Positions 1 to 64,000 of a stretch of DNA of 64,000 bases are shown piece by piece. Made by a program: the position numbers and the translations under genes. The DNA lies in the IMG/VR virus record IMGVR_UViG_3300027983_002388. One strand, given 5' to 3'. How positions within the stretch are numbered: position 1 is the first letter of the stretch; each line of letters opens with the position of its first letter. The notes under the pieces are model-generated. The model saw only the letters and a program-made list of their open reading frames with translations. It ran no database searches and was not told the origin of the DNA. The DNA comes from a virus.

Positions 1-248
1 AATTCATCCTGGTATCGCCCAGCCATTTTGAAGCTGCGAGAATATTCCGGGGAGTCCCAAGTCGGCTTGCCTTTGTAGGCATTCTTAGGGATATGCACTT
101 TAATTTGCCAATCAGGGTTGTATTGGCGAAAAGAGACGGCGGTGAGATGTCTTAAAAAAGACATATTCTCACCGCCCCAATAAAGGTGCAATACCTTTGG
201 GACTTTATGAAGATGCCACAAGCCGATGGGTCGTTGAGAAAACAACAT
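1..248 (-). CDS. Glycosyltransferase (GT32/OCH1-like), runs off window edge
   Basis: Manual translation MLFSQRPIGLWHLHKVPKVLHLYWGG...SFRQYNPDWQIKVH resembles the IPKxxHxxW...NPDW N-terminus of GT32-type enzymes. Confidence 0.55.
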   Translation of the reverse strand, partial: MLFSQRPIGLWHLHKVPKVLHLYWGGENMSFLRHLTAVSFRQYNPDWQIKVHIPKNAYKGKPTWDSPEYSRSFKMAGRYQDE

Positions 249-820
249 TACTCTTCGTACACTACCTTCCCGAACCAAATGCCTTCTCCATTACGGACAT
301 AGCTGAGAGAGCAGTTTTTTACAAAGTTAATTGTATCTGCGCCGCCGTTTAATCCAACAGCAAATTCGTACATCGTATTAACTGGCGTGCCATGTGAGAT
401 AACCACGAGCTTTTCGTGTTTCAAACTGTCATGGAATGCCTTCATTCGAGCAACAAATTGCTTGTCAGATTCTTGAGTGAAGAACAAGTCGTCGCTGTGA
501 TTCCAAATAAATTCTGGAAATTTCTCTTGGTGATTTTTGACTTCCGCCGCCTGATATTTCATCATGATTTCCCGTGGTCCGGGATTCACAGTGAACTCTA
601 AACCAGTTTCTTCTCGTATTATCCGAGAAGTTTGCAAACATCGCATGTATGGCGACGTAATGCCAACAAAGTTGTTGATGTGACCAAATTGTTCCTTGAG
701 GAATTTACCTGTCGTGCGAGCTTGTTCAATGCCTTTAGGAGTAAGCTCGCTATCCAGATGATCCGTCAAATAAGCGTTGTATTGGCTTTCCCCGTGACGA
801 ACTAAAATCAATTCTTTCAT
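248..820 (-). CDS. Histidine phosphatase (phosphoglycerate mutase-like)
   Basis: LVRHGES, SPYMRCLQT and VISHG motifs; start chosen at MKELIL after GAGG. Confidence 0.9.
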   Translation of the reverse strand: MKELILVRHGESQYNAYLTDHLDSELTPKGIEQARTTGKFLKEQFGHINNFVGITSPYMRCLQTSRIIREETGLEFTVNPGPREIMMKYQAAEVKNHQEKFPEFIWNHSDDLFFTQESDKQFVARMKAFHDSLKHEKLVVISHGTPVNTMYEFAVGLNGGADTINFVKNCSLSYVRNGEGIWFGKVVYEE

Positions 821-1629
821 TCCAACCTCAAAGTTAAGCATTTACAGGCACCACCCGCTTTGATGAATTCGCTCATATCAGTATCGAATACCTCAAAACC
901 CGCACTCACCAAAAGAGCTTTTGTCGCCTCGCATCCGGCTGGAATGACAACTAGATTGCCAATAGCAACAGCATTGCAGGCGAACTTGCGAGCATCCTCT
1001 TCTGGTACTCTGAGTAATTCTAGTCCGGCTTCCAGTGAAGAAACCGTATCTTTGTCAAAAGCTCCAGTCCAAATCAAAGCATAATCATCTTTGAGAGGAC
1101 AAAAACAGGTATCCAAGTGGTAAAAATATGGATCAATCAATTTTAGATATTGAGCGTTTTCTGTCCTGAAAATTCCCCAATGTGAATTGGTGTCATAATC
1201 GCTACGAAATCCATAGCCTAAATAAAGTTTTTTTTCAAAATCACTAGATTCTTCTTTGAATAAAGCATCGCCAGCACCCTCGAAATTAAACTCAGACGAA
1301 AATTGCATAGTCTCAAAGCCGTTGGCCTCGAACCACATTTGATAATGTTTCTTTTCTGCCTGTCGTTCGGGATGTTTGAAATTAGAGAGCATGACTAGAT
1401 TTTGATCTCGAAACACAAGTCCCGCATTTGCGGTAAATACCATGTCTGGAAGTCCAGGTTGTCCTGGCATGGTCATGATAGTAGCACCTAATTGATTTAA
1501 TATATCAATTAGGTCGTGCCATTGGCGAATAGCCAATTCTCGATCCGCTTGATTTTGGATACTCATCCAAGGATTGATTTCATATTCAATTCCATAATAC
1601 GTTGGGTCGCAAACAAGTATTTTGTTCAT
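817..1629 (-). CDS. Amidinotransferase/DDAH-family (arginine dihydrolase-like) enzyme
   Basis: YEINPWM, PDMVFTANAG, FEGAGD, YHLDTCF and GGACKCLTL motifs. Confidence 0.9.
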   Translation of the reverse strand: MNKILVCDPTYYGIEYEINPWMSIQNQADRELAIRQWHDLIDILNQLGATIMTMPGQPGLPDMVFTANAGLVFRDQNLVMLSNFKHPERQAEKKHYQMWFEANGFETMQFSSEFNFEGAGDALFKEESSDFEKKLYLGYGFRSDYDTNSHWGIFRTENAQYLKLIDPYFYHLDTCFCPLKDDYALIWTGAFDKDTVSSLEAGLELLRVPEEDARKFACNAVAIGNLVVIPAGCEATKALLVSAGFEVFDTDMSEFIKAGGACKCLTLRLE

Positions 1630-1910
1630 CCATTGGTGCCTAAAGTTGGTGATGAAGACATGATACGGATGAGATCGCCAAGCGTACCCATCCGGCTTCT
1701 AATTTGTCCAACAACTTGATCTTGGACTTGTTGCCGCAATCCTTTGAACTCGCCGAGTCCATTAAGAATATTGATTAACTGCTCTGGTTCCCATGTGTCA
1801 ATTCCTTGGGATAGACCGTGGGTTCGATCAAGGTTCAGTTTGCCAAGAAGGATATTCTTGTAAAAGTCATAACCTTTATCTTCCATTTCGGCAAGCCAAA
1901 CCTTGAACAT
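1626..1910 (-). CDS. Hypothetical phage protein with FxxWLxE N-terminus
   Basis: ORF in operon, preceded by two TAAATA motifs; begins MFKVWLAE. Confidence 0.7.
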   Translation of the reverse strand: MFKVWLAEMEDKGYDFYKNILLGKLNLDRTHGLSQGIDTWEPEQLINILNGLGEFKGLRQQVQDQVVGQIRSRMGTLGDLIRIMSSSPTLGTNG

Positions 1911-1965
1911 TATTTACCACCTATATTTATTCTAAAGGAGTTGAGTCTATTCCATATATAAAGTC

Positions 1966-2775
1966 ATGAACCGATTACTTTTCAAACAATGGATGTTATC
2001 CGAAATGGCCGATTTCGGATTTGACCAGGACCAACAAGGCCAGCCAAAAGGCGGCACGGAGGAAATGGAAGGAGACAGTCCGTTCAAAAATTTAGACGGT
2101 AGCAAAATCATTACAGAACTGGCTAGTTTTCCAGCTTTAGGCCCAAATCAACCGCTTCGACGCTGGAACGATGTGGTCGAGTGGGGGAGTGGCCCAGGGG
2201 CAATTCAAGTTGGCGTGACTCCATTGGGATCAATGAGAGTCGTAATTCGCAGAATGACCAAAGACCTTTGCGGAGAGAATACCTGGATATGCACCAAGGT
2301 CATTCCTCTGAGTGACAATGCCGCCGAGAGCAAAGAAACATCTATAGCTCATGATGTGTACGACATGATAACGGAATCATCCAATGAAATGATTCCTGGT
2401 CCCGCTAAAGAGTTCGACGAACTAGAACGATTGTCTTGGAAGCTGTGGGCGGCAACAAAGCGAGATCATCCTTCATATTGCATGTTCCCTATCGGGATGC
2501 GTCAGCAAAATGAGAACTACTACAAGCTCGTGTTCGAGTTTCGTGGACACGGAGTTCAAAAAATCGGTAGTGGTGCCCGTGCCGAACAATTCAATATCGA
2601 CATGGTATGGGAACCAAAACGTGGTTTGATTCGTTGCTTGGGATATGATATTGATTCAAGTCTAGGACAACACTCCTGGAAAGTTCAGCCATCTGAATTC
2701 AACGAATATTTTTCGCCCCAACAAAAACATGAAACTATCATTGCCAGCATAGTTCAGACTTTCTTGCAGTATTGA
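1966..2775 (+). CDS. Hypothetical phage protein, possibly virion-associated
   Basis: 269 aa ORF beginning LFKQWMLSE; TATATA just upstream. Confidence 0.75.
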   Translation: MNRLLFKQWMLSEMADFGFDQDQQGQPKGGTEEMEGDSPFKNLDGSKIITELASFPALGPNQPLRRWNDVVEWGSGPGAIQVGVTPLGSMRVVIRRMTKDLCGENTWICTKVIPLSDNAAESKETSIAHDVYDMITESSNEMIPGPAKEFDELERLSWKLWAATKRDHPSYCMFPIGMRQQNENYYKLVFEFRGHGVQKIGSGARAEQFNIDMVWEPKRGLIRCLGYDIDSSLGQHSWKVQPSEFNEYFSPQQKHETIIASIVQTFLQY

Positions 2776-2829
2776 CCAACCTATAATAAAACGATAGTTG
2801 ATCTAATCATTTACTTTACAGAGGATATT

Positions 2830-3387
2830 ATGGACGCAAAAAAAGTCTTGGTTGCTGTGTTACTTCTCGTTGGAGCCGGTGCCTTGTATGTCAAATTCGG
2901 CAAACACATTGTTGCGCCAGTCAAACCACCAGTAGAGATGAATGATCCCATCATTACTCCACCAGTTGCGCCGCCTGTAGTGCCAGACGTGGCGAAGCCA
3001 CCTATTATACCTGAAATACCTGAAATATCTGAAATACTGGCCAGCTTCAGCAATTATCAAGAAGCCATAGCAGCAGCAAAAAAGCACAACCGACCATTGT
3101 TCTTGTATTTTGGTGCCGAGTGGTGTGGCTGGTGCAAGAAGATGAAAGAAACACTTTCCAGTCCAGAAGTCAAAGACAAGCTAGGCAAGGAATATGTCAC
3201 TTGCCTCATTGACACCGACAAAGATCGTGCAACCGCCAGAAAATACAAAGTCTCAGGCATCCCGGCCTATATGGTCGTAGATGGCTCTGAGACTGTTGTG
3301 ATTCGAGATTCTGGGTTTAAGAGCAAAGACGACATGCTGGTTTGGTTGCGACCAAAGAATGTATCTTTGCTTGAGCTTAAAGACTAA
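2830..3387 (+). CDS. Membrane-anchored thioredoxin-family protein
   Basis: Hydrophobic N-terminus, Pro-rich linker, WCGWC active site, GIP cis-Pro motif. Confidence 0.9.
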   Translation: MDAKKVLVAVLLLVGAGALYVKFGKHIVAPVKPPVEMNDPIITPPVAPPVVPDVAKPPIIPEIPEISEILASFSNYQEAIAAAKKHNRPLFLYFGAEWCGWCKKMKETLSSPEVKDKLGKEYVTCLIDTDKDRATARKYKVSGIPAYMVVDGSETVVIRDSGFKSKDDMLVWLRPKNVSLLELKD

Positions 3388-3725
3388 GCTGCTTTATTTT
3401 CTTGTAGTTTTTCGTACAACACTTCCTCGGTGGCCTCTAAAAGATCATCGAGACGATTTCGTGTATAGAACTTGCCTTTAATGCCACGAGTGTTGTAGAC
3501 CTTATATCCAAGTTCAGTCAATGTGCCGAACACCTTCTCATGGGAGGGGTCCGGCATTTTTTCATTCAACCCCAAGGCGATTGCCAAGGGACAAAACTTG
3601 CCGTCTTCGTAGTTGTAAGTATCCAGGACCATTGGATCGGGATGCAGAAACACTCGCAGCAATTCCTCTACGTTCAATTGACGCAGGCCATTCTTGAGTC
3701 CAGTCTTGCGAGCATCTTCACACAT
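3384..3725 (-). CDS. Hypothetical protein
   Basis: 113 aa ORF with RBS (AAGGA), in operon. Confidence 0.65.
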   Translation of the reverse strand: MCEDARKTGLKNGLRQLNVEELLRVFLHPDPMVLDTYNYEDGKFCPLAIALGLNEKMPDPSHEKVFGTLTELGYKVYNTRGIKGKFYTRNRLDDLLEATEEVLYEKLQENKAA

Positions 3726-3734
3726 TTCATTTCC

Positions 3735-4304
3735 TTACTGGAGATAACTAAGGTCAATTTCAGGAGTGGGCTTTGGCTTGATTAAAATCCATTTATCATG
3801 CAATTCAAAAAAATAACCTTGACCAACACATGGATCAAAAAAAGGTTCTTTTTCCCCATTTCTGTTTCTAGGTCGGCATATTATTATCCTAGATTTCAAA
3901 ACAATCGCACGCTTGATGATAAAGGCTCTTTTGAAATCACCACCAATCATCATATGATGAGTAACCATTTCCCTAGTGGCAGAGCCTCTTTTGCGATATG
4001 GGAAGTGGGCCGTTGAATAAGGAAAAGGGAACGCTTTTTCAAGCCATCCCATTTTTTGGTTTGGATGATCTTCAAACCAAACGGTTCCCCAATCTTCCTT
4101 GACTTCTACTTCAACGATTATCCTTTTTCCATCTTTCCACGCTTCTAAATCAAATATGTTAACAAACCCATTTAGCCATTCTTTGTTTTCTTTAATGTTA
4201 GTATAACCCATTCGCTCCAACAATTGAATGGCAGCTAGTTTACCGGGTCTATCATATTTATCGTTTACTATTTGTTCAAACGGCTTGTCGTTAGCTTGTG
4301 TCAT
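3735..4304 (-). CDS. PD-(D/E)XK nuclease-like protein
   Basis: LLERMGY...FDLEAWKDGKRIIVEVEVK restriction-endonuclease-like core; AT-rich. Confidence 0.55.
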   Translation of the reverse strand: MTQANDKPFEQIVNDKYDRPGKLAAIQLLERMGYTNIKENKEWLNGFVNIFDLEAWKDGKRIIVEVEVKEDWGTVWFEDHPNQKMGWLEKAFPFPYSTAHFPYRKRGSATREMVTHHMMIGGDFKRAFIIKRAIVLKSRIIICRPRNRNGEKEPFFDPCVGQGYFFELHDKWILIKPKPTPEIDLSYLQ

Positions 4305-4308
4305 TCGA

Positions 4309-5076
4309 TCACCCCATCAAAATGGATTTTGCAGAAAGCAGTCTTGGAGTAGTGCAATATGTTCTTGGAGTATTTGTAACTCCAAAAGCCGCCAATGTTT
4401 CTTGATGTTCATCCCAAGGTGTTTTGCCGTTTGAAAAAACACTAGAAATAGAAACACACGGTCTGGTGTGTTCAACGCTCAGTGAGTTGATGACGCCCAC
4501 ATTGGACTTCTTGCTATTACTAACGATCATTGGCCAAACGAAATCTAAGCCCCATGCAGAATAAGACAAAGAAAATGTCCATAGACATGACATCATTGCT
4601 TTACGAGAAAATATTGGACACATTGGCTCAATCAAATTCATGTGTCTAATCAATATGTTTCTATTTTCAATCGGAGCTAAAGACGGATGGTTGAGATGGC
4701 CGGTAATGGAAGGTTGACATAAATCCAAATCATATAACTTGGCCATAGCAAACAACTTGTTGATGTCTTCCACTCTGATCTTCAAGTCGGGATCAGGACA
4801 CATCACATAGTTATATTTGCCAATAACTTTGAATTGTTCGCTGTAGAGCTTCACCAATGTGCGAAACTTATGTTCTTTGATTTGAAAGTAAAACTCTGGA
4901 TTCCTATCTTGGAAGAATCCAGAGTCGCCCCAATTGTTCACCAGGATGTCGTAATTTCTGCCCTCGCCGAACCAAAGATCGGCGAGGTCACAATTGGTTC
5001 TGCTAAGAGGCAAGTAGACCAAACAATTATTCAAAGTCAGCCTCTTGAATTTGAATAATGATTTCCATGACATCAT
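4309..5076 (-). CDS. DUF707-like glycosyltransferase
   Basis: DPDL, LDLCQPS, IEPMCPIFSR and WGLDFVW motifs. Confidence 0.7.
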   Translation of the reverse strand: MMSWKSLFKFKRLTLNNCLVYLPLSRTNCDLADLWFGEGRNYDILVNNWGDSGFFQDRNPEFYFQIKEHKFRTLVKLYSEQFKVIGKYNYVMCPDPDLKIRVEDINKLFAMAKLYDLDLCQPSITGHLNHPSLAPIENRNILIRHMNLIEPMCPIFSRKAMMSCLWTFSLSYSAWGLDFVWPMIVSNSKKSNVGVINSLSVEHTRPCVSISSVFSNGKTPWDEHQETLAAFGVTNTPRTYCTTPRLLSAKSILMG

Positions 5077-5281
5077 TCATCTCATCAGGGGTCATCTCAA
5101 TTCCACTCTCGGCGGCATGAAGTCTTAAATCAAACTTTTCCTTATTTGACATAAGACCAACGGGCTTGCGATTGAGATTTCTCTTCAAACTGCGTAGTCT
5201 TTTAAGAATGCCGAGAGCCTGCTTGGGCGTATATTCTTTGCCCAATTCAGCCAACCTATTGCGAAGTTCATTCTCGTTCAT
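5027..5281 (-). CDS. Hypothetical protein
   Basis: 84 aa ORF coupled to the upstream gene. Confidence 0.6.
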   Translation of the reverse strand: MNENELRNRLAELGKEYTPKQALGILKRLRSLKRNLNRKPVGLMSNKEKFDLRLHAAESGIEMTPDEMNDVMEIIIQIQEADFE

Positions 5282-6018
5282 TGGACTTCCTCGAACTCGT
5301 GTGGGAACATATCTCTAAATGTACGGACAACTAAGTCCGTAATGCACGGTTTATAGAGATCAGGATCGAAATTCATTCTTTTATAATCTTCCGGCTTCAG
5401 AATTGCCGCAATATGCGGCGACATCGCAATATAGTACGGACTGATTTTGCCGAAATTAACCCAGCGAAAGATGTTGTTGTTGATGTAGGACTCCCGGTAC
5501 TTTTCAAGACTTGGACTGGCACCAAAAGTTTTGGCAAAGAACTCTTTGGTTCGCTCAAGTCCTTCGATGGCTTTGATAACGCCGGGACCAATAGGCTGGG
5601 ATATTTCGGACGGTTTCGCAGAGATGGCATCATATTTTCTTTTCCATAGTTTCCACCGCTTCCAGGCTTTTTCTCCCACCAAACAATTGGTATCGATGAG
5701 AGGATGACCTTTGCCGGTATTGATGTGTCGGAGAACATCAAGCTGCGCCCGGACATAAAAGGGATATTCTTTTTCTTCGAGTACGCCCTGTGTTTCACGA
5801 GCCAGCTTGTAGCAGACTTTGAATATCAGGGACTTCCGAGGATCGCCCTGCTTCATGGTCGTATGCTGATATTCAGGGAATACTTTACGACTTCTATCGA
5901 GCCAGAGCAAGCACAATTTATATGCTTTCGCCTCAAGTTCATCCATTTCGTAGTCAACAATTGCATCGAGACGCATATCTTTGATCTCCGGGAGTTCTTC
6001 TTTTTTGTTTTCAGTCAT
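5278..6018 (-). CDS. Hypothetical phage protein
   Basis: 246 aa ORF with GAGG RBS. Confidence 0.75.
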   Translation of the reverse strand: MTENKKEELPEIKDMRLDAIVDYEMDELEAKAYKLCLLWLDRSRKVFPEYQHTTMKQGDPRKSLIFKVCYKLARETQGVLEEKEYPFYVRAQLDVLRHINTGKGHPLIDTNCLVGEKAWKRWKLWKRKYDAISAKPSEISQPIGPGVIKAIEGLERTKEFFAKTFGASPSLEKYRESYINNNIFRWVNFGKISPYYIAMSPHIAAILKPEDYKRMNFDPDLYKPCITDLVVRTFRDMFPHEFEEVQ

Positions 6019-6069
6019 TTTACCTCACATCTAAATGGTAGCCAAGCCCAATATATAAATCCATGAACT

Positions 6070-7032
6070 TCAGAGAATGGCTCTCACAATAGCAGAATAA
6101 TCAGTTTGATCCTGACCTTCTGTGCCATTCCAAGTTTCATTGATTTTTCTATCACCCTTTGCATTCTGCGACACATTTTTGTCGATCCAATATTTGCTCT
6201 CAACTGCCGAGAGATGCTTAATATTCATGCCCATTTGCGGAGCAAAATCAGCAGGCAACTCTGGCGTGAAACAAATCGTAGACCACAATGAAGGAGGAAT
6301 TGCCAATACGACAATATCAGCTTCGTGGATCGAACCATGAGCATCAACAACAACGACGGATGGCTCGGTGATGATGTGAACTACGGGGCAATTCAAGATC
6401 AATCGAGTGCCTAATTTTTGAGCAAACTTCAAAGCGAATTGCTGATTGCCGCCCTTTGTGCGATAGCTCTCTGTATCGGCCCAAAATTTATCGAAACCAC
6501 CGCCTCTGACGAGTACGATATTGCCCAACAAACTTTGTTTATCGGTAGAGACGCCGTTGTCACTTGACACTTGAATATCAAACAAATATTTGGCAATAGA
6601 CGAAGCATCTTGAGTGTGAATCCACTCTCGCATGGATATATTGTCCAAATATTCAGCTTGTGGCGACAGCCAAGGTTGATTTACGTCTATGTTTTCAGCC
6701 AATACCGATAATGCAATTTGCATTTTGAATATTTCTGATTTGATATTTTCGTATTCACCTTGCGTCAACTTTTGATTTTGCAAAATGATCGGCGTTTCCG
6801 CTTCACTATCTTCGGCAAGGAGAAACTCCAAACCAAATTCACGAGCGTATTCGATCAAGCAATGGTGATGAGAGCCAATAAGCTCTCCACCGAATTCGAC
6901 GTTCATGCCAGAGATGAAATCGTCTCGACTGTATACTCGGCCACCAACTCGATTACGAGCTTCCAAGATTTCGACAGTGTGACCAGCGGTCATAAGCTCG
7001 TATGCACAAGCAAGACCGGAGAATCCTTCCAT
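6070..7032 (-). pseudogene. Truncated flavin monoamine oxidase-family gene
   Basis: GFSGLACAYEL, LEARNRVGGR and EFGGELIG motifs; first strand of the GxGxxG fold is missing and the ORF stops before the C-terminal FAD-binding segment. Confidence 0.7.
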
Positions 7033-7099
7033 AGTAAAAAAATAACACTACCGTATTTATGCGCAACAACCAAACTATAACAAAAAACAACGATGCGAA

Positions 7100-7660
7100 T
7101 GAATGGAAGCGGTAAAAATACACGAAATCAGGCTTGATCTGCATGAGCTTCAGGTCTAGGATATTCACGTTCGGTGAAATAAGCGTGTCCAAATAACCGA
7201 ACATAAAACCTAAAAAGGCATACAGGTAATCGCTGTCGAGGGTAAAACTTCTTCAGATTTCGGAAAGCCTTAGACACTACAGCCCCAATACCCCAGATTG
7301 GTTCGAGGGCCTGATTTACTGGATAGGGTTTCTTCCTCAACAGAGGTCTTAGGTGGCAATGGGCCGACGTGTAGCGGCTAATCGGAGAGCAATCTCCGAG
7401 GATTGAAAAGAGCTAGGATTCAACACCCACCAACGGCGTGCCTCGTCGCTCAGATAAATCGAGGCTGGGATAAATCACAAAGAAACCGATATAATCCGCT
7501 GAACCTATATTACGCCTACCCGGAAGGGTGAGTGTAAATCAGAAAGAGCTTAGAGCTAACTTATTGTTGGGATTACAGCCGACTTTTCGGCTATTGTATA
7601 AGTGACTAATTTCAGTTACTTCTACAATAGATAATCCCAATAATAAGAAGGCTCTTTTTG
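7100..7660 (+). ncRNA. Candidate large structured non-coding RNA (~550 nt)
   Basis: No credible ORF; nested long-range stems (7125-7133/7309-7317, 7327-7334/7480-7487, 7560-7575/7632-7647), GCAA and GGAA tetraloop hairpins, G-U pairs favour + strand, U-run at 3' end. Confidence 0.65.
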
Positions 7661-7728
7661 TATTATAAACTAATTTACAAGAAGCGCTTGTTGTACAACA
7701 AACAAAGAGGCAACGTGACAGAACAGTC

Positions 7729-7757
7729 TTGCAATCAAAGGGTTTGCGTCTTATACT
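7729..7757 (+). promoter_or_regulatory. Sigma70-type promoter
   Basis: TTGCAA-17 nt-TATACT upstream of the PolA-like gene. Confidence 0.65.
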
Positions 7758-7818
7758 TAAAATGAAATGTGCCTCCCGTTGGCACGCACGCACGCACTAA
7801 ACCGCATGATTGAGGCAC

Positions 7819-9129
7819 ATGGATCACTCTCAACTGGCAAAGGCTCTATCAGATTCGATGGGGCCAAATGTGTATATCTGTTGTAAGCCGGAAGTTCTTG
7901 ACTTCACGGATCGGGTAGTTGTTCCTGAACTGCAAATATTCAGCCAGAGTGGGCTAGTCACGATTATGCTCACGGATGAAATATTGCCGATGCTTTTGCC
8001 TATGCTTCGATTGAGCGTATTTGGCAAGGGCAACAAGATTGTCACTTGGAATTGGAAGAACTTTGTAAGTTTCGTTCTGGCCAAGACTGGCAAGTCGTAT
8101 TCCATTGATGGGGCTATTATCGACTTGAAGATAATCGAAACTTATTGTGGGCGCAAGTTCAAAGCTCCCAAAACACTGATCGAGGCCATGAACAGGTTGA
8201 AAGATTTAATCACCACAGGTATGTGGAAAGAGGTTGAGTCTGTATATCGCAAGGTTCATATTCCCCTCATCACCACGGTTATCCCGCATCTTGAAACCAC
8301 AGGTATTCTCAACACTCAGTTGGGCAATAAGGTTTATGCCTATTACGAGATCAATGGCCAGGAGAATGGCCGTCTGAAGTGTTCTGGCGAGTATCAGCAG
8401 GGCTATGTGCCGCACGCCATGAAGCCAGAAACGAGGCAAATTCTAAAGCCTCGCACAGCCGATGAGTTGTTCATGGTCTTTGACTACAAGGGCATGGAAG
8501 TCTTCATGTTGGCTTGGATGAGCCAAGACCCGCTCTTGATGGAGCTTTGTCGTGAACCGGATGTTTATTTTGCCTTGTTCGAGAAGATTACCGGCAAAAA
8601 GTGCGAAGGAAAAAATGATCGTGAAATGGCGAAAAAATTCTTTCTGCCGGTTATATATGGACAGTCGGCTTATTCATTAAGTCAACGCTGCGGTGTCGCT
8701 TTAGATCTCGCAGAGATTATTACAGAACGCATTGACGCTTTGTTTCCGGCTGCTTTGGCCTTCATCGAGGGTTATCAGAAGCAGCTTCAAGAACTCGGAT
8801 ATGCCAAAGACATATTTGGCAAACGCCGCTCTAGCTTCGAGGAAGGCAAAGAATATTCTGTCAGAAATTTTGCAGTTCAGTCACCAGCATCCGTTGTGTG
8901 CCTGGAAAAGTTAGCCCACCTATATTTCGCCCTCAAAGATAAAACCGATCTCGCCTACACCGTCCATGACGGTTACGCTGTGTATGCAACGAAGGAGAAC
9001 TGGAAGACCATATACAAAATTGGTCGTGATGTTCTTACTGGCGATTCCGATTTTTGTCCCGGTTTACGACTTAGAGTAACTTGTCGTGCCGGTCGCAATC
9101 TTGATGACCTGAAGTTACTCCGCACCTAG
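7819..9129 (+). CDS. Family A DNA polymerase-like protein (polymerase domain, degenerate N-terminus)
   Basis: ENGRL, motif A DYKGME, motif B REMAKKFFLPVIYG, GYAKDIFGKRR, NFAVQS, motif C TVHDG. Confidence 0.85.
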   Translation: MDHSQLAKALSDSMGPNVYICCKPEVLDFTDRVVVPELQIFSQSGLVTIMLTDEILPMLLPMLRLSVFGKGNKIVTWNWKNFVSFVLAKTGKSYSIDGAIIDLKIIETYCGRKFKAPKTLIEAMNRLKDLITTGMWKEVESVYRKVHIPLITTVIPHLETTGILNTQLGNKVYAYYEINGQENGRLKCSGEYQQGYVPHAMKPETRQILKPRTADELFMVFDYKGMEVFMLAWMSQDPLLMELCREPDVYFALFEKITGKKCEGKNDREMAKKFFLPVIYGQSAYSLSQRCGVALDLAEIITERIDALFPAALAFIEGYQKQLQELGYAKDIFGKRRSSFEEGKEYSVRNFAVQSPASVVCLEKLAHLYFALKDKTDLAYTVHDGYAVYATKENWKTIYKIGRDVLTGDSDFCPGLRLRVTCRAGRNLDDLKLLRT

Positions 9130-9136
9130 AGGACCA

Positions 9137-9694
9137 ATGTTAGACATTTGCATAAATTACAGTATCAACGAAGAAGAGTACCTAGAGCTTGAACATCGTT
9201 TCGGTCGTCTCTGTTGGCACGCCGCTCACGAACTCAAGAAAAAGAACTCTCGCAACAACTACACCGATGATCCCGAAGATATTAAGCAAGAACTCCAGAT
9301 GTCTATGCTTCGGGCCGGTAGCTATTACAAGCGACAGATATACATTGAAAAATGTCTTGCCGTTACAAAAAAATATGCTACTGACCCTCTCATGCAACAT
9401 ATCATAGAAGAGTTAGAGAGCTTATGGGCGAACCGAACTCGACATGGCGCAAATCGCCAAAAGTTTGGGACGTTTCAAGAGCAGCTACTCCAAAAAATCG
9501 TTCGGGAGATTGTCCCGAAGGATGAGCGGCCCAATAAGAAAGAAAACTTGAAGATCGACGCCAAGTTTGCTACTTATTGCAAAGCTATTGTTTGGAATGG
9601 CCAGAAAAGCATGGGCAAAAAGATAACCAGAGAGAAAGCAATCCGATCTGGCCAAGTAAGCCTTTCCGAATTCGATTACTTGGGTACGGTTTGA
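9137..9694 (+). CDS. Sigma70 region-2 / T4 gp55-like sigma factor candidate
   Basis: FGRLCWHAAHELKKK..NYT..EDIKQELQMSMLRA and KFATYCKAIVWN resemble sigma regions 2.1-2.2 and 2.3-2.4. Confidence 0.5.
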   Translation: MLDICINYSINEEEYLELEHRFGRLCWHAAHELKKKNSRNNYTDDPEDIKQELQMSMLRAGSYYKRQIYIEKCLAVTKKYATDPLMQHIIEELESLWANRTRHGANRQKFGTFQEQLLQKIVREIVPKDERPNKKENLKIDAKFATYCKAIVWNGQKSMGKKITREKAIRSGQVSLSEFDYLGTV

Positions 9695-9708
9695 TCGGTT
9701 TCTAATAT

Positions 9709-9833
9709 GAAATAGGGAACGGTGTAGTCTGTCGCCGAAGGCATACAACTTGATAGTTATAGATAGATAGATTTTGTTTTTTGATAAAAAACATGCTTTA
9801 GTAATGCGACACGCTGTTTCCTATTTCTTTTTT
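9709..9833 (+). promoter_or_regulatory. Structured RNA element upstream of cobalamin adenosyltransferase
   Basis: 17-bp stem 9709-9725/9811-9827 with three G-U pairs, followed by a U-run. Confidence 0.5.
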
Positions 9834-9846
9834 ATAAAGTGTTCCG

Positions 9847-10416
9847 ATGGAGTTGAATTCAGTAAGAGCCAAAATAACAACTGGATACGGCGATGATGGA
9901 TGGACTCATGCTGGAATCCATAAACAATGTTCAAAAGACGATCTTGTTATTGATACCGTGGGTGACCTGGATGAACTTAATTGTTGGTTGGGTCGCACTA
10001 GAGAGTTACATCCACAATTCGATGAGGAATTGAAGACGATCCAAGGCAAGATTTTTGAGCTTGGTGTATTTGTCATTCAATATCGACTTTCATTATCTCT
10101 TGAAGATGTCCGTTGGTTGGAAATCAAGTCTTTAGAACTCGAAAAACACCTGCCTGACCTCAAGAACTTCATTCTTCCTCATTATCCATCCGAAGTTCAC
10201 ATTGCACGAGCGGTATGTCGTCGTGTAGAACGTAAGCTCTGCTCTTTCATGCGTAAGGATGGTGCGCAGAACGATTTTATCGTGCAGAACGATTTCATCG
10301 TGCCTTACATCAATCGCTTGAGCGATTATTTGTTCATTATGGCTCGCCATATCTGTCATACGGCAGGTAAGTCAGAGACTATTTGGCAAGGCGAAAAACC
10401 GGAGGCAAGTAAGTGA
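9847..10416 (+). CDS. pduO: PduO-type ATP:cob(I)alamin adenosyltransferase
   Basis: TGYGDDGWT, GDLDELN, FILP, ARAVCRRVER and YINRLSDYLF motifs. Confidence 0.92.
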   Translation: MELNSVRAKITTGYGDDGWTHAGIHKQCSKDDLVIDTVGDLDELNCWLGRTRELHPQFDEELKTIQGKIFELGVFVIQYRLSLSLEDVRWLEIKSLELEKHLPDLKNFILPHYPSEVHIARAVCRRVERKLCSFMRKDGAQNDFIVQNDFIVPYINRLSDYLFIMARHICHTAGKSETIWQGEKPEASK

Positions 10417-10913
10417 AAAATTATGTCATCGTTCATGCTCGACATCCTGATGGGAAAATTTTGTTGGTCCTCAAGGACCGTCCCGAATGGCAAAAGGGTC
10501 GATTGAATCTTGTCGGTGGCAAAATTGAAAAAGGCGAGACGCCGGGTCATGCCGCCATGCGAGAGTTGCAAGAAGAAGCCGGACTAATTGGAATCTCACC
10601 AGAATACGGCACTCCAATTATTCCCAAGTTGTGCGGCGCAATCAAGGGAGTCGATTGTGTTGTTTATTGTTTTTCTGTGGATGTAAATGAAAAAATAATC
10701 AAGCCACGAGAAGGCGAGACTGAAAAAGTTGATTGGTATTCTCTGGATGTGCTTGACGATTCAAGGCTTATGCCTAATTTAAGGCTTGTAGTTCCACTGT
10801 TGCAAATGGGCGTCACGGATTGGGTTATTACCGATCACAAGTCGTCTTTGGGTGTACCAACTCATGAGGTTATGGTATCCTTGGGGATAGATAAACCTTT
10901 TGTAAATGGATGA
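10413..10913 (+). CDS. NUDIX hydrolase
   Basis: Nudix box GGKIEKGETPGHAAMRELQEEAG. Confidence 0.92.
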   Translation: MKNYVIVHARHPDGKILLVLKDRPEWQKGRLNLVGGKIEKGETPGHAAMRELQEEAGLIGISPEYGTPIIPKLCGAIKGVDCVVYCFSVDVNEKIIKPREGETEKVDWYSLDVLDDSRLMPNLRLVVPLLQMGVTDWVITDHKSSLGVPTHEVMVSLGIDKPFVNG

Positions 10914-10919
10914 CATTAC

Positions 10920-12467
10920 ATGCGTGATCTGACCCCAGAGGAGCAAGCGAAACTTGAAGCGATTTCCGACCCACAGGCTAATGCCAAAGTAAAATTTGCC
11001 TGGGACGACACCTTTCAGCGAAAGCTGATGGGAATGTTGTTGACCGACCAATATATGCTCATCCAAGCAATGGATAAGCTAGAGTCGGGATACTTCAGCA
11101 ACGAAGCACACGTTTTGATTTGTGATATATTGTTGAAGCATTTTGCCGTTCATAAGGCAATCCCTGAAAAATGGATCATTGAAAATGATCTCAAAGAAAA
11201 ACTTAAAGACCGTGACGCCAGTGTTCAATTGCACTTCTTGGCAGAACTCCATTCTGTTTATGACTACTATGTTCCCGGTTTAGAAACACGGGAATATTTG
11301 ATTGATAAAATCACGTTTTTTGCAAAAGTACAAGCTGTAAAAAAGGCATTTGGTACGTCTCTCGAACTGATGGCAGAAGCCCCTGAGTCTGAAAAAACCT
11401 GGGCTGCTGTTTATGAAGAAATGCGAAAAGCAATGCTTATCGACCGGAGTTATGAGCCGGGCGTTGAATACTTCATGAACTTGGATGAGATGTTTTTAAG
11501 AATGGATCAAGTCTTTGAAGGCAAAGATAGATTCACTTCTGGTTTCGCTCCCATTGATGAAGCACTCACTGGTGGCGGGCTATTCAACGGACAGATCGCT
11601 TCGTGGATTGGATTGCCCGGAACAGGTAAATCACTTGCGCTTGTGCGTGGGGCCGTTCAGAATGTCATTCTGGGGCATAAGGTTCTCTATCTCACGATGG
11701 AAATGGATGAGCTTGGCATCATGCAGCGATTCACATCGCAGTTCGCCAAGTTGGACATCAATAATCTGCGTGGCGTCAAAGACGAAGTATATCGCACAGT
11801 AGAGGAATTTAAGAAGGGTTGGGACGATCCCAACTTACTTCACGTCAAGCAGTTCCCTGGTGGCGAAATGGATGTGAACGGCATCCGTGCATATATCGCT
11901 CAACTCGAACTACGAAAATTCAAACCCAACTTGGTCATTATTGACTATGTTGGCGAAATGAAAGACGACCCGAATGTCAAAAAATATGAATCGGCATATA
12001 AAATCCTTCGTGATTTGCGTGGTTTTGGTGTCAGCCGTGGGCATTGCACTATGACTTGCGTACAACCGAACGCTTCAGCGGCAAAACTTGAAGTAGGCCA
12101 ATATATCGACGAGTCTAACATCGGCACTTCGTTTGACCAGTTCAAGCCTTTGGATGCTTTCTGGAGCATCAACCAGCAGGTTATCGAGAAGGATGCTGAA
12201 GTCGGTCGAGTGTTCGTCATCAAACATCGTAATGGTCGCTCAAGATTTCCATTTAAGATCGGCTTTGACTATAAGCTGGGAACGCTGGATATGTTCTCTA
12301 TCTCGAAGGAGAGTTATCGAGAACGCATGAATCTGGTTCAGGAAAAGAAGGCTGATGAAGTCACGATGGACAACATTGATACTGGTGCGCCGCAGCCTGG
12401 GAAAAAACAAAGAAGCAAAAGAGGATTCAAAGGTGACGATCCGATGGAAGATACTTACGAGGCTTAA
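10920..12467 (+). CDS. Replicative DnaB-family helicase (T4 gp41-like)
   Basis: Walker A GLPGTGKS, YLTMEM, IIDY, KHRNGR. Confidence 0.9.
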   Translation: MRDLTPEEQAKLEAISDPQANAKVKFAWDDTFQRKLMGMLLTDQYMLIQAMDKLESGYFSNEAHVLICDILLKHFAVHKAIPEKWIIENDLKEKLKDRDASVQLHFLAELHSVYDYYVPGLETREYLIDKITFFAKVQAVKKAFGTSLELMAEAPESEKTWAAVYEEMRKAMLIDRSYEPGVEYFMNLDEMFLRMDQVFEGKDRFTSGFAPIDEALTGGGLFNGQIASWIGLPGTGKSLALVRGAVQNVILGHKVLYLTMEMDELGIMQRFTSQFAKLDINNLRGVKDEVYRTVEEFKKGWDDPNLLHVKQFPGGEMDVNGIRAYIAQLELRKFKPNLVIIDYVGEMKDDPNVKKYESAYKILRDLRGFGVSRGHCTMTCVQPNASAAKLEVGQYIDESNIGTSFDQFKPLDAFWSINQQVIEKDAEVGRVFVIKHRNGRSRFPFKIGFDYKLGTLDMFSISKESYRERMNLVQEKKADEVTMDNIDTGAPQPGKKQRSKRGFKGDDPMEDTYEA

Positions 12468-12558
12468 CTCCAACCGAACTCCAATTGTTTATTTCGTAAA
12501 CAAAGGTAGACTTCAATCTTTGGCAATCTAAAACAACGCAATCGAAGGATGAAATGAA

Positions 12559-13179
12559 ATGGACGACTCAAACGATTTGAAATTTGAAAATATGAATTTT
12601 GATGATAGAGGTAGCAATGCTTGGAGCCGCAAGGATCGTTGTGCTTTTCATTTGAAAGTTGAAAAATTTATATTTCAGAGGCTTAGTCAAGAGTTGCCCG
12701 GAAAACTTGAACGAGCATCTGAAATTGTTGATAAATATGAAAAAGTTGATTGGTTTTGGAATGATGCTTTGTGTGCCATCAAAACTCGTCAAATGAATAG
12801 TGGACCTGATTTATTGATAGATGTTTACGAGCCATTTAGTGGTTTTTTGTCTGATGAAAATGTCTTGGCAAGAGATATGCAAAAGGCATATGCGGCGATA
12901 GCTCATTTGGAAAACACAAAAACAACTCTGAGTGTTGTGTGCGGACTTGAAGTTCACAGTATCATTAAAAACATAATACAAGAAAACGAAGAGAAAATTT
13001 CAGATGGAGAAATCTCTAATTCTCATGAACCCAAAAGAGTATTTTCATCGGATATACATTCGGATTGTCATTTTAAGGTTGTTATTGATGCCTACTCGAA
13101 TAAGAAAAAATTAGTTGCAATTCTTCCTATTTCTTATTTGACCATAATCAAACAAATACCACTAAATCCTAATACATAG
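12559..13179 (+). CDS. Hypothetical protein, probable nuclease fold; paralog of 60221-60838
   Basis: Shared pattern D..EK.D...AIK.R...D.L....PF.G...RD. Confidence 0.6.
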   Translation: MDDSNDLKFENMNFDDRGSNAWSRKDRCAFHLKVEKFIFQRLSQELPGKLERASEIVDKYEKVDWFWNDALCAIKTRQMNSGPDLLIDVYEPFSGFLSDENVLARDMQKAYAAIAHLENTKTTLSVVCGLEVHSIIKNIIQENEEKISDGEISNSHEPKRVFSSDIHSDCHFKVVIDAYSNKKKLVAILPISYLTIIKQIPLNPNT

Positions 13180-13425
13180 GGCATGTTTCAATATTAAACG
13201 GCCATTAAAAGCCGACCGATATTGGGAGTTTTCCGGCAGGCTGCTCGCCAAGGTGCGAGTGGACGACCCACAAGTTGGAAAAATGGATAGTCATATTCCC
13301 TGATGGGGAGACGTTCAACTGAGCAGCAACATAACGCTCAAGCGATTCATCCTTGGTTTATGACAGGTCAAGTCCGCAACCGAGCAATTTGTGTCGAAAA
13401 TGGAATCTACTTTGAGGAATCTAAA

Positions 13426-13602
13426 ATGAAATATCGTATTTGCGAAATGACGCTCAATGAGTATGTCAATCATCCCACTGAAGTTAAAATTGATGAAGTC
13501 GAGGCCAACTCGATGGAAGAAGCTCGTAAGGTTGCCGCCATGCGGTGGCCAAATAGAGAAATTAAAGTGATCGCAGAGAATAACTCTGTTGATTGCAACT
13601 GA
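13426..13602 (+). CDS. Small hypothetical protein
   Basis: GAGG RBS then MKYRICE...VEANSMEEARKVA. Confidence 0.6.
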   Translation: MKYRICEMTLNEYVNHPTEVKIDEVEANSMEEARKVAAMRWPNREIKVIAENNSVDCN

Positions 13603-13650
13603 GAGAAATGTTAAAGTAATCTCCAAAGGTCAACTATCACTACCCTAAAG

Positions 13651-13683
13651 AAGTTTGGGTCGGAGTACCGACCCAAACTTTCT
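13651..13683. terminator. Perfect hairpin, probable terminator
   Basis: AAGTTTGGGTCGG-agta-CCGACCCAAACTT. Confidence 0.7.
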
Positions 13684-13711
13684 ACGCCTGCTCGCTCTTA
13701 GGTGAAAAACT

Positions 13712-14200
13712 ATGTCACAAGATGCACCCGTTGAAATTGTCAAGGTTATTGTTCAAGGTCGAGAGATCGAACTCAACCCTAAGAACATGAAGTACAACGA
13801 AAACACCTTGGGCGAATACATGGGCAAGGAGTATGGGTGGGTCGATTATCTCGGCAAGCAGCTTGAGTACGCTCAAAAAGAAGTTTTGTTTGCCGACATA
13901 GAAGTTGATCGCCTTTTTAGTCTCCGTTACATAGAGGCGAAAGAAAAAGGAGAATCAGAAGGCTATTCAAAGGCTTTCGCCCTTTCTCGTGACGACGTGG
14001 TTGCAGCTAAGAAATATTTAGCTGAACGTAAGGAAGCTGTTGGACATATCAAGGCACACCTGAAAGCCTTTGATAAGAACCACGAGAATGCTCAGAATCG
14101 AGGACATACGCTTCGTAAAGAATTGGACAAGCTCAATCGAGACATCTATGTATCGCCGGATGATGCCACTTGTACCTTTGAAGATGTGTTGAAGGAGTAG
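13712..14200 (+). CDS. UvsY-like recombination mediator
   Basis: Size, helical coiled-coil pattern and T4-like context. Confidence 0.5.
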   Translation: MSQDAPVEIVKVIVQGREIELNPKNMKYNENTLGEYMGKEYGWVDYLGKQLEYAQKEVLFADIEVDRLFSLRYIEAKEKGESEGYSKAFALSRDDVVAAKKYLAERKEAVGHIKAHLKAFDKNHENAQNRGHTLRKELDKLNRDIYVSPDDATCTFEDVLKE

Positions 14201-14203
14201 TAT

Positions 14204-14794
14204 GTGGTCGATCCTACCAAGATTACCAATTATCATCTCACGCACGCACAGACAGAGGAAGTTCTTCTGTTTTGGGTTTGTGCAGCAGGCAAAAATGGCG
14301 TCACCGCCGCCAGATGCTTAGAGAGACTTCTCTCAACTTGGCGGGAGAGGGCGTCCAAACTCAAAGCAAATCCATCGCCGTTTGATATTGTTCAATACAT
14401 TTCTGACATTGGCGATCTTGCTGATGAAATGAAAAATCATGGCATTGGTTGTTACAACGCCAAGGCAAAAACTTTTTTGGCACTTGCTCTAAGTGCTATG
14501 AATTTCAAAAAATGTTCAGTTGAAGATTTGGAATCTTTTCCTGGCATCGGTCCCAAGACTGCCCGGTGTTTTTTAATTCATAGCCGTCCTAATCAGCAAT
14601 ATGCTGGTCTTGATACGCACGTTCTCAAGTTTCTTCGTGACAAAGGACATGAAGTTCCTAAAACAACTCCCACTGGCAAAAAATATCGTGATTTGGAAGC
14701 GGTGTTTTTGAAATATGTGGCCGAGTCCGGCATGAACGTGGCGGACTTTGATTTGATGATTTGGAACGACTATAGGAACAGGAAAGCGGCATGA
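14204..14794 (+). CDS. HhH-GPD DNA glycosylase (Ogg2-like)
   Basis: FPGIGPKTARCFL HhH motif, LDTHVLKFL, KYRDLE, FDLMIW. Confidence 0.85.
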   Translation: MVDPTKITNYHLTHAQTEEVLLFWVCAAGKNGVTAARCLERLLSTWRERASKLKANPSPFDIVQYISDIGDLADEMKNHGIGCYNAKAKTFLALALSAMNFKKCSVEDLESFPGIGPKTARCFLIHSRPNQQYAGLDTHVLKFLRDKGHEVPKTTPTGKKYRDLEAVFLKYVAESGMNVADFDLMIWNDYRNRKAA

Positions 14795-14842
14795 GTAATT
14801 TCAAATCTCTGGTTGGTTTGAAAATTGGAAAACTTTTAATTC

Positions 14843-15319
14843 TTGAAGAGTTCAAAGATACAAGATGGAAGGTTCATTGTGGATGAAAAATGGGATAAGA
14901 GGTTTATTGATCTTGCAAAACATTTTGCCAAATGGAGCAAAGACCCAAGCACTCAAGTCGGTGCAGTTATCTTTGATAAAGATAATCGAATTATTTCTGT
15001 AGGCTACAATGGGCTACCGGCAGGTGTTTCTGATGTTGGTTTAGAAGATAGAGATAGAAAGTATAAAACAATAATACACGCCGAGATGAATGCTATTATA
15101 TTTGCAAATAGAAGTTTGGATGGTTGCCAAATTGCAACGTGGCCTTTCATGCCTTGCTCTAATTGTTCATCTGCAATTATTCAATCGGGGATTGTTAGGT
15201 GTGTTTACCCCAAAGCAACTGGTGAAAGAGCGATTAGATGGCAGGAATCTTTTAATTTGTCTAAGAGTCAATTTGATGAGGCTGGAGTTGTAACTAAAGA
15301 ATATGACGAAATTGATTGA
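14843..15319 (+). CDS. dCMP deaminase
   Basis: SKDPSTQVGA, GYNG, HAE, PCSNC; true start may be GTG near 14879. Confidence 0.93.
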   Translation: MKSSKIQDGRFIVDEKWDKRFIDLAKHFAKWSKDPSTQVGAVIFDKDNRIISVGYNGLPAGVSDVGLEDRDRKYKTIIHAEMNAIIFANRSLDGCQIATWPFMPCSNCSSAIIQSGIVRCVYPKATGERAIRWQESFNLSKSQFDEAGVVTKEYDEID

Positions 15320-15355
15320 AGCTAAGTTGGTTCTTTTGCATGGCTGATTGGGCAA

Positions 15356-16213
15356 ATGAAATTATCGTTCACTTTAGGTGGTGGTCTTGGGGATTATATC
15401 CTCAATTATTTAGGCGATCCGGGCAATCGGCTTGCCTACATAATGATGGCTGTCCAGGATATTGAGTTCAGAGTTTCTGCTCAGTGTCCGGCTGGTATTG
15501 ATCTTGTGAAGAATTCGCCATATTTCAAATTCCAGCATGTCTATCAAGAAAAGAAGTTCGCTCAGAATAGACTTAAAGATGACATTTCTAACATCGGTAA
15601 TCTTGCCGAATATCTAAAAGTTATTCCTCCTCTTTGGCTTTCTTCAGAAGAAGAGGATATTTTGGTCAATGTGGTGCGACCATATGCTGTCTTCCATCCA
15701 TTTGCCTCTCACGGGCCTCGCAACCTTACTGCGGCGTTCAATACGACCAACATGGTGCAATGGATCGCAGATGCGTCTGGGATTAACGTAGTCGTTTTGG
15801 GGCAAGAGGATTTTGGATATGAATCTGCTAACGTGAGACACATCAAGGGTAGTCCTCGGTTGGCAACAAAATTGGTGGAGCATTCATCCTTTTTTGTCGG
15901 TAGTCATAGTTCAATGCAGTGTGCTGCGTGGGTTCATGACATACCATCATTCTGCATAGGTCCAAGCCATTTGTTGTTTCACAATTTGTATTCACCGAGC
16001 AACAACGACTTGTATTTGAAACCCTTATTTAAGGGCAAGAACATATTCATGATGTATGACCAAGCAGATCGGTTCTCTTATTTCTTAGACTATTTTTTAA
16101 GGACGGCCACTTCTCTACAGCCTCAGCGAACCCCCGAAGAATGTCGGAGGAGGATAGCTCTGTCAGGCATGGCTTCTGAGCTTCTTTTGACTTCGGACAA
16201 GCAATCATGTTGA
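15356..16213 (+). CDS. GT9-like glycosyltransferase
   Basis: GGLGD N-terminus, FHPFAS, FVGSHSS. Confidence 0.65.
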   Translation: MKLSFTLGGGLGDYILNYLGDPGNRLAYIMMAVQDIEFRVSAQCPAGIDLVKNSPYFKFQHVYQEKKFAQNRLKDDISNIGNLAEYLKVIPPLWLSSEEEDILVNVVRPYAVFHPFASHGPRNLTAAFNTTNMVQWIADASGINVVVLGQEDFGYESANVRHIKGSPRLATKLVEHSSFFVGSHSSMQCAAWVHDIPSFCIGPSHLLFHNLYSPSNNDLYLKPLFKGKNIFMMYDQADRFSYFLDYFLRTATSLQPQRTPEECRRRIALSGMASELLLTSDKQSC

Positions 16214-17060
16214 AACAAGGTCCGCAGTCCCAATCCCCATTGTCTCGATGCTTTTGAACCAGAACAAAATCGTAGTATTTGCCATACAATTTGCCATTGG
16301 TGAAAGAGAATATCCCGATTAAGGGCTTTTTAAGTCCTGCTGCAATATGAAATGTTCCGGTGTCCACCGAGATGACAGCATCGGCCAATTCAACCATAGC
16401 GATCCAGGCTTGTTGGTGAATACTGAATATTTGGTCTACGCCCAAGTTGTCATAGACCACTTGTTTGTCGCTGTGGATGGTAAACACATAGCACCCTATA
16501 TCTCGCAGTGCTTTGACGACATCGCTTATTTGATTGTATGTGAGGCTTTTAGCTATTCCACATTGATCGTCACTGGAAGCGGAAGCTACTAATATAGCTG
16601 GTTTGCCTTCTTTGTTGTATCGCTTAAATGCTTCTCGGCATTGGTCTAGTACATTGGCATCTGGTTTCAGCATCATGTTGTGATTGGTCAATGTCACTCC
16701 GCAGTGCGCCGCCCAAATATCGCTGCGATTATCTTTGTTGTCGATTCCTTGGCGGTTTTCATGGACCCGGCAGGCTGTTGAAAGATCGTAAACTACGCCA
16801 TATTCATCTTCGTTTACAGACCCCAGATCAATTGCTGTGGCGAATGGGTGGTTTTTGGCCATTTCGACGTATTGTGCAGGACAGGCGAATGTGATCTCGG
16901 CTCCAGGAAAAGCCTGGGAGAAGTCTTCAAACAGCATTCTTTGCACAAGGATGTCACCGTAGCCGCCGCTGCGTCTTTTGATGAGAATCTTGTTGCGTCT
17001 TTCTTGGTGGTCTTTCAACGAAACAGGCTTCTTTACCTTCTTTTTCACCAACTTGAGCAT
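16047..17060 (-). CDS. GT9 (heptosyltransferase-like) glycosyltransferase
   Basis: GGYGD, ISVDTGTFHIAAGL, C-terminal CGPC..C..C; start at MLKLVKK. Confidence 0.85.
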   Translation of the reverse strand: MLKLVKKKVKKPVSLKDHQERRNKILIKRRSGGYGDILVQRMLFEDFSQAFPGAEITFACPAQYVEMAKNHPFATAIDLGSVNEDEYGVVYDLSTACRVHENRQGIDNKDNRSDIWAAHCGVTLTNHNMMLKPDANVLDQCREAFKRYNKEGKPAILVASASSDDQCGIAKSLTYNQISDVVKALRDIGCYVFTIHSDKQVVYDNLGVDQIFSIHQQAWIAMVELADAVISVDTGTFHIAAGLKKPLIGIFSFTNGKLYGKYYDFVLVQKHRDNGDWDCGPCFNMIACPKSKEAQKPCLTELSSSDILRGFAEAVEKWPSLKNSLRNKRTDLLGHTS

Positions 17061-17115
17061 ATATTTTTCTCGTGTTCTTTCATAACAACCAGATATACAG
17101 TTTCTATCTTCTTCA

Positions 17116-17832
17116 TTATTCCTCCAAGCTCGTGTCTCTTGGCCGGACATATCTGGTGTCATCGGAAAGCAATATTGGCTTAATGGTACGACCACCAGAA
17201 GTCGCTACGGCAAATTCGTAAATGCTTCGCTTTGGACCGCATACATGCTTTGTTCCAATTGCGTTAAGTTCGATGAGAGCCGTGATTTTTGTCGCAGCTT
17301 CACTGGCCGTTAGTCTGGTAGAGAACTGGTCTTGGTAGGCTTGTTCATGTGGAAATATGTCTGGGAAGAACGACAAGCGGATTATCAGGTGGTCTTTTAC
17401 ACTCTTTGCAACGTATTCCCCAGCCAATTTGGTTTCGGCATAGTAGTTCATTGGACCCACTTCGTCGCCAACTTTGTAGTTTCCTCGATCTCCTCGAAAC
17501 ACATAATCCGTGCTGATATAGACCATTTTTGCACCAATGTCATGGCAGAAAGTAGACACATTTGCGGTGCCTACGACATTTGTGAGCATTCCTTCGATTG
17601 GCCCGCTGGTACAGGGTTCCATTTTGAGAGCGGCACAGTGGATGACTGTCGATATGGGGTTTGGGTTTATTTGCTTTATGTATAGAGAGTCTTTTAGTGG
17701 TTGACGAATATCCATTTCGTGATGTCTTGGCCGGTGTGCATTCGGAAAAAGCCGATGCAGGGCTTCTCCCAATAATCCATGACCGCCAGTGATTAAAACA
17801 GCAGAGGTTGATAATGATTTCGTATTGTCCAT
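17116..17832 (-). CDS. RmlD-like dTDP-4-dehydrorhamnose reductase / SDR
   Basis: TGGHGLLG, HCAA, YISTDYVF, YAETK; start MDNTK after GGAG. Confidence 0.85.
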   Translation of the reverse strand: MDNTKSLSTSAVLITGGHGLLGEALHRLFPNAHRPRHHEMDIRQPLKDSLYIKQINPNPISTVIHCAALKMEPCTSGPIEGMLTNVVGTANVSTFCHDIGAKMVYISTDYVFRGDRGNYKVGDEVGPMNYYAETKLAGEYVAKSVKDHLIIRLSFFPDIFPHEQAYQDQFSTRLTASEAATKITALIELNAIGTKHVCGPKRSIYEFAVATSGGRTIKPILLSDDTRYVRPRDTSLEE

Positions 17833-17872
17833 TCGTCTACTCCTGGTACTCTTCTGATAGAGTGATGCTATT

Positions 17873-18043
17873 TTATTTATTGTCAATGCCATATCGACTC
17901 TCGTGGACCCGGCAGGCTGTTGAAAGATCGTAAACTACGCCATATTCATCGCTACGTCTTTTGATGAGAATCTTGTTGCGTCGTTCTTGGTGGTCTTTCA
18001 ACGAAACAGGCTTCTTTACCTTCTTTTTCACCAACTTGAGCAT
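17873..18043 (-). pseudogene. Internally deleted duplicate of the GT9 5' end (56 aa)
   Basis: Near-identical to about 16762-16808 plus 16968-17078; in-frame deletion and stop after GIDNK. Confidence 0.85.
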
Positions 18044-18090
18044 ATTTTTCCTCGTGTTCTAAAATTTCTTCCTCAGTATTATAGATACTG

Positions 18091-18297
18091 TGTCCTTGAC
18101 TGACTCCCTAACTTCAGTCCGTGACGCTAACGTAGTTCCGACTGTCTGCATGGAAGTTTGATCTATGGTTGCGAGTGGGAATAGCCAATGCAGGATCAGG
18201 ATGCTTTAAGGCACTGATTAGGCGAAAACCAATAGAGGCAAAACCTCGACCAAGGATAAGGGAACCATTACTCGTATAGTATTGGTTCCCTTTTTTT
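18091..18297 (+). ncRNA. Candidate rod-shaped small RNA (6S-like) with intrinsic terminator
   Basis: Closing stem TGTCCTTG/CAAGGATA, nested stems, TAGATA motif upstream, hairpin 18258-18292 plus T-run. Confidence 0.55.
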
Positions 18298-18319
18298 ATG
18301 CGATTACAGAGGATAAATT

Positions 18320-19483
18320 ATGGATCATCAAAAATTGATTTTGTTGCTAGAGCAAGCCATTGAAATTATAAAAGAGGCAGCAGTAGCAATTGAACCGGCA
18401 GTAGCAATTGAACCGGCAGTAGCAATTGAACCGGCAGTAGCAATTGAACCGGCAGTAGCAATTGAACCGGCAGTAGCAATTGAACCGGCAGTAGCAATTG
18501 AACCGGCAGTAGCAATTGAACCGGCAGTAGCAATTGAACCGGCAGTAGCAATTGAACCGGCAGTAGCAATTGAACCGGCAGTAGCAATTGAACCGGCAGT
18601 AGCAATTGAAACGGCAGTAGCAATTGAACCGGCAGTAGCAATTGAACCGGCAGTAGCAATTGAACTGGCAGTAGCAATTGAACTGGCAGTAGCAATTGAA
18701 CCGGCAGTAGCAATTGAACTGGCACTAGCAATTGAACTATTAAAAAGTGAAGAGTGGCCTGAAGCTGTTCCAGATTTTTTGATTTGTGAAGACACAGAAT
18801 TAGATAAAATGGAAAGAGGCGAAGGAATTCTGAGTTACATCAGTGAAAATTTGGAGAATAAAACATTTTTAGATTTCGGATGTGGCGAAGGGCATGTTTC
18901 GCACCTAGCATCCAGCATGACATCTAAAAGTGTAGGATACGATTTATCTCAGTTGGGTTCATTGGGTTGGGAAAAGGAAACGGAATCAAAATTTTTATTG
19001 ACTACAGATTTCAATAAAGTTCTAAACTATGCGCCCTATGATTTAATTCTTTTATATGACGTTTTAGATCATTGTCAAGATGTTTTAATTTTGCTTAACC
19101 AACTCAAATCTATATGTGGACCAAAAACTAAGGTTTACGTGCGATGCCATAGCTGGATGAGTCGTCACGGCACTCACTTGTACAGAAAATTAAATAAGGC
19201 TTGGGTACATTTGTTCTTCACAGATGAAGAACTTAGTGCAATGGGATTGAAACCAGAATATACTAGGAAGTATTTTTTTCCAATAAATACTCAAAAAAAA
19301 TGGTTTTCTGATTCTGGGTTTGAAATAATTCATTCAAGCATAGTTAAAACTGAAGTCGAGTCGTTTTTTTCCAAACCGGAGTTAATTTCAAGACTTCCAA
19401 TTGAGTTCAAAGATTGTACATACTTACCACCAGAATTTCAAATGAGTCAAGTTTTTAATGATTATGTATTAAAGGTAATTTAA
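18320..19483 (+). CDS. Class I SAM-dependent methyltransferase with N-terminal repeat tract
   Basis: FLDFGCGEG and YDLILLYDVLDH motifs. Confidence 0.85.
   Translation: MDHQKLILLLEQAIEIIKEAAVAIEPAVAIEPAVAIEPAVAIEPAVAIEPAVAIEPAVAIEPAVAIEPAVAIEPAVAIEPAVAIEPAVAIEPAVAIETAVAIEPAVAIEPAVAIELAVAIELAVAIEPAVAIELALAIELLKSEEWPEAVPDFLICEDTELDKMERGEGILSYISENLENKTFLDFGCGEGHVSHLASSMTSKSVGYDLSQLGSLGWEKETESKFLLTTDFNKVLNYAPYDLILLYDVLDHCQDVLILLNQLKSICGPKTKVYVRCHSWMSRHGTHLYRKLNKAWVHLFFTDEELSAMGLKPEYTRKYFFPINTQKKWFSDSGFEIIHSSIVKTEVESFFSKPELISRLPIEFKDCTYLPPEFQMSQVFNDYVLKVI
18380..18739 (+). repeat. 18-bp tandem repeat, 20 copies (GCAGTAGCAATTGAACCG; AVAIEP)
   Basis: Read directly; variant units near the 3' end. 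Confidence 0.97.
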
Positions 19484-20382
19484 TGAAATTGATATATGGT
19501 ATGACGTGGGATCATCATTATAGTGGCTGGGCAGGTTGCTTGAATTCTCTTCAACAACATTTTGAATGCCTTCCAAATATAGATTTGGTTGGATGTTTAG
19601 ACCATGCAATGGCTCACAATAATTATTTTATTAGTCCGTGGGTTGGTTTTTTACACAATGTTCCAAAGCACCCTCTGCACATGAAAGATATTTATGGAAT
19701 TTTCGATTTAGATTTAGAAAGAATGGTTGAGTCTGATTCTTGGAAAGAAAGCATAATTCATTGTAAAAAAATATTCGTATTGTCTCAGTATTCTAAGAAT
19801 TTTTTAATTGATAAAACAAATGTTCCAATTTGCGTTTTGAAACATCCTACTTTTTTCCCCGATGTGAAATTTGATATTGATGGATTTACAAATAGTGACG
19901 AAAAGTGTTTGATTTTAGTAGGGCAATGGCTGAGGGATTTTCAGGCAATTTTCGATATAGAAACTCCATACAAGAAAAAAATTCTTGTTGCAGAGTCATT
20001 TCTAAATGAAGCTATTCATAGAGTTTTCAGAGTTAATGACGATGTCGAGTTTGTAAATTGGTTGCCGAAGGAAGAGTACGATAGACTACTTTCTTCTAAT
20101 TTGGTTTTTTGTCCTTTGTTTGACTGTAGTGCTTGCAATACACTCGTCGAGTGTATTGCAAGGAATACTCCAATTGTGTTGCCAAGATTGCCAGCAGCAG
20201 AAGAATATCTAGGTTCAGACTATCCCTTGTTTTATGATTCTCTTCAAGATGCTTCTGCGTTGATAGAAAATCATGAAAACGTAGTAAAGGCACATTTGTA
20301 TTTGGTCGCTATGAATAAACAGGATTTAACATTTGATTATTTTTCTAATTCTTTTTTGAAAAAATTCGTACGCTTCATTTAG
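19483..20382 (+). CDS. GT-B fold glycosyltransferase-like protein
   Basis: EEYDRLLSSNLVF...NTLVECIARNTPIV C-terminal GT-B pattern. Confidence 0.65.
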   Translation: MKLIYGMTWDHHYSGWAGCLNSLQQHFECLPNIDLVGCLDHAMAHNNYFISPWVGFLHNVPKHPLHMKDIYGIFDLDLERMVESDSWKESIIHCKKIFVLSQYSKNFLIDKTNVPICVLKHPTFFPDVKFDIDGFTNSDEKCLILVGQWLRDFQAIFDIETPYKKKILVAESFLNEAIHRVFRVNDDVEFVNWLPKEEYDRLLSSNLVFCPLFDCSACNTLVECIARNTPIVLPRLPAAEEYLGSDYPLFYDSLQDASALIENHENVVKAHLYLVAMNKQDLTFDYFSNSFLKKFVRFI

Positions 20383-20388
20383 GTTTTT

Positions 20389-21111
20389 ATGTTGCACAAT
20401 TTCAATCCTTACAAACTAAATCCTAGTTGGATTCTATGCACTCCAAGAACGGGATCGACTTATCTTTGTAGTCTGCTCAATAACTTAAATGTTTTTCCTT
20501 CTTATGAAATTCTTCATCCTTCTATGCGAGAAATTCAAATTGAGCATATGGGCATCATGAGTAAAAATCATACATTTGGAGAATGGTTGCGGTTTTATAC
20601 TTCTGAACAAATAGTGGAATCTCCACCACGTTTTACCAAAGCTCTTTTTTATCAATTTTCAAACATTGCTCCCAAGCACTTTAGCTTTCAGACTGTATTG
20701 CCTAATATTAGGCTTATCGTACTTAAACGATCGAATTTGTTAGATCATACTTCATCTTTGTATTTGGCAAAAAAACTTCAAAGATGGCATTTGCGAAATG
20801 AAGAAGATTTACGAAATTACGTGAATACAAAAGTTGAAGTTGATGAATCAGAACTTATAAAAACTTATGAAGAAACTATTTCACATTTTAATGTTTGGGA
20901 TAGTCATCTAAAAAATGTTACTTATTTAGAAGTGTACTATGAAGACCTATTATCTGATCCGTTCGGTTTCATGAAAAAAATATTGATATTTTTAGAAGTA
21001 TATGCTTCTACTAAATTGATTGAAGAAAGTATATTAAATACAAATTTGGAGTTGGTTCCAACCAATCATCCCGCCAAGTACAAAATTATTTCATTTCTTG
21101 AAAATCTATGA
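20389..21111 (+). CDS. Stf0-like sulfotransferase
   Basis: PAPS-binding TPRTGSTYL, LKRSNLL..S, YYEDL. Confidence 0.8.
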   Translation: MLHNFNPYKLNPSWILCTPRTGSTYLCSLLNNLNVFPSYEILHPSMREIQIEHMGIMSKNHTFGEWLRFYTSEQIVESPPRFTKALFYQFSNIAPKHFSFQTVLPNIRLIVLKRSNLLDHTSSLYLAKKLQRWHLRNEEDLRNYVNTKVEVDESELIKTYEETISHFNVWDSHLKNVTYLEVYYEDLLSDPFGFMKKILIFLEVYASTKLIEESILNTNLELVPTNHPAKYKIISFLENL

Positions 21112-21836
21112 TTAGAAATAAAAAATTCAACACAAGTCCAATGATAGTACACGCCCCAGGCGATATTGACTTCAATTTTCATTGGCACAAAATCAAAGAC
21201 GCACTCCCCAAAAAATCATCAGTTGAATGCAACTGCGTACCTCGACTTGAAATTATAACTTGGAATTCCAGTGAAAATTCAACCGTTAAAAAAAATGGAT
21301 GCTTTGAAGCATCGCTTCAAATATTTGGGCATTCATGTAATTCTTTAGAATCTCAAACTTGGTCGTCGAATAGAGAAAAAATCAGATTAAGTGTTGATTT
21401 CTTAAATCACTCAACTGCTGATTTCATATTGGGAGTTGATTCTTCAGATGCGATTGTCGTTGCTCCATTGAATTCTATTGTTTCGCAGTTTTTAGAAATA
21501 GATTGTGATTTACTTTTCAATGCTGAAATTAGATTCTCTCCGCCTCGTGGGCTAAATGAAATAAAATCATACGAAAATTCTTTGCCTACTGCTCCGTACT
21601 TTTTGAATGCTGGAGCATGGATTGGTAAGAAAAATTTTTGTTTACATTTTTTTCAAAAGGCTTTAGATATATCTGAGTCGTATTTTGAATTTTTACATTC
21701 AGAGCAAGTTTGCATCAAGAAAGCGTATAAAAATATGTATCCTAAAGTAAAAATTGATGATAAGTGTCTAATTTTTCAAAACTTAAATTTACAAGAGCCT
21801 ACCGACATAATTATATGCGAAGCAGAGTGGTTTTAA
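21108..21836 (+). CDS. PLOD/LH3-type glycosyltransferase domain protein
   Basis: VDSSD, LLFNAE, FLNAGAWIG, SEQ, KIDDKCLIFQN. Confidence 0.7.
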   Translation: MIRNKKFNTSPMIVHAPGDIDFNFHWHKIKDALPKKSSVECNCVPRLEIITWNSSENSTVKKNGCFEASLQIFGHSCNSLESQTWSSNREKIRLSVDFLNHSTADFILGVDSSDAIVVAPLNSIVSQFLEIDCDLLFNAEIRFSPPRGLNEIKSYENSLPTAPYFLNAGAWIGKKNFCLHFFQKALDISESYFEFLHSEQVCIKKAYKNMYPKVKIDDKCLIFQNLNLQEPTDIIICEAEWF

Positions 21837-22746
21837 TCATGTAATCAACTCGATTTTTTGCCATATGATGCGACTTCATTATTTCCAAACATGCGGTTGC
21901 AATCAAATTTCTTTCTGCGTCATTATTTAAGAAGGTTATTGCTTTTTCTATAGCCAAACTAATTGATTTTGGCTTGCTTGAATCAAAGCAAAAAAAATGA
22001 ACACCATCTTTAGGCTCATTTTTTGTTTTGATAAAAGTAACATCTCTGAAAACCAAAGCGCCAGATGCAAATGCCTCCCAAGTCCTTGAGTCTCCATCAT
22101 GATTTTGAGGAAATGCTGTAAAAATGATTTTTGAATCACCTAATATTTGTAAGTAATTTTTGTAGTTTTCGTTATTGTATTTGTTTATTGAGTTTCTACC
22201 TTCAGACCCATATGATGTAGTTTTTCCAATAATTGAATTTTCAAAATTTGAATTTGTTAATTTTTGAACCAGAATTGACCTTCGTCCACCTGCATCTTTT
22301 TCAAACAAACAAGCTACATCTATACTTCTTTCAGAATTATTATCATTTAAGTATTCTTCGAGAACGCAATAATCTAAATGGAAAACTTTGCTAGAATACT
22401 TCATTATTGATCTGTTTTCTGTCACTAATGATCGTTTGAAATAAGCAATGGACTTAGTCAAGCATTCGTCATCAAGAGTGGCGAGATCGCCATAGTCATA
22501 CCATATGATCTTTTTCCACAAATTCGATTGATTCAAAAAATCTTTGTAAATAGGATTGCCACAAAATATCAAATCATACTGATGTATGTTTCTTAGTAAA
22601 TCTAAACATCTTGGTTTAACTATTATTCCGTTTATTCTGTAGCTTTTATCTACATCAAAGTTATGTTCAAGTTGAACTAATCCTTGATTTATTATCAGAG
22701 ATGATCTTGGACCTAAGTGGGACAGGTGCGCAAATTTAATGTTCAT
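21811..22746 (-). CDS. Glycosyltransferase (Glyco_trans_1_2-like)
   Basis: YLQILGDSKI, SRTWEAFASGALV, HMAKNRVDY. Confidence 0.75.
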   Translation of the reverse strand: MNIKFAHLSHLGPRSSLIINQGLVQLEHNFDVDKSYRINGIIVKPRCLDLLRNIHQYDLIFCGNPIYKDFLNQSNLWKKIIWYDYGDLATLDDECLTKSIAYFKRSLVTENRSIMKYSSKVFHLDYCVLEEYLNDNNSERSIDVACLFEKDAGGRRSILVQKLTNSNFENSIIGKTTSYGSEGRNSINKYNNENYKNYLQILGDSKIIFTAFPQNHDGDSRTWEAFASGALVFRDVTFIKTKNEPKDGVHFFCFDSSKPKSISLAIEKAITFLNNDAERNLIATACLEIMKSHHMAKNRVDYMIKTTLLRI

Positions 22747-23512
22747 ATTTTATTTTACTTTCAATCAACAGTGACTTCAAATTATAGACGGTTAAAGTTG
22801 GATACATGCTTTGATAAAAAGTTTTCAAATCTTTTGCAAAACAGTCATTCAAATTGTTTATAAAAACACAACCTTCAACTTTGGTAGTTCCAGCCAAATG
22901 CGATAATCCGCTGTCTATTCCAATAAACTTACGACACTCTGAGAGCAACTCTGCTATCTCTGCTATTGAGCGAAGTTTGAAGTCGTAATCCAAATATGAA
23001 ATAGTATCCTTACCGCCCAATCCAAAAACGATACATCCGGGCGTGTTGCGACTAGAAAACTTATCCAAAAGAAATTCCATTATCGCCACGTTGATAATTA
23101 TTTTGTTTCCTTTGGTTCTGTTGTCGAATTGAAAGTATTCTACATTGCCTATTGTTGGCGTACATCCTATATCACGACGATATGATTTCAATTTAGGGAG
23201 CTTAACTGTCCCAAAAAAAGATATTTTTCGATTGATTTTAAAATGTTTACCATTCAAAAAAGGAACAGTAGTTAGGGATGGATATAAATCACAAATGCTA
23301 CAATTGTTTTGAACTGGTGGTGTCACCGTGCCATCATACAATAATCCTGTGTATTCAAAACAATCAAAGAGTTCTTTGATGTATTTCGGGCCACGAACAG
23401 TAAATGCACATTTGTTCAAAATTGCTACATTGTACAGACAGTTAAGAATTGCAATTGAGTCGCCCAAATGTCTGTTTGTGTTGATGGATACTTCAAATGT
23501 TACTTTAAGCAT
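22736..23512 (-). CDS. GT9-like glycosyltransferase
   Basis: HLGD and FIGIDSGLSHLA. Confidence 0.7.
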   Translation of the reverse strand: MLKVTFEVSINTNRHLGDSIAILNCLYNVAILNKCAFTVRGPKYIKELFDCFEYTGLLYDGTVTPPVQNNCSICDLYPSLTTVPFLNGKHFKINRKISFFGTVKLPKLKSYRRDIGCTPTIGNVEYFQFDNRTKGNKIIINVAIMEFLLDKFSSRNTPGCIVFGLGGKDTISYLDYDFKLRSIAEIAELLSECRKFIGIDSGLSHLAGTTKVEGCVFINNLNDCFAKDLKTFYQSMYPTLTVYNLKSLLIESKIKYEH

Positions 23513-24174
23513 AGTTTTCTTAAAAGAACCAATGATGGTGGAATTGAATTTTCATTTCCGTAAAAATACTTTGGTTCAAGAACGCTGGGTGAAAATTCTT
23601 TTTCCCGATCTTCGCTGTTAAATGAAACATATGAAAAGTCTACTTTCATATGTTTTATAAAATAAGCGTCGAATTTTTCTTTTCCTTTACCTGAAACGTC
23701 ATGTTGAAAAATTCCTTTTAGTTCATCGATGTTAATTAACTCGTCCATCAATTGAATCCATCCGGTGTTGCCGTATAAATATCCTCCTGGCTTTGGACCA
23801 TCAATAACTGCTAAAATTGAATCGGACTTAAAATCAATCTGTTTAATTACATTTTCGCCCCTGCCATCAACAATGGTTGAATTCGTAAAATGAAACGGGA
23901 ACAATTGACATTCTTCATAATCGAACCGAGCAGAAATTATTCTTCCATAAGGCTTCATGCAAGATGCTAAAATTGCTGTTGACCTGCCAGTTGCGACTCC
24001 TGATTCGAAAAGAATTTTCGGCTTAATTTTCTTGATTTCACAATAGATAAAAAAAAGCTCTACATTTGTGATGGAGCTTTTGGTACTCTTTAGTTTAAAC
24101 CAATCATAAGTACCATACAAATCAGACAAAATTTCATCGAATTCTAAATAAGATTCTAATGTATTTAATTTCAT
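23500..24174 (-). CDS. Methyltransferase-like protein
   Basis: LFESGVATGRST, VIDGPK, HD. Confidence 0.6.
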   Translation of the reverse strand: MKLNTLESYLEFDEILSDLYGTYDWFKLKSTKSSITNVELFFIYCEIKKIKPKILFESGVATGRSTAILASCMKPYGRIISARFDYEECQLFPFHFTNSTIVDGRGENVIKQIDFKSDSILAVIDGPKPGGYLYGNTGWIQLMDELINIDELKGIFQHDVSGKGKEKFDAYFIKHMKVDFSYVSFNSEDREKEFSPSVLEPKYFYGNENSIPPSLVLLRKLCLK

Positions 24175-24180
24175 TTAATC

Positions 24181-24879
24181 CTAAGTATTCACAAGGTCCA
24201 TTAGTATTTTTGTATTGCAACCAATCGAATCTACATAAGCTGCAAAAGTTTCTATCGTTTCTTGATCCTGTGCATCAATGTCATTGAGGTCTATATTCAT
24301 TTCCGTCAACCATAATTCACGCATTTGATAGAAATCTATGTTGCTCGCATTGCAGATGTTTTTCATTTGTTTTGTGAGCGTCTGCATAACAGTGTTGAAT
24401 GTGTTTTTTGTATGCCTGAATAATTCGCACGTCTTGGAGTCGGTCTGTAAATACCGATGATTTGAGCCACCAACACTTGCAAAAAGTTCTACGGCTTCTT
24501 TTGTGTCGCTTGGGATGCCTCCAAAAACAAACATTTTATTTTCACAGCATAAATGCACAATTCTTTGCCCTGTTTGCTGTTTGATCCGATCAACTGTTCC
24601 AGGTTCTACATTAGATGCAACGATGAACAATCCTGCGTTGTTGCGTTGAATCGCATCTTCGATTAAAGTTGTATCGCAACGCAAATCTTTTATGTTTCGC
24701 TTTCGGGTAAGACTTAGGCTTTTCGTTAGCGGTGATTCACAGATGATGGCGTAATTAAACCATGTGGATTCTTTGTCGTCCACTTCCCAAACACTAAACG
24801 TCGATACGTCATGATTCTTGAAGAAGTGCCACATGCCCTCTCCGCTTAGATTGTCTCCAGCAATTAGAATTTTAGCCAT
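24181..24879 (-). CDS. Degenerate UDP-glucose/GDP-mannose dehydrogenase-like protein
   Basis: SNVEPGT, VFGG, CELFRHTKNTF; Rossmann and catalytic residues appear eroded. Confidence 0.55.
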   Translation of the reverse strand: MAKILIAGDNLSGEGMWHFFKNHDVSTFSVWEVDDKESTWFNYAIICESPLTKSLSLTRKRNIKDLRCDTTLIEDAIQRNNAGLFIVASNVEPGTVDRIKQQTGQRIVHLCCENKMFVFGGIPSDTKEAVELFASVGGSNHRYLQTDSKTCELFRHTKNTFNTVMQTLTKQMKNICNASNIDFYQMRELWLTEMNIDLNDIDAQDQETIETFAAYVDSIGCNTKILMDLVNT

Positions 24880-25996
24880 TGATGATTTTCTCCGCTTTGC
24901 TCATTGCTGAGGCAACTGTTTGGTCGATGTCAAGATATTTGTATTCTCCTAATCTGCCGCCAAAAGTTATGTCTATCATATCTTTCTTCAAGTCAAAATA
25001 TTTAGCATACAGTCGAGAATTAGTCTCATCCCTTATGGGATAATATGGCTCCGGGTGATCTTTGAAAGAAACTGGTAAATCATATGAAACTACAGTTTGT
25101 TCGTTTGGGTCAATCAAAGGCTCATGCTTTGGCCCACGTTTGTAAAAGTGCTTGTGTTCTATCGTTCGTATGTGCGGCACGGACGAGTCAACGTGATTGA
25201 AGACTGCGTTACCCTGAAAGTCGCCCTGATGTAACTTGTGTTCAAATCGCAGAGTGTTGTATTCAAGTTCTCCAAATTCGTAATTGAAGAACTTGTCTAT
25301 AGGGCCGGTGTAAACAAGATGGTCGGCGTAATCCCGCCAACGATCCTTCATGCTGAAAAAGTCAACTCCTAAGCGAACGTCAATCCCGGACAGCATGTTC
25401 TCGATCAGCTTGGCGTATCCTTCTTTGGGTATTCCCTGGTATTTCGTGGAGAAGTAATTTTCCTCGTATGTGAAGCGAATAGGAAGTCTTTGAATTATTG
25501 AACTAGGAAGTTCCCGTGGTTCTTTCATCCATTGCTTTTTTGTATATCCATAGATAAAAAGCTCGTAGAGTTCAGTTCCAATTTTGTCCAAAGCCCACTC
25601 TTCAAAGTTTCTGGGTCTGTCGCAGACGACTCTAACTGAATTCAGTTTGCGACGGGCTTGTTCGGGCGTAACCACTCCCCAGAGTTGGTGCATGGTCATC
25701 ATGTTGATCGGAAAAGAATAAACCTTATCGCCAGATAGCACCTTCGGTTTGTTCACGAAGTTTTCTATTTCAGAGAACTGACTGAGGAATGACCAAACTG
25801 CATCGCTTTGGGTGTGAAGAATGTGCGCACCATATTCGGAAACGATGATTCCATTGTCCCATTTTTTGTCGAATGCGGCTCCTGCGATATGCGGCAGTCG
25901 GTCAATGACAAGGCATGTCTTCCCCAGGTCAGTAGCTCTACGAGCAAATGTAGACCCAAAGAATCCAGCCCCGACAATTAAGAAGTCGTGTTTCAT
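24872..25996 (-). CDS. glf: UDP-galactopyranose mutase
   Basis: IVGAGFFG, YGAHILHT, YTKKQW, YQGIP, EPYYP, GRLGEYKYLD. Confidence 0.95.
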   Translation of the reverse strand: MKHDFLIVGAGFFGSTFARRATDLGKTCLVIDRLPHIAGAAFDKKWDNGIIVSEYGAHILHTQSDAVWSFLSQFSEIENFVNKPKVLSGDKVYSFPINMMTMHQLWGVVTPEQARRKLNSVRVVCDRPRNFEEWALDKIGTELYELFIYGYTKKQWMKEPRELPSSIIQRLPIRFTYEENYFSTKYQGIPKEGYAKLIENMLSGIDVRLGVDFFSMKDRWRDYADHLVYTGPIDKFFNYEFGELEYNTLRFEHKLHQGDFQGNAVFNHVDSSVPHIRTIEHKHFYKRGPKHEPLIDPNEQTVVSYDLPVSFKDHPEPYYPIRDETNSRLYAKYFDLKKDMIDITFGGRLGEYKYLDIDQTVASAMSKAEKIING

Positions 25997-26802
25997 AGTG
26001 ATCCTAAATAACTAGCAAGTAGTGCATCACAATATTCTTTTTGGGATGACCAGCCATACTTGTAGCAATCACGATTCCCCAAAAAGTTTGTAACCCAAAA
26101 GTCGATGTCGTTTTCCATGCGATAGCCCCATGCTATTGCAGTTTTCTTTCTTGCGGCAATGCCCCATAATCCTGCCCAACTATCACAGGAGACAACCACA
26201 TTTGCTCTGTATATTGTAAAAGCTATTGATTCAAGTATGGACCACTTGCCACAATGGTTTTCAATGTAAGGTATGTATTTATCTTTGACGCAGAGATGAA
26301 TAGGATCATCTTCGGCACCAACCATTATGATTTTGTAGCCTTTGTTAATCAGCGTTTTGAGGCATCTATCCCATACTGGAATATAGTCGTCTAGGTGATC
26401 CTTCGGCTTCATTCTCAAACTGATTGGTTGGAACAGTGCTATCTTGTCTCCAGGGACGTTTGGAATCAGATCGCTTAGGTCTACCCATTCACGAATATCG
26501 TTGTAGTCTCGGCCCGTCATTGGATGTTCTATCGGCACATTGTATTTATTGCTGAATTTGAAAGTATTTTCATTTCCATGTTCCACATCCATTGCCACTT
26601 CTTTGATGAAGTTGGTTCTGCGCCATATCTCATGGACAATTGGACTGCTGGGGATGTTAATCCCATTTGCAATCAAAAAGGGCGTAGTGTGAATGATTGC
26701 TTTATCATGTCCTCCAATGGACAAAGCAATGTGTTGACGACACAAATTCAAGGCTGTGTCACCAATCGCTCCAGATTCAGCGTAAATATGCAGGTTAGAC
26801 AT
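25993..26802 (-). CDS. GT9-like glycosyltransferase
   Basis: GAIGD, LFQP, VVSCDSW. Confidence 0.6.
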   Translation of the reverse strand: MSNLHIYAESGAIGDTALNLCRQHIALSIGGHDKAIIHTTPFLIANGINIPSSPIVHEIWRRTNFIKEVAMDVEHGNENTFKFSNKYNVPIEHPMTGRDYNDIREWVDLSDLIPNVPGDKIALFQPISLRMKPKDHLDDYIPVWDRCLKTLINKGYKIIMVGAEDDPIHLCVKDKYIPYIENHCGKWSILESIAFTIYRANVVVSCDSWAGLWGIAARKKTAIAWGYRMENDIDFWVTNFLGNRDCYKYGWSSQKEYCDALLASYLGSL

Positions 26803-26816
26803 CACTCTACTAGAGT

Positions 26817-27446
26817 ATGAAAAAGACCGATCTTCAGTGGCTTGCTGCCATTATGAACTCCGAATTAGATGCTGGCATGATTAGCGGTCGAACTATATTG
26901 GATCGTTTGCGACTGATTGATGAAGATTCACGCAAGACGGCTCCGTATCTCGATCACCGATATGCACCGTTCTATTATCACCTTGGCAAGCATATCGAGC
27001 CTCTATCTGTAATGGAAATAGGCTTCAGTCTCGGCTTGTTGAGTGCCAGTTTCCTTACATCTTGTAAATCAGCCAAGACATTTTTTGGCTACAAAGAAAA
27101 TAGTCCAGATTTCACGCCTACACGAATTGGCAAAGCAAATATCAACCTCAGATTCAAAGGTGAAGCAAAATTTTACATCGGAAGACTTTACGATCAGGAA
27201 TTTATCGACATATTTTCACCAAATCCGTGGGATTTAGTCATACTTAATGATGAGACAGTCTACGACAAACATTTGGAATATTTGGATGCCGTCTGGCCAC
27301 AAGTCAGCGAAAACGGTTTTATAGTTGCCGAATATATTGACCGACACATCCCAGCCAAGGACGCCTTTTTTGCTTTCTGCGAAAGTAAGAATCGAAAGCC
27401 AGTGGTTTTTGAAACAAGGTATGGGACTGGCTTACTTCAAAAATGA
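26817..27446 (+). CDS. Methyltransferase (Methyltransf_24-like)
   Basis: VMEIGFSLG, WDLVIL, GFIVAE. Confidence 0.65.
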   Translation: MKKTDLQWLAAIMNSELDAGMISGRTILDRLRLIDEDSRKTAPYLDHRYAPFYYHLGKHIEPLSVMEIGFSLGLLSASFLTSCKSAKTFFGYKENSPDFTPTRIGKANINLRFKGEAKFYIGRLYDQEFIDIFSPNPWDLVILNDETVYDKHLEYLDAVWPQVSENGFIVAEYIDRHIPAKDAFFAFCESKNRKPVVFETRYGTGLLQK

Positions 27447-27457
27447 AAGGTGATTAA

Positions 27458-28621
27458 ATGAAAATGAATAAGGATGAGTTAAGAGAATATTTGAATAAGG
27501 ACATCGAAAGTCTTCGTTCCCTGAATTTCAGTGAGCCGTATATCAAGTCGGTTTCTGAAAATACAAGCAAATGGGCCAATACGGGCCTGTTGGGAGGCAT
27601 TGGCGATCCACATATTGGTCGCAATGTGGCGACCTTGCTGGAAAACCAGAGGCTGTTTAATGAACAGTGGCCGGGAAATGGGGCAACCCTGATTCCAGAG
27701 GGAGCAGAAACCGATATTCCAATGGAACATTGGGCTTCTCAATGGAAAAGGGTTAGTATCCCTGTAATGAGGCGTGTATTTGGTGAGAATTTCATTGGAC
27801 ACCACATAGTGTCTGTGCAGGCCATGAAAAGTGGTCAAGAGAATACTTACTTGATTGGCTTTGATGGTCGCACAATGTCTGGAATGACAGATGCCAACAC
27901 TCGCCGGTTATCAGTTCAGTGGGATCATCCGATTTGGAAGCAGACTGAAGACGGTGCTAAATACGCTGAATTTAGAGGACAACAATATCACACGGGACTG
28001 GACGCAGAAGCCGAAGCGACCTCAGTATTTTCTGAGGCTATTTGTGCTGATTTCAGTCGAGAGATTATTCGAGATTTATCCATAAACGCTGGCAAGTCGG
28101 CTGTTGTTGAATACAAGGACGAATCTCATCTTTTATCCATGGTTGAAGGAATGAGTGCATATATTGCTGCCAAATGTTACAACAAAGAGGCAACCTGGGT
28201 TGTTACGAGTCCAACGATTGTGAAGCTGTTGGGAGAATATATCGAACCAGCTACAAATCAGTGGGGCAACATCGTAAATATCATTGCCCAAAGAGAAGGC
28301 GTCAACAAGATCGGGGTGTTGAATAAAAAGTGGCAATTGTTCGAGGACTCTACAGCACCAGCGGGGAATATACTGTTGGGGCTTAAAGATCATCGAAATC
28401 ATTATTTTTCGGGATATGTGTTTGCCCCGTTCTTGCCAGTGAAGCCGATTCCTTCGTGGAAGACCGACGAACAAGAACAAGCTGGACACGTTTTGGCCCG
28501 CTACGGGAAGCGGCTCACCAATCCTGGCTTTTATGGCACGATAAAGATTGAGAACTTGCCAGAAGCCACTCCCTTAGAGAAATCGGAAGAGGCCGAAAGC
28601 GAGGAACAACATGGGATATGA
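27458..28621 (+). CDS. Divergent T4 gp23/gp24-family capsid protein paralog
   Basis: KW..TGLL, ATLLENQ, IPVMRRVF, VSVQAM, GLDAEAE, SREII, WVVTSP, LLGLK, APFLP, ARYG. Confidence 0.8.
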   Translation: MKMNKDELREYLNKDIESLRSLNFSEPYIKSVSENTSKWANTGLLGGIGDPHIGRNVATLLENQRLFNEQWPGNGATLIPEGAETDIPMEHWASQWKRVSIPVMRRVFGENFIGHHIVSVQAMKSGQENTYLIGFDGRTMSGMTDANTRRLSVQWDHPIWKQTEDGAKYAEFRGQQYHTGLDAEAEATSVFSEAICADFSREIIRDLSINAGKSAVVEYKDESHLLSMVEGMSAYIAAKCYNKEATWVVTSPTIVKLLGEYIEPATNQWGNIVNIIAQREGVNKIGVLNKKWQLFEDSTAPAGNILLGLKDHRNHYFSGYVFAPFLPVKPIPSWKTDEQEQAGHVLARYGKRLTNPGFYGTIKIENLPEATPLEKSEEAESEEQHGI

Positions 28622-29372
28622 AGTAAATTACAAATATCACGAACGAATCGAAGGCGATTACAACAAGGAGGAAACCAAGTCCTTCAAGAAGAAAGTCGGC
28701 GATCCATTCGAGGATGTTTCATTAGAGAAGTTGGCTGGTGCTGTTATGGCCCAGCTTGCTCGACGTGACGTTTGGATTGTCGATGTGGAAGTCTTTGAGT
28801 TGTCTAAGAAGCCAGTGAGCTTCAAAGAGGCCAAAGGCGGGATCATCTTGAAAAACAAGAAGTTCAATTTTGATGGTGGCGGTGAAGACGCATCTACCAT
28901 CATTGTTCAGGACATGATCCAAGCACCACCGCCAGTTCAATTGCCTCATCAATATGTACAGCTTGCCAATAATGGTCAGCATATGAATATTCAGGGGCAG
29001 GCAGCAAACCCCTCTAGGGGAGTGATGCCGCACGAACAGGGGCAACCTCGTCGCCCCATAGACTGGATGGTATTCTCGCCGGAGCTTCCTCAGATGGCGG
29101 AAGTGAAGCAGAAGAACCTCCGATTCACTCCCGAAAAAAAATATCCAGTGTTCGAGAAGCGAGAAGGCGTTGGTGGGGAAGTGTTTGTGATGATCGACGA
29201 TACCGGACGGGAACAACTGGTTTCCGACAAATATTTTGTCCCCGGAAACGTCCAGTTGTTGGCCGATAGAGAGCTTGGTTTCTCTCAAAACCAACAAGAG
29301 CGAGAAGGCGGCAAATTATATTGGGGTGGTGCAAACCAAGAACCCAATATGCCAGAAATCAGACGCCGATAA
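28611..29372 (+). CDS. Hypothetical phage protein
   Basis: 253 aa ORF with GAGG RBS. Confidence 0.75.
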   Translation: MGYEVNYKYHERIEGDYNKEETKSFKKKVGDPFEDVSLEKLAGAVMAQLARRDVWIVDVEVFELSKKPVSFKEAKGGIILKNKKFNFDGGGEDASTIIVQDMIQAPPPVQLPHQYVQLANNGQHMNIQGQAANPSRGVMPHEQGQPRRPIDWMVFSPELPQMAEVKQKNLRFTPEKKYPVFEKREGVGGEVFVMIDDTGREQLVSDKYFVPGNVQLLADRELGFSQNQQEREGGKLYWGGANQEPNMPEIRRR

Positions 29373-29380
29373 ACAAAAAT

Positions 29381-29407
29381 AAAAGCCCGGAGCAATCCGG
29401 GCTTTTT
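29381..29407 (+). terminator. Intrinsic terminator
   Basis: AAAAGCCCGGA-gcaa-TCCGGGCTTTTT. Confidence 0.85.
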
Positions 29408-29460
29408 CTATTTATCGAACTCCATTATCCTCGTATACTTCAAATACCTCGGAGGAAAAT

Positions 29461-29970
29461 ATGGCTAATCAAAAGCAAAAAGAAAAGAAGAAGAAGAATC
29501 GTGAACGAATTGCCAAGGTACGGGTCATGTATCGACGTGAAGTCTTGCGCAAAGAACGTAAGGTCGAAAAAGAAGAACAGCGTAAGTTTGAAGAAGCTCA
29601 AACAATTATGCACGGCAAACTGATGCCTGTTATCAGCGATCCAGCATTGCTTGCCCAGCGAGAAGCCGCTCATGCTAAAGCCGTTTCAGACAAGCTGAAA
29701 CAAAATCTTCAGATATTGGAGGCGCTTGAGCAGGAATACGAGGCTGAACAAGCTACTCGTGCTGCGATGAATGACAAGCTCGAATCCGAAGGGCATAAGA
29801 CAATGCGTGAAAAAATGGACGCATTGCACCAGAAGGCTTTGCACATGACTGGCAAGGCCGAAGCATTGGCTCAAGCGGAGGAAGACTATGCTGCACAGCA
29901 TACTACATTAGAAGAATCTGCTGCACATCAAAATATTGAAGAAGAAATTGTTGTAGAGCCGATTATTTAG
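29461..29970 (+). CDS. Hypothetical coiled-coil protein
   Basis: GGAGG RBS; basic N-terminus, acidic C-terminus. Confidence 0.75.
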   Translation: MANQKQKEKKKKNRERIAKVRVMYRREVLRKERKVEKEEQRKFEEAQTIMHGKLMPVISDPALLAQREAAHAKAVSDKLKQNLQILEALEQEYEAEQATRAAMNDKLESEGHKTMREKMDALHQKALHMTGKAEALAQAEEDYAAQHTTLEESAAHQNIEEEIVVEPII

Positions 29971-30117
29971 AAATCTTTTCAGCAAACATAAAAAAAAAAC
30001 TAAAGCTATTGAGTCTTCCGCCGATATAGCTTACAACATCACTCAACGAACGACGAAGACTGTTAACTGTAACTTTCCAAGACGTTCACAACTATCAAAA
30101 CGACTAAGGAGCTAACT

Positions 30118-31113
30118 GTGGCAACTGAATTTGAAGGACTTGATTTATCGGAGATGCAACACGAGTACGAGCGGGTCAATGCCGAGCCGGGCGCTTTCGG
30201 CGGCGATGACTTCCTCGAAAAGTTCGTGCGTCTTCCAGAGCGTGACGGATATACGATCATGCGTATTCTGCCCCGTAAAAAGGGTGGCGGTAAGCATTAT
30301 TGTGCAACCCGTGTTCACACGCTTTCTAACCCTACCACCAAGAAGAAGAGAACCTATCACTGCCCGAAGGTTCTTGTGAAAACGGACAAGGGTGATCGTT
30401 GGCAGGGCGAGTGCATCATCTGTAAGTATTACAGTGATCTCTGGCAGAAGTCCGAGAACCTGAGCGGCAAGGCTCAAGAAGACTTGCAGAATCAGGCACG
30501 GGCCATCAAGCCGGTCGAACGATACTACTACAACGTGATCGTTCGTTCTGATAAAGACTTCAAGACTGGTGAAGTCAAGAAGAATGTCGGACCCAAGATT
30601 TACTCTTGCGGTAAGACAGTTCACGCCAAGATCATGCGGGCTATTGTTGGCGATAAGACCGCTGGCGAAGCAGGTCTTGGTGACATCACTCATCCGATGA
30701 CTGGTCGTGACTTCCGAGTTGTGAAAAAGGTCGTCAAGGGTGGTGGCGGTGCTGAATATCCAAACTACGATAACTCGAAGTTTGAAGACGTGGCTCCCGC
30801 TGGTTCGCTGGATGAATTGTCAACTTGGATTGAAAACCTTCATGACGTTCACGCACTTCGGGCGTTGAAGAGTGAAGACGAATTGAAGCACGCTCTCCGT
30901 GTCCACTTGGGCATGGTTAAAGAGGGCGAGTCTCAAGACGACGACTTGAACGAGTTCCGTAACGCTGGTCACACGGCATCTGCCCCTTCGACCGCATCGG
31001 AGTCTGTTCGTGAAGAATTGACCGTTAGCAGCAGCCCCGCCGCTTCTGAAAGCAAGGGTGGAGAAGAAATTCTCGCTGACGACGATTTCATGAAAGAACT
31101 CGAAGGTATGTAA
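30118..31113 (+). CDS. Single-stranded DNA-binding protein (T4 gp32-like)
   Basis: MRILP, H..C..CIIC zinc site, RYYYNV, GRDF, YPNYDNSKF, acidic tail. Confidence 0.85.
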   Translation: MATEFEGLDLSEMQHEYERVNAEPGAFGGDDFLEKFVRLPERDGYTIMRILPRKKGGGKHYCATRVHTLSNPTTKKKRTYHCPKVLVKTDKGDRWQGECIICKYYSDLWQKSENLSGKAQEDLQNQARAIKPVERYYYNVIVRSDKDFKTGEVKKNVGPKIYSCGKTVHAKIMRAIVGDKTAGEAGLGDITHPMTGRDFRVVKKVVKGGGGAEYPNYDNSKFEDVAPAGSLDELSTWIENLHDVHALRALKSEDELKHALRVHLGMVKEGESQDDDLNEFRNAGHTASAPSTASESVREELTVSSSPAASESKGGEEILADDDFMKELEGM

Positions 31114-31129
31114 CCTTCCGTTCCACTGG

Positions 31130-31164
31130 ACCATCCAGGGCGTAAAAACCCTGGATGGTTTTTT
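31130..31164 (+). terminator. Intrinsic terminator
   Basis: ACCATCCAGGG-loop-CCCTGGATGGTTTTTT. Confidence 0.85.
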
Positions 31165-31215
31165 CTTGAGTTTTCAATTTTAAGAATAGTGCCTTCCACT
31201 GGCACAGAGGTTCAA

Positions 31216-32457
31216 ATGGCAAAGAAGAAAGCTGCTGCGAGCGGTGGTGGTGTTGACGATGATTTTTTCGAGACACTAGCCGAAGAAACAGGCGGTGATG
31301 TTCTCGATACAATCGACAGTGTGAAATATTTTGTCGATACCGGCTCACTCGCTATCAATTATATTTGTTCTGGTCAGTTCATTACAGGAGGCATCCCTGG
31401 TGGCAAACTGACAGAAATTTACGGTCCCAATTCATCTTCCAAGTCATTGCTTGGTGCGAACATATTGTTTGGCACACAACGAGCGAAGGGCATTGCGGTT
31501 TTGATGGACTGTGAGAACTCTGCAAATAAAGAGTTCATTCAACAAGCCTCTCACTGTAACCTCAAGCGTATTGTGCGTCATACTCCACAATCGTTAGAAC
31601 AGGTTTTCACCAAAATGTACAAGGTGATTGAGAAGGCTCGTGAAAAGATTCCGATGGAAGTTCCCATCGTGATTGTTTACGATTCAATTGGTGTGTCGCC
31701 CTCTGAGCGTGAGTTGAGGGAAGTGGCATTGCCAGAAGAGTATACTGCTGCTGACTTCAAGCGAATTGTTGGTGGGCATGAACAGCCGGGCGAACGTGCT
31801 AAGATTTGTTCTCGTGAGTTCCGCAAACTGAACACCGTGATGGAGAAGAACAACGCTACGGTTGTCATCCTGAACCAGACTCGTGCCAAGATCGGCGGCT
31901 ATGCCCCTATGGGACAGCAGGCGTTAACCACGGCTGGTGGCGGCAACGCACTTCCTTTCTATGCTTCCTGTCGTCTTGAAACGAAGACGCAGATGAAGAT
32001 CGAAAAGAAGATCACAGCCAAGAAGAAAAAGATTCTCGGCATCAATGTGAAGCTGAAGAATGTCAAGAACAAGACTCACCGGCCCTTTGTCGAGTCGGAG
32101 AACATTCAGTTGTTGTTCGACAAAGGCATCAACCCCCTCAGCGGTCTGCTAAGTTGTTTGCTGGATGCAGAACGAATTGAGATCAAAGGCGCTGGAAACT
32201 TTGTAGTCAAAGAGCCTTGGGCCGGTGGGTCTGAAATCAAGTTTAAGGCCAGCCTGGAACGCAATGACCTTCCTGCTGAAATCTTGATGCAATGTCCAGG
32301 TTTGATCGACGCCATTTCAGCGGAACAGATCAAGGATTACCTGGAGCCATTTCAAGAGTCTATCAATTTCCGACCTGAAGACAACGCCGACATTGAATTG
32401 AACGATGTATTGAGCGATGATGACGACGAGGATATTGATGGGGAACTGGAAGGTTAA
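31216..32457 (+). CDS. uvsX: RecA/UvsX recombinase
   Basis: DTGSLAIN, GGIPGGKLTEIYGP, DCEN, YDSIG, LNQTR, GGGNALPFYASCRL, KNK. Confidence 0.9.
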   Translation: MAKKKAAASGGGVDDDFFETLAEETGGDVLDTIDSVKYFVDTGSLAINYICSGQFITGGIPGGKLTEIYGPNSSSKSLLGANILFGTQRAKGIAVLMDCENSANKEFIQQASHCNLKRIVRHTPQSLEQVFTKMYKVIEKAREKIPMEVPIVIVYDSIGVSPSERELREVALPEEYTAADFKRIVGGHEQPGERAKICSREFRKLNTVMEKNNATVVILNQTRAKIGGYAPMGQQALTTAGGGNALPFYASCRLETKTQMKIEKKITAKKKKILGINVKLKNVKNKTHRPFVESENIQLLFDKGINPLSGLLSCLLDAERIEIKGAGNFVVKEPWAGGSEIKFKASLERNDLPAEILMQCPGLIDAISAEQIKDYLEPFQESINFRPEDNADIELNDVLSDDDDEDIDGELEG

Positions 32458-33506
32458 GATTCGATAAGAGCCGCCGTAAACGGGCCGGTTTTAAGCTGGT
32501 GATGTCGGTGATTGTAGATTGTGACATCATTTGATCCACTGGTAGCTTCAAAAACTATCAGTGGATAATTTTGCGCCATGTCTTCCAAATAAAAAGTCAA
32601 TTTGCCATCACTGGTCGCAGACCATAGGCCGATTGACTTTTTATGATTGTTGTGAATGAATATTTCTTCAATGATATTATTTGGACTAAGAGTTATCCAC
32701 TTTTTATGGTCTGGACAAGACCAAATTAGAGACATATCTTTGTAAGTTGATTCTTGTTCTGGAGTCATAGACTCCAGCCAGTTCATTACGCAAGGGTTTT
32801 TATCTCTAGCGACCCAATGGATGTGATTGAAGTGTCCGTGAAGTTCTGAAAATTTAGTAAGCTCTGGACGCACAGTAAGAAACTTGACAGTTGTTGGATG
32901 GATTTTTTCCATGCGAGCGCAGAAGCACAATCCGTGATCCCCATATCCTTCAGGTATTTGTTTTCTTAATTTGAAATACTGTTTAGCTTTTTCATTGTTT
33001 AGAATTCGTTTCATTGCCGCATTGCTTGTCACGGACATCTCGTATTCGTGTGGCGGTGTGTCTTCAGGAAAACGATACCAATGATTAAACCCTAATTTTT
33101 CCAGCATATGTCTTTCGACAGGTTGGACATCCCAATTTAATTCGCCAGTAAGATGATATTCTCTTTCGTGGTCAAAGAACAACTCAAGGTTTTTCATTAG
33201 TCCACTAATGTCATTCATGCTGTCTTCATCGACCCGATAGTACCATTTAGCTGTATCAGGCTTTGCTATTGCGTCGTAGTAATGGTGGATTCTTTGGGCG
33301 ACGTGTTTGTAAGGTGTGAGGACAATTTCTACATCGACTCCATCTGGCCAACCACCTTCAAACACTTTTACGTCATTATTATGGGCAGCAGCCAAAACGA
33401 GTTTGACTTTGTAATTGCCAATATTTCTGATTCCCCATTTCTTGAAATCCACAAATCGTTGAACCAATTCGCTTTCAGCAGGAACGAGCATTTCGATATC
33501 GTACAT
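32454..33506 (-). CDS. Hypothetical protein, possible GT-A glycosyltransferase
   Basis: WYYRVDEDS DxD-like motif, GYGDHG. Confidence 0.5.
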   Translation of the reverse strand: MYDIEMLVPAESELVQRFVDFKKWGIRNIGNYKVKLVLAAAHNNDVKVFEGGWPDGVDVEIVLTPYKHVAQRIHHYYDAIAKPDTAKWYYRVDEDSMNDISGLMKNLELFFDHEREYHLTGELNWDVQPVERHMLEKLGFNHWYRFPEDTPPHEYEMSVTSNAAMKRILNNEKAKQYFKLRKQIPEGYGDHGLCFCARMEKIHPTTVKFLTVRPELTKFSELHGHFNHIHWVARDKNPCVMNWLESMTPEQESTYKDMSLIWSCPDHKKWITLSPNNIIEEIFIHNNHKKSIGLWSATSDGKLTFYLEDMAQNYPLIVFEATSGSNDVTIYNHRHHQLKTGPFTAALIES

Positions 33507-33968
33507 TTAATTTACCTTATATTGTCCTGCGCCTAATTTCAAGAATTTGAACCCTTCTTTTTCGAGTTCAGATTTCACACGACGCACATGATTACAGAGT
33601 GCAGCGTCGGTCAATTTATATCGTTTGAATTTCTTTTTCAATTCTTTGAGCGACACGGTGTTCCGATTTTGGAATTGCTCATTAACGTACTTCTTTACCT
33701 TGTCGGCAACACGCAGTATTTCAGCACGAGATCGTCCTTCTGTGGACATTTTCGTTTCGATTATTTCGTATTGTACGTTTGATTTTTTGTAGCCCGGATC
33801 GCAGATCGCCGGGGCAAGTTCTTCAAGCTCTAAAACAGAGCCTTCTTCCAATTTGACTATTGAGATTTCGGCACTGAATGCTTTGGAAAACTCAATGAGT
33901 TGAATGAAATTCTTTTCGTGGGTGAAGAACTTTCGTTTGTCCTTCGTTTCGATGAGTAGGCACTTCAT
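33507..33968 (-). CDS. Hypothetical protein with possible C-terminal winged helix
   Basis: GGAG RBS; VSLKELKKKF...LTDAALCNHVRRV. Confidence 0.65.
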   Translation of the reverse strand: MKCLLIETKDKRKFFTHEKNFIQLIEFSKAFSAEISIVKLEEGSVLELEELAPAICDPGYKKSNVQYEIIETKMSTEGRSRAEILRVADKVKKYVNEQFQNRNTVSLKELKKKFKRYKLTDAALCNHVRRVKSELEKEGFKFLKLGAGQYKVN

Positions 33969-34042
33969 AAAAAACTCCTTGTAGTTAAATTATATCTCCG
34001 ACTCAGCAATCCTGGTGTTTGGATAATATAATTATCGTATAA

Positions 34043-35089
34043 TTGAGGATAAAGCGCATGAACTCACCCAAAGAAACATTGAATTTGAACTACTTTCGCA
34101 GGTTCGGCGTCGAGATTGAGATTAACTCTTTCGATGGCCGCAACCGACCCATTGGTCACGAGGACGGTATTCTGCCAGAAGGCATTCAATACATAGGAAA
34201 CCTTGTTCAGAAGCTCTCTGAAGAGAAGGTTTTAATCCGCAAGTGGGGTAACGACCACCATAATGATGTGTGGATAGTTAAGCCAGATGGAAGTTGTGGT
34301 ATAGAGGTCTGTACGCCCGTAATGAAGGGATGGAATGGGGTGGTGCGTACTTGCAAGGTCATTGATGGCTTTAGCAAAGACCTAAAAATAGTATCAGATA
34401 CCCGTTGTTCATTTCATATCCACGTTGATGTTTCGGACCTAACAGAACCTCAGTTGGCCAGTGTCATTTCCTGGTGGATCAAATGCGAACCCGTTTTTTT
34501 AGACTCGGTTCCTGCCCGCAGAAAGAAAAATCAATATTGCCAGTTCCTTGGTGAAATGGATATATTTGATGATATTGAAGATGGTCTGATGCCTGCCGAA
34601 CTTTTGCTGAAAAAGGTGGGGCATTGCAAGTATTACACCATCAACACTTTCCACTATCAGAACAAAAAGAGAAAGACCATTGAATTCCGCATCATGGACA
34701 ATGCGTGTTGTTTGGACCCGTGGATGGCAAAGAATTGGATCAGGATGGTTTTGCACTTTGTTGAGCGGGCTGCGTCACGAGGGTTGCCAGCCCCATTTGA
34801 GATGGGCAATAAATGGTCAGGCTATTGTTGGCTCGATCCTTTTGATGTGTTTGATTTTCTGGGATTCACACCCGGTCAATATGAAATATCTCCAGGTTTG
34901 CGACAAGTTCGATCCTGGTTTGTTTCCAGATTACATTCTCAATCAAAAAACACGGGGTTGAGGGGAGTGATGAGCGATAAAGGTCGCAGAGTATCTCATG
35001 GTCAAATTGACCAATTGTATGCTCTTTTTGCTCCACAAGAATCGGCTGTTTCGGAAGATGAGATATACAGTGAGAACTTTCGTATTTAG
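34043..35089 (+). CDS. Putative amidoligase (Amidoligase_2 family)
   Basis: FGVEIE, DGSCGIEVCTP, CSFHIHV, TIEFR. Confidence 0.85.
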   Translation: MRIKRMNSPKETLNLNYFRRFGVEIEINSFDGRNRPIGHEDGILPEGIQYIGNLVQKLSEEKVLIRKWGNDHHNDVWIVKPDGSCGIEVCTPVMKGWNGVVRTCKVIDGFSKDLKIVSDTRCSFHIHVDVSDLTEPQLASVISWWIKCEPVFLDSVPARRKKNQYCQFLGEMDIFDDIEDGLMPAELLLKKVGHCKYYTINTFHYQNKKRKTIEFRIMDNACCLDPWMAKNWIRMVLHFVERAASRGLPAPFEMGNKWSGYCWLDPFDVFDFLGFTPGQYEISPGLRQVRSWFVSRLHSQSKNTGLRGVMSDKGRRVSHGQIDQLYALFAPQESAVSEDEIYSENFRI

Positions 35090-35132
35090 CGAATATATAA
35101 GGCAGGGAATTCCCTGAACGAAGGTTTGCTAT

Positions 35133-35597
35133 ATGTTCTACAAGGAATCAAAACTCGAAGATATTATCGAAGGCATGAGGGCCTTGGGCGATATGTTAAT
35201 TCCATATAACTTCCCGAAAGCACCGCCGCCCACAATGGAGGATGATTTGGCCATTTTCAAACAACGAGAAGCCATTATTGACGGTTATCCCATCATGCTT
35301 CACTATCAAAAAGCTGATTACGATAAACATCTAATGGAAACTCTCCAGATTTACGGCAAGAGCAGTCCCTTTTTACCCTTCAACTTGATCTGCAATTTGG
35401 CGAAGAGGTTTTTGGGTCCGCATCATTTATCGTTGGTGGAGATATTCAAGGACAATCGAAAAATATATATTTGGTCTGCATGTGTTGATCGTCGAGGTCG
35501 TCCGATTCCTACTCCATTTGAAATGGAAACTGAGGAGTGTGAATTTGAAGGCTTGGATTATTTGTATATGCAACCTAGTCAGGTGAACTTTTACTAA
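35133..35597 (+). CDS. Hypothetical protein
   Basis: 154 aa ORF after TATATA motif. Confidence 0.7.
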   Translation: MFYKESKLEDIIEGMRALGDMLIPYNFPKAPPPTMEDDLAIFKQREAIIDGYPIMLHYQKADYDKHLMETLQIYGKSSPFLPFNLICNLAKRFLGPHHLSLVEIFKDNRKIYIWSACVDRRGRPIPTPFEMETEECEFEGLDYLYMQPSQVNFY

Positions 35598-36503
35598 ATG
35601 TATAAACTATTGCTGATCGGTTGTTTCACCCCTTGGCGAACATACACGAGTTGCGAATTTTTTAGTAAAGAATTGTCCGATAGATTTTCTAAATTGCCCC
35701 ATGTGCAGTTTTTCACTCAGCATTTTACTGAGACGACTTGTCCAGAAGTAGATGTTGTTTTAGTTCATTCTTACACTGGTTTTCCGCCAGTGGCAAACAT
35801 CCCTCACTTCAAGAAAAATGCCAAGAAGGTTGTTTACTTCATGGAGCAAGGGATCGAAGCTCCAGGCTTCGATCATTACTACTATTACGACCGATATTTT
35901 AAGACTAAGAATAAGGCTCCAGGAACCTTCATTAAGATTCCATTGGTCAAGAAATACTATGGTGATAGTTTTTTACCAAAAGAGCCAGGGTCAATTCTTT
36001 TAGATCATGACTACCAGCAATTTAGAGACTACAAACATCCGGGTTGGGATTGGAATGAAAGGTTGTGGGATTTTTTCTTGAAGCATCAAGATCGCTACGG
36101 TCAAATATATCAACTGGAGCGTGGCGACGTGGTTCGACCTAGCTTCATTAAAACAATTCCCATGAAGGATGCTCAAGAATATTTGGATTCAACAGCTAAG
36201 TTTGAAACTTTCATCTCAACTCATGCGGGAAGTTACAATCACACATTGGTTGATATGGCAGTCAGAGGTTCCCGCATCATTGTCCCTTGGAGTCCACTCA
36301 CACATCAAAAATATTTCGTTCCAGAATGTTTAATTTCTGATTTAGATATGACTGTCATTCGTGACGTGGATGAATTAACTACAGCGTTAAACGTCAAGTC
36401 GGTCTGCGAGTCTAAATTGGATAGAGCCACTGACTTAGATGAAGTGGTCACTCTCATGGATAGGGACTTCAAATCGTGGACCAAGAGAATCATCTTGTCT
36501 TAA
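35598..36503 (+). CDS. Glycosyltransferase-like protein
   Basis: GT-B-like C-terminus (EYLD...FISTHAGSY..LVDMAVRG). Confidence 0.5.
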   Translation: MYKLLLIGCFTPWRTYTSCEFFSKELSDRFSKLPHVQFFTQHFTETTCPEVDVVLVHSYTGFPPVANIPHFKKNAKKVVYFMEQGIEAPGFDHYYYYDRYFKTKNKAPGTFIKIPLVKKYYGDSFLPKEPGSILLDHDYQQFRDYKHPGWDWNERLWDFFLKHQDRYGQIYQLERGDVVRPSFIKTIPMKDAQEYLDSTAKFETFISTHAGSYNHTLVDMAVRGSRIIVPWSPLTHQKYFVPECLISDLDMTVIRDVDELTTALNVKSVCESKLDRATDLDEVVTLMDRDFKSWTKRIILS

Positions 36504-36907
36504 ATGGTTTTGGTGTTTCCCAAAGTAATGTGGAATACTTTTTGGTAGGAATTCGGGGGCCTCGTATATTCGCTTGACACTGGCAGACCTAGTTCAACTC
36601 TGATTTCTTCCAGGCGAGTGCTGAAGGCGTTGATCCACCAATACACCCGACCATTATGGATGTAATTGTTGTATTCAAACTCGACCTGTTCACCCTCGTA
36701 TTTGCCCCAATGTTCCATCTTGATTGAATGCTCGTAACGCACAACAGAGATGTGCGGAGCATATCGTTGGGGATTGAGAATGATGTACTTTGGGATCATC
36801 TCACGACAAAAAGAGGCGATGCCAGGATCAACCTCAAGGATGAGCTTGAATCCAACATCGCCTGCATGACTGTATCGAAGTGTTCCGTTACTCTTGTGTA
36901 GCAGCAT
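36500..36907 (-). CDS. 2H phosphoesterase
   Basis: Two HxS/T motifs: PHISV and FHITLG. Confidence 0.8.
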   Translation of the reverse strand: MLLHKSNGTLRYSHAGDVGFKLILEVDPGIASFCREMIPKYIILNPQRYAPHISVVRYEHSIKMEHWGKYEGEQVEFEYNNYIHNGRVYWWINAFSTRLEEIRVELGLPVSSEYTRPPNSYQKVFHITLGNTKTI

Positions 36908-37226
36908 CCCAAAACTCTTCGGCTTTTGACAACGATCTCATCATGTTTTTTGCGCCCACAGGATTCTTAGAATGCACTGCCCAAGTCAGTCGTGGCAGCG
37001 TTCCATGAAACGCTTGTTCTTCAATCCAATTGGCAACATCCATGCCTGTGCCAGCGCTTGGCGGTCCAAGATCATGATCCAGAGAGATAAACGTAACTCG
37101 ACCCTGCTTCAGATGGTAAATTGCCACATCAGCGGTTTTTACCCACGTTTCGTCACCCTCGGACCCAAAAAGGCTTTGAATTTTTGGGTCACGAGGATCA
37201 CGTTCATCGTCCAGCCACAACTTCAT
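36888..37226 (-). CDS. Cyclic-phosphate-processing receiver-domain protein
   Basis: MKLWLDDERD, ISLDHDLG, TGMD, HSKNPVG. Confidence 0.8.
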   Translation of the reverse strand: MKLWLDDERDPRDPKIQSLFGSEGDETWVKTADVAIYHLKQGRVTFISLDHDLGPPSAGTGMDVANWIEEQAFHGTLPRLTWAVHSKNPVGAKNMMRSLSKAEEFWDAATQE

Positions 37227-38496
37227 CACTAGACCTCCGATAAGCATCAGCTTCAGCCCCACTCATGGCGTCACTGATGGCTTTTCCTTTCAGGTGCATG
37301 AAGTCTTGCGACTTCACAGTTGGTTGGTAGTTCAAGAATCGTTGAAGCTCTGCTTCCTTGCCAGAAATTCTAGCGAAATCCAACACGTCTGTCGTTAGAA
37401 CTTTTTGTCCTGCCGCCTGAAGTTCTGGATTCTCCAATTGCTTGTACAAGTCTCGATGTTTCAATAGCTGTGCTACCTGAGCCACGTCAAATCGGTACAA
37501 CCTGACAAGGAAAGAAGTAGCGTCAGAAACATCATTGGCGTACTTGAGGCGATTGAGTTGAATTCGGACGGCTTTAGGGTCGTCTTGCTTCAATAGCCAA
37601 GCAAGCACAGCTTTGATGTTCTTGACGTTTCCAATGCGATCTACATCGTGCATATCGACTTGAAGTCCTGGAAATACTGCGGGCAGCAATCCGGTGGCTT
37701 CGTAATTCTTCAGGTAGTTGACTGGACTAGCCGCCTTCTGAAGACCGCCAGTGAATTCGGCGGCGATACGTTCTGGTGAAACTCCAGCTAAGTCTTTGAA
37801 TTCTTCAATGGCCGATAGGGTTTCTTTATCCAGATGTTGCATGATGTATCCAGGATTGAAGCGTGAGAAGAACCGAACAAGTCGGGGGATTCTCAGCTTG
37901 TCTTCTCGGAAGCGATCACGAGCGTTTCCAACAGGACGGGCAACAAGATTCTTAATGTCGTGCAGCCCTTGTCCTTCTCCTTCATCGTTTAGGTTGTAGT
38001 CTCTGACTTCCTTCTTGTGAATGTCATAGAACAAAGCGTTGTAAGTTAGGTCACGACGTTGAGCATCTTTGGCTGGAGTGCTGAAGCTCACAGAGTCAGG
38101 ACGCCTCCCATCGGTGTATTGTCCATCTTCCCGGAATGTTGCGATCTCGTATTCCTCTCCATCGACAACAGCGGAAATGACACCGAATGCTTCGCCTTTT
38201 GGAAAGGTTTTGATGCCTTGTGATTGAGCAGCCGGACTGCTCAAGATCGCCATCACCTTGTCGGGCGGCGCTTCGGTTGCAAGGTCTACGTCTTTTGGAG
38301 AAAATTTCCCGCCGTGGTGTTGGGAATATAGAAAATCCCGAATTACCCCACCTACGGCAAACAACGAGGCTCCCTGGCGGGCAAAAAGCTCGCTGAGGGT
38401 ATACACCGCTGCGGGAAGCGGAATATCTGCCTTGATGCTGTGAAATTTTTCTTCCACGGTTTCTAAAAACCCCCGGAATTTAAGTTGTGCGACCAT
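37204..38496 (-). CDS. cca: tRNA nucleotidyltransferase (CCA-adding enzyme, class II)
   Basis: VGGVIRD, DVDLAT, EIATFR, DAQRRDLTYNAL, FREDKLR, VSPERI. Confidence 0.9.
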   Translation of the reverse strand: MVAQLKFRGFLETVEEKFHSIKADIPLPAAVYTLSELFARQGASLFAVGGVIRDFLYSQHHGGKFSPKDVDLATEAPPDKVMAILSSPAAQSQGIKTFPKGEAFGVISAVVDGEEYEIATFREDGQYTDGRRPDSVSFSTPAKDAQRRDLTYNALFYDIHKKEVRDYNLNDEGEGQGLHDIKNLVARPVGNARDRFREDKLRIPRLVRFFSRFNPGYIMQHLDKETLSAIEEFKDLAGVSPERIAAEFTGGLQKAASPVNYLKNYEATGLLPAVFPGLQVDMHDVDRIGNVKNIKAVLAWLLKQDDPKAVRIQLNRLKYANDVSDATSFLVRLYRFDVAQVAQLLKHRDLYKQLENPELQAAGQKVLTTDVLDFARISGKEAELQRFLNYQPTVKSQDFMHLKGKAISDAMSGAEADAYRRSSDEVVAGR

Positions 38497-38625
38497 GTTT
38501 TCTCCCAGAGTATACCATATTTTGATGTTCTTGTAAAGCGTTGGATATTCCTTTCGTCATGGGAATATATACCTTCGTAGCGTTGGTCTATTCGACGCAA
38601 TCACCTTTCAAACGAGGGTCCACAT

Positions 38626-38925
38626 ATGACAAAGAACAAAATTCAGTCGCTTATTGTCGAGCATCTTCTCAAGCACGGTCAGATCGAGCTTGTTCTCCCG
38701 GACGGCGTAACACTCGAAATCGGACTTACCCAGGAAAACCAGGACGGTAAATTGACAATTCAGGATGATTATTGCTGGGTTATTGCATCCCAAGGTGGAC
38801 GAGCCACCAGTATCGACTCATACAATATGGGCCTTCGTTTCACAGACAAAGAAAATATCTTGGTATTTGAAGATAAATTCGTTGACCAAGACGGAGAGCA
38901 AGTTCGTCGGCTAGATGTTGTTTAA
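38626..38925 (+). CDS. Hypothetical protein
   Basis: 99 aa ORF with GAGG RBS. Confidence 0.65.
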   Translation: MTKNKIQSLIVEHLLKHGQIELVLPDGVTLEIGLTQENQDGKLTIQDDYCWVIASQGGRATSIDSYNMGLRFTDKENILVFEDKFVDQDGEQVRRLDVV

Positions 38926-38947
38926 GATAATCAAAAAATATTTCGCC

Positions 38948-39301
38948 TTAAACACAATGGAGATTGCCCAGCGTATTGATGTGCGTTATACTTCCATTGT
39001 TGGATAGGTGAAGCTCCATAGTTCCTTCGGCCATTTTATTCGTGGCCATAGGAACATTGAACTCAACCCACAGGGTAAAACCTGTGGGAGTCCAGTAACA
39101 TCGGGAGAGCGTAATTGATACGCCTTTGGGTTTTATTTCGCTCGATGATATAATTGCAAGGCGGTTGATATTTGCCTTTACGGTCTGTAATACGAAGGCC
39201 AACAGCCTTGAACTATCCAAGAAGTGTGTCCAGTTTGCGACCAGGAGTTCTTCCAGTTTGTCTTCTCTGAAGATGTTCTTCAGCACACTTACCAATTCCA
39301 T
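38948..39301 (-). CDS. Hypothetical protein
   Basis: 117 aa ORF. Confidence 0.6.
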   Translation of the reverse strand: MELVSVLKNIFREDKLEELLVANWTHFLDSSRLLAFVLQTVKANINRLAIISSSEIKPKGVSITLSRCYWTPTGFTLWVEFNVPMATNKMAEGTMELHLSNNGSITHINTLGNLHCV

Positions 39302-39303
39302 GT

Positions 39304-39573
39304 TTGGAGTTTCCCGTGAAAAAGCCAGATTTTTATTTAAAAGAGTATTGCCAGCGTCTTTCGGACGACAACCTCAAGTTCCTTACCGGACGGTTGAACC
39401 AAAGATTGGGTGGCGATGTGGCAGAAGTTCTTGATTTCTTGAGCAATGTGCGAGAGATTGACCGATGGCTTGCATCGGCAGAAACCAGTAACGATCTTTA
39501 CGATATGATCGACCTTGTGAAAGCATCAACGGTGAAAGAATATGATCGACGTTGCAACGGCCACGCAGCCTGA
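39304..39573 (+). CDS. Hypothetical protein
   Basis: ORF; start probably GTG after GGAG. Confidence 0.6.
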   Translation: MEFPVKKPDFYLKEYCQRLSDDNLKFLTGRLNQRLGGDVAEVLDFLSNVREIDRWLASAETSNDLYDMIDLVKASTVKEYDRRCNGHAA

Positions 39574-39765
39574 GCCTCGGCTCAAATACTGCGAACAAAT
39601 TCCCCCAAAAAAATCTCGATTCTGGTTAGGGTTCCTATTTGGAGTCCCGTTGTATCCATTGGTTATTCCGTGGGTGCTATTCGGTCTACCGGATAAGTAC
39701 GCTGAAGCGTATCTTCGGTTGTATGCGGAATACATCAGATTCGTGATGCACACTTTAGGTGTTTC

Positions 39766-40314
39766 ATGAAAAAATTGTTTATGGCAATTACGATATTGTT
39801 GATTTCGGCAATAGCGGTCATTGCCGCTGATATTCCCAAAGATTGTCGAGTTGCAAATATTCCACCAGGATATTGTTGCTGGGCAAGTCTTGAAACTTTG
39901 GGAAAAGTCCACAAAATTTCCAGCTTAGATGGACTGCTGGACGCCAGGACCAGAGAGGACGATACGATCATTATCGTTCAAGGTTCCGGCGTTTCATTTC
40001 GACAAGTTGAGCCGAAAAATTACGGCTACGATCACGCTATTCGCAAAAAGCTCACTGATCTCAAGGTGAAGTTTTGGATGAATACCACTGGTAATGCCGA
40101 CCGCTCTCTGTTAAAGTATGCGAACTCGCATGGATGCTTGGTGGGACTCAAGGCAGGCGCTAGAGGTCAACTTGGCCACGGCATTGTTTTGACTCATTAC
40201 GATGATAAGATCATTCGGTTTTATGACTCCAACCAACCGGATGATACTTGGGAAGGATCGAGAGAGTGGTTCGATTTTTGGTGGAGTGGCCTAATCGTTG
40301 TAGTTGAGAAATGA
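39766..40314 (+). CDS. Secreted papain-like (C39-like) peptidase
   Basis: Signal peptide, GYCCWAS, HGIVL, YDSN. Confidence 0.7.
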   Translation: MKKLFMAITILLISAIAVIAADIPKDCRVANIPPGYCCWASLETLGKVHKISSLDGLLDARTREDDTIIIVQGSGVSFRQVEPKNYGYDHAIRKKLTDLKVKFWMNTTGNADRSLLKYANSHGCLVGLKAGARGQLGHGIVLTHYDDKIIRFYDSNQPDDTWEGSREWFDFWWSGLIVVVEK

Positions 40315-40703
40315 AATTTCACATCAAGAAGAATGCCCACTTTGAGGCTCGTATATACATTGGCAATCGTGTCAAGTATAACGGGCCTCAATTTTCTTTT
40401 GCCGAGCTTAGAGAAGCCATTGGATATTTCCAATCAAACAATGGAATTGAGGCGTCCAATCCCGTTCGTATAACCCCCACAACATTTGTTTGGGAAAAGT
40501 ACGATGAAGAGGGATGGGAAATCGCTGTAATTGATTACCCAAGGGTCAGCAAGCCGCATAGTGTTTTGCGTGAGTTTGCATACAACTTGGCAGTTCATTT
40601 GTTTGAGAGGTTTGAACAGAACCGAATGTCTATTGTTTTTCCCGACGAGATAGTTATGCTGGAGGCCGATGACGCAGAAGAAAACAAGTACAACCAAAAG
40701 TAA
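40311..40703 (+). CDS. Hypothetical protein
   Basis: 130 aa coupled ORF. Confidence 0.65.
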   Translation: MKFHIKKNAHFEARIYIGNRVKYNGPQFSFAELREAIGYFQSNNGIEASNPVRITPTTFVWEKYDEEGWEIAVIDYPRVSKPHSVLREFAYNLAVHLFERFEQNRMSIVFPDEIVMLEADDAEENKYNQK

Positions 40704-40719
40704 TCGCAAGGAGAAAAAA

Positions 40720-43700
40720 GTGCCTGTAGTAATCAAAGCTGAGGATCAGCCTGTTGTTGTAGCTACATCTGATTATCCTTACGCCAAATGGAAGTTTGAG
40801 ACGTTCAATCCGGTTCAAAGTCGGATTATGGATTTTTATGACAAGGATGTAAACGGTCTTATCGCCGCTATGACTTCAGCAGGCAAGACAGTCGTAGCTG
40901 AAATGTTTCTTGCGCAAGAAATTCGTAAACGTGGTGGCAAGGGCATGTTCCTTGCTCCTTTGCGTGCATTGGCTCGTGAGAAAATCACCGATTGGAAAAA
41001 CGAGAATTATCACTTCGCCGACCAGAAAATTTCTATCTGCACAGGTGATTATAGGCTCACAAAAGAGCGTGCCAAAGAATTGAATGATGCCAATCTCATC
41101 ATCATGACTTCGGAAATGTTAAATCACCGCAGTCGCAATCATAAGGCCGAACAAAATAATTGGCTTCTTGATGTTGGCACGTTAATTATTGATGAATGTT
41201 TGTCTCCAAATGCAATAATTGAAACAGATCAAGGTCCAATTTCTATTGGAGACATCATTGACAAAAATCTGGATGTTAAAGTTGCATCCATGAATCACTC
41301 AACCAAACAAATTGTATTCAAAAAAATAGTTGCTCGTCAGAAAAAGTTGTTAAAAAGAAGATGGCACACCATATATTATGACGGTGGGCATATTTCTGCG
41401 ACATCAAATCATTTGGTGTGGTGTGAAAATCGTGGTTATATTCCCTCTAAAGACATTCAAGAGGGAGATGTTATTTATGTACGAGGAATTAACGAAGAGA
41501 GAAAAACAAGTAATATTGGGAACTTTACTGGGAGACGGTTCGATAGCTCGACTTCCGCACGGAAAGTCAGCAAGATTGAGGGTTCAACAGTGTTCGGCTC
41601 AAAAGGCTTTAGTCGAATGGAAGTACAACGAGTTGAAGCGATTGGTTGGCACCCCTCCACAAATCAAACCGAACCAAGGGTACGGAAAGGAAGTGTGCAG
41701 ATTCAACACATTGTCAAGCAAAATGTTGTTGGCAATACATTCGATGTGTTATCCACGAGGGAAGAAAATAGTAAATTCTCAGTGGTTGGACGAGATCACC
41801 GATCCGGTGGCATTGGCGGTGTGGTACATGGACGACGGAAGCCAGGGTCCAAGTATGATGGCAATTCACACCGAGGGCTTTCCCAAATCAGAAGTGGAAT
41901 TGTTAGCGCATTGGTTGGAAACGAAATGGTCGGTGGCTTGCGAAGCCTATCCGACAAAACAATATTGGCAACTCAGATTTCCAGCGAAGGGTCGGGATCG
42001 TTTTCAAGAACTGGTTCGTCACGAAATAATTTCAGACATGAATTACAAGGTGCTGCCAAAAATGGAGCAGATATTTTGTTCGATGTGTGGTCAGAAATTC
42101 ATCGCAGATCGCCGCAGTCTTCATCAAGTCAGGAAGGTCATGCTTTGTGGGGCCAAGGAGTGTCGGTTGAATTGGGACAGGATGTACAGCCGGACGGAGA
42201 CATGGATTCAGAGGAATCTTGGTGTTGCGACTTAGAAGTTGAATCTGATTGTTTTGAAGATTGCAATTTTTTTGCAGATGGAGTTCTTGTCCATAATAGT
42301 CACTTGTTGACTGTTCCAGGTCGTGGAGATCACCTGGAAGTTGGACTCATGAAGTTCACAGAGATCAATCCCAAGGCTCGTCTCGTGTTGCTTTCAGCAA
42401 CGATGCCTAATGTAGAAGAGATTGCCGACTGGATTAGTTATTCTTTGACCAAGCGTGAAACTTTCATGTTGCGGTCCAAGTATCGACCAGTGCCTTTGAC
42501 TCTTCACTATGAGTCTTATTACGACGTAGGCAGATACGATCAAGTCGAAGAAGAGAAGGTCAATAAAGCCCTTGAAATTATTGAATGGTATCCAGACGAC
42601 AAGTTCCTTGTCTTCGCCCATACAAAGCGTACTGGCGAATTGATGAAGCAAAATTTGCGATCATTGGGCATTGAAGCTCAATTTCACAATGCTGATTTGC
42701 AAGCTGATGAGCGTGCTAAGGTGGAAGATCGTTTCAAAACTGATCCTAAGCTACGGGTCATTGTGGCTACATCGACTTTGGCATGGGGCTTAAACCTTCC
42801 TGCTCGACGTGTGATTATTTTGGGCGTCAATCGAGGAATTGGCGAGGTTGAAACTCACGATATTCTTCAGATGGTCGGTCGATCTGGTCGGCTGGGAATT
42901 GATCCGATGGGTGATGCGTACATCCTCGTTCCTGAAAGTGAAGAGGCAAAATATCGTCAGAAATTCAGCAAGCCGAATCGTATTGAATCCCAGCTTTTAG
43001 AAAAAGTTGGTGACAAATACAAGGTGTTAGCTTTCCATCTTGTTAGTGAAATTCATCACGGCACTGTGTCAACAACCGATGATGTTCATGCTTGGTATAA
43101 GCGGTCGTTGGCTTATTTCCAAAACAAGGCTCTGGATGAAACTGTTGTAGACCAGACTTTAGACTTACTGCGGAAATGCAGTGCGGTTTGGAAAGAAGAT
43201 GCTGTTGAAGGTGAGACGGATGAAAAATGGATTTGCCGACCTATTGGGAAAGTTTCCAGCATGTTTTACTTCAGTCCATTTGATGTCTCGGACTTGTATT
43301 TTAACTTCAAGAATTTATTCCAAGACAATAAAGAGGACGACGATTACTTCGTGTCAACGGCTCTGGGAAATATTGATGGTCAGAGAATGAATATAGTTTC
43401 TCGTATTGAGAAAGAAGAGATGAGTCTTTATGCCGCAAAGGTGCGGACCTTGATGCCAGGGAAGTTCTTCAATGATGCCTCTTTGAAGGCTAGTTTTTGC
43501 TACTTCAATTTGTTAAATGGCGTGAACAGCCAAGCCTGTGCCACAACGCAAAGGAATCTTCAGTTCGATTTCAATCGGCTGTCACAGGTTCTTCAGTCGC
43601 TCGATACATTTGGCGGCAATTGGCAACGTGAAAGTTACTTCAAGATTCTTGAGGGGCGTATTACCAATGGGGTTCCAGTTCACTTAGTTGATCTTTGTCG

Positions 43701-43884
43701 TTTGGCAAACATTGGCAAAGCACGAGCTACGAAGCTCTATGAAGCTGGATTTAAGACTGTTGAATCGGTTGCTGATATGGACTTTGAGAACTTCAAGAAG
43801 ATTGTCAACAGTACGGGTAAATCCATGAAGGTAGACGCAGCTAAGGAAGTGTTTGAATCTGCCAAGGTGTTCGCTTTGCTTTAA
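40720..43884 (+). CDS. Ski2/Hel308-like SF2 helicase precursor containing an intein
   Basis: FNPVQ, TSAGKT, APLRALA, DE/SH split by the intein, LSAT, ATSTLAWGLNLPA, QMVGRSGR, C-terminal HhH; GTG start after AAGGAG. Confidence 0.92.
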   Translation: MPVVIKAEDQPVVVATSDYPYAKWKFETFNPVQSRIMDFYDKDVNGLIAAMTSAGKTVVAEMFLAQEIRKRGGKGMFLAPLRALAREKITDWKNENYHFADQKISICTGDYRLTKERAKELNDANLIIMTSEMLNHRSRNHKAEQNNWLLDVGTLIIDECLSPNAIIETDQGPISIGDIIDKNLDVKVASMNHSTKQIVFKKIVARQKKLLKRRWHTIYYDGGHISATSNHLVWCENRGYIPSKDIQEGDVIYVRGINEERKTSNIGNFTGRRFDSSTSARKVSKIEGSTVFGSKGFSRMEVQRVEAIGWHPSTNQTEPRVRKGSVQIQHIVKQNVVGNTFDVLSTREENSKFSVVGRDHRSGGIGGVVHGRRKPGSKYDGNSHRGLSQIRSGIVSALVGNEMVGGLRSLSDKTILATQISSEGSGSFSRTGSSRNNFRHELQGAAKNGADILFDVWSEIHRRSPQSSSSQEGHALWGQGVSVELGQDVQPDGDMDSEESWCCDLEVESDCFEDCNFFADGVLVHNSHLLTVPGRGDHLEVGLMKFTEINPKARLVLLSATMPNVEEIADWISYSLTKRETFMLRSKYRPVPLTLHYESYYDVGRYDQVEEEKVNKALEIIEWYPDDKFLVFAHTKRTGELMKQNLRSLGIEAQFHNADLQADERAKVEDRFKTDPKLRVIVATSTLAWGLNLPARRVIILGVNRGIGEVETHDILQMVGRSGRLGIDPMGDAYILVPESEEAKYRQKFSKPNRIESQLLEKVGDKYKVLAFHLVSEIHHGTVSTTDDVHAWYKRSLAYFQNKALDETVVDQTLDLLRKCSAVWKEDAVEGETDEKWICRPIGKVSSMFYFSPFDVSDLYFNFKNLFQDNKEDDDYFVSTALGNIDGQRMNIVSRIEKEEMSLYAAKVRTLMPGKFFNDASLKASFCYFNLLNGVNSQACATTQRNLQFDFNRLSQVLQSLDTFGGNWQRESYFKILEGRITNGVPVHLVDLCRLANIGKARATKLYEAGFKTVESVADMDFENFKKIVNSTGKSMKVDAAKEVFESAKVFALL
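41197..42297 (+). mobile_element. Intein (367 aa) in helicase motif II
   Basis: N-terminal CLSPNAII, block B ATSNH, C-terminal CDLEV...NFFADGVLVHN followed by Ser; splicing restores IIDESH. Confidence 0.93.
41477..42235 (+). CDS. LAGLIDADG homing endonuclease in the +1 frame inside the intein
   Basis: ILGTLLGDGS and LAVWYMDDGS motifs, HTEGF; GGAG 9 nt before ATG; C-terminal CxxC...CxxxxC. Confidence 0.9.
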   Translation: MYEELTKREKQVILGTLLGDGSIARLPHGKSARLRVQQCSAQKALVEWKYNELKRLVGTPPQIKPNQGYGKEVCRFNTLSSKMLLAIHSMCYPRGKKIVNSQWLDEITDPVALAVWYMDDGSQGPSMMAIHTEGFPKSEVELLAHWLETKWSVACEAYPTKQYWQLRFPAKGRDRFQELVRHEIISDMNYKVLPKMEQIFCSMCGQKFIADRRSLHQVRKVMLCGAKECRLNWDRMYSRTETWIQRNLGVAT

Positions 43885-44591
43885 CGGCGAATTTTGCGAG
43901 TCTTGGTGATTCTTTCTAATAGCTTCTGTTTGCTGATGTAGGTTTTCTGGACGCCAGTTCTCACTGAGCGTTGCTTGAACGCAGCAAATGAAGCCGAGCC
44001 ACTGCACTCACCTAATAGACTTCCAGTGCTGCTCACCAAACAGCATGAGCAGCAATGCGCAGATGGCGGTGTAATAGACACTCCTACGCCACCACAATCT
44101 CCCACAGATACGCTGGTTCCTCCTCCGTTTATGGAGCAACCGAAGGGAGCGCCGCAAGCATCGCTGCATCCTGACAGTGACACTGTTCCAGCACCAATTG
44201 CCGTAAAAGAAAATCCTGATCCATACAGACAGCAGCCTGATGTTGACAGGGTGATAGTAATAGTTGAGCATGGAATAGAGCAAGTCGGGACTGAAGTGTC
44301 TGGCACTGATCCAGTGGTTGCTTGCGCATAAACATATCCATCACTGTCTTCTATATCAAACAGATATGCTTGATAATCAAAGTCTGGAAAATCAACATCT
44401 AATTCAGGCGCACGAAGGGGAGCAGGCACAGCAATAGGCGCACAATCACATCCGGGCGGATAAACACTTGAGCTTGTTCCACACAAATACACATAGGTCC
44501 AGCTTGTGTAGCATGGACATGGTGGGCAACACTTGCAGTTGCAGCCGCAATAGCTGCCAGTTCCCAAGCAATATGGAGGATTACATGCCAT
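43881..44591 (-). CDS. Cysteine-rich hypothetical protein
   Basis: 236 aa with many Cys clusters, coupled to the upstream ORF. Confidence 0.65.
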   Translation of the reverse strand: MACNPPYCLGTGSYCGCNCKCCPPCPCYTSWTYVYLCGTSSSVYPPGCDCAPIAVPAPLRAPELDVDFPDFDYQAYLFDIEDSDGYVYAQATTGSVPDTSVPTCSIPCSTITITLSTSGCCLYGSGFSFTAIGAGTVSLSGCSDACGAPFGCSINGGGTSVSVGDCGGVGVSITPPSAHCCSCCLVSSTGSLLGECSGSASFAAFKQRSVRTGVQKTYISKQKLLERITKTRKIRR

Positions 44592-44861
44592 TTATTCTTT
44601 GCCAAAAAATCCCGTAGGATATTCCATTTTTACAGTGCCATTGCCTTTTGTTGGTTTGCCATCGTCATCCTCGACCCACCAACGCACCTGTTCGACAGGT
44701 ATGTTGAGTTCATCCATGTGGCACTTATCTTTTGGAAACACTGGCATGTGATATTCCGTGCCTTCTACTAGAATCGCTACTTTACATTCGCCTTTTTGGT
44801 TATTGTATAGCATACAATTTCTGCATATCGGTTCCACTTGTTTTTTCTTTGCCATTTTCAT
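44592..44861 (-). CDS. Hypothetical protein with CxxC motif
   Basis: ICRNC...C. Confidence 0.65.
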   Translation of the reverse strand: MKMAKKKQVEPICRNCMLYNNQKGECKVAILVEGTEYHMPVFPKDKCHMDELNIPVEQVRWWVEDDDGKPTKGNGTVKMEYPTGFFGKE

Positions 44862-44938
44862 ATTCCTTGATGAAGGGCCTTGAGATATAATTCGGCTTAC
44901 CTTATTACAGTAACAACTGCTCTAAATGGAGGCCGACT

Positions 44939-45628
44939 ATGCAGGTATTAGGTGTCGCTGCTCAACTTGCCAACGGCAAAGACGTTCTTTGTGACTATTT
45001 GGTGAAGGTTCTCAATAGATCATATGCCGAGAATGATCCCAATCGTTGGCATCGTAGTGCATTTGCAAATGCCGTTAAGGATGTCTTTGAAAGTAGTTTC
45101 GGCGTTGATCGGGATTTCACTGAAAAATGGAAGAGAAACCCTGAATCTCCTCCAGACATGCTACAGAGCGTGAGAAAAAGTCTCCAATTTATTGGAGATG
45201 GATTTCGCAAGATTAGAGACGGCATCTGGATTGAAATTGCCCTACGAGACGAGAGTAAGAAACTGGTTATTTCCGACAGCCGGTACATAAATGAAGCTAA
45301 GGCTGTAAAAACCAAAGACGGATTTATGGTTGTTTTGTATCGTCCTGGCTTCTTGAATGATGATCCTAATCCTTCTGAGGCTCAGATTAAACCTATCGTA
45401 GAGTTCTGTGCCAATCACTTGGAAGAAGGCCCCATTCCATCCTATCAAACTCTGGTTCTTGCTTTCGGAGAAAAGGCAGTTCCCGAAGGAATGAAGTATT
45501 ACGATTACTATCTTATCAATGACGGGGCTTTGGAAGATTTGTATTCCAAAGTGGACCGATTACTGGTTCCAATCATTGAGAGAAAATATGAACAGAGTCA
45601 CAAGTCCGGGCGACCGGGTGAATGTTAA
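44939..45628 (+). CDS. Deoxynucleoside monophosphate kinase (T4 gp1-like)
   Basis: NGKD, FANAVK, RKSLQFIGD, ISDSRYINE, SE, INDG. Confidence 0.85.
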   Translation: MQVLGVAAQLANGKDVLCDYLVKVLNRSYAENDPNRWHRSAFANAVKDVFESSFGVDRDFTEKWKRNPESPPDMLQSVRKSLQFIGDGFRKIRDGIWIEIALRDESKKLVISDSRYINEAKAVKTKDGFMVVLYRPGFLNDDPNPSEAQIKPIVEFCANHLEEGPIPSYQTLVLAFGEKAVPEGMKYYDYYLINDGALEDLYSKVDRLLVPIIERKYEQSHKSGRPGEC

Positions 45629-45956
45629 AAAAGGTTGGGGTTCCGAAGATTGGATTTGGAACGATGACAATTATTGTGGGAAAATTCTAGCCTTTGAAAA
45701 AGGCAAGAAATGTTCTTACCACTATCACAAAATTAAGGATGAAGTCCTTTTTTTATATAGTGGTAAGATCATTATGAAGTATGGCGATGACGATGATTTT
45801 GATGCTGCAACGGTCCTGGTTATGGAACCAGGAATGGCATTCCACGTCACACCTGGGCTTCGCCATCAGATGATTGCTGAAGAGGATTCTCTAATGTATG
45901 AGTTCTCGACTCATCATGAGGATTCGGATTCATACAGGATCGTGGTCGGCGACTAG
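45588..45956 (+). CDS. Cupin (sugar-phosphate isomerase-like)
   Basis: KGWGSE, YCGKIL, HYHKIKDE, PGLRHQ, EFST. Confidence 0.8.
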   Translation: MNRVTSPGDRVNVKKGWGSEDWIWNDDNYCGKILAFEKGKKCSYHYHKIKDEVLFLYSGKIIMKYGDDDDFDAATVLVMEPGMAFHVTPGLRHQMIAEEDSLMYEFSTHHEDSDSYRIVVGD

Positions 45957-45961
45957 GACTT

Positions 45962-46651
45962 CTATTCGCTCAAGGGTTTTTGGTTTTGGTTCTTGATCTT
46001 TTGTTTGAGTTTGCCCATTCCCACTTCTGTTAACACCATAAACGTGTATCCCCTCGATTGGCAGTGTTGGTTGCAGGCTGTCCATTTTGCAGTATTCCTC
46101 GGCAAATGAGTTTGATTTGCAGGCTTGATTTCCCATATTTCGATATGTCCATCATCGAAAAGAATACTCAAGTCCGGGTTGTAATCGTGAACGTCGCCTT
46201 CAAAGCTATATTGAACTTTGAATGGTTCTACGGCGTATGAAATAACTTCGGGCATGGCTTCAAGGTATTCGTACACATCGCATTCCATGCCGCTGCGATA
46301 GTGCATTTCTTTTCCACCATTCTTAGTGGAAATCAGATAGCCTTCTCTGAATTTAGGCTTTCTTTGCTTTAGCTTGCCGTCTTTCTTATTGCTTTGATCT
46401 TTCCAGATCATTGCTTTCATTTGGCCAACCTTGGGTATTTGTGCTTCAGATGGGTGTTTGGCCTTAAAGTGGCTTCTCAAATCCCTAACAGGCGCACCGC
46501 AACGACCAAGAGGGCAAATTACAAACTCACGACCTTCTTCGTGCGACTCTATAATGTGCTTCTTGTATTCTTCAAAGTCGGTATAGCCTTTGCCACACAC
46601 GAAACATTGAAATTTTCTCTTATGATCGTCTTTTGGAAACGGCAGTGGCAT
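45962..46651 (-). CDS. TnsA-N / T4 gp4 head-completion-like nuclease with zinc fingers
   Basis: C2H2-like fingers, YRSGME, EPF, YNPD, WEIKP, KW. Confidence 0.75.
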   Translation of the reverse strand: MPLPFPKDDHKRKFQCFVCGKGYTDFEEYKKHIIESHEEGREFVICPLGRCGAPVRDLRSHFKAKHPSEAQIPKVGQMKAMIWKDQSNKKDGKLKQRKPKFREGYLISTKNGGKEMHYRSGMECDVYEYLEAMPEVISYAVEPFKVQYSFEGDVHDYNPDLSILFDDGHIEIWEIKPANQTHLPRNTAKWTACNQHCQSRGYTFMVLTEVGMGKLKQKIKNQNQKPLSE

Positions 46652-47084
46652 TTTTTTCCTTTTTCTTCGGCTGCTTAGGATTATGGTGCATGATTATTTT
46701 TACTACGTCGTCTCTGTCGCACACATGAATATTGGGAATATCCGCATTGCCAAACATATTTTCAACTGAGTCTTCGGGGGAACCGAACATGGATTTCAAT
46801 AGATTGATGCCGATAAATTTGGCCTCATCCCGAAATCCAGGCATCATTGGATCATCATCTTCGGGTTCGTCGTTTTTGAGCTTGGCGAAAACCAAGCGAC
46901 TTTCTTCTGGTGCGCCGAATAAATCGTCGCCTTTTTTGAAGAATAGAATCATTCCGTGGCGATCCATTAGATCATGAATTGATTTCTCAGCTTCTTGTAA
47001 AACTAAGTTTTTGTCCCATAAATCCATAAGCTCCCGGAATTGTGAAAAGCCCGGTGATGGAGTATTGAAATAGTTATTGCTCAT
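46620..47084 (-). CDS. Hypothetical protein
   Basis: 154 aa ORF. Confidence 0.7.
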   Translation of the reverse strand: MSNNYFNTPSPGFSQFRELMDLWDKNLVLQEAEKSIHDLMDRHGMILFFKKGDDLFGAPEESRLVFAKLKNDEPEDDDPMMPGFRDEAKFIGINLLKSMFGSPEDSVENMFGNADIPNIHVCDRDDVVKIIMHHNPKQPKKKEKNATAVSKRRS

Positions 47085-47112
47085 TTAGTTCCCCCGGTTG
47101 ATATATACGAAT

Positions 47113-47634
47113 ATGACACGCACTTTACACGGCTTCCGAAAGTTTGTACTTGAAGACATGGACCCAACTCCAGATAAGTCTCGTAGTGTTGCTATGGGTT
47201 CAGGGGATGAAGATAAAGGAACTGAAGATTATTTCGGTGCCTTGGGCGACGAACAGGGAATTGAATGGAAAGACCTGACAAGGATATTCGAGGACGAACC
47301 TTGGGTTTCATCCCACTTTGGATTGGGAACTCCCAATAAAGAAGTTCTGTACAAGCTGTCGGCATGGGAAATAGTCAAGGGATCGCTCACGCCAAGAGGA
47401 GCAGACATACGATTGAAACCCCAGAAGGGAAATCGTAGTTATCTCTCAGGGAATAAGTTGAATAAATCTAAATACGAAGACACCAACCGTTATCACCTGG
47501 GTCGTCAAGAACTCATTAAGTTTCTGACCACAGGTTGGACGCCAGCAGCCCAAGGAGCGGGCGGTGGCATGGGAGCCGACCCAATGGGCGGCATGGGTGG
47601 TGGAATGCCAGGAGCAGCACCAGCCCCAATGTAA
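47113..47634 (+). CDS. Hypothetical phage protein with GM-rich tail
   Basis: GFRKFVLE N-terminus; TATATA upstream. Confidence 0.7.
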   Translation: MTRTLHGFRKFVLEDMDPTPDKSRSVAMGSGDEDKGTEDYFGALGDEQGIEWKDLTRIFEDEPWVSSHFGLGTPNKEVLYKLSAWEIVKGSLTPRGADIRLKPQKGNRSYLSGNKLNKSKYEDTNRYHLGRQELIKFLTTGWTPAAQGAGGGMGADPMGGMGGGMPGAAPAPM

Positions 47635-47645
47635 AAAGGAGAAAT

Positions 47646-47834
47646 ATGAAATTCAGAGATTGGTTGCAATTACAAGAAGTCGGGACTGGCAGTAACGCCG
47701 TCGCCGTATTTTCCCGCCCTGTTGGTATTGGCATGGTTCAAAGAGAACCAGTAGATATGATCGGCTTCCGTGACGAAGATCACAAGAAAAAACACAAGAA
47801 ACACAAAAAACAGGACGATCTTGACCACAAATAA
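47646..47834 (+). CDS. Small phage protein
   Basis: AGGAG RBS; MKFRDWLQLQE. Confidence 0.7.
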   Translation: MKFRDWLQLQEVGTGSNAVAVFSRPVGIGMVQREPVDMIGFRDEDHKKKHKKHKKQDDLDHK

Positions 47835-48033
47835 TGGTCTAGGTATGATGCTGTCTCGATTCGATATTATGCAGAGCAGAAATCGGCGATTCAGTGATCT
47901 AACTTGGTGACACACCACCAGCGGCCCCTGGAACGCCGAATGAAGTCTACACAGTAAGTCGATGGCTTCGAGGAGATTACCAGAAAAACACCACAGCTTC
48001 CTTTCTAGGGGCTGTTTTCATTTGGAGATGAGT

Positions 48034-48645
48034 ATGAAGTTCGCAGTGGTCACAGCTTGCGACGAAGGCTATGCCGACCTCCAGGAGCTTACCAGTCCTA
48101 CCATCACTGCTTATTGTGACTTACACGGCTATGATTGTTATGTCCATCGAATTGTTGAAAAAGAACGACCAGCAGCTTGGTATAAGATCAAAGAAGTTTT
48201 GAAGGCATTTGAAACCGGCGTGGAATTCGTACTTTGGATTGACACCGACGCCATAGTTGTCAATAATAAATTCAGGCTAGAAGACATTGCGGAAGATGGG
48301 AAGGACTTCTATTTCGCCTGCAATTGGGCCGCAATGAACAGTGGCGTATTCATGATGCGAAACACGCAATTGAATAAGGATTTCCTCAACCTCGTTTGGC
48401 AGCACGATCAATTCATCAATGATGGTTGGTGGGAGCAACGAGCCATCATTCACTTGCTGGAACTGCAAGTTTATCCCGAAGAAAAGATCAAAGAAATTCC
48501 TGCTGTCGATTTTAATTCGGAAGAATATTTCAGCTTTTCTTTCATTCATCACCTGCCGCAAGTCTCTAAAGTTGAACGCATGAAGATATTTCGCAAAATA
48601 CTATCAAAGGGCATAAATGGCAAAATCAAACAAGACAAAACATGA
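48034..48645 (+). CDS. GT34 (MNN10/GMA12-like) glycosyltransferase
   Basis: WYKI, WIDTDA, MNSGVFMMRN, WEQ. Confidence 0.85.
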   Translation: MKFAVVTACDEGYADLQELTSPTITAYCDLHGYDCYVHRIVEKERPAAWYKIKEVLKAFETGVEFVLWIDTDAIVVNNKFRLEDIAEDGKDFYFACNWAAMNSGVFMMRNTQLNKDFLNLVWQHDQFINDGWWEQRAIIHLLELQVYPEEKIKEIPAVDFNSEEYFSFSFIHHLPQVSKVERMKIFRKILSKGINGKIKQDKT

Positions 48646-48742
48646 AGACATAGTTTTGGCAAATTTAGATTTGTTGAAGACGCTGCCTAATTTAGATTTT
48701 TATGGATTTTCACTGGTCAATACTACTTGAAAGATAATACAG

Positions 48743-49654
48743 ATGTATGATGTGATGAACAATATTCCTGACCGAATGATTAAGTGTCTGGATAAAGGTT
48801 TTGTTGAACTTGTGGATGTAATGCCCCGTCTAGTTCCAGAAGAAACTAAAACGGCAGATTTTGCCATTGTTCAGGCGGCAAGAGTCTCCTATGGAAACGG
48901 CACAAAAACCGTCAATGAAGATCGTGGGCTTATTAGATATTTACTTCGCCACTCTCACACGACGCCAATAGAAATGGTGGAATTCAAGTTCCATGCAAAG
49001 ATGCCAATTTTTGTTGCCAGACAGTGGATTCGACATCGGATGAGTTCAACCAACGAATATAGTGGTAGATATTCGGTCATGAAGGATGAATTTTACATTC
49101 CTGATATAGACAATATCCGGCAGCAGTCCAAGACGAATAAGCAGGGCGGCGATCAGCAAATGTCTACGATGGATGCCCAGGGTTTCCTGGATGTTCTTAA
49201 TGAAACGTGTGACAATGCCTATGCTACTTATCAGGAGTACATCGAAAAAGGCGTGGCTCGTGAGGAAGCAAGAATGATTTTGCCAGTTAACAACTATACC
49301 GAGTGGTATTGGAAAATTGACCTTCACAATCTGTTTCATTTCCTTGCTTTGCGATGCGATAAGCACGCTCAGATGGAAATTCGAGTATTCGCTGATGCAA
49401 TGCTCGAATTGATCGAGCCAATAGTTCCTGTTACGGTAGAAGCCTGGAATGACTATCACGATCATCGTGGTGCGATTAAGCTCACCAGATTAGAAATCGA
49501 AGCATTGAAAAAATCACTTTCTGTTCAACCTGCGGAAGTTGCTGCTGAAGGATGTGTTCAATTTTTTCAAATTGACTCAGATAACAAACGTGAACAAGCA
49601 GAATGGATGGATAAGGCAATTAAATTGGGATTTATTGAAGTCTTGAAACCTTGA
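48743..49654 (+). CDS. thyX: FAD-dependent thymidylate synthase
   Basis: AARVSY, HTTPIE, RQWIRHR...NEYSGRY, LRCDKHAQMEIR. Confidence 0.96.
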   Translation: MYDVMNNIPDRMIKCLDKGFVELVDVMPRLVPEETKTADFAIVQAARVSYGNGTKTVNEDRGLIRYLLRHSHTTPIEMVEFKFHAKMPIFVARQWIRHRMSSTNEYSGRYSVMKDEFYIPDIDNIRQQSKTNKQGGDQQMSTMDAQGFLDVLNETCDNAYATYQEYIEKGVAREEARMILPVNNYTEWYWKIDLHNLFHFLALRCDKHAQMEIRVFADAMLELIEPIVPVTVEAWNDYHDHRGAIKLTRLEIEALKKSLSVQPAEVAAEGCVQFFQIDSDNKREQAEWMDKAIKLGFIEVLKP

Positions 49655-49669
49655 TTTTTTGAAGCCTTG

Positions 49670-49700
49670 AAAGCCCACAACAAAGTTGTGGGCTTTTTTT
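49670..49700 (+). terminator. Intrinsic terminator
   Basis: AAAGCCCACAA-caaag-TTGTGGGCTTTTTTT. Confidence 0.8.
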
Positions 49701-49721
49701 GTTGACATACTTACTTATGTT

Positions 49722-51149
49722 ATGAGCATATTAGAAAAATTCTTGAAGTTAGAAGCGATTAGTCCAGCAGTGAAAGTTGGCGTTATTGGGGACGCCATGA
49801 TCGATGAGTATTTCAATGTACGAGTCAAAAAGATTTCCCCGGAATTTCCCATTCCCGTCATGCACTCCAACACGGATAAATCCCAGGACTTTCCAGGTGG
49901 TGCAGCAAACGTCGTTTATCAATTCAAAAACTTTAATGCCAATGTCAATTTGATTTCCTTTACTGATGAGTCGGCAGATACAGCTTTGAGGATAAAAGGA
50001 ATCAATACTGCCATGTGCGTGAATATACTCACTCGTATTCCTCGAAAACGTAGATTTTATAGTGATGATTTTCCCACCTATAGGTGGGACGTAGAGGAGC
50101 CACACTATGGGTTGGGGTCTGATTTAGATAAGAAATGCTTTGAGCTTTACGAGAAGGCGCAACAGACAGCGGATCATTTTGATGTTCTAATATTTTCAGA
50201 TTATGACAAAGGTGTATTTTCTAAATATACAGATTTATTGATTCCTGAGTGTCCAATCACCATTGTTGATCCTAAATCTGGAGATTTGGATCGTTGGCGA
50301 GGTTGTACTATTTTCAAGCCAAATAAAGAAGAAGCACTTTCATTGTCCGGTTGCAGCAACGTCAATGAGGCTGGAGCCTATTTATTGAATAGGCTTAATT
50401 GTAAGGCTGTAATAATCACTCAAGCAGGACAGGGCGTTACTGTATTTGATGATCTTGGCACCTACGAGATTCGTCCAACTCAAGCACTCCTACCAGCCGA
50501 ATCGGTAATTGGTGCTGGCGATTGCTTTACTGCATTTTTGGCCATGTCATTAGGCTACAAGATAAAAATTCGAGAAGCTGCGGAGATTGCTTGGCGTGCA
50601 GGATCGTTGTACGTTAAGAATAGACACAACAAGCCATTATATCGAAGCGATATTTTGCATATATTTGACCCGACCGCAGGTAAAATTATTGACACACATC
50701 CAGAATTGGTATTTCAAAATAGAAAATACAAACTGGTATTCACGAATGGCTGTTTCGATATTCTTCATGCGGGTCATTTGGAAACGCTTCGATATGCACG
50801 AAGTCTGGGCGATAAGTTGGTTGTTGCTGTGAACACAGATGAAAGTGTCGCCAAGTTCAAGCCAGGACGCCCATTTGTTTCTCTCGATGATCGTATGCGA
50901 CTTTTAGCTGGATTGGAATTTGTAGATTTTGTCATCCCATTTGGTGAACCAACGCCTTTGGAAATTATCAAGCGAATTAAGCCAGATGTATTGGTAAAAG
51001 GCGGTGAATATAAAAAAGAAGATATTGTTGGTTACGGAATAGTGAACGAAGTAGTGACTGTTCCAATGATTGCTGGCCTATCCACAACCAATCTATTTAA
51101 AAAAATAAAGACCCAGATTGAATCTGAGTCTTTAACAAAAGATGATTAG
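49722..51149 (+). CDS. hldE: Bifunctional heptose 7-phosphate kinase / heptose 1-phosphate adenylyltransferase
   Basis: GDAMID, ISPE.PIPV, GGAANV, SDYDKG, GAGD, NGCFDILHAGH, KGGEY. Confidence 0.93.
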   Translation: MSILEKFLKLEAISPAVKVGVIGDAMIDEYFNVRVKKISPEFPIPVMHSNTDKSQDFPGGAANVVYQFKNFNANVNLISFTDESADTALRIKGINTAMCVNILTRIPRKRRFYSDDFPTYRWDVEEPHYGLGSDLDKKCFELYEKAQQTADHFDVLIFSDYDKGVFSKYTDLLIPECPITIVDPKSGDLDRWRGCTIFKPNKEEALSLSGCSNVNEAGAYLLNRLNCKAVIITQAGQGVTVFDDLGTYEIRPTQALLPAESVIGAGDCFTAFLAMSLGYKIKIREAAEIAWRAGSLYVKNRHNKPLYRSDILHIFDPTAGKIIDTHPELVFQNRKYKLVFTNGCFDILHAGHLETLRYARSLGDKLVVAVNTDESVAKFKPGRPFVSLDDRMRLLAGLEFVDFVIPFGEPTPLEIIKRIKPDVLVKGGEYKKEDIVGYGIVNEVVTVPMIAGLSTTNLFKKIKTQIESESLTKDD

Positions 51150-51165
51150 CCGAGTAAGTGCAAAG

Positions 51166-51483
51166 TTACTTATCACATTTTGCACAGGTGCGGGCATCGC
51201 AGCACTTTTTATCGGGACCACAGTTGCATTCAAGACAATTGCAACCTTCGGCTCCGCAGGCACATCTGACGCCGCACTTGCATTTATCACAGCACTTGCC
51301 ATCACATTTGCAGCAGCAGTCCTTGCAACAAAGACACCCGCAATCACAAGATGTGCAGGCACGCCCGCAATCACAAGACTTGCATTCGTGCTTTTTACAA
51401 GGGAAACCAAGACCAAGACAGATCAAGCCAGCGGCTAATATACCAGCCAGCGATCCAAGAAACGCTCCAATAAAACACTTCAT
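51166..51483 (-). CDS. Metallothionein-like Cys-rich protein with hydrophobic leader
   Basis: GGAG RBS; C-terminal ~75 aa made of CxC/CC repeats. Confidence 0.6.
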   Translation of the reverse strand: MKCFIGAFLGSLAGILAAGLICLGLGFPCKKHECKSCDCGRACTSCDCGCLCCKDCCCKCDGKCCDKCKCGVRCACGAEGCNCLECNCGPDKKCCDARTCAKCDK

Positions 51484-51541
51484 GGGTAATACTCCTAAGT
51501 TGATGTTTATCCTTCAGTAGATATGATTCTATGGAGGAAAT

Positions 51542-51820
51542 ATGGCACGGCGAAAACTGACGATAAACAAGATTGCAAAGAAACATTGCGACGGCAAGTG
51601 TTACTTTTGTCCGTGTGATACTTACGACCTCTTAGACGTTCACCGTATCATCGAAGGATCGCAGGGCGGAAAGTATACGGACTTTAATACGATCACCGTA
51701 TGTAGCTTGTGTCATCGTAAAATCCATGCTGGTTTGATTCGCATTGATCGTAAGTATTTTTCTACCGCTGGCAGGTGGATGCTTCATCATTGGATTGGCG
51801 ATGAAGAAAAATGGTCTTAA
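51542..51820 (+). CDS. Small HNH-like nuclease
   Basis: CYFC, DVHRI, GGKY...NTITVCSLCHRKIH. Confidence 0.8.
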   Translation: MARRKLTINKIAKKHCDGKCYFCPCDTYDLLDVHRIIEGSQGGKYTDFNTITVCSLCHRKIHAGLIRIDRKYFSTAGRWMLHHWIGDEEKWS

Positions 51821-52089
51821 CGTGCGCCAAGTTGTTTTGCGGCATCTGGACCACCGAGGTAAGCACCTACAGCGCCAGCAGCAGTTGGGTCTTTCTGGAC
51901 CAGTTTTTCTACATTGGCATCTTGTGTTAGGGCTTGCTTAATCACTGGCACTGGAGTCAATCCAGGAAGAACTTTAGGGTTCTTTTTTGCAACCATATTC
52001 CCAACATCGGCTATTTTGTTGCTGATTGAGGGCGATGATTCATCAAACGCTCTATCTCGTTCTGCTGCGAATTCTTTGAATGTCTTCAT
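51817..52089 (-). CDS. Probable internal head protein
   Basis: N-terminus MKTFKEFAAE resembles the T4 capsid-targeting sequence MKTYQEFIAE; TAAATA upstream. Confidence 0.65.
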   Translation of the reverse strand: MKTFKEFAAERDRAFDESSPSISNKIADVGNMVAKKNPKVLPGLTPVPVIKQALTQDANVEKLVQKDPTAAGAVGAYLGGPDAAKQLGAR

Positions 52090-52144
52090 ATTTCTATTTA
52101 CTCCTCAGCAATCAATTTTGGCTGAACATCATACATAGTGTAGT

Positions 52145-52339
52145 ATGATGACATTCCTTCAATATTTGAACGAGCAAGAGAAGCGTGTAAAGCTCTACGG
52201 CATGGGTACGGGACATTCTCCCGGCAAGATGTTTAGTGTTGTGAATCCAGCTAAACCAGCCAAGCCGATTTTTACGGGCCTAAATGTCAATACCATCCAT
52301 CCAGTCCCAAGAAATGGAAAACCAGTTAAGGGATTGTGA
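52145..52339 (+). CDS. Small phage protein
   Basis: MMTFLQYLNE; TACATA upstream. Confidence 0.6.
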   Translation: MMTFLQYLNEQEKRVKLYGMGTGHSPGKMFSVVNPAKPAKPIFTGLNVNTIHPVPRNGKPVKGL

Positions 52340-52371
52340 TGAAGCGTGCGAGTCGTTAACTCTATTATGGC

Positions 52372-52953
52372 ATGACAATATCATCGACCGGAGACGGTCT
52401 GAATATTTTGATCGCTTGCGATTATCTGCCGCACCATAATTGGATGTCTTTTTTGTGTTGGTATTCACTAACCAAAAATCTACCCGATGCGAAGGTTTTC
52501 GTTGCATCTCACCGCAGGTTGATGAAGCACGATCTATTTATTTGGACCCGCAAATGTAAAATTCCCTTTATCCTTCACAAAGAATCTGACGAAGCGGGCC
52601 AAATTCAAGCCGCACTCGATTACGGTGTATCCAAACCACTGTTGGTCGTATCACCAGATTCTCTTTGTGTGAGAGATTTTGATGAGGCGGGATTTTCACC
52701 AGAATCACTCTCTGAAATAGGGAAGCTAGATGCGGAGCTATCTTGTGATTGCAAAGAGGCTCGTTCGTGTCCTTTCGTGACATATTCAAATGGCTGGGGT
52801 AAGTTTGTTACATCCTCATGGATAAATAAGATGAGTAGCCCCTTTTTGTTTGGTGTTAAGTATAGCCAAGGCGATTTAACGGCTAACGAACTGAGGATTG
52901 GGCGGCTTTGGAGCGCAGCAACTCCCTTATTTTTAACCGTATCAAGAGGATAA
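52372..52953 (+). CDS. Hypothetical protein
   Basis: 193 aa ORF. Confidence 0.7.
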   Translation: MTISSTGDGLNILIACDYLPHHNWMSFLCWYSLTKNLPDAKVFVASHRRLMKHDLFIWTRKCKIPFILHKESDEAGQIQAALDYGVSKPLLVVSPDSLCVRDFDEAGFSPESLSEIGKLDAELSCDCKEARSCPFVTYSNGWGKFVTSSWINKMSSPFLFGVKYSQGDLTANELRIGRLWSAATPLFLTVSRG

Positions 52954-52954
52954 T

Positions 52955-53251
52955 ATGAGAAGGTTCAATTACGACGACAACGAAGAATATCGTGAGGACG
53001 TAGACAAATTCTTTAGTGAAGAAGGCGAAGGCGACCTCAGCGATGAGCAATACAAAGCCATCATGGAAGAAGAAAGGGCAATTCAACAATTGCAAATTCG
53101 GTTTGTCCATCGTGACTTGAATCACCGTATTCTTAGAACTGCCATTCGTGCCTGTGAAAAATCAATTTGGTGGCGGTTTTGCCGACATACTACTAAATTA
53201 AAAATGATAGATGCGACTTACAAGCAACTTAGAAAGCTAGAGGAAGAATAA
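52955..53251 (+). CDS. Hypothetical protein
   Basis: GAGG RBS, coupled ORF. Confidence 0.7.
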   Translation: MRRFNYDDNEEYREDVDKFFSEEGEGDLSDEQYKAIMEEERAIQQLQIRFVHRDLNHRILRTAIRACEKSIWWRFCRHTTKLKMIDATYKQLRKLEEE

Positions 53252-53586
53252 TGCCACGTTACGATTTTGAATGCAAGAAGTGCAAGAAGGTGTACGAAGA
53301 GTTGGTCCCCTACGATGAAACCAATAAATACAAAGGGGTTCAGTGTCCTGATTGTGGATGTAAGCGTAAAGAAAAGCTGGTTTCAGCTTGTAGTTTTATG
53401 TTTTCAAATCCTGAAGGTACTGACCGTTGGAATAGTTCATCGTCGGGACATGACTATCGGTTCCACCATAATTTGCCCAAGGTTATTGCTGAAAGACAAG
53501 CAGCAGAGGAACATGGTGGCAATGCCGAACCATACAACTCAATAAACGACCTTGAAAGCAATGACTCGTGGGGCGAAGCGAAATAA
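53251..53586 (+). CDS. FmdB-family zinc ribbon protein
   Basis: MPRYDFECKKC...CPDCG..KLVS. Confidence 0.85.
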   Translation: MPRYDFECKKCKKVYEELVPYDETNKYKGVQCPDCGCKRKEKLVSACSFMFSNPEGTDRWNSSSSGHDYRFHHNLPKVIAERQAAEEHGGNAEPYNSINDLESNDSWGEAK

Positions 53587-53592
53587 AAAGAA

Positions 53593-53630
53593 AAGAAAAA
53601 GTCCAGGATTATCGTCCTGGACTTTTTCTT
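53593..53630 (+). terminator. Intrinsic terminator
   Basis: AAGAAAAAGTCCAGGA-ttatcg-TCCTGGACTTTTTCTT. Confidence 0.8.
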
Positions 53631-53776
53631 TGTCATATCCTCTCTTATAATCCAAGAAGACACCTGTTGAATATCTTGAACATTTTTCAAGATTAGTATT
53701 TTGGGTCTTGAACGAGAAATATTCAGCGGCTATATTCCATCTTGCTCGTACCGGATATATGCTCCTTGGAGGAAAA

Positions 53777-55855
53777 ATGACAACAACCCTGAAGAAAGCA
53801 ATTGGCAACTTTAACCGAAATCAATTCCGTGCGTTGCACGCCGAAATGACTTTCGGGGAGTATCTGGAGCTTTGTTACAAGCAGCCGTTTCTGCTTCGCA
53901 ACGCTTGGCAGACACTTTATGACATGATTATGGAGAAGGGTTCCGGTACGACTGAAGAGTACCGAAAAACCTATACCAACTATTACTTCTTCGATGATCC
54001 AGATTATCCAATCATTGGTTTAACGCCAATGAAGGACGCCCTGGTCAAGTTCATCAAGGGAGCCGCTGGTGGCTACGGAACAGAACGCCGTATTCTTTTG
54101 CTGCACGGTCCTGTTGGTAGCTCGAAGTCAACGCTGTGTCGCTTGCTCAAGCGAAGCATGGAGAAGTTCTCCCGCACAGACCAAGGAGCATGGTACTCCT
54201 ACAAGTGGGTCAATCTACCAACTGGTGTAGATGGTGTGTACACAGAAGCAGAATGTCCTTGCCCGATGCACGAGCAGCCTCTCAAGTTGCTTCCAGTCGA
54301 AGTTCGTCAACCTATTATTGATGAATTGAATCGTATTTTTGAGGAGATTTCTCCTGAAGAACGGCAGCAAGACCTTTATACGCTGCGTTGTGCAGATGAG
54401 TTGAATCCGCTGTGTAATAAGTTCATGACTTATTTCTTGAAGAAGTATGATGGCGACCTGGAGCAAGTGCTTGAGAAGCACATCAGGGTTGTTCGTAAGG
54501 TCTACAGCGAAGCGGATCGTTGCGGTATTGCAACCTTCCAGCCGAAGGACGAGAAGAATCAGGACAGCACCGAACTTACTGGTGACATCAACTTCCGTCA
54601 GATCGGCAACTTTGGTTCCGACTCCGATCCACGAGCCTTCTCCTTTGATGGTGAATTCTGTGTCGGAAATCGTGGCATCATCGAGTTTATCGAAGCCCTG
54701 AAGCTCGATACTGCGTTCTTGTACGACCTCTTGGGTGCCTCGCAAGAGCAAAGCATCAAGCCGAAGAAGTTCTCTCAGGTCAGTATTGATGAAGCGATCA
54801 TAGCTCACACAAACGACCCAGAATTCCAGAAACTCAAGAGTAATCAGTACATGGAAGCATTCCGTGACCGTACCACCAAGATCGACGTTCCTTACACCCT
54901 CAAGTGGTCTGAAGAACTCCGCATTTTGGAGAAGGATTATGGTCCTGGCAAGGTGAAGCAGCATATTGCTCCTCACACATTGGAAATTGCTGCTCTGTGG
55001 AGTGTATTGACCCGTTTGGCCGACGACAAGGATGGCAAAATTTCTTTGATCGAGAAGGCCGAACTGTATGACAACAAGCTATTGGCTGGTTGGACAGAAG
55101 ATGCCGTCAAGGAAATGAAGGATAAGTATCCTGATGAGGGTATGCAGGGCGGTGTGTCCGTGCGATACCTTCAGGATAAGATTTCCAATTGCTTGGCCAA
55201 TAACCATGACTATGTGAATATGTTCATGGTGTTGAATGAACTCCGGGATGGGCTGGAACATTCTTCTCTATTGTCCAACAAGGAACAGGTCGGTCGTTAC
55301 ATCTCCTGCATCGACTTGGCTCTCAAGAAGCTGACCGAAATCTTGAAGGCTGAGGTACAGAAGGCTCTTGTGGGCGACGAAGACGCAATCATTCGGCTTT
55401 GCACGAACTATATCGACAACGTGATGGCATTCATCAATAAGTCGAAGATGAAAGACCCAATCACGGGTCAAGACCGCAAGCCGGATGAGCGACTGATGCG
55501 ACAGATTGAAGAGAAGATTCAAATCCCGGATACGGGCTGTGAAGACTTCCGCCGTCAGATCGCAGCGTTCATCGGTGATTTGGCTCACAAGGGCAAGCAG
55601 TTCCGCTGGGACAGCAATCCTAAGCTCCGCAAGGCTCTCGAAGCCAAGCTGTTCGAGGACGTTAAGGACACCATCAAGCTGAGTGCCTTGAACGTCAGTG
55701 GTGCAACAGTTGTGGATAAGGACATTCAGGAAAAGATCGACGCTATCAAGACCCGGCTCATCAAGCAATACGGGTATAACGAGCGGTCGGCAACTGATGT
55801 TCTGGACTTCGTGGGCGGCATCTTCGCCCGTGGCGATTTGGCCGAAGATGACTAA
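53777..55855 (+). CDS. prkA: PrkA/YeaG AAA+ protein (serine kinase family)
   Basis: LLHGPVGSSKS, CPMHEQPL, FQPKDEKNQD, SDPRAFSFDGE, NRGIIEF, EAFRDR; start after GGAGG. Confidence 0.95.
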   Translation: MTTTLKKAIGNFNRNQFRALHAEMTFGEYLELCYKQPFLLRNAWQTLYDMIMEKGSGTTEEYRKTYTNYYFFDDPDYPIIGLTPMKDALVKFIKGAAGGYGTERRILLLHGPVGSSKSTLCRLLKRSMEKFSRTDQGAWYSYKWVNLPTGVDGVYTEAECPCPMHEQPLKLLPVEVRQPIIDELNRIFEEISPEERQQDLYTLRCADELNPLCNKFMTYFLKKYDGDLEQVLEKHIRVVRKVYSEADRCGIATFQPKDEKNQDSTELTGDINFRQIGNFGSDSDPRAFSFDGEFCVGNRGIIEFIEALKLDTAFLYDLLGASQEQSIKPKKFSQVSIDEAIIAHTNDPEFQKLKSNQYMEAFRDRTTKIDVPYTLKWSEELRILEKDYGPGKVKQHIAPHTLEIAALWSVLTRLADDKDGKISLIEKAELYDNKLLAGWTEDAVKEMKDKYPDEGMQGGVSVRYLQDKISNCLANNHDYVNMFMVLNELRDGLEHSSLLSNKEQVGRYISCIDLALKKLTEILKAEVQKALVGDEDAIIRLCTNYIDNVMAFINKSKMKDPITGQDRKPDERLMRQIEEKIQIPDTGCEDFRRQIAAFIGDLAHKGKQFRWDSNPKLRKALEAKLFEDVKDTIKLSALNVSGATVVDKDIQEKIDAIKTRLIKQYGYNERSATDVLDFVGGIFARGDLAEDD

Positions 55856-55874
55856 TCTCGTCTGAGGGTTTAAT

Positions 55875-55900
55875 GGGATGGATTCACAAGAGTCCATCCC
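55875..55900 (+). terminator. Hairpin after prkA
   Basis: GGGATGGATTC-acaa-GAGTCCATCCC. Confidence 0.6.
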
Positions 55901-55945
55901 CTTCTCTCATTTCATTTTTAACTCATTTAATTTTTAGGCAATCTC

Positions 55946-56146
55946 ATGAATAATCATTGGCTAGAATCAAAGAGAAACAAAGATAGCGACAATTTTGGTA
56001 TCGCTGGCAACATAAAGTTTATCATCGATGGCAAAGAAATGATAGCAATGAATAAGGATGGTTTTTATATTGAAGGACGTTTGGTCAAGAACGATTTGAA
56101 AATATACGAAGCGTTTAAGAGTTTTATTGGACGATCTCATGAATAA
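55946..56146 (+). CDS. Small hypothetical protein
   Basis: ORF starting MNNHWL. Confidence 0.55.
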   Translation: MNNHWLESKRNKDSDNFGIAGNIKFIIDGKEMIAMNKDGFYIEGRLVKNDLKIYEAFKSFIGRSHE

Positions 56147-56354
56147 CCATTGGCTTGATTGCGCCAAGAAAAAACAATTGTTCAAAGAGATAGACGAAAT
56201 CGGTCTTGAAGTATGGGGCGAAGATGGCACCTTGGGTGACTTGTTTGCTTCTCTCAATGATGAACAAATAGACTTCTTGATGAATATGCTTGTTCGAGAT
56301 TTCATGACTGACCCAGACGATATGTCATTCGGCGTAGAACTGATCGCACCCTAA
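56139..56354 (+). CDS. Small hypothetical protein
   Basis: ORF also starting MNNHWL. Confidence 0.55.
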   Translation: MNNHWLDCAKKKQLFKEIDEIGLEVWGEDGTLGDLFASLNDEQIDFLMNMLVRDFMTDPDDMSFGVELIAP

Positions 56355-56364
56355 AGGATTCAGT

Positions 56365-56547
56365 ATGCAACAGCTTGAGATTAAAGAAATCACAGCCGAA
56401 GAGGAACGACGCTTCTTGGTTAATCGGCGGGCCAGTCGGGAAACTATCATTCGGCAGTTTTCTAATGCTGACCCGGACACGTTGTCCGAAGAACAAAAAG
56501 ATGAAGTCCTGATCCAGATCAGAGACTTCAATTACGGTAACAAATAA
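56365..56547 (+). CDS. Small hypothetical protein
   Basis: AAGGA RBS. Confidence 0.55.
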   Translation: MQQLEIKEITAEEERRFLVNRRASRETIIRQFSNADPDTLSEEQKDEVLIQIRDFNYGNK

Positions 56548-56584
56548 TTACCCGAACAAGTCTATCCGAATCTTGGAGGGATAA

Positions 56585-57808
56585 ATGCCACGCAGAATTG
56601 AAGAAGACCACAAAGATTTCAGAGATGTAGTATCTGGCCGTATTCGGAGAGCTTTGAAGAAGTTCATCAAGAGCGGCCAGATCGTCCGAAATCGTGGTAA
56701 AAATGGCAAGATAGCAATCACCATTCCTAAGATCGACATCCCGCATATTGTTTATGGCAGTAGCGATGATGGTGTTGGTCGTGGACCTGGAAAAGATGGT
56801 GACGTTATTGGTCGTGATCCAAAGCCAGGAAAAGGCAATGGGGCTGGAGAAGGCGAAACCGAAGGCATCACCATTAACCTGGACCTTGAAGAAGTTCTCA
56901 AGTTCATGAAGGAAGAACTTCAACTTCCGAACCTGAAGAAGAAGCCAAACGAAATCTATGACGAAATCAAGATTAAATACAACAACATTTCGTTGATTGG
57001 ACCTGAATCTTTACGTCACAATAGACGCACGCTGATGCAGACTCTCAAGCGTCAGGCTGCTGAAGGCACTCTCAATAATCTCAAGTATGTTCCTGGTCTT
57101 CCTGACCCGGTGAGAGTATTGCAGCCCATCAAAGAAGACAAGCGATACCGTCAGTTCAATGAGATTAAGATTCCATCCAGCAATGCGTTGGTGATCTTTG
57201 CTCGTGACGGCTCTGGCAGCATGGACGACGCCAAGTGCGATATTATCAGTGATATGTCTTGGTGGATTGATACTTGGATTCGTCGCTTTTATGACCGAGT
57301 TGATCGTCTGTATGTGTGGCACGACTCGATGGCTATGGAAGTCGATGAAGAAAAATTCTATAAGTATCGGTTTGGTGGCGGCACCACATGCTCCTCAGCA
57401 TTGAAATTCATCACCAAACAGTTTGAGAATCGTTACCCGCCGAACAAGTGGAACATTTATGTGTTTTACTTTACTGACGGTGAAAATTGGGGTGATGATA
57501 ATGAGACTTTCATCAAGACTCTTCAGGACGAGTTCACTCCTGAAGTGGTGAACTTCACCGGCATCACCCAGATATTGTCATATACTTATGATGGGTCGGT
57601 AAAACATCAGGTTGACGAGGCAATCAAAGCTGGTCGTCTCGACAAGGAATATGTAAGAACTGTTTCTATCGGGCCGACGACTGAAGGTAAATCGACAGCA
57701 GGATATTACAGTCCACCAACTTTGAGCGAAGACGAACGGAACGAGCAAATCATGGATGCGATCAAAAAGTTGCTCGGCAATCCAGCCACAATTAGAGAGG
57801 AAGCATAA
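56585..57808 (+). CDS. yeaH: YeaH/YhbH (DUF444, VWA-domain) protein
   Basis: LPNLKKK, DGSGSM MIDAS-like motif, GGGTTCSSAL, WNIY..YFTDGENW. Confidence 0.92.
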   Translation: MPRRIEEDHKDFRDVVSGRIRRALKKFIKSGQIVRNRGKNGKIAITIPKIDIPHIVYGSSDDGVGRGPGKDGDVIGRDPKPGKGNGAGEGETEGITINLDLEEVLKFMKEELQLPNLKKKPNEIYDEIKIKYNNISLIGPESLRHNRRTLMQTLKRQAAEGTLNNLKYVPGLPDPVRVLQPIKEDKRYRQFNEIKIPSSNALVIFARDGSGSMDDAKCDIISDMSWWIDTWIRRFYDRVDRLYVWHDSMAMEVDEEKFYKYRFGGGTTCSSALKFITKQFENRYPPNKWNIYVFYFTDGENWGDDNETFIKTLQDEFTPEVVNFTGITQILSYTYDGSVKHQVDEAIKAGRLDKEYVRTVSIGPTTEGKSTAGYYSPPTLSEDERNEQIMDAIKKLLGNPATIREEA

Positions 57809-59400
57809 TGGGATTCATGCACGGTGCGCCAATGCTACTTGGCAACAATACGGTTCCTGGCGTGCAATTGTCGCCAGAACTGAAGATGTATATTCCAAAG
57901 ATTCTTCAGGCTTGCCGAGATTGGGGTCTGGACTTCTATCCAACTGTAGTTCAGTTGTTGACTTACGACGAGATCAGTGAAATTGCCGCCTATGGTGGTT
58001 TTCCTGTGCGTTTCCCGCACTGGTCTTTCGGTATGGAATATGAAGAACTTCAGCGAGGATATGAGTTTGGGATGCACAAGATTTACGAGATGGTAATCAA
58101 TACCAACCCGTGCTACATCTACAATCTCAGTTCCAATACTCTGCTCGATCACTTGACCGTTGTTGCCCACGCTACAGGACACAATGACTTTTTCAAGAAC
58201 AATATTCACTTCAGCGCTACCGATACGAACATGCTGAATAAGATGGCCAATCACGGCACTCGCATTCGTAAGTACATGGCTCGTTGGGGCAAGGAACGTG
58301 TTATTGAGTTTTTGGATTGGGTTATGAGGCTTGAAACTTTGATCGACGGAGCAGAAGCCTGGACTGATCGAGTCGTTTCTGAAAAGAACATTCGGGACGA
58401 GAGAACATACCGTCATCCAAGACGATTGACGGTAAACAAAGACCGTATGTACATGGAGCCTTTCTTAAACACAAAGGATTTCCGTGATCGAGAAAACGAG
58501 CGTATCTCTAAGCAAGATGTCGCTGATGAAATTGGCGTCTTTAAGGAGCCTACCAAAAACATCCTTGCTTATTTAAGAGATAACGCACCACTGAAACCGT
58601 GGCAGGCCGATATTGTGTCGATGTTATATGAAGAAGCAATTTACTTCTTCCCGCAACGTCAGACCAAGACCATAAATGAAGGATGGGCGTCGATGACTGA
58701 CTCGGTGATTATGGCCGAGCAGGGTTTCGTAGCACTTGGACAGAAGAGTCACGATTGCGGCATTATCGAATACGCCGATCACAAGATGGGTGTATTGGGC
58801 GGCAAGTATTCTATGAACCCATATAAGCTGGGATATTACCTGCTTAGGGATATTCGTAGCCGCTGGGACAAGGGACAGTTCGGACCTGAATGGGATGAAT
58901 GTACCGACATCCGAATCAAAGAAAAGTGGGATACGAAAGCCGGATTGGGTAAAGAGAAGATTTTCGAGGTTCGCAAATATTACGACGACTTCACTTTGCT
59001 CCATGAGTTCTTTACTGAAGACTTTTGCCGTGAACAAGAATACTTCCACTGGAAACACTTCCCGAATGGTGAATTCAAAATTGACAATCGTGAGTTCAAA
59101 GACATCAAGCGTCTTCTGCTCCGAAGGCATTTGAATGGCGGCTTGCCGGATATTCGCCTGACAGAGCCGAACTATCGTGGCAAGGGAGCTATGTTCCTTC
59201 AGCACAACTTTGATGGTCGTGATATTTACGAGCCATATGTCTTTGATGTATTGACCGCACTGCGGGCAGTGTGGGGAGAAGATGTCTATCTGGCATCTGA
59301 AGATGAAGATGGCAATGAGAAAGTTTATTGCTGTTACGGGACCGACAGCACAAAGGACGTGGAGCTTGTGTCTCGTAAGGAGCACATCAAGCGTGGATGA
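57808..59400 (+). CDS. spoVR: SpoVR/YcgB family protein
   Basis: GFPVRFPHWSFG, IYEMVINTNPC, HATGHNDFFKNN, PQRQTKTINEGWAS, NPYKLG. Confidence 0.95.
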   Translation: MGFMHGAPMLLGNNTVPGVQLSPELKMYIPKILQACRDWGLDFYPTVVQLLTYDEISEIAAYGGFPVRFPHWSFGMEYEELQRGYEFGMHKIYEMVINTNPCYIYNLSSNTLLDHLTVVAHATGHNDFFKNNIHFSATDTNMLNKMANHGTRIRKYMARWGKERVIEFLDWVMRLETLIDGAEAWTDRVVSEKNIRDERTYRHPRRLTVNKDRMYMEPFLNTKDFRDRENERISKQDVADEIGVFKEPTKNILAYLRDNAPLKPWQADIVSMLYEEAIYFFPQRQTKTINEGWASMTDSVIMAEQGFVALGQKSHDCGIIEYADHKMGVLGGKYSMNPYKLGYYLLRDIRSRWDKGQFGPEWDECTDIRIKEKWDTKAGLGKEKIFEVRKYYDDFTLLHEFFTEDFCREQEYFHWKHFPNGEFKIDNREFKDIKRLLLRRHLNGGLPDIRLTEPNYRGKGAMFLQHNFDGRDIYEPYVFDVLTALRAVWGEDVYLASEDEDGNEKVYCCYGTDSTKDVELVSRKEHIKRG

Positions 59401-59578
59401 GTCAAAAGTATTGACTGTATATGAGGAAGAAAGTTCTTATGAATTTATGTCTAGGCTCCAATTCGTCTTGATCGAGCTTGGAATAAAGGTCAGAGTAGTC
59501 GAAGAACATCCAGATTGTGCGATATATGCACTGTCACACGCTGAGAGAATAGATGGCAAAGAAAAAGAGTTCAATTGA
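59393..59578 (+). CDS. Small hypothetical protein
   Basis: Fills the gap between spoVR and the ClpP-like gene. Confidence 0.45.
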   Translation: MDESKVLTVYEEESSYEFMSRLQFVLIELGIKVRVVEEHPDCAIYALSHAERIDGKEKEFN

Positions 59579-60230
59579 TTTCCTGGAGTTGGTGAATCAG
59601 GTTCATAATTATGACTTGAATCCATTCAATCGTGAAATCTATTTACACAGCCATTATTCTGGACACGATGAAGAGAGTGGCATCGAATATCGGATGGCCA
59701 CTCAGTTCATCAAGAATTTGAATTTGCTGGATCAGGATGCCGAAGAAAATATCCTGATTCATCTGCATAGTCCAGGTGGTGATTGGATTCACGGCATGGC
59801 TATTTTTGACGCAATTTTAGTGGCTCGGTCTTCGGTGAATATCTTGGCTTATGGGGAAGTATCTTCGATGAGCAGTGTGCTGTTACAAGCGGCATGTAAG
59901 CGAGTCATGATGCCATCTTGTGAGTTCATGATTCATCGTGGGTTTTTGAGTTTGGAAGGCGTGGCGACCACAGTTCAATCGAATGCGGCGTGGAACAAAA
60001 AGACCGACATGAGAATGCTTCGACTATATGCGGGCAGAGCCGTGGACGGTCCTTTTTTTCGTCAAAATGACATGAACGAAAATCAGGTGGTTAAATTTAT
60101 CGACCAAAAAATACGCAAACTTGGCGATTGGAATCTCAGTGCAGAAGAAGCTGTCTATTACGGATTAGCAGACGGCGTATTCGGACAGCCTGGATATGAA
60201 TCGCTAGACAAAATAAGGAAATGTTCATGA
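59553..60230 (+). CDS. clpP: ClpP-like protease
   Basis: HSPGG, GEVSSMS (Ser), FMIH (His), DWNLSAEEAVYYGLAD (Asp). Confidence 0.85.
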   Translation: MAKKKSSIDFLELVNQVHNYDLNPFNREIYLHSHYSGHDEESGIEYRMATQFIKNLNLLDQDAEENILIHLHSPGGDWIHGMAIFDAILVARSSVNILAYGEVSSMSSVLLQAACKRVMMPSCEFMIHRGFLSLEGVATTVQSNAAWNKKTDMRMLRLYAGRAVDGPFFRQNDMNENQVVKFIDQKIRKLGDWNLSAEEAVYYGLADGVFGQPGYESLDKIRKCS

Positions 60231-60838
60231 CGACAATTGACTCCCAGGCACCCGGCGCTCGTGTAAGTTACGGTAAAGAAAAAGAAGAACAGGTCATTAG
60301 ATGCCTAAATGACAATTATGCCGATCACGGTTATAATCTCGTTCCAGGCAGCTTCTTTGAAGATTGCCAAGAGAAAACAGATTGTTGGCAAGTGACCAAG
60401 AGCGGCAAAAGATACCGTAGTGCCATTAAAGCCAGGGTGTCGAAGAATGATATTCTTGTTGCCATGCGTGATCCTTTCTATGGCATCAATCATCCAGAAA
60501 CAGTTATTGGGAGAGATGTACTGGTAGAGTATTTTCAGTATATCACATTATCCAAAGATGGTTCTGTTATTCGAGTTGCTAACGGCAAGATCATCCATCA
60601 GATGTGCAACGTCTTGTGGGAAGAGTTTTTGGAAAAAGTGGGCGATGTCGATATGACTAAACACCCATATAATAAAGCAAGGCCAGCCAAGCTCATGTCT
60701 TCGGAAACATATCCAGGTTGCGAGCTATGGCTACACTACGACCGCTGGAAAGGCCAGCCGAAAATGCTGGGGTTTATTCCTCCAGACATTTTGAAAGTCG
60801 GCAAAGAGATCAAGTACCACAATTTTATTCAGGAATGA
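60221..60838 (+). CDS. Hypothetical protein, probable nuclease fold; paralog of 12559-13179
   Basis: EDCQEKTDCW...AIKAR..NDILV..DPF. Confidence 0.6.
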   Translation: MFMTTIDSQAPGARVSYGKEKEEQVIRCLNDNYADHGYNLVPGSFFEDCQEKTDCWQVTKSGKRYRSAIKARVSKNDILVAMRDPFYGINHPETVIGRDVLVEYFQYITLSKDGSVIRVANGKIIHQMCNVLWEEFLEKVGDVDMTKHPYNKARPAKLMSSETYPGCELWLHYDRWKGQPKMLGFIPPDILKVGKEIKYHNFIQE

Positions 60839-60842
60839 TATT

Positions 60843-61067
60843 ATGGCTGACGAAATGAATTGGCTGTTAACCGACGAGTTCGTTGCGTTCTCAGCAAAGA
60901 TCAAAGATATTCATGAACGCAAGAAGACAAAGAAGTCTGAACTTAAAGCGTTCTATGACAAAATTCAGGTGGACATCAAGGCTCTTGAAGAGGAAGCCAA
61001 GGATGCTGAAGATGAATTCCAGAATTGGAAAAAAGGACAAGAAGTCGAAGACAAAACTGATGAATAA
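60843..61067 (+). CDS. Small coiled-coil protein
   Basis: 74 aa charged ORF. Confidence 0.65.
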   Translation: MADEMNWLLTDEFVAFSAKIKDIHERKKTKKSELKAFYDKIQVDIKALEEEAKDAEDEFQNWKKGQEVEDKTDE

Positions 61068-61136
61068 TAGGCTGGAAATAGGACTCCGGTTTGGTTATAC
61101 TGTTGCTTAACACAAAGAACCCAACCCGGAGTTAAT

Positions 61137-63731
61137 ATGACGCTAGAAATTTGCGGATTTGAACATTTACACCTTCATACGGATTTCAGCACCCTCGATG
61201 GCTACGGCATGGTTGAGGAATATGCGACTCGTGCGCCACTCATCAATCAAAAGTTTTTGACCATCTCAGATCACGGCATGTTGGGGGCCATCCCTCGTCA
61301 AATCAAAGCCTGTGACAAGATGAATGACAAAAAGGGAAAAGATACCCTATCTCCCATCTTCGCCTGTGAATTGTACGTCAACAGGCTTCAGCCCGAATCC
61401 AACGGTCTGGGTGACATGCAGAAGTTCATGGCTGATCTAAATGAAGATGAACAAAAGGAATGCCGTGCAGGATCGCATCTTTTGGCTATTGCCTACAACG
61501 AAATAGGCTATAAGAATCTGGTCCGTCTATCATCCTGGGCGTGGACCAAGGGATTCTATCGTCATCCTCGTGTCAACTACGAACAGCTTCAGAAGTACAA
61601 GGAAGGACTGTTCTTCACGTCTTGTTGCTACAACAGTGAAGTTGGACGGGCTTTTGACCAACACGGTGAAGACGCCGCTTTCGCTATGATCGAGCGATAT
61701 ATTGAGATGTTCGGCAAGGAACACTACTTGCTGGAAATCATGTTGCTCGATTTTGAAAAACAAAAACCATATGACGCCTTCATTATCAAGGCTAAAGAAA
61801 AGTATGGTTTGAAATTGATCCTCACCAATGACTGTTTAGTCGATGGAACTTTAATTTGGACACATTTAGGTTTTCAACTTATTGAAAACTTAAATGTTGG
61901 AGACATGGTTCTTACACATAATAATAGATATCGTCCTATTGAAGTTAAAGTCAGTCGTAAACTAAATCATGATGAAAGAGTTTTTGAAGTCAAAGCAACT
62001 GCTGGCACTTTTTCTTTTCAATCAACTGGAAATCACAAAATTTATGTAAAACAAGGGGTCGATTTTAATTGGATTAAAACATCGAATTTAAAAAAAGGCG
62101 ATTGTTTGGTTTATCCTGATTTTTCAAAATGTTCATTTTTTTCCAATCAAGATTTAGATTACATTGATCTTAGTGAATTCATCGAAGATGAAGATTTGTA
62201 TTCTGAAGTAACATATTCTAATAGACATAATTTGCGATGTGGCTTGCGTGAGAAGGACGGATATTATTTATCCCAAAGAGGATTTAGCGGCAATTCCACA
62301 GTTAAAATCCCGAAGTTATTTCCTGTAGATAAAGAATTTTGTCGAGTATTAGGATGGTACATTGCTGAAGGTTGGAGTGACACAAATTCGTACCAAGTTG
62401 GTTTTGCTCTTTCTATTCATGAACAAGATGTTGCTGATTTTTTAATTGCTTATTTTTCCAAATTTGGCATCAAAGTGAAGCAATATTCTGTTTCTGAAAA
62501 TGGGATTGCCATTAGATTTTCTAGCAAGGTATTCAATAGGGTTTTATCTAAAATATGTGGCAAAAAGGCTCTTAACAAACATTTGCCTTATATTAGTGGA
62601 ACTTGGATTGGTAAATTCAGTGAAAGTCAATTCAAGCAAATTATAGCTTGTCACCAGTTTGGTGATGGAAGTTATTTGAATGGAGTTTTTGCTTTTCACA
62701 GCACAAGCAAGAAATTGATTTTTGAGATAGCTTCTGTGTTAAACGCAATGGGATTTCCGTCAATTCCATCGGTTGATAAGAAAAAAAATGTTAATTGGAA
62801 TCAATGTTGGCATTTGAATTATTCTGGCGACGCCGGGAAAAAGCTAAGCAATTTTCTTTGTGGTGTATCACAGGATACAGGCAATTCTTCTTTGTGGACT
62901 TACGAGAATGAACATTGGTTGATTAAAATTCAAGAGGTCAATGAAATTGTTTACCAAGGAAATGTTCATGATTTTCAAGTTAAAGAAGATCATTCATTCA
63001 CGGCAAACATGGCTGTAGTTTCTAATTGTCACTACTGCCAAGCAGAAGACAGTCATTTTCAGCGGCTTATGTTGATGGTTCAAACGGGACGTACTCTGGA
63101 AGAGATCAAGAGTGCTATTGCCCAGGATCAGATGCAAGACTTCTTTGAGCTTCAGGACGCCAACCTTTGGATGAAGTCTGAAGAAGACCTGAATGCCAAG
63201 TGGGAGAAAGACTATAAGGATATTGTGCCTTATGAGCTTTTCTGTGAAGCCAAGCGAACGACTGTCGAAATCTGCAATAAAGCCAAGGGTGTTCAGCTTG
63301 ATCGCTCGCTTAAATTGCCAGTCATTCCAGATGCCGATGAAACTCTCAAAGAACTCGTCATGCGTGGCTTCAAGTGGCGTGGTTTGCCACAAACCAGAGA
63401 ATATACAGATCGCATCAAAGAAGAATACAGTCTCATTACCCGCAAGGGCTTCTCCAGTTACTTCTTGATTCAAAAGATGATGACAGATGAAGCACGACGG
63501 GTGTGTGTAGAGCTTCTGGGGTTTGGTGATGGTTCACAAGCTGTCGGTCCAGGTCGAGGCTCGGCGGTGGGCGCATTGACGTGTTATTGTTTGGGCATCA
63601 CGAATGTAGACCCTATCTATGAAGGGCTGTTGTTCAGTCGATTCATGAGCGAAGCTCGTGGTGGTCGAAGTATTGTTCTTGAGTTCAGAAACATGGACCC
63701 GCTCCCTCCAGAGGATGCGTTTGCAGCTTAA
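61137..63731 (+). CDS. dnaE: DNA polymerase III alpha N-terminal part (PHP domain plus start of palm), with intein
   Basis: HLHLHTDFSTLDG, ISDHG, GYKNL, TND/CHY, YFLI, GPGRGSAVGAL..YCLGITNVDP, LLFSRF; ends before the PDIDxD motif. Confidence 0.9.
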   Translation: MTLEICGFEHLHLHTDFSTLDGYGMVEEYATRAPLINQKFLTISDHGMLGAIPRQIKACDKMNDKKGKDTLSPIFACELYVNRLQPESNGLGDMQKFMADLNEDEQKECRAGSHLLAIAYNEIGYKNLVRLSSWAWTKGFYRHPRVNYEQLQKYKEGLFFTSCCYNSEVGRAFDQHGEDAAFAMIERYIEMFGKEHYLLEIMLLDFEKQKPYDAFIIKAKEKYGLKLILTNDCLVDGTLIWTHLGFQLIENLNVGDMVLTHNNRYRPIEVKVSRKLNHDERVFEVKATAGTFSFQSTGNHKIYVKQGVDFNWIKTSNLKKGDCLVYPDFSKCSFFSNQDLDYIDLSEFIEDEDLYSEVTYSNRHNLRCGLREKDGYYLSQRGFSGNSTVKIPKLFPVDKEFCRVLGWYIAEGWSDTNSYQVGFALSIHEQDVADFLIAYFSKFGIKVKQYSVSENGIAIRFSSKVFNRVLSKICGKKALNKHLPYISGTWIGKFSESQFKQIIACHQFGDGSYLNGVFAFHSTSKKLIFEIASVLNAMGFPSIPSVDKKKNVNWNQCWHLNYSGDAGKKLSNFLCGVSQDTGNSSLWTYENEHWLIKIQEVNEIVYQGNVHDFQVKEDHSFTANMAVVSNCHYCQAEDSHFQRLMLMVQTGRTLEEIKSAIAQDQMQDFFELQDANLWMKSEEDLNAKWEKDYKDIVPYELFCEAKRTTVEICNKAKGVQLDRSLKLPVIPDADETLKELVMRGFKWRGLPQTREYTDRIKEEYSLITRKGFSSYFLIQKMMTDEARRVCVELLGFGDGSQAVGPGRGSAVGALTCYCLGITNVDPIYEGLLFSRFMSEARGGRSIVLEFRNMDPLPPEDAFAA
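61833..63026 (+). mobile_element. Intein (398 aa) with in-frame LAGLIDADG endonuclease
   Basis: CLVDGTLI, STGNH, LGWYIAEG, QFGDGS, VHDFQVKEDHSF...VSN followed by Cys; AT-rich. Confidence 0.93.
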
Positions 63732-64000
63732 ATTTTGTCTATCGCATCCAGAACTTTCCTGAGCGGCACTTGGTTATTTTCGATGTAAAAGAATTGGTAT
63801 TGCTTTGGATCGCAACACGGTAGCGATGAGTATTCCATTTTCAATATCTCTGGCTCATCGCATTGTTCTGCAATTACTTCTCTGTGCCAATTGTGTTTTG
63901 CTAATGGTTTTTCATCAGGCATCGCAAGTATCATTCTTGGATGCTTGATGCCTCCGGCGTAGTGAGTCGTTCCTGTGTCTGTGCCAAGAAATATCTTGCT
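63728..64000 (-). CDS. 3' end of a GT9-like glycosyltransferase, runs off window edge
   Basis: Manual translation KIFLGTDTGTTHYAGG. Confidence 0.6.
   Translation of the reverse strand, partial: SKIFLGTDTGTTHYAGGIKHPRMILAMPDEKPLAKHNWHREVIAEQCDEPEILKMEYSSLPCCDPKQYQFFYIENNQVPLRKVLDAIDKI

Follow-up and report, generated by a model that had tools for sequence, protein, structure and literature searches.

The DNA analyzed here, which we call the window, is the 64,000-nucleotide stretch given by the virus record IMGVR_UViG_3300027983_002388. Between 7081 and 7809 it contains no open reading frame of 90 aa or more, in line with the first-pass annotation, which saw no plausible ORF at 7100–7660, and this interval, referred to below as the slot, lies directly upstream of a gene for a thumb-reduced family A DNA polymerase (mini-PolA, 439 aa; 7810–9129, plus strand) that matches PF00476 over residues 168–431 (E = 9e-24) and has intact catalytic motifs. 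The gene always found directly after polA encodes 185 aa (9137–9694, plus strand); its product, which by eye we take to be sigma-like, had no convincing match in Pfam, PHROG or PDB. A DnaB-like replicative helicase (10920–12467, plus strand) belongs to the same downstream block and is syntenic in all nine long contigs, and genes for an SSB, a UvsX-like protein, a helicase and a separate DNA polymerase are found further downstream. The opposite flank of the slot carries g246 (5278–6018, minus strand), a conserved divergent orphan gene that adjoins the slot in most loci and stays beside it down to ~25% identity. It had no match in Pfam, PHROG or PDB, and a weak Atlas lead (0.88) to a T4 gp59-like helicase loader was dropped after HMM and profile tests gave it no support. 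The window also contains a flavin amine oxidase-like ORF (6070–7032, minus strand) that looks decayed, with 320 aa against 428 aa in the relative L001 and a 31-nt gap at its start. Other relatives have different genes or none to the left of the RNA, and the site thus takes insertions. Farther away, an ORF at 18320–19483 (plus strand) consists of a long N-terminal hexapeptide tandem repeat followed by a methyltransferase-like part.

The slot of the window holds a putative noncoding RNA of ~560 nt (7100–7659, plus strand; predicted ends), which we interpret below as a remodelled form, "type B," of an RNA family found upstream of mini-PolA genes. A possible, weakly defined promoter region precedes it (7060–7081, plus strand): positions 7060–7077 are near-invariant across the window, L001 and L004, and a short A/G-ACT-like element stands 6–22 nt ahead of the anchor of the family RNA in 24 of 38 anchored segments, a count that has no shuffle control. 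Every pairing listed in the first-pass annotation lies at the coordinates given for it, including a 16-bp stem (7560–7575/7632–7647) and the U-run at 7655–7659. The pseudoknots, which it had overlooked, carry the best covariation. They form a core (7169–7277, plus strand), likely homologous to the family RNA, that is built of the helices Pa (7169–7175/7196–7202), Pb (7185–7189/7273–7277), Pc (7208–7211/7224–7227), Px (7215–7219/7267–7271) and Pe (7233–7256); an earlier candidate pseudoknot, 7160–7165/7186–7191, was replaced by Pb because Pb covaries. The core is followed by a lineage-specific central multibranch domain (7311–7542, plus strand) with the predicted closing helix 7311–7319/7534–7542, and by a three-way junction (7552–7659, plus strand) whose 16-bp stem and U-run make a predicted terminator-like 3′ end; a simple terminator scan made no call at this junction. 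From the U-run to the polA start codon the distance is 150 nt, and a sigma-70-like promoter consensus (7729–7757, plus strand), kept in L001 and L002, lies between the two. No iteron-like repeats were found at the element. At 7666–7721, short contigs from the runs X5 and X7 contain a 56-nt step back, explained either by tandem duplication or by an artefact of assembly.

Dense nested pairing had been claimed for the whole element. The pairings exist, but an energy excess over shuffled sequences is found only at the 3′ end. Folding of the whole element gave z scores of −5.14 on the plus strand and −3.66 on the minus strand; by part, the score was −9.4 for 7540–7660, −0.8 for the first 440 nt (7100–7540), −0.96 (about −1) for the central domain (7305–7548) and 0.1 for the core, the values outside the 3′ junction being near chance. 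One of the 13 control windows of 570 nt, each compared with only 8 shuffles, reached a z score of −6.8. The excess of the whole element is thus due to the 3′ junction, and energy by itself shows only a strong terminator-like end.

The element is retained in four viral contigs whose PolA is 89% identical to that of the window; they represent two distinct RNA sequences in addition to the window's, with an overall identity of 85–86%. The identity is 79% in 7105–7283, 96–97% in 7284–7505 and 92–95% in 7541–7657, to be compared with 72% at the four-fold sites of polA (116/161 and 117/162) and 73% in the 5′ flank. Across the three sequences, 6 of the 143 pairs of the structure are altered on both sides, compared with 0–1 in slid controls; of the other pairs, 9 show a one-sided change, 16 are broken (some of these being misaligned columns) and 112 are invariant. 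Five of the six compensatory pairs fall within 7169–7277, one in Pa and two each in Pb and Pe. Coming from three related sequences, this covariation is suggestive and should not be read as a probability. Public data contributed short contigs from eight DNA runs (X12 yielded none) and revealed two further compensatory pairs, 7385/7396 in low-depth contigs of X5 and X7 and 7578/7591, within the 3′ junction, in run X17. The GNRA loops are retained, and a C to T change at 7390 preserves the GNRA pattern. The covariation that the first-pass annotation had proposed to look for is therefore present in the core, and the element is conserved beyond the level of silent sites, but the central domain is almost without covariation. 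We consider it very probable that the stretch encodes a real RNA.

The same comparison bears on two helices of the first-pass annotation. The long-range helix AAATCAGGC/GCCTGATTT (7125–7133/7309–7317) is doubtful, 3 of its 9 pairs being broken in both relatives without compensation; the pairing 7311–7319/7534–7542, an invariant 9-bp alternative, is more likely. The AGCGG/CCGCT helix is likewise doubtful, as it is invariant and competes with 7320–7324/7494–7498. Further copies of type B were not found: a pattern search of the viral contigs returned the same four contigs only, one scan of viral contigs (28 of 64 parts, 118 loci) gave no new type B homolog, and the pattern search of genome_contigs gave a single match that we judged to be due to chance. 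A blastn search of 50,697 phage records gave six matches of 23–31 nt each (E = 7), and the nearest record, G001, had no overlap with the locus.

The element had been proposed to belong to a class of ornate phage RNAs or to form a new one. Its conservation and covariation argue for a new class of large structured RNA. GOLLD, ROOL, OLE and group I/II introns were all unmatched. In the Rfam search, no model reached its gathering score in the window; within 6900–7900, five matches were at chance level (E = 0.54–5.6), and the GOLLD, ROOL and OLE models had no match at E ≤ 10. A CRISPR-repeat-like match (CRISPR-DR9-like; 7371–7409, E = 0.54) lies inside the central domain and was rejected, as its 3′ tag differs in L001/L004 and X5. 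ARAGORN found 0 tRNA genes and no tmRNA across the 64-kb window, which together with the Rfam result rules out a tmRNA, an RNase P RNA and a tRNA. Group I introns are defined by a P3/P7 pseudoknot with a conserved guanosine site, and the segment 7488–7497 bears what we take to be a resemblance to the group I J8/7-P7 motif. A group I intron was nevertheless rejected: no Rfam model matched, the partner strand 7320–7324 immediately precedes a helix, leaving no P3 strand between, and Px, the corresponding helix of the family, shows free covariation. The setting also speaks against either type of intron, as the element sits between divergent intact reading frames and polA is whole and not interrupted. 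A literature search by title and start of abstract, with subscription journals mostly outside its scope, found no paper on the slot RNA, and the main text of 10.64898/2026.09.22.753630 mentions neither PolA nor huge phages. The candidates of Fremin 2023 are 29–151 nt long according to the accessible part of that paper, and its supplements might contain fragments of the slot RNA family (PMC10690425).

To place the window in context, we collected relatives of the 439-aa PolA, at least 168 in number, and extracted from viral and metagenome contigs 83 nonredundant upstream segments, loci with less than 500 nt upstream being excluded. Most loci had 500–900 ORF-free bases upstream of polA. An HMM of a ~450-nt element matched 44 of the 83 segments (20 of them its training set), and the CM R1 added 12 at E ≤ 0.034 (74 loci searched, 30 of them used in training). 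In total, the slot upstream of the thumb-reduced PolA holds a ~450-nt pseudoknotted RNA, "type A," in 56 of the 83 segments, at PolA identities down to ~31%. In two core helices, 12 of 12 tested pairs covary, and 66.5% of the cells are paired compared with 30–49% in slid alignments. In 27 of 37 family members, the loop-to-tail pairings Py and Pz have their best-scoring match where it is expected; a comparison of own and swapped tails gave a weak difference (mean 30.2 vs 26.1, sd 3.9), and only 9 of these 27 rows have a terminator ahead of the family tail, leaving a general model of RNA loops pairing with downstream DNA unsupported. G–U cells are modestly more frequent than A–C cells in the family helices (54 vs 35 of 588). 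An Rfam search of nine family loci returned nothing at E ≤ 0.05. A separate cluster of loci (L272, L273, L276, L285, L286 and L288) has a conserved element of its own upstream of polA, which was missed by both the type A HMM and R1 and may be a third RNA form. The synteny with the polA-like gene that the first-pass annotation had pointed to thus extends over the 56 segments. Of its more speculative module of RNA plus polymerase, the deep positional linkage stands, but the linkage is not obligate, as two relatives carry a protein gene in the slot.

The window RNA has the position typical of the family, directly upstream of mini-PolA and on the same strand. By inspection, its core follows the family order: Pa, which surrounds the Pb 5′ strand, next an A-rich run and Pc, then Px, Pe and a U-rich junction, and last the closing strands of Px and Pb; all five helices are present, and Pa, Pb and Pe covary. 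The type A HMM had no match to the window RNA. A CM built from type A only placed 7213–7279 second among seven matches in the window (11.6 bits, E = 1.8); the same model gave 15.5 bits (E = 0.22) on L211, comparable to the 16.2 and 18.7 bits of the distant members L247 and L196. A descriptor trained on type A ranked the window core 1st of 1296 sites with a thin lead (44.1 vs 43.0) and also ranked the core 1st in L001 and L004 by thin margins, held-out family members scoring 38.6–60.8. The features of the descriptor were picked after the resemblance had been noticed, and the support it lends to homology is therefore only moderate. From this comparison of sequences, we regard the window core as probably homologous to the type A family, the support from the models being modest. 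The window form is without the Pd branch domain, the gap between the 5′ strands of Pc and Px being 3–5 nt in type B versus 55–113 nt between the two strands of Pc in type A; the tail pairings Py and Pz are absent, and no tail motif occurs past 7659. The extra parts of type B are the 7311–7542 domain and the terminator-like junction, for which our searches found no homolog outside the close-relative contigs. A quick tree of PolA (64 rows after exclusion of near-duplicates, the careful search being incomplete) places type B among the carriers of type A, with L142 as its sister; type B is therefore derived, by remodelling or by replacement. Whole RNA domains have been lost and gained between L142 and the window at a PolA identity of 78%.

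Motifs A, B and C of PolA are retained across 67 rows. The structure predicted for the window protein (pLDDT 94) was matched by Foldseek to chains of Klenow, Bst and Pol nu (E = 1e-18 to 1e-21, TMq ~0.7), and the matched Pol I-type chains, with 540–650 residues, are 100–200 residues longer than the window PolA, which keeps a 160-residue N-terminal domain. The thumb stretch measures 38–41 aa in all 67 rows, whether the RNA is present or absent; the idea that the RNA replaces the thumb was rejected, as thumb length is independent of the RNA. In the two relatives with a protein gene, L268 (1570–2685) and L409 (LR756511.1; 1841–3004), the slot is occupied by an ORF of 371–387 aa, which in LR756511.1 fills it to within 10 nt. 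Both keep PolA and LR756511.1 also keeps g246, and R1 had no match on the plus strand of either slot; an R1 match at 477.6 kb in LR756511.1 (E = 0.003) is off the slot and inside coding sequence, and was taken as false. The slot ORF has motifs resembling family A or single-subunit RNA polymerases, with an Atlas score of 0.97 to an unnamed "family A palm" cluster and a weak Pfam match to single-subunit RNA polymerases (E = 0.059); the fold predicted for the L268 protein has low confidence (pLDDT 33). The ORF is possibly a mobile or initiator gene.

The cumulative GC skew of the window has its minimum at 7091, with only 7 kb of sequence to the left of the slot. We compared this with eight long relatives with an open slot, seven of them fragments and all of them kin. 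Two of them have their global minimum within the slot, at 512,998 in G006 (slot 512,592–513,253), a complete genome of 532,729 bp, and at 88,535 in G013 (slot 88,142–89,092). G002 has a local minimum within 300 nt of the slot; the global minimum lies 4–6 kb from the slot in G012 and G015, 49 kb off in G011 (local minimum 3.7 kb off) and 33 kb off in G007, and that of G014 is also away from the slot. As the genes switch strand at the slot, the four-fold sites of plus- and minus-strand genes were measured separately. The keto-skew shift at the slot then ranks at 0.4% of positions in G006, 1% in G013, 3.6% in G002, 4% in G015, 9.7% in G011, 16% in G007, 32% in G012 and 73% in G014; the rank is 11% in the RNA-less LR756511.1, and in the window the shift is positive in both gene-strand classes. 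T–A shifts are zero or positive in all, and G–C shifts are mixed, with the GC component often in the wrong direction. Fisher combination over the eight relatives gave 2e-4, a value that is overstated because the genomes are kin and the positions autocorrelated. R1 had a clear match in 4 of 10 long contigs, each time in the slot only, and no match in G012 and G014; in the slot of G006, which R1 missed, all eight family helices are fully paired and in order. Unlike G006, LR756511.1 shows a near-monotonic fall of cumulative GC skew over 565 kb with no reversal, which suggests that the RNA-less lineage replicates by a different mode. On these compositional signals, we lean slightly towards the slot being a replication origin. 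The RNA sits where the strand bias flips and may thus help the phage begin DNA copying.

The explanation that we favor, tentatively and by analogy with ColE1 and T4, is that of an origin RNA priming the small PolA; a role of the RNA in firing the origin is proposed with the same reserve. Transcription would start at ~7090–7100, proceed toward polA and end at the U-run near 7659. The knotted core would fold cotranscriptionally and keep the RNA on the origin DNA as an R-loop, a PolA of low processivity would briefly extend the RNA 3′ end, and the DnaB-like helicase and the separate replicative polymerase of the phage would then take over. Overall, the RNA would open the DNA and hand a primer to the neighboring thumb-reduced PolA. 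The conserved noncoding stretch, the linkage to PolA, the skew minimum and the replication genes nearby count for an origin RNA. Against it count the coincidence of the skew switch with the switch in gene orientation, the relatives whose skew switch lies away from the slot, the possibility of an origin there that works without the RNA, the terminator-like stem with a separate promoter, the RNA-less relatives, the missing tail pairings of the window RNA and the modest homology of the core.

Next in probability, though unlikely, is a stand-alone, trans-acting large RNA, a scaffold or decoy like the orphan ornate phage RNAs, placed in a divergent promoter gap. The terminator-like end and the separate polA promoter would suit such an RNA, as would the persistence of PolA without it, its remodelling inside a clade whose PolA changed little, and its many long-range pairings, which are typical of compact RNAs. 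A trans-acting RNA could relocate, however, yet R1 places it in the slot only in the four long contigs with a clear match, and in several genomes the slot coincides with the skew minimum; an origin explains the skew better than a stand-alone ornate RNA does. A role of the RNA as a PolA subunit, be it as a thumb substitute, a template or a loading platform, is in our view improbable. The short thumb in 67 of 67 rows with intact catalytic motifs, the fold matches to Pol I fragments 100–200 residues longer and the deep linkage between RNA and PolA are consistent with a missing part supplied by the RNA, and CCPol, another cut-down enzyme, needs a protein partner for priming, according to the accessible part of its description (PMC7581432). 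The thumb is, however, equally short in L268, where the slot is an ORF, and RNA domains were exchanged between L142 and the window while PolA remained 78% identical.

Hardly more credible than a PolA subunit, and hardly less, is a cis-regulatory leader or attenuator of the block of polA, the sigma-like gene and the helicase, with the terminator-like stem as a switch. The RNA is on the same strand and always immediately upstream, competing helices share the strands 7309–7319 and 7494–7500 in the window, and 16 of 33 slots have no sigma-70-like promoter between the RNA and polA. The window, L001 and L002 do, however, have such a promoter-like site after the U-run, and one is present in 17 of 33 slots (12% of shuffles); the start codon is 150 nt away from the U-run, and the competing helices lack support from covariation. 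Least probable of all is an origin element acting at the DNA level, through protein sites and hairpins of single-stranded DNA, with no functional RNA and with the 3′ stem an ordinary terminator. It would account for the first 440 nt folding no better than shuffles, for a central domain that is conserved in sequence with almost nil covariation and for the merely modest excess of G–U over A–C in the family helices, but interleaved pseudoknots that covary freely across PolA identities of 31–90%, the retained GNRA loops and the lack of iteron-like repeats argue against it.

If an origin RNA primes the small PolA here, a broader proposal can be made, one that we put forward as a long shot: the huge phages of this clade would fire their origin through a dedicated ribonucleoprotein, in which a multi-pseudoknot RNA holds on to the origin DNA and supplies a thumb-reduced PolA. 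The RNA would be modular, its knotted core retained and its other parts exchanged in the window lineage, and in other lineages a small polymerase-like protein would have taken its place in the slot. An RNA-based initiator would then be interchangeable with a protein one. For the question of how 500-kb phages begin to replicate, the locus offers a site, an RNA and an enzyme that can be examined in vitro. Even without a role at an origin, the slot RNAs make up a large uncatalogued RNA family, and the domain-swap variant of the window delimits a minimal core of ~110 nt, a size that makes structure and function work tractable.

ROOL RNAs, at about 600 nt, are close in size to the window RNA. As far as the accessible text of 10.1101/2024.12.08.627333 describes them, GOLLD, ROOL and OLE resemble it in being large, multi-pseudoknotted, phage-borne and of untested function; tRNA islands are often found close to GOLLD and ROOL, whereas the window has no tRNA and the family RNA sits before polA. 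A further hallmark of GOLLD and ROOL is an RNA-only homo-multimeric cage. ColE1 RNA II, in the part of the source available, primes Pol I ~550 nt from its promoter (PMC5043065). Like the window RNA, it is a structured noncoding RNA of ~550 nt at an origin (a predicted one here), and in both cases the enzyme likely to extend the RNA belongs to family A; the window RNA differs in having no sequence or Rfam similarity to it, a phage-encoded thumb-reduced PolA and a multi-pseudoknot core. RNA II runs on through its origin and forms a persistent hybrid, whereas the window RNA has a terminator-like end followed by a separate promoter, and the stem and U-run at 7552–7659 argue against run-through in the window lineage. 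ColE1 also has an antisense RNA I over the 5′ end of RNA II; a consensus scan of the window found no promoter-like site on the minus strand near 7200.

The polymerase of T4 is of family B, and its origin transcripts are not known to be conserved folded RNAs. The origin R-loops of T4 prime leading strands, according to the accessible part of the source (PMC3016281). The window resembles T4 in coming from a large T4-like phage that has genes for a helicase, an SSB and a UvsX-like protein, in which an origin transcript would prime one leading strand. The CCPol of SCCmec, a cut-down PolA that requires a protein partner for priming, belongs to a CCPol-MP-Cch2 system that resembles the window, in the portion of the report available, in that its reduced family A polymerase shares an operon with a helicase, lies beside a putative origin and acts at initiation (PMC7581432). 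CCPol is described there as having no exonuclease domains and as priming de novo with a protein, whereas the window PolA keeps its 160-residue N-terminal domain and has an RNA as its candidate partner.

Follow-up and report, generated by a model that had tools for sequence, protein, structure and literature searches.

Inteins whose homing endonuclease lies in a different reading frame from the splicing domains are already in print. In cyanobacterial dnaX, which encodes Pol III gamma/tau, an out-of-frame LAGLIDADG endonuclease occurs as a +2 ORF within an open intein, with frame-specific selection (Phillips, DeSimone, Gogarten, 2026, 10.64898/2026.09.14.751524). This preprint terms the architecture rare, advances the idea that a free-standing endonuclease invaded the intein and refers to Gorbalenya 1998 (as cited in 10.64898/2026.09.14.751524). 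Non-canonical inteins of actinobacteriophages also carry separate-frame endonucleases (Gosselin, Arsenault, Gogarten, 10.1101/2025.01.02.630785); the accessible text of that paper covers endonuclease VII-like genes in frame 3, as well as LAGLIDADG or VSR genes on the antisense strand. It also gives evidence that transfer continues, proposes the invasion model too, and includes no same-strand +1 LAGLIDADG type. The same text calls the dnaX endonuclease antisense, whereas 79 of the 80 dnaX loci analysed here carry it on the same strand in the +2 frame. A neighbouring system, the ShiLan element, is according to the available sections of its description of the HNH type, in the third frame and without a splicing domain (Arsenault, Gosselin, Gogarten, 2025, PMC11855218). 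In fractured genes, as presented in the accessible portion of the original paper, a free-standing endonuclease gene lies between the halves of a split intein, often overlapping the C half; the host frame is interrupted there, and the halves splice in trans (Dassa et al., 2009, PMC2677866).

Here we describe a related layout in a viral DNA stretch of 64,000 nucleotides (IMG/VR record IMGVR_UViG_3300027983_002388; hereafter the window), where an intein in a phage helicase overlaps a LAGLIDADG endonuclease gene in the +1 frame. A sequence-only reading that had pointed out this overlap cautioned that out-of-frame architectures might already have been reported, and the dnaX and actinophage inteins prove the caution justified. 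With dnaX the locus shares the general architecture, namely an intein frame that stays open over a full-length endonuclease ORF read in a different frame of the same strand, a disordered intein frame, a putative Shine-Dalgarno (SD) site before the separate ORF, purifying selection on the endonuclease frame, a patchy distribution, a match to I-WcaI (6X1J) and an equivalent Walker B insertion site (DE/CH, the slash marking the junction). The two endonucleases are homologs: both belong to PF03161, and the dnaX proteins P0092, P0098 and P0103 show 34-39% identity over 54-72% of the query. However, the dnaX endonuclease is in the +2 frame and has an N-terminal Cys cluster, whereas that of the window is in the +1 frame with a C-terminal cluster; the window's host gene is a helicase, not dnaX; endonucleases and splicing domains fall into separate clades; and mini-inteins exist for dnaX, whereas none was found for the window's helicase intein family. 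By its host, frame and clades, the window's intein is not a member of the dnaX intein family itself. The actinophage inteins are likewise found in phages, though in host proteins other than this helicase as far as the accessible text goes, and fractured genes share a separate endonuclease gene within the intein locus but differ in that the window's host frame is continuous. In a literature search that most subscription papers lay outside, no description was found of the window's helicase intein or of a same-strand +1 LAGLIDADG intein. The architecture as such is already described, and what separates the window from dnaX is the frame, the host and the tail of the endonuclease.

An intein and an endonuclease gene in overlapping frames

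The features of the locus are collected in Table 1. The helicase frame is stop-free from 40669/40720 to 43884 on the + strand, and a GTG start at 40720 is preferred because homologs begin there. The N-extein matches Pfam DEAD (E 5e-19), while its best NCBIfam matches, PRK02362 and Hel308, are both under the cut-off. The window belongs to a large phage: among 25 of its proteins compared with PHROGs, the matches include UvsX, SSB, DnaB, DnaE, thymidylate synthase and a capsid protein. Since five close relatives without the insert (L006-L010) show IDESHLL at the insertion point, the insert splits the Walker B motif, and judging from these alleles excision of the intein would be needed to rebuild the helicase DESH. 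No close relative of the window's helicase intein was found among cultured phages.

Table 1. Features of the helicase intein locus, in window positions
Feature	Position	Strand	Remarks
Helicase N-extein	40720..41196	+	Hel308/Ski2-like SF2; ends in Walker B ...IIDE
Intein	41197-42297	+	367 aa, 1101 bp; Cys1 to ...HN, then Ser
N-terminal splicing region	41197..41481	+	Cys1, block B TxxH; ends in GDVIYV
Shine-Dalgarno-like GGAG	41464..41467	+	9 nt 5' of ATG; putative
Endonuclease gene	41477-42235	+	+1 frame, 252 aa
Host-frame linker	41482..42219	+	246 aa, without stops, predicted disordered
First LAGLIDADG motif	41513..41539	+	ILGTLLGDG; Asp20 invariant in 7/7 aligned
Second LAGLIDADG motif	41813..41839	+	LAVWYMDDG; Asp119/120 invariant in 7/7 aligned
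C-terminal four-Cys cluster	42077..42163	+	Cys201/204/224/229 invariant in 7/7 aligned, window included
C-terminal splicing region	42220..42297	+	Block F (CDLEV), block G (VLVHN)
Helicase C-extein	42298..43884	+	Starts with Ser (+1 nucleophile); Pfam Helicase_C and HHH_5

The stop-free intein proposed by the sequence-only reading was borne out, with splicing residues that are invariant in all 13 precursors compared (the window and 12 homologs): C160, T228 and H231 in the N region, and D504, H525 and N526 in the C region. Block B TxxH and a block F Asp are hallmarks of class 1 inteins; the window's intein has both, together with Cys1, the terminal HN followed by Ser, Hint similarity at both ends and intein-free alleles, and fits class 1 on these sequence features. 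HMMs built solely from ten other inteins recognized its N end (E 2e-15) and its C end (E 7e-7), while its Pfam score is under the cut-off (24 vs 35.8 bits) and TIGR01443 passes for homologs L001 and L003 and is not reported for the window. In a precursor model built from 13 sequences, the strand pattern of the Hint halves is visible but not confidently modelled (pLDDT 37-73), the exteins lie mostly at 60-90 and the linker mostly at 21-30. The composition of the linker (15% Ser, 13% Gly and 9% Arg) agrees with its earlier description as rich in these residues, and its identity to the window is 23-42% in 11 of the 12 homologs and 77% in P0122. The host frame gives no endonuclease match, which sets the intein apart from canonical inteins with an in-frame endonuclease, and it is unbroken in the window and the 12 aligned homologs, which sets it apart from fractured genes. 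The window's DnaE intein had been held up as one that does carry its endonuclease in frame; a LAGLIDADG_3 match is indeed present in frame there, but it is weak (E 0.0014) and under the cut-off.

The endonuclease anticipated in the +1 frame, with its GGAG, start, stop and Cys cluster, is a LAGLIDADG_2 protein by its match to PF03161 (E 3.8e-32; 112 bits, cut-off 25), its two motifs with acidic residues and its LAGLIDADG fold. Its AlphaFold model has a mean pLDDT of 87.9, and its best matches in both sequence and structure are the two-motif LAGLIDADG_2 enzymes I-WcaI (6X1J; sequence E 1e-20, Foldseek E 6e-14, TM 0.70) and I-SceI (1R7M; sequence E 4e-18, Foldseek TM 0.69), which are intron-encoded according to the PDB listing. 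The similarity extends to about residue 194 and does not reach the Cys tail, which is likely an extra DNA-binding module that would bind zinc; the +1 endonucleases of terminase inteins have similar or repeated Cys clusters. All of the putative expression signals use intein codons: GGAG reads as Gly-Asp in the host frame, ATG as Tyr-Val and the TAG stop as Leu-Glu of block F. An SD-like site is found at the matching place in L003 (GGAG) and L001 (GGTGA). A promoter scan returned 8 sites against 3.4 +/- 1.8 expected, none of them convincing; two of these, each a 9/12 match lying some 100 bp before the endonuclease ATG, are not counted as evidence.

The start of the gene bears on how it is expressed. 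The window's +1 frame is also open for 41 codons 5' of the start and contains an earlier ATG at 41378, but 41477 is favoured because +1-frame stops lie 2 and 7 codons upstream in L003 and L001, respectively. All nine loci with an intact 5' end have a start codon before the first motif (ATG, GTG or TTG; seven of them ATG), with a +1-frame stop no more than 7 codons upstream in eight of the nine. The signals are weak in L095, which has only a TTG at short spacing, and in L014, which has a GTG and no clear SD. In 8 of 10 loci the endonuclease terminates at that place in block F; the L013 stop comes four codons sooner, and the L021 stop lies further along.

Alternatively, ribosomes translating the helicase could undergo a programmed +1 frameshift close to where block B ends, which would yield the endonuclease fused to the N-extein and the N-terminal intein segment (IntN). 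The geometry of the locus would suit such a mechanism, in that the +1 ORF begins where in-frame endonucleases begin, 16 1/3 codons separate the Gly of block B from the first motif, compared with 18 in L004, L101 and L397, and the upstream opening of the window's +1 frame would accommodate a shift. Yet the start codons of the nine intact loci are built from differing host dipeptides, the upstream stops leave few codons in which to shift, and no common slippery run is visible; nor did a search for conserved RNA structure yield any. A hairpin over the SD in the window scores no better than shuffles (z -0.58), and neither L001 nor L003 has it. The layout of start codons favours independent initiation, and frameshifting appears improbable. 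Instead, we consider it highly probable that the locus is a two-frame intein whose host frame splices and whose +1 frame is a separate homing endonuclease gene. Translation of the host frame would yield a precursor, from which splicing likely removes the intein with its disordered linker and so restores the helicase; the +1 frame likely initiates at its own ATG, giving a free LAGLIDADG endonuclease; and this enzyme is predicted to cut intein-free alleles, by which the whole 1101-bp element would home.

Frame-specific selection and integrity of the assembly

Endonuclease codons had been said to avoid ending in T before AAn, AGn and GAn, thereby keeping the intein frame free of stops. This held at every junction: a T-ending codon precedes an AA, AG or GA codon at 0 of 66 junctions, compared with 25.7% in other long window ORFs. 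Given the protein and the window's codon usage, the probability of no stop is about 7e-11, against which the earlier figure of 6e-6 for uniform codon use was conservative. None of 20,000 shuffles of the endonuclease's own codons left the host frame stop-free, and the longest comparable stop-free run among 46 reference ORFs is 127 codons. Nine diverged loci besides the window keep both frames open, and in these ten distinct loci together T is found at 0 of 820 at-risk junctions; stops in the intein frame of homologs, named in advance as one observation that would speak against dual coding, do not occur at any of them. By comparison, of 165 rows that match the endonuclease, the host frame is open in 16 (10 distinct sequences, the window included), and the other 149 have 2-44 stops.

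Both frames are maintained, and conservation is found only in the endonuclease frame. The evidence on selection consists of per-frame identities and codon-position variability. Between the window and L001 the endonuclease frame is 71% identical and the host frame 34%, which fits the description of the linker as tolerated junk in having no conserved protein role; third positions of endonuclease codons vary most (0.52 vs 0.27 and 0.12), a pattern present in 26 of 26 printed pairs. The three strain variants listed in the overlap are all silent in the endonuclease, and all change the host frame. The locus is a clean natural case in which some 250 dual-coded codons have long been maintained.

Two compensating indel errors in the assembly could in principle mask an ordinary in-frame intein, and the usual position of the endonuclease within the intein would agree with this. 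We compared the assemblies of 8 of the 12 runs that contain the stretch (X1-X8). Contigs from seven of the eight runs cover the overlap wholly or partly, and no indel was seen in any of the eight: X1, X2 and X3 each have one contig across the stretch without differences (depth 363, 146 and 237), X4, from another study, has two overlapping pieces without differences, X5 and X7 cover both ends of the endonuclease, X8 covers part of the overlap, and X6 has short pieces only. X1-X4 may themselves be the source of the window. Nine diverged loci nevertheless share the layout, and misassembly would not account for the purging of stops in the second frame; by comparison of sequences the homologs already refute such a misassembly, whose probability we regard as negligible.

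Distribution and mobility of the element

The ten distinct dual-coded loci comprise five helicase inteins and five terminase inteins (at VV/C..N/CDE-like sites), and L336 is a sixth terminase intein of this layout. Ten more helicase clusters have an open insert of equal length, all with a host-frame shadow of the second-motif WYMDDG; this shadow, VHGR[RW], occurs in 13 of 13 precursors. These proteins (P0122-P0131) are known from the host frame alone, and their +1 gene is deduced from the shadow motif. In a helicase-wide scan, 2 of 80 loci were dual-coded.

An extein tree was built from 74 of 95 rows, leaving out duplicates and exteins shorter than 500 aa. Fifteen rows have an insert at the helicase site, 14 of the same family and one (L328) unrelated; 15 of 74 is not a frequency, because the insert-bearing proteins came from an intein-targeted search. 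The distribution of inserts implies 14 changes, compared with a shuffled-label mean of 13.9, and starred branches force at least 10; gains are indistinguishable from losses on this tree. The nearest exteins to the window's are without the intein. The window and P0122 are 65% identical in their exteins and 77% in the linker, and the window and P0124 are 80% and 41% identical, respectively. A contig from run X7 (a single contig, depth 8.75) has 2-3 differences in 618 intein bases, compared with 9-10 in 91 C-extein bases (Fisher p <= 1e-6), and its divergence begins 20 bp past the junction. Runs X1-X3 also contain a diverged helicase that is exactly 1101 bases shorter across the site. Near-identical intein-free target alleles exist for the window's intein: L007-L009 differ at 2-3 of the 66 bases compared around the site. 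As far as sequence comparison can indicate, the scattered presence of the insert suggests recent homing, as does the X7 contig, where an almost unchanged intein adjoins a diverged extein.

Conversely, the endonuclease might be a dead passenger in an element that is now inherited vertically, as decayed relatives are known, among them the terminase inteins L488 (nonsense codon) and L459 (truncated remnant). In the window, however, both motifs are intact, the overlap variants are silent for the endonuclease, the predicted fold is confident, and the histories of intein and extein conflict, which makes a dead passenger very unlikely. The suggestion that homing is uncoupled from splicing would hold for the two proteins, but at the DNA level the intein seems to travel together with the endonuclease gene as a single unit.

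The host-frame linker also gives a handle for detection. A shadow profile, made from the aligned host-frame overlap translations of ten loci, was searched against 1.84 billion representatives and recovered 81 protein clusters at E <= 0.001, 75 of them with both intein ends around the match, 69 fitting a Walker B junction pattern and none matching the endonuclease profile in frame. Most of these clusters are known from protein only, without DNA. In a scan of 79 proteins (P0127 and P0131 being previously known as helicases), the Pfam hosts were Ski2-like, UvsW/XPB-like and UvrD helicases, T4-type and gpA-type terminases and a clamp loader. Among 162 further loci, intact +1 endonucleases are seen at the DNA level in the gpA terminase inteins L491 and L509 (with near-copy L512); in the gpA terminase intein L488 the nonsense codon interrupts motif 2, with the host frame still open, and the terminase intein L459, of 205 aa, retains only a remnant of the +1 endonuclease. 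The UvsW-like helicase L426 and gp40 of the cultured Xanthomonas phage FoX3 are +2 cases; no +1 case with DNA was found in UvsW/XPB-like or UvrD hosts, including in a scan aimed at UvsW-like hosts. The layout looks commoner than reported, and evidence of this wide spread, along with a means of detection, is the main addition to what has been described.

Origin of the two-frame layout

The proposal that a free-standing endonuclease gene invaded a mini-intein did not gain the support that other parts of the sequence-only reading did: no mini-intein of the helicase intein family was found among 5 loci and 11 full-length proteins (579-1845 aa), the short intein L459 arose by loss, as its retained +1 endonuclease remnant indicates, and the trees fit three origins. 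Invasion nonetheless accords with the placement of the free-standing L097 and L342, plus P0006, among or beside the +1 endonucleases, with the absence of the Cys tail from the in-frame relatives inspected, and with the relatedness of helicase and terminase intein endonucleases (87/88) whose splicing domains are placed separately in the best tree. On the other hand, an incoming gene would bring about 14-18 host-frame stops, its RBS, start and stop consist of intein codons, joined splicing domains are not rejected (AU p 0.095), and the free-standing relatives could equally be escapees. As to the origin question alone, invasion can be proposed only tentatively. The group of helicase and terminase endonucleases itself dissolved once gpA and more in-frame rows were added in a quick tree. 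A jump of the whole element between terminase and helicase was dropped as an explanation, as the splicing domains are ungrouped in the best tree, although the AU test stops short of rejecting such a jump (p 0.095).

An ordinary in-frame LAGLIDADG_2 intein may instead have had its endonuclease moved out of frame by indels. The position of the gene within the intein equals that of its in-frame relatives, the endonuclease falls in a group of 39 rows (96/98) with 14 of 15 in-frame intein endonucleases, and in-frame inteins occupy the same DE/C site in other helicases (L004, L101). Such a shift requires an alternate frame that is already open, however; no in-frame member of the helicase intein family is found among 11 precursors, and the backbone of the tree is poorly resolved. 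This origin seems possible, if doubtful.

Invasion and frame shift must each remove the 14-18 host-frame stops, and a split-intein stage would allow this removal. The third origin accordingly supposes an intein that was split and later re-fused around the endonuclease gene, with stops removed stepwise while trans-splicing would keep the host protein alive, along the lines of the model set out in the accessible part of the fractured-gene paper (PMC2677866). L103, a fractured clamp-loader gene at the DnaX Walker B site, has an endonuclease that groups with those of +2 dual-coded inteins (SH-aLRT 92), but it could equally be a breakdown product, and the +1 lineages yielded no split form. For the origin of the layout, re-fusion is a candidate that we advance with as much reserve as invasion.

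More broadly, it is possible, although we rate it as rather doubtful, that out-of-frame LAGLIDADG_2 inteins form a large hidden class (at least 75 clusters in at least six ATPase host types) that arises repeatedly in the +1 and +2 frames when split inteins fuse again with an endonuclease gene enclosed, takes its ribosome site, start and stop from conserved intein codons, and cycles from split through dual-coded and nonsense-broken to truncated forms. Were this the case, annotation would see endonuclease-less inteins with junk linkers, and, if the 75 clusters hold, surveys that sort inteins by an in-frame endonuclease would count too few mobile inteins and overlook many endonucleases. With split, intact and decayed forms at hand, the acquisition of endonucleases by inteins becomes testable, and phage FoX3 offers an example of the layout in culture.

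Terminase and helicase inteins with out-of-frame endonucleases

In T4-type terminases, inteins with LAGLIDADG endonucleases in the +1 frame relative to the host frame were seen at the homologous loci L013, L014, L018/L094, L021, L096, and L336; these endonucleases carry repeated Cys clusters and share 37-43% identity with the endonuclease of the window, a value that refers to the core only. Endonucleases in the +1 frame are also present in gpA terminases (L488, L491, L509, and L512), with a nonsense codon in that of L488, and the terminase intein of L459 retains a truncated remnant of one. A UvsW-like helicase (L426) hosts a +2 endonuclease. In a cultured phage, Xanthomonas phage FoX3, the gp40 intein has the junctions DE/C..HN/CHH and contains a LAGLIDADG_2 ORF in the +2 frame that lacks annotation.

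At L033 and L129, antisense frames are open across the endonuclease matches, where an intein signal was not found.

Further and split inteins

The L328 intein contains zinc fingers in frame, together with a putative nuclease, apparently Vsr-type, for which there was no Pfam match. Within the helicase family of the window, a further insertion site, STLAWG/C, is occupied by a full-length intein in the cluster representative P0122 and by one of 151 aa in L012, while L295 has a further intein in the P-loop.

Between the split-intein halves of L103 sits a free-standing LAGLIDADG_2 gene, whose product clusters with the +2 dual-coded endonucleases in the tree; the apparent halves in L333 are separated by ~900 bp.

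Coordinates of inteins and other features
Feature	Location	Strand	Description
L328 helicase	2501-5707		414-aa intein unrelated to that of the window, at the same Walker B site
FoX3 gp40 helicase	L396:1396-3762		MT161383.1
L103	1600-4300		Phage DnaX-like clamp loader gene, broken by split intein
L333	2501-4100		DNA-ligase-like gene, intein apparently split
DnaE with intein	window 61137-63731		Weak LAGLIDADG_3 match in frame
Three adjoining ORFs, then ClpP-like protease	window 53708-60230		PHROGs 22605, 19072, 35217
236-aa ORF	window 43881-44591	(-)	Very Cys-rich; convergent to helicase, overlapping its stop

Other features of the window

The DnaE ORF ends at 864 aa and is shorter than a full DnaE (~1,100 aa). 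The PHROGs of the three adjoining ORFs are of unknown function, and one of these ORFs has a sporulation-protein match; the ORFs may resemble a PrkA/YeaH/SpoVR operon.
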